From: a virus
IMG/VR virus record: IMGVR_UViG_3300013901_000011
Span: 1 to 28,922 of that record
Strand: one strand, 5' to 3'
Length of the DNA: 28,922 nucleotides
Shown here: piece after piece, positions 1 through 28,922 of the stretch
Numbering within the stretch: position 1 is the first letter of the stretch
Layout: every line of letters begins with the position of its first letter
The notes under the pieces: model-generated
The model's database searches: none
What the model was told of the DNA's origin: nothing
The model's input: the letters and a program-made list of their open reading frames with translations, nothing else
Made by a program: the position numbers and the translations under genes

Positions 1-3000
1 GTGTTAATGGTACTACTTTAACAATTACAAAAGGTTCTAATGCCACATCCACTATTACTTTACAAGACCTCAATAATAAAGTAACCCAAACCGCAGTTAC
101 AGCTAAAGATTATACTAATTGGCGTACTGTATTATGGGGCGCTTCAAATAATGCAACTGAAGGGTTTACACCTACTACTGTTACTGATGGTACTTATACT
201 TCTAATAATTTAAGTTTTCAACCTTCTACTGGCACTTTAAAAGCTACGATTTTTAAGGGTAGTTTAAATGGTAATGCTTCAACCGCTTCTTCGGCAACTA
301 AAGCTACTTATGATGGTGGTGGAACTAAGGAAATTCGTACTTATGTTAGTGATGTAGCTATTAGTGGAAGAACTATTACAGTAACAAGAGGTAATGGTAA
401 CACTTTTACTTTAACTACTCAAGATACTAATACCTGGCGTGGAATTCAAGATAATCTTACGAGTGATAGTACAACGGATTCATTATCTGCGGCGCAGGGT
501 AAATATTTAAAAAGTTTAATTGATGGTAAATCTAATAATGGTCATAATCATGATGATAGGTATTATACTGAAACTGAAATAGATAATAAATTAAAAACTT
601 ATGTTCCATTGGCTGGTGGAACGATGACTGGTGCTTTAAATTTTCAAAGAACTAGTACTGATAGAATTCAACCAAATCAACAAGATATAATAATTAATGG
701 TATTGCTGAATCTACAGCTGTTGGTAGTGCTCCAGGAATTGGTTTTCATATTGGCAATAAAAACTGGGGTTCTTTAAAATTTTTATCTGATGGTTCTTTT
801 AGATTTTATAATGGTAAAGCCGATGGTTATAATTCAGTATATGCCTCTAATTTTTATGGAGCATTAAAAGGTAATGCTGATACTGCAACAAATGCTACAA
901 ATGCAAATAAAGCTTCTAATGATTCTTCTGGAAATAGTATTGTTGGTACTTATTTTTCTAGTGTCAAAGTAGATGCAAATGATAGTCATAAATATAACTT
1001 TTTATCTCCAAATGGAACCACTAAGGGTTCTATCACTATCTATGATGAATTTCAAAAGAGAAGTACAGTTACAGCTACTACAGATTGGAATACCTTAATT
1101 AAAACTGGTATTTATAAAGTACAAATAACTACTTGGGGCGATGCTATTAAAATGCATTCACCTAATAGTTATAATGCTCAATTATATAGTTGTGGTATTT
1201 TATTAGTCTTCGAGAGCGTTTCTAATGATACTGAAAAAAGATTTACTCAGATTTTTATTCCACATAATGCAGGTATTAACGTTTCTGGGTCAGCCTATAA
1301 GAGGATGCATAATGGAAGTGATACTACTACAGGCTGGCAGGATTGGCATCCAATAGCAAGAGGATTAAATTGGAGTGAGTTGACAGGCAAACCAAATTAT
1401 GCGGGTTCCGGCAGTGCGGGCGGCGCAGCAACAAGTGCGAATAAATTAAATACTGACGCAGGTTCAAGTACTAGACCTGTCTATTTTAGTAATGGTATAC
1501 CCGTTATATGTGATACTACTATAGCCAATAATATATCTGGAAATGCAAATACTAGTACATTATTAAGACCTTATTACACAGCTTCTACTCTTAGTACCGG
1601 AACTTCTAGTTGGCGAAATGGAGTTACAGAAGGGAAAGTTGTATGGGGTCAATTATGGAAGGATACTAGCATTTCTAATGATACGGGAGACTTATGTTTA
1701 TGGATTAATAAAAGTGGAACAAATACTGTTCTTAATATGACCTTAGATGGAAGTGTAACAGCTATTTCTGGATTTAATGGAGATTTAATAAAAACTACTC
1801 CACAATTATGTGCTTCTAGTGAAAGTAATGAAATTACTATAAAAATTAATAATAATGGTATATTTAAAGATTCTATTGGTACGGCTAATGCTTCTTTGCG
1901 GAATGGCTTAGATTTTAAATGGTATAATACTAATTGGCAAGTAGGGAATATAAGAGGTTCAAGTACAGATTCTTTAGGATTTGGATTTGCCTTTAAAGCT
2001 GATGCAAAATCTACATTAGCATTAAAAGCTAGAATTGATACTAATGGTGTATATCATGGTGGAGTAGATAAATTAGCAACTCCAAGAACTATAACTTTAG
2101 ATGGATTAGGGCGAGGCTCTGTATCTTTTGATGGTTCTAAAGATGTAACTATCAAAGATGTTGGATATGGTTGTTCAAAATATGTAACTCAAAATACTAC
2201 TACTGCGCCGTATTATCGAATTGCTTATTACTCTAATAGTAATTCTTATCAAGATGCTTCAATGATTTTTAGTATAGATTCAGGTTATAATGGTGGTGGC
2301 TTTGGTATCATTAAAGTAAGTTTCCGCAGTAATAATATTACTACTGCAAATCAATCTAGCTGTGAAGTTAAATGGTTAGCGCGCCAAGGTTTTTCTGCTA
2401 ATCAGATTTTTGTAAAAGGAAACGCTCCGGCAGGTGGTGACCAATATGCTGATTTATATTTTAAAGCAACTGGTACTTATCAAGCAGTTACAATTAGGGT
2501 ACTATCTGCAGGTGGTCGTGGTAGTATGGGTAGATCCTGGACCTTTGAAGAGGGAACTCCTCGCGCTGCCACAGATATAAGAACTTATTCTTACACGGTT
2601 GAGGGAAGTGACTCTGGAATTGTATATAAGGCTAGTATTACAGATAAATTAACTACGGCTAGGACTATTACATTAGCAGGAGCTGTAACAGGTTCAGTTA
2701 ATTTTGATGGAAGCGCAAATGTAACTCTTACTACAAGTGTTAATCACACTCATAACTATGCGGGCTCTTCATCCGCAGGAGGCTCAGCCAATAGTGCAGT
2801 TAAACTGGATACCGCAACAGCAGGCTCCTCAACTCAACCAGTATATTTTACAGGCGGTAAACCAGTTGCATGTACTTATACATTAAGTAAATCAGTTCCC
2901 GCTGATGCTAAATTTACTGATACAAATACCTGGAGAGGAATCCAAAATAATGTTACTTCAGATTCCACCTCTGATTCTTTAAGTGCAGCGCAAGGAAAAT

Positions 3001-3986
3001 ATTTGAAGGGTCTTATTGATGGCAAAGCGGCAAGTAATCATGGACATAATATTATTGGTTTGCCAAGAGTTACTAAAGATGCTAATACGACTGCCCAGAA
3101 GAATACCTTTAAAGTTGAAGAATTTTCAAATGGAACTAATTATAATCTTCCTTCAAATCATTGGTATCATATTTATACTGGACAAGGTGATGATGCTAAT
3201 TATGCAACGCAATTAGCGCTTGGAATGACAACAACAAATATAGCCTATCGTGTTCGTAATGGAAGTGCTACTACTTGGGGCGGATGGAATACAATAATTC
3301 ACTCTGGAAATTATACATCTTATACGGTAACTAAAACCGGCTCAGGCGCCAGCGGCACTTGGGGAATTAATGTGTCAGGCTCTTCCACATCTTGTACTGG
3401 TAATGCTGCCACAGCGACTAAACTTCAAACAGCGCGCACTATTAGCTTAACAGGTTCGGTTACTGGCTCTGGAACCTTTGATGGTTCTGGTAATTTAAGT
3501 ATTACAACCTCAACTAATCACAGTCATAGTCAATATTTACCATTGGCTGGTGGAACGATGACAGGAACTATTAACTTTAATAATGATGTATTAGCTTGTA
3601 ATTTTAGAGCTAATAATGCTTCTTATCGTTCCGGTGTAATGCATCAATCAAGTGGAAATGAAGCATTAGTATTTGCAGCTGCTAATGCAGTTACAAGTTT
3701 TATATTTAAATGCGGAAAAGACCCTGTCGGGATGTCATCATCTACTTGGACTAGTATTACTCCTTCAATGCAAATAAAAAATCAAAGTGTATATATAAAT
3801 TCATTAATTGCAAATGGAACAACACCATCCTACAATTTATATGTAAATGGTTCTACACGTTGTAATGGAACTTTGGGGGTAGGAACTGGCTCAAGTGCGG
3901 AAATAGATTTCTTCCCTAATAGTTCTTCAACTATTGGCGCAAAGATTGTAGCCTATAGTGATAGAATAGAATTTGTATTTGTTTAA
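1..3986 (+). CDS. Large phage tail fibre / receptor-binding protein, 5'-partial (the reading frame is open from position 3 to the window edge; the TTG at 609 is only the first in-window start codon)
   Basis: The frame is uninterrupted from the window start to the TAA at 3984-3986. The product is Ser/Thr/Gly/Asn-rich and carries repeated modules typical of phage fibres. TDTNTWRGIQxNxTSDSTxDSLSAAQGKYLKxLIDGK occurs near nt 421-540 and again near nt 2920-3030. PLAGGTMTGxxNF occurs near nt 604-650 and nt 3541-3590. There are three copies of ...ARTI(T/S)LxGxxxGSxxFDGSxNxxxTTSxNH(T/S)H... . KTGSGASGTWGINxSG is shared with the downstream fibre genes. Confidence 0.8.
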   Translation, partial: VNGTTLTITKGSNATSTITLQDLNNKVTQTAVTAKDYTNWRTVLWGASNNATEGFTPTTVTDGTYTSNNLSFQPSTGTLKATIFKGSLNGNASTASSATKATYDGGGTKEIRTYVSDVAISGRTITVTRGNGNTFTLTTQDTNTWRGIQDNLTSDSTTDSLSAAQGKYLKSLIDGKSNNGHNHDDRYYTETEIDNKLKTYVPLAGGTMTGALNFQRTSTDRIQPNQQDIIINGIAESTAVGSAPGIGFHIGNKNWGSLKFLSDGSFRFYNGKADGYNSVYASNFYGALKGNADTATNATNANKASNDSSGNSIVGTYFSSVKVDANDSHKYNFLSPNGTTKGSITIYDEFQKRSTVTATTDWNTLIKTGIYKVQITTWGDAIKMHSPNSYNAQLYSCGILLVFESVSNDTEKRFTQIFIPHNAGINVSGSAYKRMHNGSDTTTGWQDWHPIARGLNWSELTGKPNYAGSGSAGGAATSANKLNTDAGSSTRPVYFSNGIPVICDTTIANNISGNANTSTLLRPYYTASTLSTGTSSWRNGVTEGKVVWGQLWKDTSISNDTGDLCLWINKSGTNTVLNMTLDGSVTAISGFNGDLIKTTPQLCASSESNEITIKINNNGIFKDSIGTANASLRNGLDFKWYNTNWQVGNIRGSSTDSLGFGFAFKADAKSTLALKARIDTNGVYHGGVDKLATPRTITLDGLGRGSVSFDGSKDVTIKDVGYGCSKYVTQNTTTAPYYRIAYYSNSNSYQDASMIFSIDSGYNGGGFGIIKVSFRSNNITTANQSSCEVKWLARQGFSANQIFVKGNAPAGGDQYADLYFKATGTYQAVTIRVLSAGGRGSMGRSWTFEEGTPRAATDIRTYSYTVEGSDSGIVYKASITDKLTTARTITLAGAVTGSVNFDGSANVTLTTSVNHTHNYAGSSSAGGSANSAVKLDTATAGSSTQPVYFTGGKPVACTYTLSKSVPADAKFTDTNTWRGIQNNVTSDSTSDSLSAAQGKYLKGLIDGKAASNHGHNIIGLPRVTKDANTTAQKNTFKVEEFSNGTNYNLPSNHWYHIYTGQGDDANYATQLALGMTTTNIAYRVRNGSATTWGGWNTIIHSGNYTSYTVTKTGSGASGTWGINVSGSSTSCTGNAATATKLQTARTISLTGSVTGSGTFDGSGNLSITTSTNHSHSQYLPLAGGTMTGTINFNNDVLACNFRANNASYRSGVMHQSSGNEALVFAAANAVTSFIFKCGKDPVGMSSSTWTSITPSMQIKNQSVYINSLIANGTTPSYNLYVNGSTRCNGTLGVGTGSSAEIDFFPNSSSTIGAKIVAYSDRIEFVFV

Positions 3987-3999
3987 TATAAAGATTAAT

Positions 4000-4036
4000 A
4001 GGTTAAGGTCAAATTGACTTTAACCTATTTTTTTTA
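4000..4036 (+). terminator. Rho-independent terminator after the large fibre gene
   Basis: The hairpin is aggttaaggtca-aat-tgactttaacct, a 12-bp stem with one G·U pair. It is followed directly by tattttttttat. Confidence 0.7.
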
Positions 4037-4123
4037 TACTATTTTTTTAGATATAAAGGAGATTAAGTATATGATTTGGGATAAAAAATTAAATGATATA
4101 AAGGCTAAATTAGGTGATTAATT

Positions 4124-4921
4124 ATGCTAGATGACTTTAGAAATAATCTATTTTTAGAGGCTTATAATGTTGCGAATTTTGATAAACCGCACTTACTTTT
4201 TACTAGTAATCAAACATTTAGTGCAACTAATTCTTATACAAGAATTAATTATACTAGTGGAGTACCACAAGCATATTATGAAAATGGAACTACTATAAAG
4301 ATAAGGCAAAATTATGGTAAGAGCTTTGGATATTGTGGTTTTGTGAAATTTTATTCTAATGATAGTATATTAGATATAGGAGCATATAATGAAGTAGGAG
4401 AGCAATTTACTTTTAATGTACAGGATTATATAAAAAATCGTGGTGAAGATTTATTTTTTTATGTAGATTTAGAATATAACTCTAACAATGCATATACATT
4501 AACAGTGAATATATATAATATGTTACAGAATAAATGGGTTTATATAGGTAGTAAAAATGTTACTTTGCCGAGTGGCTATAGTACTAGTGCAGTTTCAAAT
4601 TATTGCCCAGGCTTTATATTTACTACTTCTAATCCTGTATATGTGTATAATTTTAGAGGATATGGCAGTAGAATTGGTAGAGCTAATGCAGAAGATTTAG
4701 TTAGAGGAAAAGTATACTATATTAAATCTACCAATACATTAATGGCTCCTTGCTTTAATGAATATAAAGGTAATGATTATTATAATGGGGCGCATAATTA
4801 TACTAATACTTGCTTTTCTAGAAAAGGCGGTGTTTGTGTTAAAGGTAGTATTGAACAATCTGGTTTAAATAGAATTACTAAGACTGGAGATGTAAAATAT
4901 AATGATATTATTGAATATTAA
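4124..4921 (+). CDS. Hypothetical protein, probably a fibre-associated adhesin or assembly protein (Asn/Tyr-rich, predicted beta-rich)
   Basis: The ORF sits immediately downstream of the giant fibre and upstream of three fibre paralogs. It has an AGGTGA ribosome-binding site 6 nt upstream. I recognise no known motif. Confidence 0.5.
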   Translation: MLDDFRNNLFLEAYNVANFDKPHLLFTSNQTFSATNSYTRINYTSGVPQAYYENGTTIKIRQNYGKSFGYCGFVKFYSNDSILDIGAYNEVGEQFTFNVQDYIKNRGEDLFFYVDLEYNSNNAYTLTVNIYNMLQNKWVYIGSKNVTLPSGYSTSAVSNYCPGFIFTTSNPVYVYNFRGYGSRIGRANAEDLVRGKVYYIKSTNTLMAPCFNEYKGNDYYNGAHNYTNTCFSRKGGVCVKGSIEQSGLNRITKTGDVKYNDIIEY

Positions 4922-4932
4922 AAGGAGATAAA

Positions 4933-6030
4933 ATGGCAGTTTTAAAAGACACAACAATTAATGGAACTTTAACTTTAACAGGGAATGGTTATATAACTCT
5001 TCCTAAAAAATCTGTTACATGGCTGCAAGGCTTTCAGCAATCTCCAATTAAAGTAACAGACGCTACTGATAATAGTGGTTATCATCCTTGGATAATTCAA
5101 AAAAATACAAGCGCAAGTAAAATGTTTACCATGGGAATTTTTCAAAATTATTTTGTAATTGCCGGAAGTGCCACCTCTAGAACAACAAATGGTTATGATT
5201 ATGGTTGGTTCTTTAATGTTAGTAACGGTGAACTAAAATTAAATAATAATTATTTATATTTACATTCAAATAATTATACGAATTATGCACCATCTAAAAC
5301 GGGGTCTGGTGCTTCTGGTACTTGGGGAATTAACATCTCTGGTAACGCTGCAAGTTTATCTTCAACTTTGGCAATTAGTAAAGGTGGCACTGGAGCCACT
5401 AGTTTTACCGCTAATAGATTAATATATTATAATGGCTCTAAACTTGTATCGAGCAATGCTTATATAAGTGGTCAAGAAATAGGATTTAATGTAAGCAATA
5501 CTAGTACTGTCAGATTTTATACTAAAAACAATAATAATAACGCTGATTTACGAGTGTCTACAAATGCTGGTGTTTATCATACTAATGCTAGCGGTAGTAG
5601 TACTGCTAAATGGCTTATTTATATTAATACATCGGGCACAGTTACCGCAAACACTTCTGACAGAAGAAAGAAAAAATATATTGAAGATACCACTGAATAT
5701 GAAGCTATTTCAATATTAAAAAATATAAAAATTCGTAATTTTATTTACAAAGAAGATATAGGACATAATAATTTAATTCAAAATGGTATATTTGCCCAAG
5801 ATTTACGCGATGTTATGAAACAATACAATATAAGTAATCGTCCATGGTTACAATGGCATTATAATACTGACGATAATGTTTATTATGATATTAATGAATC
5901 AGAAACGGATAACATGACTTATGAAATTAATTATTCTAGTTTAATTCCATTGCTAATAAAAGGATGGCAAATTAATGAAAATAAAATTTCTCAACTAAAA
6001 GATAAAATTAAAGAATTAGAGGAAATATAA
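4933..6030 (+). CDS. Tail fibre protein with a C-terminal intramolecular chaperone (peptidase S74-like) domain
   Basis: The C-terminal part contains ...NTSDRRKKKYIED...NIKIRNFIYKEDIGHNNLIQNGIFAQDLRD... . This matches the S74 auto-processing chaperone pattern (S-D-x-R-x-K ... G-x-I-A-Q-D/E). The central KTGSGASGTWGINISGNA module is shared with the giant fibre. The N-terminus is paralogous to the next gene. Confidence 0.7.
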   Translation: MAVLKDTTINGTLTLTGNGYITLPKKSVTWLQGFQQSPIKVTDATDNSGYHPWIIQKNTSASKMFTMGIFQNYFVIAGSATSRTTNGYDYGWFFNVSNGELKLNNNYLYLHSNNYTNYAPSKTGSGASGTWGINISGNAASLSSTLAISKGGTGATSFTANRLIYYNGSKLVSSNAYISGQEIGFNVSNTSTVRFYTKNNNNNADLRVSTNAGVYHTNASGSSTAKWLIYINTSGTVTANTSDRRKKKYIEDTTEYEAISILKNIKIRNFIYKEDIGHNNLIQNGIFAQDLRDVMKQYNISNRPWLQWHYNTDDNVYYDINESETDNMTYEINYSSLIPLLIKGWQINENKISQLKDKIKELEEI

Positions 6031-6033
6031 ATT

Positions 6034-7344
6034 ATGTCTAGATTACGTTCCACTTTAATTAATGGAAATTTAGCTATTACTGAAACCGTTACAATTCCTC
6101 AAAGAAGTGCCACATGGTTAAATGGATTTAATAATTCGCCAATTAAAATAACTGATAGTACTAATTCATCTGATTATACTCCTTGGATTATACATCAAAA
6201 CACTAGTAGTTCTTTTGATTTTTATAGTCACGCTAGTTTTGGTTCTTATATTAATGATATTACTTTAGTAGGACTAAATAAAAAAGAAGCAGATGATGAA
6301 GTAGAGATTGAAATTCCTGATGAGGCAGAAGAACTTACCCCAGAATTTAGCAGTAAAAATAATTCTAAAATAACTACATATTCTAGCGATAATCCTTCAG
6401 AGATAGATACAAATTGCATGGTTAGATGGTGGTTTGATTCAAATAGTGGTGGTTTTGGCGTAGTTGGTAGCAAAAAAAGACTAAATAATAAAAATTGTTA
6501 TTATATTCATTCAAATAATTATACTAGTTATATGCCATCTAAAACAGGTAGTGGAGCTTCTGGAACTTGGGGTATTAATATTTCTGGTAATGCCGCAGGA
6601 TTATCTTCGGTTTTAACAGTTTCTAAAGGAGGAACCGGTAATAGTTCAATGCATTCTGGTAGTGTTTTAATTTCAGCAAATCCAGCTTCAAGAATAGGGA
6701 CTTATTCTTATTTTAAAGGGGCCAATTTAGAGATAGGTTACCAAACTTCTTCTGGAGAAACTAATATACAGGTAGCTAATTATTATAACTGTGTAAGATT
6801 AACTACAAATTCTAATGCTGGTATATATTGTTATGCGCCAGATTTTTCTGATGGACATAATAATCCACCATCAGGTACTGGTTATCATACTAGTATTACA
6901 AAATGGCTTATTTATATTAATACTTCTGGTACAGTTACAAAGAATACTTCAGACAAAAGAAAAAAATTTTATATAGAAGATATGCCAGAAGATGAGACTC
7001 GTGTATTATTAAATATTCCTATTCGTAATTTTATTTATAAAGAAGATATAGGCCATAATGACCTCGAACAAAATGGTATTTTTGCTCAAGATTTGCGTGA
7101 AGCAATGAAGGCTAATAACATAAGTAATCGCCCTTGGTTACAATGGGAATATAATGATAATGACAGAGATGATGTATATTATGATATTAATTCTCCAGAA
7201 AAAGATGATATGACTTATTCTGTATCGTATAATCATATGGTTCCAGCTCTTATCAAAGGTTGGCAAATGCAAAATAAAGAAATAGAAGAACTAGAGAAAA
7301 AACTCGCTATATTAAGAATTAAGAAAATTGAAAGTGGGGTGTAA
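6034..7344 (+). CDS. Tail fibre protein paralog with a C-terminal intramolecular chaperone (peptidase S74-like) domain
   Basis: The N-terminus (MSRLRSTLINGNLAITETVTIPQRSATWLNGFNNSPIKITD...) is paralogous to the ORF at 4933. The C-terminal part reads ...NTSDKRKKFYIEDM...IRNFIYKEDIGHNDLEQNGIFAQDLRE... . About 250 bp of the 3' DNA is clearly similar to the 3' end of the previous gene. Confidence 0.7.
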   Translation: MSRLRSTLINGNLAITETVTIPQRSATWLNGFNNSPIKITDSTNSSDYTPWIIHQNTSSSFDFYSHASFGSYINDITLVGLNKKEADDEVEIEIPDEAEELTPEFSSKNNSKITTYSSDNPSEIDTNCMVRWWFDSNSGGFGVVGSKKRLNNKNCYYIHSNNYTSYMPSKTGSGASGTWGINISGNAAGLSSVLTVSKGGTGNSSMHSGSVLISANPASRIGTYSYFKGANLEIGYQTSSGETNIQVANYYNCVRLTTNSNAGIYCYAPDFSDGHNNPPSGTGYHTSITKWLIYINTSGTVTKNTSDKRKKFYIEDMPEDETRVLLNIPIRNFIYKEDIGHNDLEQNGIFAQDLREAMKANNISNRPWLQWEYNDNDRDDVYYDINSPEKDDMTYSVSYNHMVPALIKGWQMQNKEIEELEKKLAILRIKKIESGV

Positions 7345-7350
7345 TTAACT

Positions 7351-8472
7351 ATGCCAGCGAATTTAATTTTTTATAAAACAGGGCAATTATCATGCATAGA
7401 TTCTTCTGTAAGTAGTAGCTCAGATGATGAAATTACTATAACTGAACCTTTCTGGACAATTACAGAAGATGGTTATTTTGATGGAGTAGCAAACAATGCT
7501 GAAACAGCAGATACTGCGTCAGTAGCTAATAAACTAGGAACTTCTACTCTTGGAGGAGCAACTAAGCCTATATATTTACTTTCGGGAAAAGCAACAGCTT
7601 GTAGTGATTTAATGCCTAAATCTGGAGGAACTTTTTCTGGAGCTGTAACATTTAATAGTACAGTTACATGTAATTCTACTTTAAAATGTGGAGAATATAT
7701 AAAAAGTAGTAAATCACAATATTCTAGTGTAACAAGTTATATTGATATGGCAGCTACTTCTACTCAATCTGGTGTTAGTGGTGCTATTTGTATTAGAAAC
7801 AGTAATGGAATACATATACAGGGTAATATTGTTGTAATTGAAGGTAACACAAGTACACCTGCTGCATATGAAACTGGATATCATACGACAGAGACTGGAA
7901 ATATGTGTGTTAGAGGAAAATTTCTATGTAAAAATGCTATAGGCTCATCTTATATGTATAATAATGATAAGGTAACTAGTGCAGCTAATGTATATGTTAC
8001 ATCTAATGGATGGTTGAGAAGAAGTACTTCTTCAGCAAGATATAAATTAGATATTAAAGAGATAGAAGAAGATGAAAAATATCCTTATAAAATTTTAAAT
8101 CTTAAACCAAAACAATGGTTTGATAAAACCGCCGTTGAAAAATATTCTCAATGGCTAGAAGGTAAAATTCCAAAAGATGAATTAGACGATTATTCAATAG
8201 ATTCTTATTATGGATTAATAGCCGAAGATGTAGAAAAAGTTGGTTTAAATAAATTTTGTTTTTATGGCTATGACAATGCTCGTAATTTAAAAACTGTAGA
8301 AGGTATTCAATATGATAGATTACCAATCTTATTTATACCAATATTAAATGATTGTATTGATTGCTTTAAAGCTATTTTACCAACAGTAAAAGAGAATATA
8401 AAGGATAAAAAGACTTTAGATAAAATTGCTTCACTTGAAGATAAATTTAATTCTATTGGACTTTCTTCCTAA
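7351..8472 (+). CDS. Third tail fibre-like protein with a divergent S74-like C-terminal chaperone domain
   Basis: The N-terminal part carries fibre motifs ANKLGTSTLGGATKPIYLLSGKATAC and PKSGGTFSGAVTFN, which echo the giant fibre. The C-terminal part reads ...RRSTSSARYKLDIKEI...YGLIAEDVEKVG, a relaxed version of the S-x-x-R-x-K / G-x-I-A-E-D pattern. Confidence 0.6.
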   Translation: MPANLIFYKTGQLSCIDSSVSSSSDDEITITEPFWTITEDGYFDGVANNAETADTASVANKLGTSTLGGATKPIYLLSGKATACSDLMPKSGGTFSGAVTFNSTVTCNSTLKCGEYIKSSKSQYSSVTSYIDMAATSTQSGVSGAICIRNSNGIHIQGNIVVIEGNTSTPAAYETGYHTTETGNMCVRGKFLCKNAIGSSYMYNNDKVTSAANVYVTSNGWLRRSTSSARYKLDIKEIEEDEKYPYKILNLKPKQWFDKTAVEKYSQWLEGKIPKDELDDYSIDSYYGLIAEDVEKVGLNKFCFYGYDNARNLKTVEGIQYDRLPILFIPILNDCIDCFKAILPTVKENIKDKKTLDKIASLEDKFNSIGLSS

Positions 8473-8510
8473 TTTATTGTAATATATAAATAAAAAAGGA
8501 GATATAAAGA

Positions 8511-8789
8511 GTGAGATTACGTGCGGGAGATGTAGTTAAACATTTTAAGCGAGAAACTCTTTCACAAGAAGAACAGGAAAACAGTACTAAATATTTGTAT
8601 ATAATTTATGATTTTGCGGAGCATACTGAAACTGGCGAAAAACTGGTTATTTATCACGGCTTGTATGCACCTTATAAATTATATGCTAGACCAATGGATA
8701 TGTTTTTTAGTGAAGTTGATAAAGAAAAATATCCAAATATAAAACAAAAATATCGTTTTGAACAATGGGAGGGAAAGCAAGATGAATAG
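8511..8789 (+). CDS. DUF1653-like small protein
   Basis: The start codon is GTG, preceded by aaaggag. The pattern G-DVVKHFK...Y.YII.DFAEHTETGEKLVIYHGLY...LYARPMDMFFSEV...RFEQ matches my recollection of the DUF1653 consensus (G.YKHFKG..Y.V...A.HSET.E..VVY..LY....W.RP..MF...V...PRFE). Confidence 0.55.
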   Translation: MRLRAGDVVKHFKRETLSQEEQENSTKYLYIIYDFAEHTETGEKLVIYHGLYAPYKLYARPMDMFFSEVDKEKYPNIKQKYRFEQWEGKQDE

Positions 8790-9177
8790 TCTTGAAATTT
8801 TAAAACAAATTTTTGACGTGTGTATTGTTCCTTTAATTGCTATTCTAACTTCTTATCTAGTTAGTTACATCCAAGTCCAAAAGGAGCAATTAAAGAAAAA
8901 GACAGATAATGATTTATTAAATAAGTACATTGATATGGCGGCTAGCACTATTGCGGATTGTGTTACAACAACCAATCAAACGTATGTAGATGCCTTAAAA
9001 AAGGAAGGTAAATTTGATGAAAAAGCGCAAAAGGTTGCCTTCCAGAAAACTTTAAATGCGGTTTTAGCTTTACTTACTAAAGAAGCTAAAGAATATTTAA
9101 CTGAAGCTTATGGAGACTTGAACTTATACTTAACTAATAAGATTGAGTCCACGGTTAATGAGAAAAAATCTAAATAA
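8782..9177 (+). CDS. Single-pass membrane protein with a charged coiled-coil tail. It may be BhlA/UviB-like and holin-like. The ORF track gives 8758, but the ATG at 8782 is preferred.
   Basis: There is a GGAGGG ribosome-binding site about 9 nt upstream of the ATG at 8782. An ATGAATAG overlap joins it to the stop of the upstream gene. One N-terminal transmembrane segment (ILKQIFDVCIVPLIAILTSYLVSYIQV) is followed by a Lys/Glu-rich helical region. Confidence 0.4.
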   Translation: MNSLEILKQIFDVCIVPLIAILTSYLVSYIQVQKEQLKKKTDNDLLNKYIDMAASTIADCVTTTNQTYVDALKKEGKFDEKAQKVAFQKTLNAVLALLTKEAKEYLTEAYGDLNLYLTNKIESTVNEKKSK

Positions 9178-9187
9178 TATATTACCA

Positions 9188-9229
9188 AAGGGGTAGGCTC
9201 TTGAATAAGGAGCCTACCCCTTATTTTAC
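9188..9229 (+). terminator. Rho-independent terminator
   Basis: A GC-rich 13-bp stem (aaggggtaggctc / gagcctacccctt) carries a 9-nt loop and is followed by attttacg. Confidence 0.6.
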
Positions 9230-9366
9230 GTTATACCAAAAAATTTTTAGAAAAATATTTTGGACTCTAGGAGAAATCTGGGCGAAGGAAGTAAAAGATT
9301 CCCAAAAAATTCGCATATACTTATGAAAGGAAGAGGGAAAAAGTTAATAGAAAGAAGGTAAGTAAA

Positions 9367-9780
9367 ATGTATCCTAATTACAATTATTACCCACCTCGAC
9401 AACAGCAACAAGTGCAGCCGCAGCAACAAATTCCACCCTTTTTAAAAGGCAGACCAGTATCTTCTTTAGAAGAAGTTAGAGCTATTCCAATAGACTTTGA
9501 TGGTTCTATTTTTTACTTCCCGGATATAGCAAATAGAAGAATATATACGAAACAAATTAATTTAGACGGGACAGCATTAATAAATATGTACGAATTTAAA
9601 CCTATTCCAGTAGCACAAGAGACTACTTCTAATACAAATGCTGATAGTTTTATAACTAGAGAGGAATTTGACGAAACAATGTCAAAGATTAAAGAAATGT
9701 TTGCGGCGATACCGGCTCAAAGCCCGCAACCGGCGCAAAAAGAAGTAACTAAGAAACCCGCAGAAATGCCAAAATTTTAA
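9367..9780 (+). CDS. Hypothetical protein with a Gln/Pro/Tyr-rich N-terminus (YPNYNYYPPRQQQQVQPQQQIPP)
   Basis: The ORF has an ribosome-binding site (gaaggtaag) upstream and a low-complexity Q-rich head followed by a globular-looking domain. Its architecture is reminiscent of Q-rich spore-coat proteins such as GerQ, which is my speculation. It follows a leader of about 140 nt after the terminator. Confidence 0.45.
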   Translation: MYPNYNYYPPRQQQQVQPQQQIPPFLKGRPVSSLEEVRAIPIDFDGSIFYFPDIANRRIYTKQINLDGTALINMYEFKPIPVAQETTSNTNADSFITREEFDETMSKIKEMFAAIPAQSPQPAQKEVTKKPAEMPKF

Positions 9781-9792
9781 GGAGGAAACCGC

Positions 9793-10038
9793 ATGAATAA
9801 CGTAAATCCTATGCAGCTAATTCAGATGATTAAAGGCGGTCAAAATCCGCAACAACTTATGATGAGTATACTTGAACAACAAATGCAAAATACTCCAATG
9901 GGAGCTAATCTATTGTCTTTAGCAAAGCAGAATAGAAGTGCAGATATTGAACAAATCGCCCGCAATATATGTAAACAAAGCGGAAAAGATTTTGATAAGG
10001 AATTTAATGCCTTCAAGCAAATGCTTGGGATTAAATAA
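9793..10038 (+). CDS. Hypothetical small Gln/Met-rich protein
   Basis: There is a GGAGGA ribosome-binding site 7 nt upstream. The ORF is tightly packed behind the previous gene. I recognise no known motif. Confidence 0.45.
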   Translation: MNNVNPMQLIQMIKGGQNPQQLMMSILEQQMQNTPMGANLLSLAKQNRSADIEQIARNICKQSGKDFDKEFNAFKQMLGIK

Positions 10039-10062
10039 TAAATTTATAAGGAGGACATTAAT

Positions 10063-10833
10063 ATGTTCAATAATGCAACTAGTGGCTATAGTTTAGCCGA
10101 CATCGCAGCTGCTACTGGTACTAACCGCAATGATAATGGTTGGGGCTTTGGTGGCGACGGGGGAGCCTGGTGGATTATTATACTCTTCCTCTTCTGCTTC
10201 GCAGGATGGGGCGGAAATGGAAATGGACTCTTCGGAGGCGGTTCCACAGGTTCAGGAATTACTGATGGTTATATTTTAACATCAGATTTCGCAAACATCG
10301 AAAGAAAAATCGATGGTGTAAACAGTGGTCTTTGTGATGGATTTTATGCCATGAACACAGGCATGCTGAATGGATTTGCTGGTATCAATAACAATATTAC
10401 GCAGCAAACAATCGCAGATATGCAAAATACCAACACTATTAATGCTGGTATTACTAACTTAGGTACTCAGTTACAGCAATGCTGCTGCCAAGACAGATAT
10501 GAATCCGCACAGAACTTTGCAACTCTAAACTATAATTTAGCAGACCAAGAATGTTCTACTCGTAGAGCTGTATCTGATGCAACTAGAGACCTTATGGAAA
10601 ACCAAAACGCTAATACTAGAAGCGTATTAAGCGCACTGCAAGATATGCAAACACAGGCACTGCATGATAAAATTGCTGAACTTACAACTGCTAATTCTGA
10701 CCTTAGATTCCAAGCTAGTCAAGCAGCTCAGAACAGCTATCTTATCAATGCTCTTAATCCTTCACCTGTACCTGCATACACAGTTCCTAATCCTTATTCA
10801 AGCTATAGAAACTGTGGATGTTCAACTTTATGA
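10063..10833 (+). CDS. Gly-rich membrane protein with Cys clusters (CCCQ..., C-x-x-x-R, NCGCSTL) and a coiled-coil segment
   Basis: There is an AGGAGGA ribosome-binding site. The protein has one strongly hydrophobic segment (AWWIIILFLFCFAGWGG) flanked by GGxGG runs, then a Gln/Asn/Thr-rich helical region with Cys pairs. The DNA here is locally richer in GC than its surroundings. Confidence 0.5.
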   Translation: MFNNATSGYSLADIAAATGTNRNDNGWGFGGDGGAWWIIILFLFCFAGWGGNGNGLFGGGSTGSGITDGYILTSDFANIERKIDGVNSGLCDGFYAMNTGMLNGFAGINNNITQQTIADMQNTNTINAGITNLGTQLQQCCCQDRYESAQNFATLNYNLADQECSTRRAVSDATRDLMENQNANTRSVLSALQDMQTQALHDKIAELTTANSDLRFQASQAAQNSYLINALNPSPVPAYTVPNPYSSYRNCGCSTL

Positions 10834-10849
10834 TTAAATAGTTTGACTT

Positions 10850-10879
10850 CTAGGGAGCCCGCCAGCTCCCTAGTTTGTT
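10850..10879 (+). terminator. Rho-independent terminator
   Basis: The inverted repeat ctagggagc - ccgcca - gctccctag is followed by tttgtt. Confidence 0.6.
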
Positions 10880-10903
10880 AAACTCCTGAAAGGAGACTAA
10901 TTT

Positions 10904-11326
10904 ATGGAACTAACTAGTAACGTAGTACAAACCGTAAATGCAAATGAAAATGTTGTATTTATTACAACTAGAATCCCTGGTAATTGTTCTATTATTCATA
11001 CCGAGGGAAGTGGAAATATTAAAATGAGAGGCTTATCTAACAATCAATGCCGCTCAAGATTTAAAGTAACTTTTACTGGTAATATTGCTGTTCCTACTGG
11101 TGGAACCGCAGGTGCTATTTCTCTAGCTATTACAATAGATGGAGAAACAGTACGTACTACCAAGATGATTGTAACCCCAGCCGCAGTAGAAGAATATTTT
11201 AATGTAGCTTCATGTGTATATATTGATGTTCCTACTGGATGCTGCTCAACAACTGGTGTAACTAATACTTCAACACAAACGATTAACGTTCAAAACGCTA
11301 ATCTCATTGTAGAAAGGGTGGCGTAA
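10904..11326 (+). CDS. BclA C-terminal-domain-like (TNF/C1q-like jelly-roll) protein that lacks a collagen-like region
   Basis: There is an AGGAGA ribosome-binding site. The alternating beta-strand pattern and the C-terminus ...TINVQNANLIVERVA recall the Bacillus anthracis BclA C-terminal domain ending (...SASIIIEKVA). Internal Cys pairs are present. Its length of about 140 aa fits a single C1q-like domain. Confidence 0.4.
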   Translation: MELTSNVVQTVNANENVVFITTRIPGNCSIIHTEGSGNIKMRGLSNNQCRSRFKVTFTGNIAVPTGGTAGAISLAITIDGETVRTTKMIVTPAAVEEYFNVASCVYIDVPTGCCSTTGVTNTSTQTINVQNANLIVERVA

Positions 11327-11329
11327 TAT

Positions 11330-11875
11330 ATGCATAGACTATATGATATGAAAAACTGTTTAATTAGCGCCGCTCAATCTCAAATGGGTAATCTTCAAGA
11401 TTGTGATGCTGAAGAATTAGGTGAAGTAGTTGATATGATAAAAGACCTCGAAGAGGCTATTTATTATTGTACAATTACAAAAGCTATGAATGAGAAATCT
11501 GAAAATAATAATGACACTTCTCAGTATCGTATGTATTACAGAGAAAGAGGAGGTCAAGACTATGGTAATAATTCCTCTTCATATAATAACTATCCTAGAA
11601 CTGATAAGCATATTGATAAAAGTAATGAACCTTATCGTGAAAGAGAATTTCCTATAGAGATGCGCGATGCGCGTGAGGGTCGCAGTCCAATGCGTCGCCG
11701 CATGTATATGGAATCTAAAGAACTCCATAAGGATAAAATAACCGCAATGAAAGAACTTGAAGAATATATGCAAGAATTAAGTTCTGACATCTGTGAAATG
11801 ATTGAAGATGCTTCTCCAGAAGAGAAACAATTACTTCAAAAGAAAATTATTGCTCTATCAAATAAAATACAATGA
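11330..11875 (+). CDS. Hypothetical highly charged, disorder-prone protein
   Basis: The ORF is separated from the previous stop by only 3 nt. It is Glu/Arg/Lys/Asn-rich with no recognisable motif. Its end overlaps the next start (ATGA). Confidence 0.4.
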   Translation: MHRLYDMKNCLISAAQSQMGNLQDCDAEELGEVVDMIKDLEEAIYYCTITKAMNEKSENNNDTSQYRMYYRERGGQDYGNNSSSYNNYPRTDKHIDKSNEPYREREFPIEMRDAREGRSPMRRRMYMESKELHKDKITAMKELEEYMQELSSDICEMIEDASPEEKQLLQKKIIALSNKIQ

Positions 11876-12189
11876 TTAAAATAAACGGAGAGACTTGGAG
11901 AATATTTCTTGTCTCTCCTAATCATCCAATTCTATATTCTAATGGTATATATACACTTGGAGCTTGTGACAATGCCACACATTCAATCTATATAAATGAA
12001 AACCTTAATTCTCGTAAGATGAAAAAAGTATTATGCCATGAGATAACACATGCGGCAATGTTTAGCTATGACGTAGAATTAACGTTAGAGCAAGAAGAAC
12101 TTTTAGCAGATTTACTTGCTACTTATGGGCAAGAAATCATCGACATTACAAATGAAATCTTTACAAAATTAAAGAGGAATAGTGATTAG
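11872..12189 (+). CDS. HEXXH zinc metallopeptidase domain protein, ImmA/IrrE (M78/DUF955)-like, orphan
   Basis: It contains ...GACDNATHSIYINENLNSRKMKKVLCHEITHAAMFSY... . The HEITH motif is preceded by a G-x-C-D ... I-Y-I-N block typical of ImmA/IrrE-type peptidases. No helix-turn-helix partner lies adjacent. Confidence 0.5.
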   Translation: MIKINGETWRIFLVSPNHPILYSNGIYTLGACDNATHSIYINENLNSRKMKKVLCHEITHAAMFSYDVELTLEQEELLADLLATYGQEIIDITNEIFTKLKRNSD

Positions 12190-12222
12190 ATAGGTTAATA
12201 AATATTCCTCTTTTTTTATTTG
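12171..12222 (+). terminator. Probable terminator between the converging + and - gene blocks
   Basis: An 11-bp stem aaagaggaata / tattcctcttt carries a 21-nt loop and is followed by ttttttatttg. The stop codons of the two convergent genes lie only 26 nt apart. Confidence 0.4.
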
Positions 12223-12647
12223 TCTGAAATGTGTTTAGCTTTTTGTTCAACAAGAGCAAATAAGCTATCACCATTATGATTACCCTTCAAACCATTATAA
12301 GCGTCATGGTCTTCAATACACTGTTGGTATTCTTCTAAGGTTATATCATGGTCTTCAGCGAGTAATTCTTGACATTCGGCAATAAATTCTTTTTTTTGCA
12401 TCGAAAGAATTCCTTTTCTTAGGGCATCTAGTTGCTTTTGGAGTTGATGGTCTCCATCTCTTGATTCCTTCTCTATCTCATCATATCGAGCAAACATATC
12501 CTTTTTAAGTTTATCATAAAACTTAGCACGTTCAGTATTTTGTTCCTCTTCTTTTAATTTCATATATCTTTTAATAAAATATCCACTGCCAGCAACTATT
12601 AAGCCAAATCCGAATTCGACCCAATATTTAATTATAAAGTCTAACAT
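12216..12647 (-). CDS. Single-pass membrane protein with a coiled-coil tail (hypothetical)
   Basis: An N-terminal transmembrane segment (YWVEFGFGLIVAGSGYFI) is followed by a charged helical region. The start codon is preceded by taggagggacacc. Confidence 0.5.
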   Translation of the reverse strand: MLDFIIKYWVEFGFGLIVAGSGYFIKRYMKLKEEEQNTERAKFYDKLKKDMFARYDEIEKESRDGDHQLQKQLDALRKGILSMQKKEFIAECQELLAEDHDITLEEYQQCIEDHDAYNGLKGNHNGDSLFALVEQKAKHISDK

Positions 12648-12708
12648 GGTGTCCCTCCTACCTTAATTCTCATATAGAATTAAAAAATAGGAAAGTCAAA
12701 TTTATTTA

Positions 12709-13197
12709 TTAAGACCAATCAAACATTTCTGTCTCTTCTTTTACAAAATAATGAGTTCCAATACATATTGCATCAGCTTCATCTTCTGTACATTTTAATC
12801 CATAAGTAGATTGAACATAAGCTTGCGCGTTCTTCTTCTGCTCCGCCCTAACTCTACCTTTAATCTGCAAAGTAGACCGCCATTGTACCGCCAAGACTGA
12901 GCTATTAGGCATCTTAGTTTCTGTAAAATATTCACATAAAACACCAATAACTTCCGCAAGTTTTTTAAATGTTAATACATTGTTTCCCGCGCCATTTTTT
13001 AACTGTATATCTTCAAAGATAACTTCATCTACTTCATACTTTTCAATTAATTCCTTAACCTTATTCTTAATATTCATTAATCTTTCACCAAAATCTTTAT
13101 CGGTAAAAGTAAAGTGTCCATAATCAAGAAGTTTGCCGTCTTCAAAAACGGCAAACCCTGATATTCGACTACTCTGGTCTAAAGCCAATAATTTCAT
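12709..13197 (-). CDS. ruvC: RuvC-like Holliday junction resolvase (Firmicute-phage type)
   Basis: The N-terminus KLLALDQSSRISGFAVFEDGKL matches the resolvase start motif. Acidic catalytic candidates lie at LALD, FEDIQ and TEDEADAICIG. The size is 162 aa. Confidence 0.7.
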   Translation of the reverse strand: MKLLALDQSSRISGFAVFEDGKLLDYGHFTFTDKDFGERLMNIKNKVKELIEKYEVDEVIFEDIQLKNGAGNNVLTFKKLAEVIGVLCEYFTETKMPNSSVLAVQWRSTLQIKGRVRAEQKKNAQAYVQSTYGLKCTEDEADAICIGTHYFVKEETEMFDWS

Positions 13198-13775
13198 TAA
13201 ATAGCGGACATAAGAGCTGGGGATACTGCAATATTATCAGCATCAGTAGAACCAAATCCGCCTGCTCTTGTCTTATTGAACTGAGTATCATCTGAGGTTT
13301 TATAATATTTCTTGATAATACCTTGCCCAATAATATCTCCTTTTTTAATTTGAATAGGATAAGGACTTAAATTAATTAGCTGAAAGAAAATTTCTCCTTC
13401 ATTAGCTTCGCAGTCATAATAATCTGCATCAATAATACCAACACCATTAGCTAAAATAAGCCAATATTTAAGCGGAGTAGATGAACGAACTGAAAGTTCA
13501 AGGTATTTATCCAATGGTAGTTTACATTTAACTCCAGTAGATACAAGAACTGGTCTTGCTCCTGGTTTATCAGTCATTTTCTTCATCGCATCTAATGTAA
13601 AAATTGAATTTTCCGAATAACCATTTTTACACATTTCTGTTACTGATTGATAATATGGCGGTATTAGCACATCTTCTGCGGCAGCCATATCATAACCTGC
13701 GGCGTTCGCTGTTGCGCGCACAGGCATTTTAATATCTTCATCTTTAAATCTGGAAACTTTTTCAAACTTAATCAT
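13197..13775 (-). CDS. dut: dUTP diphosphatase (dUTPase)
   Basis: The dUTPase motifs are present: AAGYDMAA (motif I), GIIDADYY (motif III) and RAGGFGSTD (motif V). Confidence 0.75.
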   Translation of the reverse strand: MIKFEKVSRFKDEDIKMPVRATANAAGYDMAAAEDVLIPPYYQSVTEMCKNGYSENSIFTLDAMKKMTDKPGARPVLVSTGVKCKLPLDKYLELSVRSSTPLKYWLILANGVGIIDADYYDCEANEGEIFFQLINLSPYPIQIKKGDIIGQGIIKKYYKTSDDTQFNKTRAGGFGSTDADNIAVSPALMSAI

Positions 13776-14023
13776 TAAAATGTTACCTCGTAAGATGCGT
13801 CTACTTTCTGCTCTGGGTCTTTCTCAGGAGTGAAAGAAATGGTAGCCTTGACGAGCTGATACTCTTCAACAATTTGCCCTTTTTCCTTGATATACTTTGT
13901 CGTATAAGCAAAATTAATAAGCTCGCCGCAATCAATAGCTTCAAGTTCCTCACGAAGCTTTAAAGCATCATCTACTGTTGGAACTCTGTACACATTAGTT
14001 GTTTTAATTAAATAATTACTCAT
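13775..14023 (-). CDS. Hypothetical protein
   Basis: The ORF is tightly coupled in the - strand operon (start and stop overlap). No motif is recognised. Confidence 0.4.
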   Translation of the reverse strand: MSNYLIKTTNVYRVPTVDDALKLREELEAIDCGELINFAYTTKYIKEKGQIVEEYQLVKATISFTPEKDPEQKVDASYEVTF

Positions 14024-14273
14024 TCACCTTTACCTCCACTACATTATGTCCATATTCTGATTTACTATATTCTAATATATTATCTTTTATTTCATCTAAA
14101 TAACTTGTATTACCCATTAAATGTGCAGTTCCAATATGACGACTTCTACAAAAATCTGTAATTGTTTCAACTGCTCTATTTAATGGAATTTTTTCATCTA
14201 TTGATTTATCTTCTGTTTGAATCTGAACCGTCATATCAAACATAGAAAAAATACAATATAAATCTTTAACCAT
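14016..14273 (-). CDS. Hypothetical protein
   Basis: The ORF overlaps and is coupled within the operon. No motif is recognised. Confidence 0.4.
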   Translation of the reverse strand: MVKDLYCIFSMFDMTVQIQTEDKSIDEKIPLNRAVETITDFCRSRHIGTAHLMGNTSYLDEIKDNILEYSKSEYGHNVVEVKVNE

Positions 14274-14823
14274 TGAAATTCACCATTCCTTCATCCCAAC
14301 CGCCAAGATACAAACAAGTAATTCTATCCTTATATTTAATCCAAAACTCAACAACTTTTTGAGTTTCAAGGTAAGAAATATCATAAATTTCAGAAAATTC
14401 AGATAAAAGGTCAACCGCAGTTCCCATTAAATCTTTTTCTGAGTTATCTCTAACTCGATTAAAAATCGTAAAATAACCAATTTCTTTTCCATATAAAAGA
14501 TATAAATTATCATCAGTATCTTTATCAAGAGATTCTTGACAAGCTTTAATCACTCCATTAACTTTTCTTTTAGCCATTGGTCCAAGCTGTTCAACTATTG
14601 ATTTATTAATATCATAAATATTTAAGGCTAATTGACCTGTAGCTGTTTTTTTAACATCTACTGGCTCCCAGTCATTTCCATTGAAAAGAAAATACTGGTT
14701 ATTATCTTCAGTACAAGCAATTTGCCCTGTTTTATATTGCTCTTTTAACATTCCTAACTCAAAAATATTTTTAGCATATACAATGCTTTCTTGAGCTGGA
14801 GCTTCAATTATTTCTTCACTCAT
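14266..14823 (-). CDS. Hypothetical protein
   Basis: A 185-aa ORF downstream of nrdG. No motif is recognised. Confidence 0.45.
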   Translation of the reverse strand: MSEEIIEAPAQESIVYAKNIFELGMLKEQYKTGQIACTEDNNQYFLFNGNDWEPVDVKKTATGQLALNIYDINKSIVEQLGPMAKRKVNGVIKACQESLDKDTDDNLYLLYGKEIGYFTIFNRVRDNSEKDLMGTAVDLLSEFSEIYDISYLETQKVVEFWIKYKDRITCLYLGGWDEGMVNFNG

Positions 14824-14877
14824 TTTATTATTTCCTTTTTCATTTTTTATATATATAATTATATAATTTTTTATATA

Positions 14878-15384
14878 TTATGTCAATTTTACAAAATCAC
14901 CAAATTCATCACGTTCATAAATATCTTGATTGCTTGAACCGCGCAAAGGTAAAGTAATATCTCTTTTATCTTGCTCAAAAGGTCCGTCTATAAGAACGTC
15001 AACAAATCCAAGAATAACTTTAATATAACTATCATTCATATGGTCTAATTCTTTCTTGGTATAACCAGTCCATAAATAAACCTTTAAATCTGGAATTCTA
15101 ATTTTAAGACAAGATAAAATATAACAAATATCTTCTCTATTTTGTTCAGCTAGTGGTTCTCCACCTAAAATACTTAAACTTCTATGAATTCCATTACTTT
15201 TAATTGCATCATAAAGCTCTTCAATTAAAATATCAACATCTTTTTCATAACCACCATTAAAATCCCAAGCTTCTGAGTTATGACACCCAGGGCAATGTCT
15301 ATCACAGCCCTGAGTGAAAAGAGATACAGTAAAGCCAGATTTTGTATTTACAACATCATTTTTAATAATTCCAAAATAACGCAT
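14878..15384 (-). CDS. nrdG: Anaerobic ribonucleotide reductase activating protein (radical SAM)
   Basis: GCDRHCPGCHN is a C-x3-C-x2-C radical-SAM cluster at the N-terminus. The size is about 168 aa. The start overlaps the nrdD stop. Confidence 0.8.
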   Translation of the reverse strand: MRYFGIIKNDVVNTKSGFTVSLFTQGCDRHCPGCHNSEAWDFNGGYEKDVDILIEELYDAIKSNGIHRSLSILGGEPLAEQNREDICYILSCLKIRIPDLKVYLWTGYTKKELDHMNDSYIKVILGFVDVLIDGPFEQDKRDITLPLRGSSNQDIYERDEFGDFVKLT

Positions 15385-17639
15385 TATTGTTCTAACCTTC
15401 CTATATGTTTTATTCTAAGATGAACTTCATTTTGTTTGCCAAGATTAAATGCAGTTTTATAATTACCTGTTAAATAACCTGTTACTCTACGTAATTGCTG
15501 AATATTTTTACTTCCGCAAATTGGACAACAATCATTAAATTCTCCAGTATAGCCACAATCCAAACAAGTGTCATTTGGCACATTAATTGCAAAATAAGGA
15601 ATATCGTGGTCCATTGCATATTGGACTATTTCGTCCAAAGCGTCCAAATTATTTTTAACCGCACCATCTAATTCAACATAAGTAATACATCCCGCAGAAG
15701 AATATCCTGTTAACTGACATTCAATATCAATTTTCTCAAAAGGAGAAACTTCTTTCCAGACTGGAACATGCATTGAATTAGTAAAGAAATCTTTATCACT
15801 TACATCTTTAATTACGCCATATTTAGCTCTAAATTTTTTAAGTGCGGTATAGCAAAGGTTTTCGGCTGGAGTATAGTATACCCCGAAGTTAAGCCTATAT
15901 TCTTCTTTAAATTCCGCACATCTATCTTTAAATAACTGTTCAACCTTCTTAGCTAATTCCATTCCTTTTGGTTCTGTATGGTCACAGCCAATAAGAATTT
16001 GTAATGCCTCTGCTAAACCTAATTGTCCAACAGCTAAAGTACCATGTTTAAGAGCACTTCTAATTCCTTCTTCTGGAACATAACCAGCCATAGTACCATT
16101 TTCATACATGAATTTTGCGGAATCTGCCGGCTGAGAACAAATCCATTCAAAGCGCTCAATTAACATATCTTTTGCCTCATGGATTTTTGTATCAAGTAAA
16201 TCCATAAATACATCAATAATATTATCATCATAAGTATTATCAAAAGATTCTTTAGCTTCCATTGCTAAAGTGGGCAATATGATAGTTACAGGACAAATGT
16301 TGCCGCGCCCATCTTTCTTTTGACCAAAACCATTGATGTCCCAGCCATTGGCCGTGCGGCAACCCATTGTTGAGAAGTAAGTCGTCGGGTCATCTGGGTC
16401 ATATCCTGCATTACCGCTCCAATCGCAATTTGCATAATTAGGATAAAGCCTTGTCGCAGTTGATTTAAGGGCTAATCTATATAAATCATAATTTGGTTCT
16501 CCTGGTTTGCGGTTAACGCCTTTCATACACTGAAAGATACCACATGGGAAAATACTAGTTTTGTGAATTCTACCGACACCCGCCAAAGAACCTTCAAGCA
16601 AAGCTTTAATTACCATTCGTCCTTCTGGAAGTGTACATGTTCCATAATTAATAGAAGTAAAAGGTAACTGATTACCACTTCTACTCTGTAAAGTATTTAA
16701 GTTATGATACATACCCTCAACAGCTTGCTTCGTTTCTTTTTCAGTCATATCATAAGCATATTCATATGTTTTTGGGTAGTTTTCTTTAATATAAGAATCT
16801 ACAATACTAATTTCTTTTCCAGAAGCAAGTAAATCCTCGATATATTTATCTCCATGTGCAATGTACTTAAATCCTTCAATTAAATGCTTTCTGAAAGATT
16901 TCCTTACATATGGAACCGCAGACCAATCAAGATGAGTAGCAGAAACACCTCCAAACTGTTGCAAACTCTGAAGCTGAAATAATACTGCCAAAAGTTGAAA
17001 GAATGTACTGATACTATTTGCTGGACGTACATCAGTTTGTCTTGTATTAAAACCTTTTTCCATGAGAGGGTCTATTGGTAAACTTAAACAGTTATGTGAA
17101 CCAACAGCATATGAACCTGCATCATGAATATAAATTTCATTGTTCATATGGTTCTCTCTAGATTTTTTAGAAATAATATAATCAAAAGCATATTCTTTTG
17201 TCATGACTTCCGCAGCTTCGCCTAAGCGACCTCCAAAAGAGTGCTCATCTACGTTAGCATTTTGATTCTGTACATTGCGGGCTTCCAATTTTTCTCTAAT
17301 TGGCGCAATAAAAACTGCTTCGTGTTCACGCTGTACTTCTTGTTTATAACGATAACGAATATAAGCTCTAGCTACATCTCTACGCTCAGATTGCATAAGC
17401 TCATCTTCTACCATATCTTGAATATCTTCAACTGAAACCGCAGTAGCTCTTTCTTCATCAATCTCATACATTGCATCTTCAATCTCTTTGGCGATGTCTT
17501 TTGCTGTATCATCTTCATAAAGCTGACCGTCTACTTCAATTAAAGCTTTATTAATTGCATTTATAATCTTTTGTCTATCAAAGGGAACTAAAGTTCCGTT
17601 ACGTTTTTGTATCTGCAACATAATGTTGTATTCCCCCAT
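15384..17639 (-). CDS. nrdD: Anaerobic ribonucleoside-triphosphate reductase (class III RNR)
   Basis: There is an N-terminal ATP-cone (LQIQKRNGTLVPFDRQKIINAINKA). A C-terminal Zn-ribbon Cys cluster (CLDCGYTGEFNDCCPICGS) is followed by the glycyl-radical motif RRVTGYLTG. The length is 751 aa. Confidence 0.85.
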   Translation of the reverse strand: MGEYNIMLQIQKRNGTLVPFDRQKIINAINKALIEVDGQLYEDDTAKDIAKEIEDAMYEIDEERATAVSVEDIQDMVEDELMQSERRDVARAYIRYRYKQEVQREHEAVFIAPIREKLEARNVQNQNANVDEHSFGGRLGEAAEVMTKEYAFDYIISKKSRENHMNNEIYIHDAGSYAVGSHNCLSLPIDPLMEKGFNTRQTDVRPANSISTFFQLLAVLFQLQSLQQFGGVSATHLDWSAVPYVRKSFRKHLIEGFKYIAHGDKYIEDLLASGKEISIVDSYIKENYPKTYEYAYDMTEKETKQAVEGMYHNLNTLQSRSGNQLPFTSINYGTCTLPEGRMVIKALLEGSLAGVGRIHKTSIFPCGIFQCMKGVNRKPGEPNYDLYRLALKSTATRLYPNYANCDWSGNAGYDPDDPTTYFSTMGCRTANGWDINGFGQKKDGRGNICPVTIILPTLAMEAKESFDNTYDDNIIDVFMDLLDTKIHEAKDMLIERFEWICSQPADSAKFMYENGTMAGYVPEEGIRSALKHGTLAVGQLGLAEALQILIGCDHTEPKGMELAKKVEQLFKDRCAEFKEEYRLNFGVYYTPAENLCYTALKKFRAKYGVIKDVSDKDFFTNSMHVPVWKEVSPFEKIDIECQLTGYSSAGCITYVELDGAVKNNLDALDEIVQYAMDHDIPYFAINVPNDTCLDCGYTGEFNDCCPICGSKNIQQLRRVTGYLTGNYKTAFNLGKQNEVHLRIKHIGRLEQ

Positions 17640-17691
17640 TCTAAATTTTGTGTCTCGTACTATATTTAGACGAAAGTTATAGATTTTTTAA

Positions 17692-18279
17692 TTATTCCTG
17701 CCCTAACTGCATCGCATAGATTTCATTAATCAATATCATAATATGTTTAATATTCTCTTCTAATTCTATTAAATTATCATTATAAAGAGTATCCTCGAAA
17801 GAAAATTCTTGTTCTAAACCATCAAAATCTATATCATCGGCTTTAAAACGTCTAATAATTTCATATACATTAGGGTTTTCTTCACGCTCAAGTTGTCTAA
17901 TCATTCGTTGTTTATCTGAAGCTACAACATAGAATGGAAACAATATAATATCTTGGTTATGTGAAAGTGCCTCAATCCCCGCAGGATTAAACACCCCAAT
18001 ATTTATCTTGCTTTTGGATAAGGAATCATATGAGGTTCCATAAAACCAATTATTAAAGCAAGTGGCTTCCAACATTTCACCTTTAAGCACTTTTTCCGCA
18101 AACTGCTCAGGATTAAGGAAATGATAATTTACTCCATCTTGCTCTCCGCTTCTAGGTTCACGTGTAGTACATGAAACTATCTCGTGGATAAAGGGGGCGT
18201 CTTTTGTAACGCCCTTTAATATTGTATCTTTTCCACTTCCAGCTTTACCAACTAATGCTATAACAATATATTTATTCAT
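17692..18279 (-). CDS. Guanylate-kinase-like nucleoside monophosphate kinase
   Basis: It has a P-loop (VGKAGSGKDT). The NMP-binding block CTTREPRSGEQDGVNYHFL...FAEKVLKGEMLE...YGTS parallels the guanylate kinase TTRxPRxGExDGxDYxF...YGT motif. Confidence 0.65.
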   Translation of the reverse strand: MNKYIVIALVGKAGSGKDTILKGVTKDAPFIHEIVSCTTREPRSGEQDGVNYHFLNPEQFAEKVLKGEMLEATCFNNWFYGTSYDSLSKSKINIGVFNPAGIEALSHNQDIILFPFYVVASDKQRMIRQLEREENPNVYEIIRRFKADDIDFDGLEQEFSFEDTLYNDNLIELEENIKHIMILINEIYAMQLGQE

Positions 18280-19622
18280 CTTCTTCTAAGCCTTGATACC
18301 TTTCTGTTTTTAATAACAAATCTCCATTATCTTCTAACTTATCAATTTTATATAATTGATGTCCACCACTAGAAGCATATTTTTTAGCCACAAATTCATC
18401 TCCGCTTCTTATACCTTGTACTACAATCATATTTCCGCGGTTAAACCAACTGCGTTCCACCACGTGTTTAGCTCCATCCGCGCCACGCTCAGATATCTGC
18501 TTATCAAAGAGAGAGAAATATTCTTTTCTAAACTTAACGCTAACAACCCCATCAGTTGTTAACAAAGATACAGTTCCTTTATCCTTATTTTTTGCAATAC
18601 AAGTTCCGCAGATTTTGAATAACTTAAACATCTTAATCTCTTTATTGCCTTTGTAGAATACTTTATCTACTATTGGCTGCTCTGGAATATCTTTGAAATT
18701 GGTTAAGCCATATTTGCCCATATTAACATGCGCCAATTCATGTTCATGATAATAGAAACATAATGCTTCCATTTCCCAAGATGAATAATTTCCTTCTGCA
18801 TAATTTTTCCAATCTGCATAAAAAATTCTTTCATTCAAATTTTGTAAGATTTTTTCTTTATCTCCCGCAATCCAATTTCTAAAAACATCCATTTCTTTGT
18901 GATAAACTCGTTCCCAAGTTTTTACATTTAATTTATTTCCATCCTCAATAAGCCCTTCTTTTTCAATCTCTGCCAAGAAATCCATTGAACGCTCATCAAG
19001 AATAAAATGAGTTGTGGTTTTAGATGGTTTACACATAGCTTTTAAGTATCTATTAAATTCATAGATTCTTCTAGCTAAAATCTTTTCATCTGTATCTTCT
19101 GGCAATAAACCATAACGAATTAAACCTGGAAGATTAGACAATGTAAGATTTTTCTTCTTATCACAAGTTTCCCATATGAACCAAGCCATAGCTAATTTTC
19201 TATCCATAAAAGTATCAAATGCTCCACCTTTAATCAAAGAAATCATAGCTTGTTTATTTGGTTTAACTTTATAATAATAATCTTTTATTGATATATATGG
19301 ACGATTTTGAATAGTTCTTTCAATTACATCATCACCAACATTCAACATAGCTTTCAATCCAAAAAGAATCTTATTATGTTTAATATCTGGCTTAAATCCA
19401 AAATCAGAAGTATTAATATCAACTAAAGAAATCTTAGTATCTGTCTGCATAATTTTACCAATAGCATTTGCAATCTTGGTATAATCTGTGCTTCCATTTG
19501 CCTCAAGCTCTCCACTGTCTGTAATGAGACAAGCTGTATTCCATAAAATAGTGGGATAATGATATGCCAGATTCATCTCTTGCAAAGCTACTAATGAATA
19601 AGCTAATGTATGAGACTGATTG
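18272..19622 (-). CDS. dnaE: DNA polymerase III alpha subunit (DnaE-type), exon 3 (C-terminal part). The exon's 5' end is inferred.
   Basis: The frame upstream of the TTG at 19585 continues as ...NQSHTLAYSLVALQEMNLAYHYP..., which matches the DnaE FNKSHAxAY...AYLKxHYP region. It ends with an OB-fold-like C-terminus. Confidence 0.65.
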
Positions 19623-20856
19623 CTTTTTTAAATTAAAAAACTGACTATTTTTTACACACTTCGTTCTAGGAGCCACCTAGAGTGCGCATACTATTTCGGT
19701 TTTCATAGGCTTCGTTTCCTAAAACCTAGCCACGTATCAATAGTGACCCTACTCCCAGTCTCACCCGGGATAGTCGATACAACATTTTTAAAAGAGAGTA
19801 TTCCAAATTTTTTTATTTTCTTCTTTATTTTTATTTAATGGATAAATAAATCTATCATCTTTTCTATTACGTCCAGTATTTAATGCAGTTATAGTACTTT
19901 TAGCTTTAGAATATTTTTCACCGATTTGAGCATGAGTTAAACTTGAAAAAATTAAATCATATTTAGCATCATGGCTCCAAGCGCCATCTGAACAGCTCTT
20001 TTTACATAAAGGATATTTTAATGTTTCATCAAACCATTTTTCTCCTTTATTAATCATACTAATATAACCCGCAGAAATTCCATACTTTGCAGAAATTATT
20101 TTATATTCAATACCTTCAGCAATATCTGATATAATATTTTCTTTTGTTTCTTTAGAAAACTTAGTATGTAAAGTTGCTAATGGATAAGTTAAACTTTCAT
20201 CTTTAAAATTTAATCCTAAATTTATATTAGAAAGAAAACTGTCTGTTAATTGTGGAAATATCTTTTTAATTTCAAAATATTCATAACCATCTATTAACAT
20301 TTGATGTATTTTTTTTACATCATCTAAAGTAAAAATATGAGATAGCTTTACTTGTTGTTCAAGAGTTAATTTTGGTTTTGCACATCCATCTCCGCCTTTA
20401 GTTATATTATAACCATTTTGCGTAACTAAACTTTTATAATAGGAAATAAAATATATTTCTCTTTCATTTAAATAATCTCTTCCAAAGCTGTCATCTATTT
20501 CTTCTATTATCTCAAAATCAAAATTTTCATACCCATATTTTCTTATAGCACAATGAAATGGTAAATTATATCCACTAGCTTTCTTATTAAAAGATTCTGA
20601 TTTATGACCTCTACATCTTTTAGCTATATCATTTGTTTGTCCTATATATATCTTACCATTTATCTTATTGGTAAATTTATAAATATATAACATTGTCTCC
20701 CTCCTTTCTTTGGAAATATATTTAGTCTCTTTTAAATTTGTCACGAGATTTTACCCTCGTTAGCCATATACTACTTTTTCTGGCTAAGAATTAAGTTTTT
20801 AATTGTATATGACCCCGCTGATAAGCGGTTAAGTATGTTGGGTCCAATCTTACTCA
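19623..20856 (-). mobile_element. Group I self-splicing intron 2 in dnaE (boundaries inferred, ±10 nt), with an embedded GIY-YIG homing endonuclease gene
   Basis: Splicing at ...GGGTT | ...AAAAAG | CAATCAG... restores the GYGF-NQSH coding. The 5' exon ends in U and the intron ends in G. The non-coding flanks are 112 nt and 165 nt. The 3' flank contains a gtatcgactatcc motif that intron 1 shares. Confidence 0.55.
19788..20744 (-). CDS. GIY-YIG homing endonuclease (intron-encoded, I-TevI-like with NUMOD/helix-turn-helix C-terminal modules)
   Basis: The N-terminal YIYKFTNKINGKIYIGQT...NEREIYFISYY...GYNITKGG is a GIY-YIG domain. The C-terminal LTHAQIGEKYSKAKSTITALNTGR is a helix-turn-helix-like module. 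It has its own ribosome-binding site (aaggaggga). Confidence 0.8.
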   Translation of the reverse strand: MTNLKETKYISKERRETMLYIYKFTNKINGKIYIGQTNDIAKRCRGHKSESFNKKASGYNLPFHCAIRKYGYENFDFEIIEEIDDSFGRDYLNEREIYFISYYKSLVTQNGYNITKGGDGCAKPKLTLEQQVKLSHIFTLDDVKKIHQMLIDGYEYFEIKKIFPQLTDSFLSNINLGLNFKDESLTYPLATLHTKFSKETKENIISDIAEGIEYKIISAKYGISAGYISMINKGEKWFDETLKYPLCKKSCSDGAWSHDAKYDLIFSSLTHAQIGEKYSKAKSTITALNTGRNRKDDRFIYPLNKNKEENKKIWNTLF

Positions 20857-22049
20857 AACCCATAACCCTTGCTCATAGATACTAATACCTCCCATACATA
20901 TTTTGCGAAATTAGGTTTAATTCCCTTCTCTGCGGTTATTTTATAAAATTCTTCAGTTAATTTATCGAAAGCCGCGGGATTCTTTTTAGCAATAGATTTA
21001 CGTAACCCATCTGCCCAGGTTAGAGAAAAACCGCCGAGTTCTGGAAGCTGTACAAGCTCCATAAACTGTTCCTGTGCGATACATAAACCATAAGAAGAAT
21101 CAAGAATTGGTTCAAGAATTTCTTTTTCCTTTTCACCTAAACTCCATTTCGCAAGCTCTTTATCCCAAGCTGTAGGGTCGTTTTTAAATCTAGCTAATTT
21201 GTCTGTTGGCATCTCTGTACTACCTTCTTGCGCCATAAGTCGAATAGTTGAATTTAGTACTGCTAAGTCATCGACTGAAGTTGGCTTTAAAGTTGTAATA
21301 CCTTTGATACCACTTTGCTTTTCCATCTGGAATAATGAAAGAATCTTATGTTGCCAAATCATCTTCCACATTTCTTTAGAATCTCTATCTATTTTATAAA
21401 TCCCAAGAACTTTTTCATATGTTTCTTTTAATGTTGGTTCTGGTGTAACATAACCATCTTCTACAAGTAAATTAAGACAAACATGAATCTTATCTTCAGC
21501 CTCAACTGAAAGTGCATCATATTTAATTAATGATACATCTTCTGCATCATGCAAGTCAAACTGTGTACAAATAGTTCCATCAGGTGCACGCATCAGACCA
21601 GTAGAGTTTGTAAATGGTTCATCTACAAAGATAACTCCACCTGCGTGAATACCAGATCCGCAAATTAATCCTTCAATCTTCTGCGCGACTTCCCATAATT
21701 CAGGATAATCGTCTCTCATGGCTTTCACAAAGGACGCTACTGGTTTCATATCTTTTTCTTCATCACCATAATAGACCTGTTTTAAAGTTCTTAGCTGTCC
21801 TCTATCTGCTGGAATTAAACTTGCTAAATACTGAGCCTCATCGACATCAATTTTTAATCCTCTCGCCGCAGTTAAGATAGCCGCTTTACTCTTTTCAGTT
21901 CTAAAAGTTGTTACATTAGCTACTCTATCTTCACCATAAAATTCTCTAAACTTATTTAATACCGCAGAACGTTTAGACCCTTCAATATCAAAATCTACGT
22001 CTAAGACGGATACACGCTCTGGATTTAAAACATAATACTCCTTTGTCAC
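20857..22049 (-). CDS. dnaE: DNA polymerase III alpha subunit (DnaE-type), exon 2 (boundaries inferred)
   Basis: ...LNPERVSVLDVDFDIEG...GIHAGGVIFVDEP...TQFDLHDAEDVSLIKYDALSVEA... matches the DnaE palm/thumb region. It ends ...SKGYGF immediately before an in-frame stop. Confidence 0.65.
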
Positions 22050-23025
22050 CAAAGGTACTGACTATCTCTTACTCTCCAATATATTCTACAAATAAACCTA
22101 AATATTTTTTATTTTTTCTTATTCTGTCACAAATTTCTTGACGAACTATTTTAGGATTCGTCATTTTAGTATATTTATTTTCAATTAACCAATTAGCTGC
22201 TTCAGTGGTAGTTTGAAATTCAAATTTTGTACCATCATTATTAATAAATCTAACTGGTTTTGATTGTTGTTGGGCAGGCGTAAATCTTTTTACTCCGTTT
22301 TCATTTAAAATTCTATCTATGGTGGAATGGTCACAACCAATTTCTTTTGCAACTTTACGAGCAGATTTTAATTCATAATATTTTTCAATAATATCATCTA
22401 CATCCCAATTATATAATTGAGTTGCTCTTCCACCTAAAGTTGAATTATAACCATTAAAATAACTATCATAAAATTCTATCCAATATTTTTCTCTTTCATC
22501 TAATTTATCGTTTGGAACTTCCTCTAAAACTTCACAAATAAAATTTTCAATTCCATACTTGTTAAAAGCTTTATATAATACTATTTGAGAAAAATAATCT
22601 TTATTACTATTATTTTTATGTTGCTGAAAACGTTTATTTACTGTTTTTATTGTTTGCCCAATATAAATTTTATTATTAAGTTTGTTTGTAATTTTATAAA
22701 TAAATCCCATAATTTCTATCTCCTTTTTAATTTGATTAGAATATTATGGAGAGTCCACGCGCTTCGAATAGTGATAAAATCTATTCTACATCCTTACACT
22801 CATCAGGATTAGTCGATACACTCCTTACCTTTCATTGGCTCTCCAATAGAAAGTAAAAAGCACGGTATAAAGTTTAATTAAAACTGTCCACCGTTAGCAA
22901 AGAATATAAATTCTTCACACCGCTTTATCATGCGTTCACGCAGTTTATTTTGAGCTTGTCGCCAAGCAAAGGAGGCCTTTAAACCGAACGGTTAACCTCC
23001 AAGCAAAAGTTCTAGTCTTTTCCCT
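22050..23025 (-). mobile_element. Group I self-splicing intron 1 in dnaE (boundaries inferred, ±15 nt), with an embedded GIY-YIG homing endonuclease gene
   Basis: Exon 1 coding stops making DnaE sense immediately after GITQINPL, and the 5' exon ends in U. About 315 nt of non-coding sequence precedes the homing endonuclease gene and contains a gtatcgactaatcc motif. The intron ends in G just before ...VTKEYYVLNPER. An in-frame stop lies 3 codons upstream of the exon 2 frame. Confidence 0.5.
22069..22710 (-). CDS. GIY-YIG homing endonuclease (intron-encoded)
   Basis: GFIYKITNKLNNKIYIGQT...EREKYWIEFYDS...GYNSTLGG is a GIY-YIG domain. The C-terminal SARKVAKEIGCDHSTIDRIL is a helix-turn-helix-like module. 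Confidence 0.8.
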   Translation of the reverse strand: MGFIYKITNKLNNKIYIGQTIKTVNKRFQQHKNNSNKDYFSQIVLYKAFNKYGIENFICEVLEEVPNDKLDEREKYWIEFYDSYFNGYNSTLGGRATQLYNWDVDDIIEKYYELKSARKVAKEIGCDHSTIDRILNENGVKRFTPAQQQSKPVRFINNDGTKFEFQTTTEAANWLIENKYTKMTNPKIVRQEICDRIRKNKKYLGLFVEYIGE

Positions 23026-24312
23026 AAGTGGATTTATTTGTGTAATACCTAACACATAGAGAAGAATAAATCCAACACCAGAACCACGACCTGGCCCGAC
23101 TAAAGAACCAGCTTCCCAGCATAAATCAATAATCTGCTGAAGATTAAGATAATATGCTGACCAATGTGCTTTATTCACATTTGAGGAAATCCATGTCATT
23201 TCAAGATTACTATTAATTTCATCATATGATTCCTGATTCTGTAAGTCTGAATGTTCTGCAATACCATCAAGAATTGCTTTAACGAGTTCTCTATCACCTA
23301 CAAAATCTGATTCATTGAATGTTTTTAACATTGGAATCTTCTCTATCCAATCTGTAGTTAATTGAGAATGATAAGTTTTCCATTTTAAAGAAGGAATCTT
23401 TAAAGGTTTTAAAATTGAATAATCTTCACATTTTTCCTTTATTTCTAATATGTTTTCATATGCAGTATCTAATTCTTCTCTGGTTAATTCTAAATGCTCT
23501 TCAAGGTCATCTGTATCCATAAGATAAGTTGTCGCATAAAAAGCATCTACCTCACGTTCCTTATCCTGAGAATTAAGATACGCTTTATGAATTTCTCTAT
23601 CTTCTTTTTTAAGATAATGACTATCTGTTGTTATAATATATGGAATCTTTGTATGATTTGATAATTCAATTAATTTACGATTAACATAAGTTTGTTCCTT
23701 AGATACAGAAGGTTGTAATTCTAAATAAAAATTACCTCTTCCAAATACAGATTCCATAAGATAACACCAATTAATAATTTTTAACCATAAGGCTTCTGAA
23801 TCTGTTTGCTGATATTTTAAAATTTGAGTTGGTAACATACCACCTAGACATGCGGAAGACCCAATTACATGACCTGGATTTTCCTTAATTACATCTAATA
23901 AATCTTGATAATATGTAGGAACTCTTCTTTGTCCACCTGCCATATAACTGCGGTGCCATGCTCTTGTAGAGATTTCACAAATTTGCTGATAGCCAACTAA
24001 GTCTTTCGCTAATAAGATAAAGTGGTAATATTTATCTTCACCTTTAACGAAGTTAGTCTCATTCAGTCCATCTCTACAAAGATAAATTTCGTTACCCATT
24101 ATAACTTTTAATGGGATATTTTTCTCTTTTATTTTCTTATATATTTTCTCTACCCTAACCGCAGATGCAATAGTTTCATGGTCAGTTATCGCTACAACAG
24201 AATGACCTAATTCAGCCGCACGGTAAATTAGGTCATCTTCGTGAATAATACAGTCCAGTAAACGAAGATTTGACATCTGGGTATGATTATGCAGTGACCC
24301 TGGATATAACAT
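23026..24312 (-). CDS. dnaE: DNA polymerase III alpha subunit (DnaE-type), exon 1 (PHP domain plus the start of the polymerase core)
   Basis: The N-terminal PHP motifs are present (HNHTQMS...AITDHETI). ...GPGRGSGVGFILLYVLGITQINPL corresponds to the conserved GPGRGSAAGSLVAY-LGIT-IDPL motif. The ORF continues into intron sequence and reaches a stop at 22945. Confidence 0.7.
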
Positions 24313-24374
24313 TCACACTCTATCCTTTTCTTAAAAAATTCTTTTACTTATATATATTACTAAATTTTTTAATA

Positions 24375-25013
24375 TCAATCAATTAAAGTATACTTCCGAC
24401 CGGTCATTTCTTCATAGATACCAACCCAAGTATAAAATAAAGGCTGATACATGCGCGGAACCCATTCAAAAGACTGGCAAATAATTAAAATATCAGTATT
24501 TTTAACCAATTCAATTAAAGAATAATCTTTAAGTAAATGGTCTTCAACTTCATAAAATTCAGTAACTTCATCAGGCAAAACATCTGATAAAGGGTTTGAT
24601 ACCCAATCATAATGATTAATTACTTTAGTATCAAAAAGTTTCTTTGCCCAATTCCCGCACTGAGCCTTTCCTACTATTGGTTTTGTCCAATCTTCAATCT
24701 CATAGCCCATATCGTGATGATGGTCAATATTCACAAGGTTTGCATCTCTATATTTACTCACCAATGGAACAATCTGTTCATGTGAACGAATAAACTGAAT
24801 TTTGTCTTGCGGCAATGCTTTTATAACATCTACAATATATCTTGTAAGATACTCATAAATATTCAAATTCGCAGGCATATTGCTTAAAAAGGGATAGTCT
24901 TCGATTATACTATCCACTTTAAAATCTTCATTAACTGCATTATTATATACTCCAATGCTTGGTCCCATAATAATGTCAAAATCTATTGTAACTATATTCA
25001 TGTTTCCCTCCAT
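24375..25013 (-). CDS. Hypothetical protein with a His cluster (NIDHHHDMGYEIEDW), possibly a metal-dependent enzyme
   Basis: A 212-aa ORF translationally coupled to the helicase gene upstream in the operon. No family is recognised. Confidence 0.45.
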   Translation of the reverse strand: MEGNMNIVTIDFDIIMGPSIGVYNNAVNEDFKVDSIIEDYPFLSNMPANLNIYEYLTRYIVDVIKALPQDKIQFIRSHEQIVPLVSKYRDANLVNIDHHHDMGYEIEDWTKPIVGKAQCGNWAKKLFDTKVINHYDWVSNPLSDVLPDEVTEFYEVEDHLLKDYSLIELVKNTDILIICQSFEWVPRMYQPLFYTWVGIYEEMTGRKYTLID

Positions 25014-26209
25014 TAATCCGCAAGAACTACAAGTTTAACGCCAGCTCTAGTGCAAGCCGTGTACATAGCAGAACGGTGTTCAGCTTTATCAAATGGAAAC
25101 CCTTCCTCAAGTGCCAATACTTTAGGCCATTCACTACCTTGTGCTTTCCAAAAAGTTAAAGCATATCCATATGTAAGCTCTTCTGGAATCATATCTTTAT
25201 ACTTTGTCTTATTTACCTTATATTTCATTTTGTTATCTAAAATAGGAATACCAGTAGTGATACATTGTTCATCGCAATGTAAATCATCAAAAACGTCACC
25301 ATAATCTGTAACGAAAGTTCCATTCAAATAAGCAACCCTATTTTCTGGAATACCAAAAAAACTAAACCGCTCAGGTAAATAAAATGCTTCATAACTAAAA
25401 TCATTTAAAGTCCCAACGCATCCATTAGTCAGATAACCACCTTTATCTGACATAATATCCCAATTATTTCTAAGGACAATAAGTTTTTCACCTTTTTCTA
25501 TTGGTGCAGTATATCCTCTTAATTGTCTTGCAATTTGATTAAGCTGATTGCGGGTTTTATTTGTAGCACATAAAGTTTGGTCAGCCCAATTTAGCATAGT
25601 TGGATCAAATTCTTTTTTTGGTAAAACAATAGCATCATCAGATTTGAAACCACTAATAGATTCACCTTCACGAATTCGCATACTTAAACGAATAATACCA
25701 CTTTCCTGTGCCTGTCTCATAATTTCATCAAGAAAAATATGAGGACTATATAAAAGATTATTATTCTGACTTTTTTCGATTGGCGGAAGCTGACCTGGGT
25801 CGCCGCAGAAAATTATATAAACCGGATAACTCAAAAGCAATTTTGTCATATCCATCGGAAGCATAGAGCATTCGTCTACAACAACGACCTTTGCCTCTAT
25901 ATATTCTACTGGCTCTCTTGTAAATTTTCCATTAGGGAGGGGTCTAGTTTTATATAATAGCTTATGTGCGGTTTTACAATTAGGATTTCCTTTCTGACGC
26001 AAAACTTCAGCAGCTTTGCCCGTATATGCGCAATAAGCTACATCTAATTCTGGGTCAACTCCATAAGAAGAAAGGGCTGAAATAATAAATCTGATAAGTG
26101 TTGACTTTCCGGACCCCGCATATCCAGAGATTACGGTACACTTTTCTCCATCAAGGTATCTTTGAACTGCAATTTTAAGCCCTTGCTCCTGGCGTAATGT
26201 AAGTTCCAT
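25013..26209 (-). CDS. RecD/Dda-like superfamily 1 DNA helicase
   Basis: Walker A is GYAGSGKST, Walker B is VVVDECSML, motif III is CGDPGQLPPI, and the C-terminus YALTFWKAQGSEWPKVL...YTACTRAGVKLVVL is typical of RecD/Dda/TraA-type helicases. Confidence 0.75.
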   Translation of the reverse strand: MELTLRQEQGLKIAVQRYLDGEKCTVISGYAGSGKSTLIRFIISALSSYGVDPELDVAYCAYTGKAAEVLRQKGNPNCKTAHKLLYKTRPLPNGKFTREPVEYIEAKVVVVDECSMLPMDMTKLLLSYPVYIIFCGDPGQLPPIEKSQNNNLLYSPHIFLDEIMRQAQESGIIRLSMRIREGESISGFKSDDAIVLPKKEFDPTMLNWADQTLCATNKTRNQLNQIARQLRGYTAPIEKGEKLIVLRNNWDIMSDKGGYLTNGCVGTLNDFSYEAFYLPERFSFFGIPENRVAYLNGTFVTDYGDVFDDLHCDEQCITTGIPILDNKMKYKVNKTKYKDMIPEELTYGYALTFWKAQGSEWPKVLALEEGFPFDKAEHRSAMYTACTRAGVKLVVLAD

Positions 26210-26520
26210 TAGAGAATCTCAACCACCTTTCCATAAATATTGCGTTTTGTAATCCAACCATTTACATGCCCATGATTATTTGAAATCTGAAACTGATTAT
26301 TATTTCTAATAGCCGTTATTTTGTGTAAATAAAAATGTCCATTTACTTTACAAAATACAATGTCATTTTTCTTTAATTCTACATTATCTGCGGGAATGAC
26401 TCTTACTGGCTGCCCTGATTTCAGAATAGGAGTCATGGACTGACCAAAGCCTGTGACGATACATTCCTCACCTTTTTGAAGATGAATAGCTGTAATTAAA
26501 TTTTCTTTTCCTTCATACAT
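26209..26520 (-). CDS. S24 (LexA/UmuD-like) peptidase domain protein with no DNA-binding domain
   Basis: VTGFGQSMTPILKSGQPVRV...NDIVFCKVNGHFYLHKI fits the S24 fold pattern (G-x-S-M-x-P ... G-D-I-V ... K). It is only 103 aa long. Confidence 0.45.
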   Translation of the reverse strand: MYEGKENLITAIHLQKGEECIVTGFGQSMTPILKSGQPVRVIPADNVELKKNDIVFCKVNGHFYLHKITAIRNNNQFQISNNHGHVNGWITKRNIYGKVVEIL

Positions 26521-26900
26521 TAGTCATGTTCCCCCAGTAAATCGTCTAAAATTTGGCAAAAACGCATAAAATCTCTTTGTGCACGTTTATCAGCTCTTTC
26601 TTTTGCGGTATATGGGTCTTTCCCTATCTTTCTATCTTCCATTGCTTCAAGTTCAGCCTGCTTATATCTGGATTCTTTAAACCGCAATACCAAACTATCA
26701 TAACCATAGCCTTTTACTTTTTTATTATTCTTTTCTTCTGCTTTTTGGATAGCTTCCTCTTTCTCTCTTTTAGCGTCCTCTTCTTTAGACACTCTAATTA
26801 AGTCTGTAAGATAAGCTGCCACGATACTCATTGTCATACTTGTTTTTGATTTTTCTTCTGCTCTACTTTTGTATAATTCTAACTGTTCTGTTCTAATCAT
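26520..26900 (-). CDS. Hypothetical charged protein
   Basis: This ORF is the first gene after the AT-rich promoter-like intergenic region. No motif is recognised. Confidence 0.4.
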   Translation of the reverse strand: MIRTEQLELYKSRAEEKSKTSMTMSIVAAYLTDLIRVSKEEDAKREKEEAIQKAEEKNNKKVKGYGYDSLVLRFKESRYKQAELEAMEDRKIGKDPYTAKERADKRAQRDFMRFCQILDDLLGEHD

Positions 26901-26947
26901 ATTCTTTACCTCTTTATTTTTTATACATTATTATTATACTATATTAT

Positions 26948-26985
26948 TAAAATAAAATAAAGACAAGTCATATTTAACTTGCCTT
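26948..26985 (-). terminator. Rho-independent terminator for the recJ-like gene (read on the - strand)
   Basis: On the - strand the hairpin is aaggcaagt-taaatat-gacttgtctt with one mismatch. It is followed by ttattttattt. TATAAT-like boxes lie further downstream on the - strand. Confidence 0.45.
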
Positions 26986-27097
26986 TACTTTTTTATGGGA
27001 AAGATTAAAAATCCAAAAATTGGATTAAAAAATTCTAAATCGCCTTTTGATTTGGGTTTGCGGTTAGAGCATCTGCCACCGGTACGAGCCTAGATAA

Positions 27098-28891
27098 TTA
27101 AAAATAATACTCAGTACTTCCAACTATTTGATAATCTTCAATTAAGATTTGAGGAGTAACTTCTCCGCCCCATGTATTCTTTGCACATTTACCAACCAAA
27201 TCAATTTTTACACTTCCATTCTCAGAACATAATGCTTCAAATTCTTCTTCAGAAGCTTTGAATTTCATTATATCAACGCCGCAAGGAAGTTTGATTCTAA
27301 TAGTTGGATTTTTGTCTTTAGATAAAAGCTGAATGTTATTTTTAGTAACATTTAATCCTTTAATACCAACATATGCTCTATCAAAATCTTGCCCCCACAA
27401 ATCATTAAATCCAGATATATCCAAAATTCTTTGCTTATCTTGTGGAGTTAAGTTCTTCTCAAATAAGTAATCAACTTTATAAATTGGGTCATTTGAATAT
27501 TGAGAAAGCAATTCATCTGATTGCTCAATAAAAGTATCTATTTTATTGGCATCAAGTGAACATCCAGCTGCATTCTGATGACCTTGAACCCAGTTAACGC
27601 CCTCACATTGCTCAAGCGCCGCCTTAAAATCCATAAGTCCATTTTTAGTATATCCTCTCATAGAGCCTTCATAAGTACCATGGTCAGTTCTTGTAAGCAC
27701 CATGCAAGGTCTTTGATATTTAGCCATATGCTTATTTGCTACTAAACCTCTTATGGTTCCTTCTACTTCTTTACTTTCCAGAAGAAAAGTAAGTATTTTA
27801 TGGTCAAGAAGATTTTCTGCTTTAATTTTTTTATCAAGAAATAACATCGCATTATCTTCTAGGCGGGTCTGCCTATTTTTAATGTTTCCGATTACTCGTA
27901 CAGCTTGTAAGACTAAATCTTCTTGTTTTCCAGTTTCTTTTCCTCTCTTTACTTCTGGAATTTTCTTATGCGCTTTATATTCAAGCATTGAATCAAATAT
28001 TAAGTGTTTCTCATTTAATTCACCTGTTCTTGTTGTAGCATTTACGAAAGGAACAATAAAGAAAGCCGCTCCAATATCTGTACAAGCTTGAGTTTCATAT
28101 GCACTAGCATAATCTGTTTTTCCTAACGGAAAACTATTTTTATCTAACATATATTCAATGAAAGGGTTATGAATATTATCTTCATTTAAACCTTTCATAA
28201 TAACATGCTTGGTCTCAAACGAGTGTAAACTCATCATATCACCAATGTTAGCTAAAGCTACAAGGTCAATCAGCTGATTTGCATAATCAGTATTTAAAAT
28301 AGAATCAATGTATCGACAAAACTGCCAAGTAACTCCCGCTCCGCAGAATTCTTTATTTGGATAATCAGAGAGCTGATTATTGATTATAATGGCATCTTCA
28401 CTAATCTTATCAGCTAAGTGATGATCTAAACAAATAGTTGTTATACCGTTATCTTTTAAAATTTTGTGATATTCATAATCATTACTTCCTGCGTCTGGCA
28501 ATATTACTAACTTATATTCTGATTTTACAAAAATATCATAACAATCTTCTAATCCATGCTGTTTACCTGAATGCATGAAATAATCTAAATTATTTTCAAC
28601 CCAAGTTGGGAAAAAATAATGAAGATAATTAATAAGTAATGCTGCGCTACAATATCCATCACAATCACAGTCTACAACAATTACTGCTCTTTGTTTATTA
28701 ATTACAACTGTAATAATAGCGGATAACGCTTGATATAAAGCTTCTTTACCCAAAAGGATAAAATCATTAATATCATCATCTATAGTATTAAGATAATGAT
28801 AAAAGTCATATGGGGAAACCCCTCTATTTAATAAAATTTGTTCAATAGTGGAAAAATCTTCCCGCACATCATTTAATAGTTCTAATCTCAT
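27098..28891 (-). CDS. RecJ-like DHH-family single-strand DNA exonuclease
   Basis: The DHH-family motifs are present: VVDCDCDGYCSAAL (D-x-D motif), LPDAGSND, ICLDHH (the DHH motif) and the C-terminal QGHQNAAGCS (GGH..AAG-like). The size is 597 aa. Confidence 0.7.
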   Translation of the reverse strand: MRLELLNDVREDFSTIEQILLNRGVSPYDFYHYLNTIDDDINDFILLGKEALYQALSAIITVVINKQRAVIVVDCDCDGYCSAALLINYLHYFFPTWVENNLDYFMHSGKQHGLEDCYDIFVKSEYKLVILPDAGSNDYEYHKILKDNGITTICLDHHLADKISEDAIIINNQLSDYPNKEFCGAGVTWQFCRYIDSILNTDYANQLIDLVALANIGDMMSLHSFETKHVIMKGLNEDNIHNPFIEYMLDKNSFPLGKTDYASAYETQACTDIGAAFFIVPFVNATTRTGELNEKHLIFDSMLEYKAHKKIPEVKRGKETGKQEDLVLQAVRVIGNIKNRQTRLEDNAMLFLDKKIKAENLLDHKILTFLLESKEVEGTIRGLVANKHMAKYQRPCMVLTRTDHGTYEGSMRGYTKNGLMDFKAALEQCEGVNWVQGHQNAAGCSLDANKIDTFIEQSDELLSQYSNDPIYKVDYLFEKNLTPQDKQRILDISGFNDLWGQDFDRAYVGIKGLNVTKNNIQLLSKDKNPTIRIKLPCGVDIMKFKASEEEFEALCSENGSVKIDLVGKCAKNTWGGEVTPQILIEDYQIVGSTEYYF

Positions 28892-28922
28892 AAGTTAAAT
28901 AACTCCTTTCATATACATCACT

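Follow-up and report, generated by a model that had tools for sequence, protein, structure and literature searches.

The TNF/C1q/BclA-C fold is found in several proteins of the exosporium. BclA combines a C-terminal domain (CTD) of this type with a collagen-like stalk and an exosporium leader, while ExsFA/BxpB (ExsF; PDB 7r1m, 9h3d) consists of the fold alone and has a collagen-like fibre as its partner. ExsF trimers hold three Pro-rich leader peptides in the clefts of the trimer interface, and residues 1–19 of BclA are cleaved off (PMC12357932). The same fold forms the knobs of phage fibres and spikes (A-1(L)/A4, Sf6, PRD1 P5, TM4 gp23), where it is the host-variable C-terminal domain of a long fibre. 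Also relevant here are the ImmA/IrrE peptidases (PF06114, MEROPS M78), with an HEXXH motif and an acidic motif downstream; phage morons, such as lambda lom, bor and stf-tfa and the right-end conversion regions of Firmicutes prophages; and spanins (Rz) and class I viral fusion proteins (influenza HA2), which have a Gly-flanked apolar segment, a long helical rod and conserved cysteines.

The stretch of DNA analysed here, referred to as the window, is a viral sequence of 28,922 nt. Six ORFs described in an earlier note on this DNA were confirmed, and form a block of tightly packed genes on the + strand. The features of the locus are:

9188–9222, + strand: intrinsic terminator, 15-bp stem with 8 GC pairs and a T-rich tail (-28.7 kcal/mol, z -7.0)
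9308–9331, + strand: promoter-like conserved element AATTCGCATATACTTATGAAAGGA, consensus AAATTTTnATATAaTnaTGAAAGG, 36 nt 5' of the ATG of A
9367–9780, + strand: ORF A, 137 aa, PHROG 21718 type
9793–10038, + strand: ORF B, 81 aa, PHROG 22984 type
10063–10833, + strand: ORF C, 256 aa, PHROG 16490
10850–10873, + strand: C–D hairpin, GC-rich, 9-bp stem and T-run (-19.9 kcal/mol, z -5.2)
10904–11326, + strand: ORF D, 140 aa, PHROG 20016
11330–11875, + strand: ORF E, 181 aa, PHROG 28802 type
11872–12189, + strand: ORF F, 105 aa, PHROG 1233
12171–12213, both strands: terminator, 11-bp stem and U-run (+ strand -16.1 kcal/mol, z -3.1; - strand -14.2 kcal/mol, z -4.0)

Protein D has a stand-alone TNF fold, as does ExsFA/BxpB, to which it has no detectable sequence similarity. 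Its sequence identity to the CTDs of BclA and F-BclA (PDB 1wck, 3twi, 9h38) is only 16–19%, the stalk and leader of BclA are both missing, and D is instead encoded by phages, including phages of non-sporeformers. The candidate partner of D, protein C, is not a collagen-like fibre but an alpha-helical, membrane-type protein with a conserved Pro-rich tail. The phage fibre knobs are parts of longer proteins and differ between hosts, whereas D is a separate 140-aa protein, strongly conserved across hosts. The likeness of C to spanins and HA2 is one of layout only: a C profile gave only sub-threshold matches to HA2 residues 69–139 (E 0.003, not significant), and unlike the spanins, C has no lipoprotein partner or second anchor, and most of the hosts have no outer membrane. 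Protein F shares both ImmA/IrrE motifs, but it has only the catalytic core, and it closes a module of structural-looking proteins; no HTH gene, as for the cognate XRE-type repressor of ImmA/IrrE, was found in or adjoining the cassette in the window.

The cassette as a whole resembles a moron. It likewise has its own terminators and a promoter-like element, is polymorphic in presence and absence, is located where the late genes end or beside an integrase, and moves between unrelated backbones. Unlike morons, with their one or two genes, it comprises five to seven that are inherited together, has no secretion signal, encodes no recognisable toxin, defence or enzyme domain except F, and is also kept by large and apparently lytic phages.

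Operon layout and transcription signals

Spacing between the genes is 3–24 nt, or they overlap, with the exception of the C–D spacer; the start codon of F overlaps the stop codon of E (ATGA). Independent gene calls on public contigs identical to the window gave the same six lengths (137, 81, 256, 140, 181 and 105 aa).

All three terminators claimed in the earlier note were found, in a region (8000–13500) with 10 terminator-like sites compared to 2.3 expected. The first ends an upstream unit of tail-fibre, DUF1653 and LL-H-type holin genes and is the upstream boundary of the cassette; relatives have a hairpin and T-run at the equivalent position. The last overlaps the stop codon of F and is the downstream boundary. 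Since it folds on the - strand too, it could also serve the convergent gene at 12216–12647 (- strand). The hairpin between C and D is a predicted intra-operon terminator or attenuator, with the Shine-Dalgarno region of D, CTGAAAGGAG, directly 3' of it. It is kept in the closest relatives (L003 and L004). Several others of the large-phage clade lack it, and in temperate relatives a longer covarying RNA element includes it as the third hairpin.

A leader of about 140 nt had been proposed upstream of A. The gap is real (144 nt), but it is better read as a terminator followed by a promoter, because it contains the conserved element at 9308–9331, which is single in the window. This element scored 16.3 against a position weight matrix built leaving the window out, and no other match in the 28.9-kb window reached 12 (0.54 such matches expected in shuffles). 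One copy is found at the same position in ca. 14 related loci, including one outside the matrix-building set (L012). It is a putative promoter. The cassette has its own predicted transcription signals, as a moron does: flanking terminators and a unique, conserved promoter-like motif.

The GC content of 9367–10833 is 0.384, compared to a window mean of 0.326, which ranks among the highest 3.5% for windows of this size. This part is therefore richer in GC than its surroundings, as had been reported, but this is a weak sign of foreign acquisition: third-position GC of A–C (0.25–0.30) is within the range of the other genes in the window (0.10–0.33), and C is 11% Gly and 11% Ala, so the excess is largely an effect of amino acid composition.

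Proteins of the module

Structural modelling confidently assigns D to the TNF/C1q/BclA-C fold, as a stand-alone, all-beta jelly roll. The structure check suggested in the earlier note recovered this fold, with the BclA-type domains (F-BclA CTD, BclA) and ExsFA among the best matches. Other matches in the PDB and BFVD were the tail fibres of cyanophages A-1(L) and A4, the Sf6 needle knob, PRD1 P5, TM4 gp23, the receptor-binding protein of lactococcal phage 1358, and collagen/C1q phage proteins; TNF-like lectins, e.g. BC2L-C and 9ib6, also matched. The C-terminus of D is NANLIVERVA, which the earlier note likened to the end of BclA. Sequence comparison did not bear this out: HMMER searches of the PDB with D, a D profile and a divergent relative found no BclA chain, and D had no match to BclA_C (PF18573), C1q or TNF in Pfam at E up to 1. 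Only one of ten divergent relatives (L155) matched BclA_C, below threshold (E 2e-4, 21.7 bits compared to a cut-off of 38). D begins directly with the beta domain, with no collagen-like GXY stalk and no exosporium leader, and it always stands alone – the best 150 representatives are all 79–196 aa, with no added domain. Identity is 40–70% across very different phages, a strong conservation that would suit a partner-binding hub.

The Gly-rich motifs, apolar segment and Cys clusters claimed for C are all present: GFGGDGG, LFGGG, the apolar segment WWIIILFLFCFAGW, CCC and a C-terminal CGC. A conserved N-terminal helix is followed by a Trp-flanked apolar anchor (residues 36–49) set between Gly-rich linkers, an alpha-helical rod of ca. 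140 residues with the CCC, and a Pro/Tyr tail that ends in CGC. In the C family (57 sequences), CCC is conserved in 55, CxC in 51 and the PAY tail (PAYxVPxPY) in 46. The helix (residues 93–231) is predicted by a low-confidence model (pLDDT 50), and this poor model counts against the envelope assembly proposed below. So does the apolar segment, which is short for a membrane helix (the family median is 16 residues); the charge distribution gives no topology.

B is helical and rich in Met and Gln, with family means of 9.4% and 15.1% (background 2.7% and 3.8%). It is proposed that B may act as a chaperone, a holdase for the apolar segment of C.

A has the Gln/Pro/Tyr-rich low-complexity head previously described (YPNYNYYPPRQQQQVQPQQQ, residues 2–21), followed by a conserved core of ca. 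60 aa, a helix (ITREEFDE...) and a Pro/Gln/Lys tail. It has 3,446 homologues and no Pfam match. E had been called acidic and disordered. It is acidic (pI 5.0), with a variable low-complexity middle rich in Tyr, Arg, Gly, Ser and Asp, but it is not disordered throughout, as relatives keep helical N- and C-terminal parts.

F passes the Pfam cut-off for PF06114 (M78; 25.2 bits, cut-off 22), in agreement with the peptidase assignment in the earlier note. The motif HEITH (residues 56–60) is followed by EQEELLAD, and 20 aligned relatives keep HE(I/L)xH and EQEExxAD, so that F is probably a minimal ImmA/IrrE (M78)-type HEXXH zinc peptidase. It is not the orphan it had been taken for, but the regular last gene of the module: F with HExxH was found in 26 loci. 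About half of the loci lack F, which also counts against the envelope assembly, and in six an unrelated small protein takes its place.

Conservation, location and hosts

The block is one conserved accessory operon, common to thousands of gut and rumen Firmicutes phages. All 68 loci have the order A-B-C-D-E. Of these, 63 contain C, and in 4 of the 5 exceptions the end of the contig cuts the locus. A, always the first gene, is found in 52; B is directly 5' of C in 53; and E is directly 3' of D in 61. The sequence clusters of C and of D number more than 7,000 each (for C more than 7,281, a lower bound). The PHROGs of all members (16490, 20016 and 1233 matched by the window's own proteins, 21718, 22984 and 28802 by their relatives) are categorised as "unknown function", as they might be if the block had no joint function and its small phage ORFs were unrelated and adjacent by chance. 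The synteny refutes this for practical purposes – gene order is strict in 68 loci whose phage backbones are unrelated, C and D form an obligate pair, and five genes are gained and lost together.

Gain or loss of the module can be seen between near-identical phages. In L085 and L086, with flanks 89–94% identical, 3.4 kb with A–E in the former correspond to ca. 235 bp in the latter. A clean 3.4-kb difference, with flanks 85–95% identical, also separates L085 from L095 and L100, L103 from L102, and L124 from L119. Among the matches listed for the L085 lineage, relatives without the module are clearly more numerous than carriers. The module is thus dispensable for building the virion, and if its products decorate virions, as the earlier note suggested as an alternative, they are not essential there.

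The location of the module varies. It follows holin or lysis genes in the window, the relatives of the window and Butyrivibrio phage Ceridwen; adjoins an integrase in L040, L041, L045, L053, L057 and L062; lies between minor capsid protein 2 (PF06152) and the scaffold (PF06810) in L033 and the L021 type; and follows replication genes and an integrase gene in Dulem virus 39. Together with the flanking terminators, the promoter-like element and the presence/absence among near-identical phages, this fits the self-contained, moron-like cassette that had been postulated.

Some of these sites would suit an optional virion appendage, a possible though rather doubtful reading in which C is the coiled-coil shaft and D the TNF-fold knob of a non-essential head or tail fibre or whisker, comparable to phi29 head fibres, lambda side tail fibres or lactococcal neck-passage structures. 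A, B and E would then be assembly chaperones and F a maturation protease, and D might bind glycans, as do the TNF-fold lectins that it matches (BC2L-C, 9ib6). TNF-fold knobs are frequent at phage fibre tips, and several such phage proteins are among the matches of D. The soluble proteins all lack signal peptides, as expected of virion parts, and a phage seen only as lytic keeps the module. Non-essential fibres show the same presence/absence among close relatives. The head-gene cluster site of the L033/L085 lineage and the site in the window, 3' of the tail-fibre genes on the same strand, fit an appendage and the envelope assembly equally, and in this count against the latter. However, D is conserved across monoderm and diderm hosts, far beyond usual receptor-binding knobs; C has a membrane-type apolar anchor; the position of the module is not tied to structural modules; and its own terminators and promoter-like element are not found before other genes in the window. 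None of A–F matched a structural family in PHROG or Pfam.

In temperate relatives the module lies between the last of the late genes and attP/integrase, which is the classical place for conversion genes, with a terminator and -10-like sequences 5' of it; in L034 it directly adjoins a tmRNA gene. These locations, the dispensability of the module and the membrane-type C would be expected of a conversion or exclusion factor, expressed from the prophage or early in infection, with C as a membrane effector that alters the envelope and blocks superinfection or shifts host fitness. This is unlikely as a separate explanation. Known Sie, Abi and defence proteins have no homologues among the five to seven genes (no PADLOC defence model matched A–F better than E 0.03), which also lack secretion signals, and the module is kept by ca. 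180-kb phages and by Ceridwen, for which lysogeny is not known. It also overlaps the envelope assembly, differing mainly in timing and purpose. The lack of a PADLOC match to a known exclusion or defence family among the six proteins counts against the envelope assembly as well.

The earlier note had put forward a role at the spore surface, in lysogenic conversion or phage carriage. In such a scheme the phage proteins would reach the coat or exosporium of the host spore from the cytoplasm of the mother cell. The best structural matches of D are exosporium proteins (F-BclA CTD, BclA, ExsFA), its relative L155 has the sub-threshold BclA_C match, assembly in the mother cell is compatible with the missing signal peptides, and the named hosts are mostly Clostridia. 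The CC/CCC motifs and the Gln/Tyr/Pro- or Gly-rich compositions are reminiscent of ENA and coat proteins (PMC12357932). However, the module is not restricted to phages of spore-forming hosts: it is carried by Ceridwen, known only as lytic, by an isolate prophage of Butyrivibrio sp. INlla21 (L056), by six Selenomonadales/Selenomonadaceae contigs (L057, L058, L059, L061, L064 and L067) and by ca. 180-kb phages. Butyrivibrio and Selenomonadaceae are non-sporeformers according to their standard descriptions. All annotated contexts are phage, none sporulation loci, and the conserved upstream element, compared by eye, does not fit the sigma-E or sigma-K consensus. D has no collagen stalk, and its neighbours did not prove to be coat- or exosporium-like: no coat or exosporium family (GerQ, CotE, CotY/ExsY and similar) in Pfam or NCBIfam matched A, B, C or E at E up to 1, no coat family was detected among 62 relatives in a mixed scan, and none of the six proteins matched a coat or exosporium family or the exosporium leader TIGR03720 (NCBIfam). 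The non-sporeforming hosts and the lack of a coat-like neighbour make a role at the spore surface very improbable.

A possible stalk-and-knob assembly at the cell envelope

The explanation that best accommodates the observed operon anatomy, synteny, dispensability and host range, the fold of D and the motifs of C and F is an accessory operon whose products C and D would assemble into a stalk and a knob, respectively, at the envelope of infected cells or lysogens. This remains tentative, with a probability of roughly one in three. The operon would be transcribed from its own promoter-like element, and in the window phage the hairpin after C would lower read-through into D-E-F; the hairpin is missing in several relatives, so this proposed effect on dosage is not universal. 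The Met/Gln-rich B would keep C soluble in the infected cell, and C would then form an oligomeric coiled-coil stalk, anchored in or on the cytoplasmic membrane. D would trimerise and dock on the conserved Pro-rich tail of C, by analogy with exosporium ExsF, to which BclA and F-Anchor are docked through their Pro-rich leader peptide. A and E, both low-complexity and helical and lacking enzyme motifs, may be assembly partners or matrix components, and F may trim one component, its substrate presumably within the module. The product would be a stalk-and-knob ("nap-like") assembly, with a putative location and role at the envelope.

The operon A–F moves as a unit among gut and rumen Bacillota phages, and C and D are the invariant pair at its core. 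Its role more likely concerns the cell envelope – the exclusion of other phages, or the behaviour of the envelope at lysis – than spores.

The cassette as a mobile accessory operon

Bacillota phages share a very large, mobile accessory operon (here, the module), of which the cassette is one member. It has not previously been described, and literature searches found no description of it. The window contains each of the six ORFs and the three hairpin terminators, along with all the sequence features quoted in the earlier note.

Features of the window
609–8472, + strand, tail-fibre genes
between the tail-fibre genes and the holin, + strand, DUF1653 gene
8758–9177, + strand, LL-H-type holin (PHROG 13712, E 9e-35)
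9188–9222, hairpin at the upstream boundary of the cassette
9308–9331, conserved 24-nt element
9367–9780, + strand, protein A
9793–10038, + strand, protein B
10063–10833, + strand, protein C
10850–10873, hairpin in the spacer between C and D
10904–11326, + strand, protein D
11330–11875, + strand, protein E
11872–12189, + strand, protein F
12171–12213, hairpin shared with a convergent gene
18272–19585, − strand, DNA polymerase III alpha, third ORF (HHH_6)
19788–20744, GIY-YIG homing-endonuclease-like ORF
20850–22052, − strand, DNA polymerase III alpha, second ORF (remaining NTPase domain and finger)
22069–22710, GIY-YIG homing-endonuclease-like ORF
22945–24312, − strand, DNA polymerase III alpha, first ORF (PHP domain and start of the NTPase domain)

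Downstream of the cassette, the − strand of the window encodes RuvC, dUTPase, NrdG/NrdD, guanylate kinase, an SF1 helicase, a RecJ-like protein and the split DNA polymerase III alpha. The GIY-YIG-like ORFs that separate the three polymerase ORFs, and the very low GC of both (0.24–0.25), suggest either mobile introns or a genuinely split polymerase. No recognisable endolysin gene was found anywhere in the 28.9-kb window. If the holin ORF is taken from its earliest potential start, a TTG at 8758, it overlaps the last part of the DUF1653 gene by 32 nt (8758–8789); in public gene calls it begins at ATG 8782 (131 aa).

At 90% identity the homologues of C form more than 7,000 clusters, and so do those of D; these all come from gut and rumen material, and none carries a Pfam domain or name. 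For A the number is 3,446, and the protein A of the window has an exact match on 20 public contigs. The comparison covered sixty-eight loci: 63 came from a GTDB genome scan with an alignment of D, and to these were added the window itself, two metagenome contigs and two annotated phages. The order A-B-C-D-E is unbroken across them. C is found in 63, and of the five loci without it four are truncated by a contig end; the counts for the others are 61 for E, 53 for B, 52 for A and 26 for the HExxH version of F. All six proteins belong to PHROGs of unknown function: A 21718, B 22984, C 16490, D 20016, E 28802 and F 1233. In Pfam, NCBIfam, PHROGs and PADLOC, the six matched only unknown-function PHROGs and, for F, the M78 (ImmA/IrrE peptidase) family; the neighbouring holin was also matched.

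The position of the module in the phage genome varies. It follows the holin in the clade of the window, the endolysin and holin in the lytic Butyrivibrio phage Ceridwen, and the replication genes and an integrase gene in Dulem virus 39. In several prophage-like contigs it is convergent with an integrase, in one locus (L034) it adjoins a tmRNA gene, and in another lineage it sits between minor capsid protein 2 and the scaffold protein. Every close relative of the window's holin is followed by the module; distant ones are not. A link between the module and LL-H-type holins was rejected, since distant homologues of this holin occur in other phages that do not have the module.

An unbiased search seeded with the minor capsid protein of one related locus (L033) recovered 80 viral contigs, all from one lineage. 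Where enough sequence followed downstream, contigs without the module clearly outnumber carriers. Pairwise DNA comparison of plus/minus pairs showed flanks 85–95% identical and a clean replacement of the module; in one pair, L086 has about 235 bp where L085 has 3.4 kb. Because the flanks are nearly identical with and without it, the module is dispensable for making virions of that lineage.

Terminator-like sites are enriched around the cassette (10 observed, 2.3 expected). The 144-nt gap before A has the length that had been reported for it and contains the element at 9308–9331. This is the sole such site in the window, and relatives keep a counterpart at a similar position upstream of A; the gap is read here as a terminator plus a promoter rather than as a long leader. 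The motif was rejected as a general phage promoter, as it occurs once per locus. The higher GC of 9367–10833, which had been taken as a sign of acquisition, is real (0.384 vs 0.326) but says little about origin: GC3 lies inside the range of the window, and C is rich in Gly and Ala.

Proteins encoded by the module

The guess from sequence that D has a BclA-like fold proved right. An AlphaFold2 model built from a 36-sequence alignment (pLDDT 87.4, pTM 0.80) is all-beta, and a Foldseek search of the PDB ranked the F-BclA C-terminal domain (9h38) and ExsFA (7r1m, 7r5i, 9h3d) first, ahead of TNF ligands and phage fibre knobs. Sequence and profile searches of the PDB with D gave nothing significant, and the D of the window matched none of the TNF, C1q or BclA_C sequence models; a pooled Pfam scan of 62 relatives gave a single BclA_C match, below threshold, in one divergent D relative. 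The D family has 829 members (clusters at 50% identity) at E up to 0.001 among 1.84 billion representatives, and the best 150 of the 829 are all short and unfused. BFVD also holds D-like stand-alone proteins of about 135–142 aa from uncultured gut phages. Its predicted structure places D in the TNF/C1q/BclA-C fold class, as a distant, stand-alone member whose format comes closest to that of ExsFA.

C has several invariant or nearly invariant parts: an N-terminal helix, YSLADIAAATG; a Trp-flanked apolar run with a median of 16 residues and Gly-rich linkers on either side; and the motif ITDGYILTSDFANIERK. CCC is kept in 55 of 57, a C-terminal CxC in 51 of 57, and the tail P-x-P-A-Y-x-V-P-N-P-Y in 46 of 57. 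The AlphaFold2 monomer model is poor (pLDDT 50), with one helix predicted from residue 93 to 231. The N-terminus was rejected as a double-glycine leader, the residue after the conserved G being too variable, and as a lipobox, the anchor Cys not being conserved.

The Tyr/Gln/Pro head of A varies in length; the protein also has a conserved ~60-aa core and a VTREEF helix. The ends of E are helical and conserved, while its middle is variable and composed of Tyr, Ser, Arg, Gly and Asp. Sequence and profile searches of the PDB found nothing significant for A, C, E or f7, a seventh module gene described below. Below threshold, the C profile matched residues 69–139 of influenza HA2 (E 0.003, in many HA2 entries) and the A profile matched the 'VP5' chains 6qgl and 6j7v (E 0.008), which we take to be the spike protein of haloarchaeal pleomorphic viruses (HRPV). 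These are the only sub-threshold PDB matches of the two proteins, and both are to stalk regions of viral membrane-fusion proteins. They are probably coiled-coil composition effects, and both were treated as coiled-coil noise.

B is rich in Met (9.4%) and Gln (15.1%) across 51 relatives. Met-rich helical surfaces bind apolar segments in the SRP54 M domain, SGTA and Get3, and by analogy we propose that B may shield the apolar anchor of C. F scores above the Pfam threshold for M78 (PF06114) and keeps HEXXH and EQEExxAD.

The seventh gene, f7, lies just upstream of A in temperate relatives and encodes about 127 aa (PHROG 3754); in the clade of the window its slot is held by the LL-H-type holin.

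Positions of f7
L001, 3905–4282
L021, 3124–3507
26 other loci

Its invariant residues are V-x-D-C-x-x-R-A ... H ... D-x-W-D-S, and f7 matched nothing in Pfam or the PDB. The D-C...H...D pattern is a lead, and only a lead, to a papain/C39/CHAP-like Cys-His enzyme.

RNA elements, recoding and insertions in related loci

In many temperate relatives, the 110–150 nt spacer between C and D contains two hairpins with compensatory changes and then a terminator-like hairpin. The first two are joined by an invariant AUG(U/G), and the ribosome-binding site of D follows the third. Pairing is kept in 85.5% of cells, compared to 39–53% with the partner slid, and the covariation score of 0.59 (0.05–0.19 slid) was reached by none of 500 shuffles. 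The RNA matched no Rfam family at gathering thresholds. It is a candidate attenuator or riboregulator. The spacer in the window (10834–10903) retains the last hairpin alone.

Features of related loci
L017 7871–8000, and L008, L026, L027, L030, L033, L034, L037, L043–L046, L050, L053, L055 and L062, structured RNA between C and D
L053 5751–5963, L062 5788–6045, L043 1427–1627, L046 4353–4577, L085 8547–8762 and L021 4601–4873, small HTH genes
L021 6819–7934, L001 6349–7143, L085 11572–12162, and the C–D spacers of L014, L018, L022, L028 and L049, foreign-gene insertions
L034 4644–5014, tmRNA gene directly after the module, likely a prophage attachment site (Rfam)
L027 5310–5378, type II hammerhead ribozyme (Rfam)
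L017 110–179 and 1548–1613, int-alpA RNAs (Rfam)
L043 6071–6148, skipping-rope RNA (Rfam)

The small genes just upstream of the module in many temperate relatives encode 66–90 aa HTH proteins of the sigma-70-region-4/LuxR (GerE) type and are usually followed by a terminator; only the one in L046 is above the Pfam threshold (GerE/LuxR, 28.6 bits). Possibly these proteins act as dedicated regulators. The window has no small HTH gene upstream of its module.

Foreign genes are inserted within the module with the gene order undisturbed. A 371-aa ORF between C and D in L021 looks by eye like a C5 cytosine methyltransferase, Ceridwen has an HNH endonuclease gene after D, and the L085 lineage has a 196-aa ORF between D and E.

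Twelve related loci have in-frame TAG codons (L006, L007, L009, L010, L012, L013, L016, L020, L029, L031, L035 and L042). In their module and neighbouring genes, TAA is never in frame and TGA almost never. TAG is densest in the Gln-rich A and B (1.7 and 3.5 per 100 codons), often at positions where the window has Gln. The use of TAG, and not of other stops, at Gln-rich positions indicates that these are TAG-to-Gln recoded phages; the window uses the standard genetic code. TAG density was uninformative as a clock for late expression, as TAG is also found in nucleotide-metabolism genes.

A proposed surface structure

The fold match of D is the sole positive evidence for the earlier note's hypothesis that the cassette proteins are deposited on the host spore surface. 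Butyrivibrio and Selenomonas are non-spore-forming by standard descriptions. Several occurrences of the module weigh against the hypothesis. It is present in Ceridwen, which was isolated on Butyrivibrio fibrisolvens with only lytic behaviour seen (PMC7372960), and the isolate Butyrivibrio sp. INlla21 carries it in a prophage; it also turns up in phages of about 180 kb and in six independent Selenomonadales/Selenomonadaceae contigs. No coat, exosporium or exosporium-leader family matches any cassette protein, and deposition on spores is very improbable.

The strongest model from known biology for how the module might work is ExsF, a stand-alone TNF-fold trimer whose interface clefts take three Pro-rich leader peptides, from BclA or F-Anchor (PMC12357932). 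BclA loses its first 19 residues by cleavage before it binds ExsF (PMC12357932). The module has the same ingredients: a predicted stand-alone TNF-fold protein (D), a putative stalk protein (C) whose Pro-rich tail is universally conserved, cysteine motifs that would suit cross-linking or metal binding, and a small protease (F).

On these grounds we tentatively propose that the module encodes a stalk-and-knob assembly, which would be built in the cytoplasm and anchored through the apolar segment of C. It could end on virions as an optional appendage, but a location at the cell membrane is preferred, given the anchor of C, the dispensability of the module, its varied genome locations and its separate transcription signals. 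A bolder reading, with a probability of roughly 15%, is that the operon shared by thousands of gut and rumen Bacillota phages builds a stalk-and-knob surface or envelope structure of a new kind, in which an ExsF/BclA-like TNF-fold trimer would be docked on a Cys-cross-linked, membrane-anchored coiled-coil protein with the help of a dedicated Met-rich chaperone and protease, under the control of the covarying C–D RNA in temperate phages. Such a structure would act outside sporulation, as a phage counterpart of the exosporium 'nap' machinery and possibly its evolutionary source or sink.

Experimental handles include Ceridwen as a cultured carrier phage, lysogens among isolates, pairs of near-identical phages that naturally differ in having the module, the candidate regulatory RNA, and the hypothesis that C docks by its tail into the clefts of D. 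If the function is an ordinary one, such as an optional fibre, annotation would be the main gain. Assigning a role would annotate five to seven genes at once in a large share of Firmicutes phage genomes, and would reveal a non-spore job of a stand-alone BclA/ExsF-like TNF-fold protein.

Follow-up and report, generated by a model that had tools for sequence, protein, structure and literature searches.

Group I introns that carry homing endonuclease genes are textbook material in phage genes for replication and nucleotide metabolism. Those of Twort orf142, members of subgroup IA2, lie several to one gene and contain no ORF; the annotation of the Twort record (AF132670) says only 'contains group 1 introns'. 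In T4, the td intron interrupts a highly conserved enzyme motif and its ORF is looped out of P6a. SPβ harbors introns with homing endonuclease genes in ribonucleotide reductase (bnrdE and bnrdF, annotated as introns in NC_001884), that of bnrdF encoding an HNH enzyme, while its polymerase gene yorL is uninterrupted. Both SPβ introns are cited in PMC8270828 as published self-splicing introns (Lazarevic et al. 1998).

The host gene studied here is a DnaE/YorL polymerase. For this polymerase type, no description of homing group I introns was found in searchable papers. YorL-type DnaE genes of Enterococcus phages EF1 and EF5 and of Staphylococcus phage SPbeta-like (MF001358, KT429160) are interrupted near the same two motifs as ours, and our literature search found no paper describing these split dnaE introns. 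The locus analysed below documents the family-C polymerase as an intron host. Given the textbook status of such introns, the core finding is confirmatory, and the locus, though well supported, is a fairly ordinary instance of a type of selfish element that is already known.

Continuity of the polymerase gene

The window, i.e. the whole 28,922-nt stretch of viral DNA analysed here, contains consecutive DnaE domains spread over three minus-strand ORFs. The first (24312-22945) encodes PHP and positions 32-86 of the Pfam family DNA_pol3_alpha, the second (22052-20850) positions 94-259 of that family and the finger domain, and the third (19585-18272) HHH_6. As the preliminary description had proposed, these pieces are one YorL/DnaE-type Pol III alpha gene, which belongs to an SPβ-like phage. 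Exon 1 (24312-22995) extends from PHP to ...GITQINPLREKTRTFAWR and the first base of Phe440. Exon 2 (22030-20857) supplies the last two bases of this codon, LNPERVS...DVDFDIEG...SKGYG and the first two bases of Phe831, and exon 3 (19622-18272) continues with the third base of Phe831 and NQSHTLAYSLVALQEMN... to the C-terminus. Joined on the minus strand, they form a 3843-nt ORF of 1280 codons for amino acids with zero stops. The Pfam content of each piece supports the three exons, and their boundaries follow from colinearity with intron-less alleles and from the U that closes both 5′ exons and the G that closes both intervening sequences.

The spliced protein presents PHP, palm/NTPase, finger and HhH domains in the expected order and exceeds the cutoff of the full-length family model TIGR00594 (486 bits, cutoff 434) in a single stretch, aa 7-976, which includes both junctions. 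PF07733 matches over 32-259/260, unbroken across junction 1. The closest polymerase is the uninterrupted YorL of SPβ (37% identity over 99% of the length), to which the spliced protein aligns at YorL aa 8-1272 without gaps at the junctions. Furthermore, four metagenomic phage contigs (L004-L007) possess uninterrupted 3843-nt polymerase genes that are base-for-base colinear with the spliced ORF (97% aa and 92% nt identity) and display the exon-exon joins exactly as predicted. Compared with these alleles the exons show a dN/dS of about 0.03, no frameshift and no stop. The continuous DnaE alignment, the U-ending exons and the G-ending introns were all foreseen in the preliminary description. Its boundaries and length required revision: exon 1 ends at 22995, after ...REKTRTFAWR and the first Phe base, and not 31 nt away at 23026 after INPL; exon 2 starts at 22030 instead of 22049; and the product has 1280 rather than about 1150 aa.

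The same arrangement could in principle arise from insertion of free-standing endonuclease genes, the three polypeptides being translated separately and assembled without RNA splicing. Such a case exists in Aeromonas phage Aeh1, in which NrdA is split by mobE. A gene caller indeed returns three separate ORFs here, and GenBank relatives are annotated in this manner (dnaE_1/dnaE_2 in Staphylococcus phage SPbeta-like, three pieces in Enterococcus phage EF1). However, both junctions interrupt codons, the sole start of piece 2 is a TTG without ribosome-binding site (RBS), and in piece 3 the conserved NQSH motif is not preceded by any in-frame start, so that the motif would be lost if this piece were translated alone. 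We consider separate translation very improbable, also in view of the ribozyme cores described below.

DnaE is, moreover, a classic intein host, as exemplified by the cyanobacterial DnaE split inteins, which would speak for protein splicing. Yet the inserted sequences do not keep the exon reading frame and have stops within them, no Hint or reverse-transcriptase domain is detected by Pfam, and the group I-specific P1, P7, P10 and terminal G are present. An assembly chimera is contradicted by independent contigs in which these introns recur at identical sites. Inteins, group II introns and chimeras are effectively refuted by the sequence and retain a negligible probability.

Group I architecture of the intervening sequences

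We assign both gaps, on sequence and covariation grounds, to a single, abundant family of phage group I introns whose 3′ core is of the Twort/SPβ IA2 type. This identity had been predicted, and it agrees with covariance model matches, P1-P10 models and compensatory covariation in same-site orthologues. The Rfam search suggested along with it returned nothing: RF00028 has no match in either gap or in the window, at the gathering score or at E ≤ 10, and none in L002/L003 at E ≤ 1. The same model does recognise L106, whose intron is classical, and L020, where site 2 is occupied by the other intron family. The Rfam miss is a sensitivity failure of RF00028 for this family and not a missing core; recognition by a curated model concerns the database and does not define group I introns biologically. 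As gene callers and Rfam both overlook these introns, such polymerases are annotated as fragments, and phage intron content may be underestimated.

Two custom covariance models, R1 (3′-domain) and R2 (5′-domain), were built from relatives with the window excluded from training. The family was gathered with a 14-nt seed from the window introns; this seed overlaps only part of the 3′ model and lies wholly outside the 5′ model. Together they match both halves of both introns and nothing else in the 28.9-kb window, with E-values, rough for such custom models, of 1e-9 to 9e-15. In intron 1 (22031-22994, minus strand, 964 nt), R2 matches 22859-22954 (37.5 bits, E 1e-9) and R1 matches 22705-22822 (31.1 bits) and 22028-22092 (36.2 bits). 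In intron 2 (19623-20856, minus strand, 1234 nt), R2 matches 20740-20847 (42.7 bits, E 3e-11) with the P5 positions deleted, and R1 matches 19613-19783 (70.1 bits, E 9e-15). As controls, R1 recovers proven self-splicing introns, namely those of Twort orf142 (48.8 bits) and, in 23 kb of SPβ, exactly the two annotated introns (bnrdE 34.9 bits, bnrdF 28.1 bits), and it leaves both the uninterrupted yorL and the intron-less alleles without a match. R2 recovers a Twort intron (33.8 bits) and neither SPβ intron. Two models of this small size could repair the fragmented annotations.

In intron 1, P1 pairs the exon bases GGAGGU with the guide GCCUCC (22976-22971) and ends in a U·G pair at the splice site. 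Among six orthologues this helix covaries (GGAGGU/GCCUCC vs GGAGAU/GUCUCC) while the U·G is invariant. P10 (UUUAAA/UUUAAA, 97% paired) adjoins P1 in the guide and covaries in L043/L055. P7 is formed by 22814-22809 and 22065-22060, its sixth pair being an A·A mismatch; the P9 hairpin occupies 22055-22040, and the terminal G is at 22031. The intron retains a P2. The complete 14-helix model comprises 84 pairs, with 97.2% of cells paired vs about 40% when slid, and contains 23 compensatory pairs in the six orthologues; none of 500 shuffles was as good.

Intron 2 has a contiguous guide (20849-20839) made of the P10 strand GAUUG followed by the P1 strand GACCCA, both complementary to its own junction. 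P1 joins the exon bases UGGGUU to GACCCA and covaries (GGGUU/GACCC, GGAUU/GGUCC, GGCUU/GAGCU), the splice-site U·G being invariant in eight orthologues; P10 (CAAUC/GAUUG) adjoins it in the guide and covaries in L201. The P3 5′ strand lies at 20837-20833, a P5-less P4 hairpin at 20760-20743, the P6a strands at 20736-20726 and 19797-19787, the P7 strands at 19775-19770 and 19648-19643, and the terminal G at 19623. P9 is a weak U-A run which aligns poorly among orthologues (55% paired). The 15-helix model contains 85 pairs (95% of cells paired vs 32-50% when slid) and 42 compensatory pairs in the eight same-site orthologues, again with 0 of 500 shuffles as good. These complete, covarying cores in the gaps, with guides complementary to both exons, argue further against separately translated pieces.

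The lack of P5 and the weak P9 raise the question of whether intron 2 in particular is a splicing-defective relic in a dead polymerase gene of a defective prophage or decaying element. Endonuclease decay is known in relatives such as L052, where the intron 1 endonuclease ORF is frameshifted. The low exon dN/dS and the absence of frameshifts and stops oppose this reading, as do two intact endonuclease ORFs with catalytic motifs. In addition, at least 15 introns share the P5-less P4 hairpin, unchanged or one base off, even though their endonucleases have only 42-74% identity and the flanking helices covary; this implies selection on the P5-less architecture. A relic is, in our opinion, improbable. 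The P4-P6 domain, to which P5 normally belongs, helps to hold the splice-site wobble pair; when P5 is absent, efficient self-splicing without cofactor is not guaranteed. If P5-less ribozymes do self-splice, the minimal definition of the P4-P6 domain would need revision; if assistance is required, a maturase role might fall to the intron-encoded GIY-YIG protein or to a host factor. The conserved P5-less ribozyme is a concrete and cheap object for splicing studies.

Overall, P3, P4, P6, P7 and P8 were placed in both introns and are backed by covariation or invariance, P5 being missing in intron 2. Between P7 and the 3′ strand of P3, both introns have the hairpins P7.1 and P7.2, which covary across the family as well as among the orthologues; L106 has an insert at the same position in the Rfam alignment. 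The Twort orf142 introns share the P7 strands (CGACUAU...AUAGUC), the order P7.1 hairpin, GUA, P7.2 hairpin, GAAAU, P3′, P8, (G)AUAUAGUC, P9 hairpin, a similar P4-P5 segment and the clustering in one gene. In contrast, they follow the classical order P1-P2-P3-J3/4-P4 and have no ORF, whereas the window introns each contain an endonuclease gene and belong to a family that mostly lacks P2, is missed by Rfam and has two hairpins ahead of J3/4, after the 5′ strand of P3. That strand is followed by the two hairpins and then by GCUAA-P4; it covaries, and its placement is favored by own vs cross complementarity (at least 6 bp in 66% vs 31%, p = 5e-10). Owing to this non-classical 5′ order, we apply the term IA2-like to the 3′ core of the family and do not treat it as a plain IA2 member. 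An architecture with the P3 5′ strand directly after P1 and two hairpins before J3/4 (a 'relocated P2'), and with a P5-less sub-lineage including intron 2 in which J4/5 and J5/4 are fused into an 8-nt loop, might be undescribed, a novelty we regard as doubtful.

Endonuclease genes and the predicted splicing and homing cycle

Each intron encodes a complete endonuclease with an N-terminal, I-TevI-like GIY-YIG domain, preceded by an RBS. The intron 1 gene (22069-22710, minus strand, 213 aa, RBS AAGGAG) matches Pfam GIY-YIG PF01541 (E 6e-13), the I-TevI catalytic domain in PDB 1MK0/1LN0 (E 7e-15) and PHROG homing endonuclease families; its ORF is conserved in L043 and L055. The intron 2 gene (19788-20693, minus strand, 301 aa) was started at ATG 20693 behind AAGGAGG, the longest ORF extending to GTG 20744; it matches PF01541 (E 8e-10), 1MK0 (E 2e-5) and PHROG 7168, a homing endonuclease family (E 4e-41). 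The GIY-YIG part of the preliminary assignment is borne out, whereas the NUMOD part is not: Pfam gives no NUMOD domain in either protein at E ≤ 0.01, and weak, below-cutoff HTH_50/HTH_38 matches occur in the first endonuclease only.

The genes had been termed free-standing; they are intron-encoded. That of intron 1 sits in the P8 loop, and the P8 3′ strand (22078-22071) is made up of the two final codons of the gene plus the first base of the TAA, in line with the overlap with 3′ ribozyme elements that had been suspected. Its distance to the 3′ splice site is 38 nt and not about 19 nt. That of intron 2 sits in the P6a loop, as the td ORF does, with its last codons and stop within the P6a 3′ strand. 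The catalytic homology to I-TevI and the insertion within a conserved motif likewise recall td, from which the host gene and the ribozyme periphery differ. With regard to endonuclease expression, promoter-like sites were present only at chance level.

It is very probable, judging from these features, that the polymerase gene hosts two mobile group I introns, each with a GIY-YIG gene, and that their removal yields the 1280-aa enzyme. One pre-mRNA would be transcribed from the whole gene and each intron would fold, the guide pairing with the last six upstream-exon bases up to the U·G wobble and then, in P10, with the first downstream-exon bases. Guanosine-initiated transesterification would excise the intron and join the exons for translation. 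The I-TevI-like enzymes may cut intron-less polymerase alleles in co-infecting relatives, and repair of the cut allele would copy the intron in.

Insertion sites in related polymerases

Close relatives include both intron-less and intron-containing alleles at fixed sites in this conserved gene. All 15 relatives of the intron 2 endonuclease that were examined (L201-L215, 45-74% identical), from 20 metagenomic loci found, reside in DnaE at aa 831-835. The introns of EF1, EF5 and Staphylococcus phage SPbeta-like belong to the same family (R1 49.7-101.5 bits), and the second EF1 endonuclease is 37% identical to that of intron 2. Their insertion points are not those of the window introns: relative to site 1 they are shifted downstream by about 10 codons, and relative to site 2 upstream by 7 nt. 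Furthermore, the first EF1 intron encodes an HNH enzyme (annotation 'HNH homing endonuclease # Phage intron'), and the Staphylococcus intron has only a 96-nt ORF, in a record that just shows a split dnaE_1/dnaE_2.

As in SPβ, several mobile elements crowd one conserved gene; a 'refuge' concept was reportedly put forward by Lazarevic in 2001. Across the relatives, at least four polymerase regions bear introns (aa 440, 560, 606 and 831). The FNxSH motif alone has five distinct insertion points within 16 nt, and ORF-less introns also occupy it, an observation that does not fit endonuclease insertion without splicing. Two unrelated intron families are inserted one nucleotide apart; with the crowded insertion points, these adjoining families make a compact natural system for homing-element competition and guide retargeting.

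A polymerase gene in three predicted exons

Three ORFs on the minus strand encode consecutive Pol III alpha domains, and the ORF listing and Pfam searches place two GIY-YIG ORFs between them. The preliminary description, made from the sequence alone, had proposed a DnaE gene in three pieces with two GIY-YIG genes; this order of ORFs and domains, together with an in-frame join of 1280 aa, confirms it. Of the PF07733 profile, the first piece matches positions 32-86 and the second 94-259, meaning that one domain is cut in two. Junctions were placed on the DNA by the rule of a U at the end of the upstream exon and a G at the end of the intervening sequence. On the minus strand, this predicts exon 1 at 24312-22995, intron 1 at 22994-22031 (964 nt), exon 2 at 22030-20857, intron 2 at 20856-19623 (1234 nt) and exon 3 at 19622-18272. 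The first 5′ splice site is thereby moved 31 nt downstream of its initial placement and the start of exon 2 lies 19 nt later. The joined exons comprise 3843 nt in frame without internal stop, and the product of 1280 aa replaces the earlier estimate of about 1150 aa. Both junctions split phenylalanine codons (440 at junction 1, 831 at junction 2), and the predicted exon-exon joins read ...GCTTGGAGGT followed by TTTTAAATCC... and ...GGTTATGGGTT followed by CAATCAGTCT..., respectively.

The strongest evidence for the predicted join comes from intron-less alleles: in four IMG/VR contigs (L004-L007), the gene is uninterrupted and exactly 3843 nt long, shows 97% protein and 92% DNA identity, and reads straight through both predicted exon-exon joins. 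The continuous DnaE alignment expected for the spliced protein was also obtained, with one single PF07733 match (32-259/260) and a TIGR00594 match of 486 bits (cutoff 434) in one stretch, aa 7-976, that spans both junctions. In tblastn searches against phage records, SPβ YorL and its relatives align as a single piece (99% coverage, about 37% identity), and the pairwise alignment with SPβ YorL has no gap at either junction. Comparison of the spliced coding sequence with the intron-less alleles gave a dS of about 0.45 and a dN/dS of about 0.03, which indicates strong purifying selection on all three exons. Close to the junctions (up to 60 nt away), exon identity to these alleles is slightly lower, 83-87% versus 92% overall; as other exon windows are equally low in identity, no co-conversion tract is claimed.

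A group I family with a rearranged 5′ half

Rfam searches of the window at the gathering score and at E ≤ 10 returned chance snoRNA-like matches or nothing, and neither gap gave the group I match anticipated in the preliminary description. At E ≤ 1, the interrupted dnaE genes of a Staphylococcus phage SPbeta-like and of Enterococcus phage EF1 likewise had no group I match. By eye, both gaps contain R-/S-like elements (GUAUCGACUA...AUAGUCAG) and a GCUAACG motif. A family was collected by an IMG/VR motif scan with the pattern TGTATCGACTAN{0,1}TCC, which returned more than 120 stretches. Among the 127 motif matches in them, 85 have GCTAACG upstream and about 87 share a downstream layout. This runs from P7 through a P7.1 hairpin, GUA, a P7.2 hairpin and an optional extra hairpin to CGAAAU or CGAAGC, the P3 3′ strand, P8, AAGAUAUAGUCAG and a P9 hairpin.

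The 5′ half is unusual. The P3 5′ strand closely follows P1, directly in most members, where P2 is absent, and after a P2 hairpin in intron 1 of the window. Between the P3 5′ strand and GCUAA-P4, two hairpins are found family-wide (window 20833-20761 and 22930-22886, minus strand; alignment A2). Covariation backs this layout in both window introns. Furthermore, in a family-wide test of P3, 66% of members form at least 6 contiguous base pairs with their own partner versus 31% with mismatched ones (p = 5e-10). The rearranged 5′ layout, along with the ORF insertions, probably accounts for the blindness of Rfam, rather than a missing core. Literature searches on ‘P3.1/P3.2’ introns and on introns that ‘lack P5’ gave noise only and the extra-hairpin layout was not found described; on such results we make no firm claim of novelty for the two hairpins or the absence of P5.

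Two covariance models were trained on relatives, with the window excluded: R1 for the 3′ domain from P7 to P9 (69 sequences, compensatory changes in 16 of 23 pairs) and R2 for the 5′ domain (41 sequences). R1 matches intron 1 on each side of its ORF (31.1 and 36.2 bits) and intron 2 at 70.1 bits (E 9e-15); the R2 scores are 37.5 bits (E 1e-9) and 42.7 bits (E 3e-11), respectively, and over the whole window neither model has a match outside the two introns. Among the controls, R1 finds Twort orf142 (48.8 bits) and SPβ bnrdE and bnrdF (34.9 and 28.1 bits) with nothing else in 23 kb of SPβ, and has no match in uninterrupted yorL or the four intron-less alleles. R2 finds one Twort intron (33.8 bits) and has no match in the SPβ introns. 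Proven self-splicing group I introns are thus picked up by the models, which also tell interrupted alleles from uninterrupted ones. These matches and the covariation described below place a group I core in both gaps and support their reading as group I introns, for which strong comparative evidence argues that they are spliced.

Annotated phages were also approached by blast. Megablast with the whole region and blastn with the 5′ part of intron 1 gave no match, while blastn with the 3′ part of intron 2 matched EF1/EF5 (Enterococcus phages with split dnaE), VRE9_3 and Lak megaphages only. In Prevotella phages Lak-A1/A2/B1-B9 (hits H33-H46; genomes of 540-550 kb in those records), unannotated sites are about 81% identical to the P7.2/extra-hairpin segment of intron 2. 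The family probably also occurs in these megaphages.

Structure of the two introns and their endonuclease genes

Five relatives (L043, L052, L055, L069, L072) carry an intron at exactly the site of intron 1. On the ORF-deleted alignment, a model of 14 helices (P1, P1a, P2, P3, two hairpins, P4-P6, P7, P7.1, P7.2, P8 and P9) has 97.2% of cells paired versus about 40% with partners slid, and 23 pairs changed on both sides versus 2-4; none of 500 shuffles matched these values. Covariation extends to the exon-guide pairing in P1 (GGAGGU/GCCUCC vs GGAGAU/GUCUCC), to the long-range P3 (CUGCGU/GCGUGG, CUCCGU/GCGGAG, CCUCGU/GCGAGG) and to the P8 stem around the endonuclease ORF. In the guide, the P10 and P1 segments follow each other without a break (UUUAAAG, then GCCUCC). 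A terminator search between the exons returned a sole candidate, the P9 hairpin of this intron.

IMG/VR yielded no same-site orthologue of intron 2, and the exact guide string had no match in the metagenome collection. A metagenome scan with the endonuclease 2 protein gave 20 related loci; the 15 examined (L201-L215) all lie inside DnaE at aa 831-835, seven of them (L201-L206, L215) exactly at the intron 2 site. With 15 helices, the model for this intron pairs 95% of cells (32-50% with partners slid) and has 42 compensatory pairs (4-10 slid), values again reached by 0 of 500 shuffles. The P1/exon pairing covaries (GGGUU/GACCC, GGAUU/GGUCC, GGCUU/GAGCU) around an invariant terminal U·G, as do P3, P6/P6a, P7.1, P7.2 and P8, and the P10 and P1 segments of the guide again adjoin directly (GAUUG, then GACCCA). 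Joint alignment with relatives inserted elsewhere (L047, L134, L086) was dropped since their peripheral elements are too different. Its substitute, a matrix of own versus other guide pairing, is crude: the cell for the L047 guide and the window junction exceeds its diagonal.

The P5 helix is missing from intron 2 and from all its relatives. In intron 2, an 8-nt loop, GGUAAAAU, closes P4 directly (window 20743-20760, minus strand; also L047, L134, L086 and L201-L215). The resulting hairpin, ACGAG-GGUAAAAU-CUCGU, is identical or one base different in at least 15 introns, the endonucleases of which are only 42-74% identical. EF1 intron 2 retains P5, as does most of the family. In addition, P7.2 is followed, ahead of the P3 3′ strand, by an extra hairpin (window 19745-19704, minus strand), the loop of which, UUUUAGGAAACGAAG, is conserved. 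The window shares this hairpin with L201, L202 and EF1 intron 2 (L003), and the same-site orthologues L203-L206 and L215 lack it, a patchiness which suggests gain or loss of a module or recombination between introns.

Both GIY-YIG genes have strong ribosome-binding sites, and their products carry Pfam GIY-YIG domains and significantly match the I-TevI catalytic domain structure. Described initially as free-standing, they are in fact intron-encoded. Endonuclease 1 lies inside the P8 loop and ends 38 nt ahead of the splice site; its two final codons, with the first base of the stop, make up the P8 3′ strand. Endonuclease 2 lies inside the P6a loop, with its last codons and stop in the P6a 3′ strand. 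Pfam detected no NUMOD domain in either, leaving that label unsupported. A promoter scan stayed at chance level. In L052, the endonuclease 1 gene is frameshifted, the usual decay stage of homing elements. We infer homing from strong comparative evidence.

Insertion sites in DnaE and genomic context

Introns of the same family also occur at aa 560 and aa 606 of DnaE relatives (L068:3842-4005, L069:3885-4006 and L072:3884-4010; R1 88-112 bits), which makes L069 and L072 two-intron genes as well, at a different pair of sites. The FNxSH motif region holds five insertion points, at -7, 0, +1, +6 and +8 nt. The +1 point, one nucleotide downstream of the intron 2 site (aa 831), is occupied by an unrelated, Rfam-positive group I family (AAUUGCGGGAA...GGUAUAGUCC) in L020 (5161-5480; RF00028, 50.6 bits), L037, L044, L049, L070 and L073; some copies are ORF-less (316-340 nt), others measure about 1160 nt.

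Seven relatives (L008, L015, L020, L030, L045, L059, L070) show an alignment break at aa 868-874 with about 190 nt unaligned. R1 has no match there and identity falls from about 70% to about 40% over the C-terminal third, suggesting exchange of a C-terminal module, not an intron. R1 also matches 2-3 kb downstream of dnaE (L052:8869-8985, 47 bits; L068:8560-8681, 41 bits), presumably in introns of another gene. The P7 motif recurs on one strand in 2-3 copies about 1.3 kb apart in L124 (756, 2086, 3404, minus) and L108 (5612, 6931), which suggests a further gene that carries several introns with endonuclease genes.

Among phage genes, reviews name those for family-A polymerases, ribonucleotide reductases and terminases as hosts of introns (PMC3984707), and an SPβ review mentions the bnrdE/F introns only (PMC8270828). 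Our literature searches found no report on introns in phage yorL or dnaE; the GenBank record of EF1 already labels an HNH gene ‘Phage intron’. Beyond the core finding, the analysis adds a predicted P5-less ribozyme, a rearranged 5′ half and a multi-site intron hotspot.

The relatives originate from gut and rumen metagenomes. A scan of genome contigs gave only relatives of 63-74% identity (L197-L200), in ruminant-gut MAGs binned as Methanobrevibacter, Erysipelotrichaceae, Bacteroidales and Lachnospiraceae. Host assignment from these labels was rejected: the taxa are inconsistent, which suggests mis-binned phage contigs. The neighbours of dnaE encode a RecJ-like exonuclease, a RecD-like helicase, a guanylate kinase and NrdD/NrdG. 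The region is an SPβ-like replication module, yorK adjoining yorL in SPβ as the RecJ-like gene adjoins the polymerase here. NrdD, the anaerobic ribonucleotide reductase, is an intron host in T4; in the window, NrdD and NrdG are uninterrupted (15384-17639 and 14878-15384, minus strand). The RecJ-like and RecD-like genes flank a small S24 peptidase-like ORF (LexA/UmuD-type; 26209-26520, minus strand).
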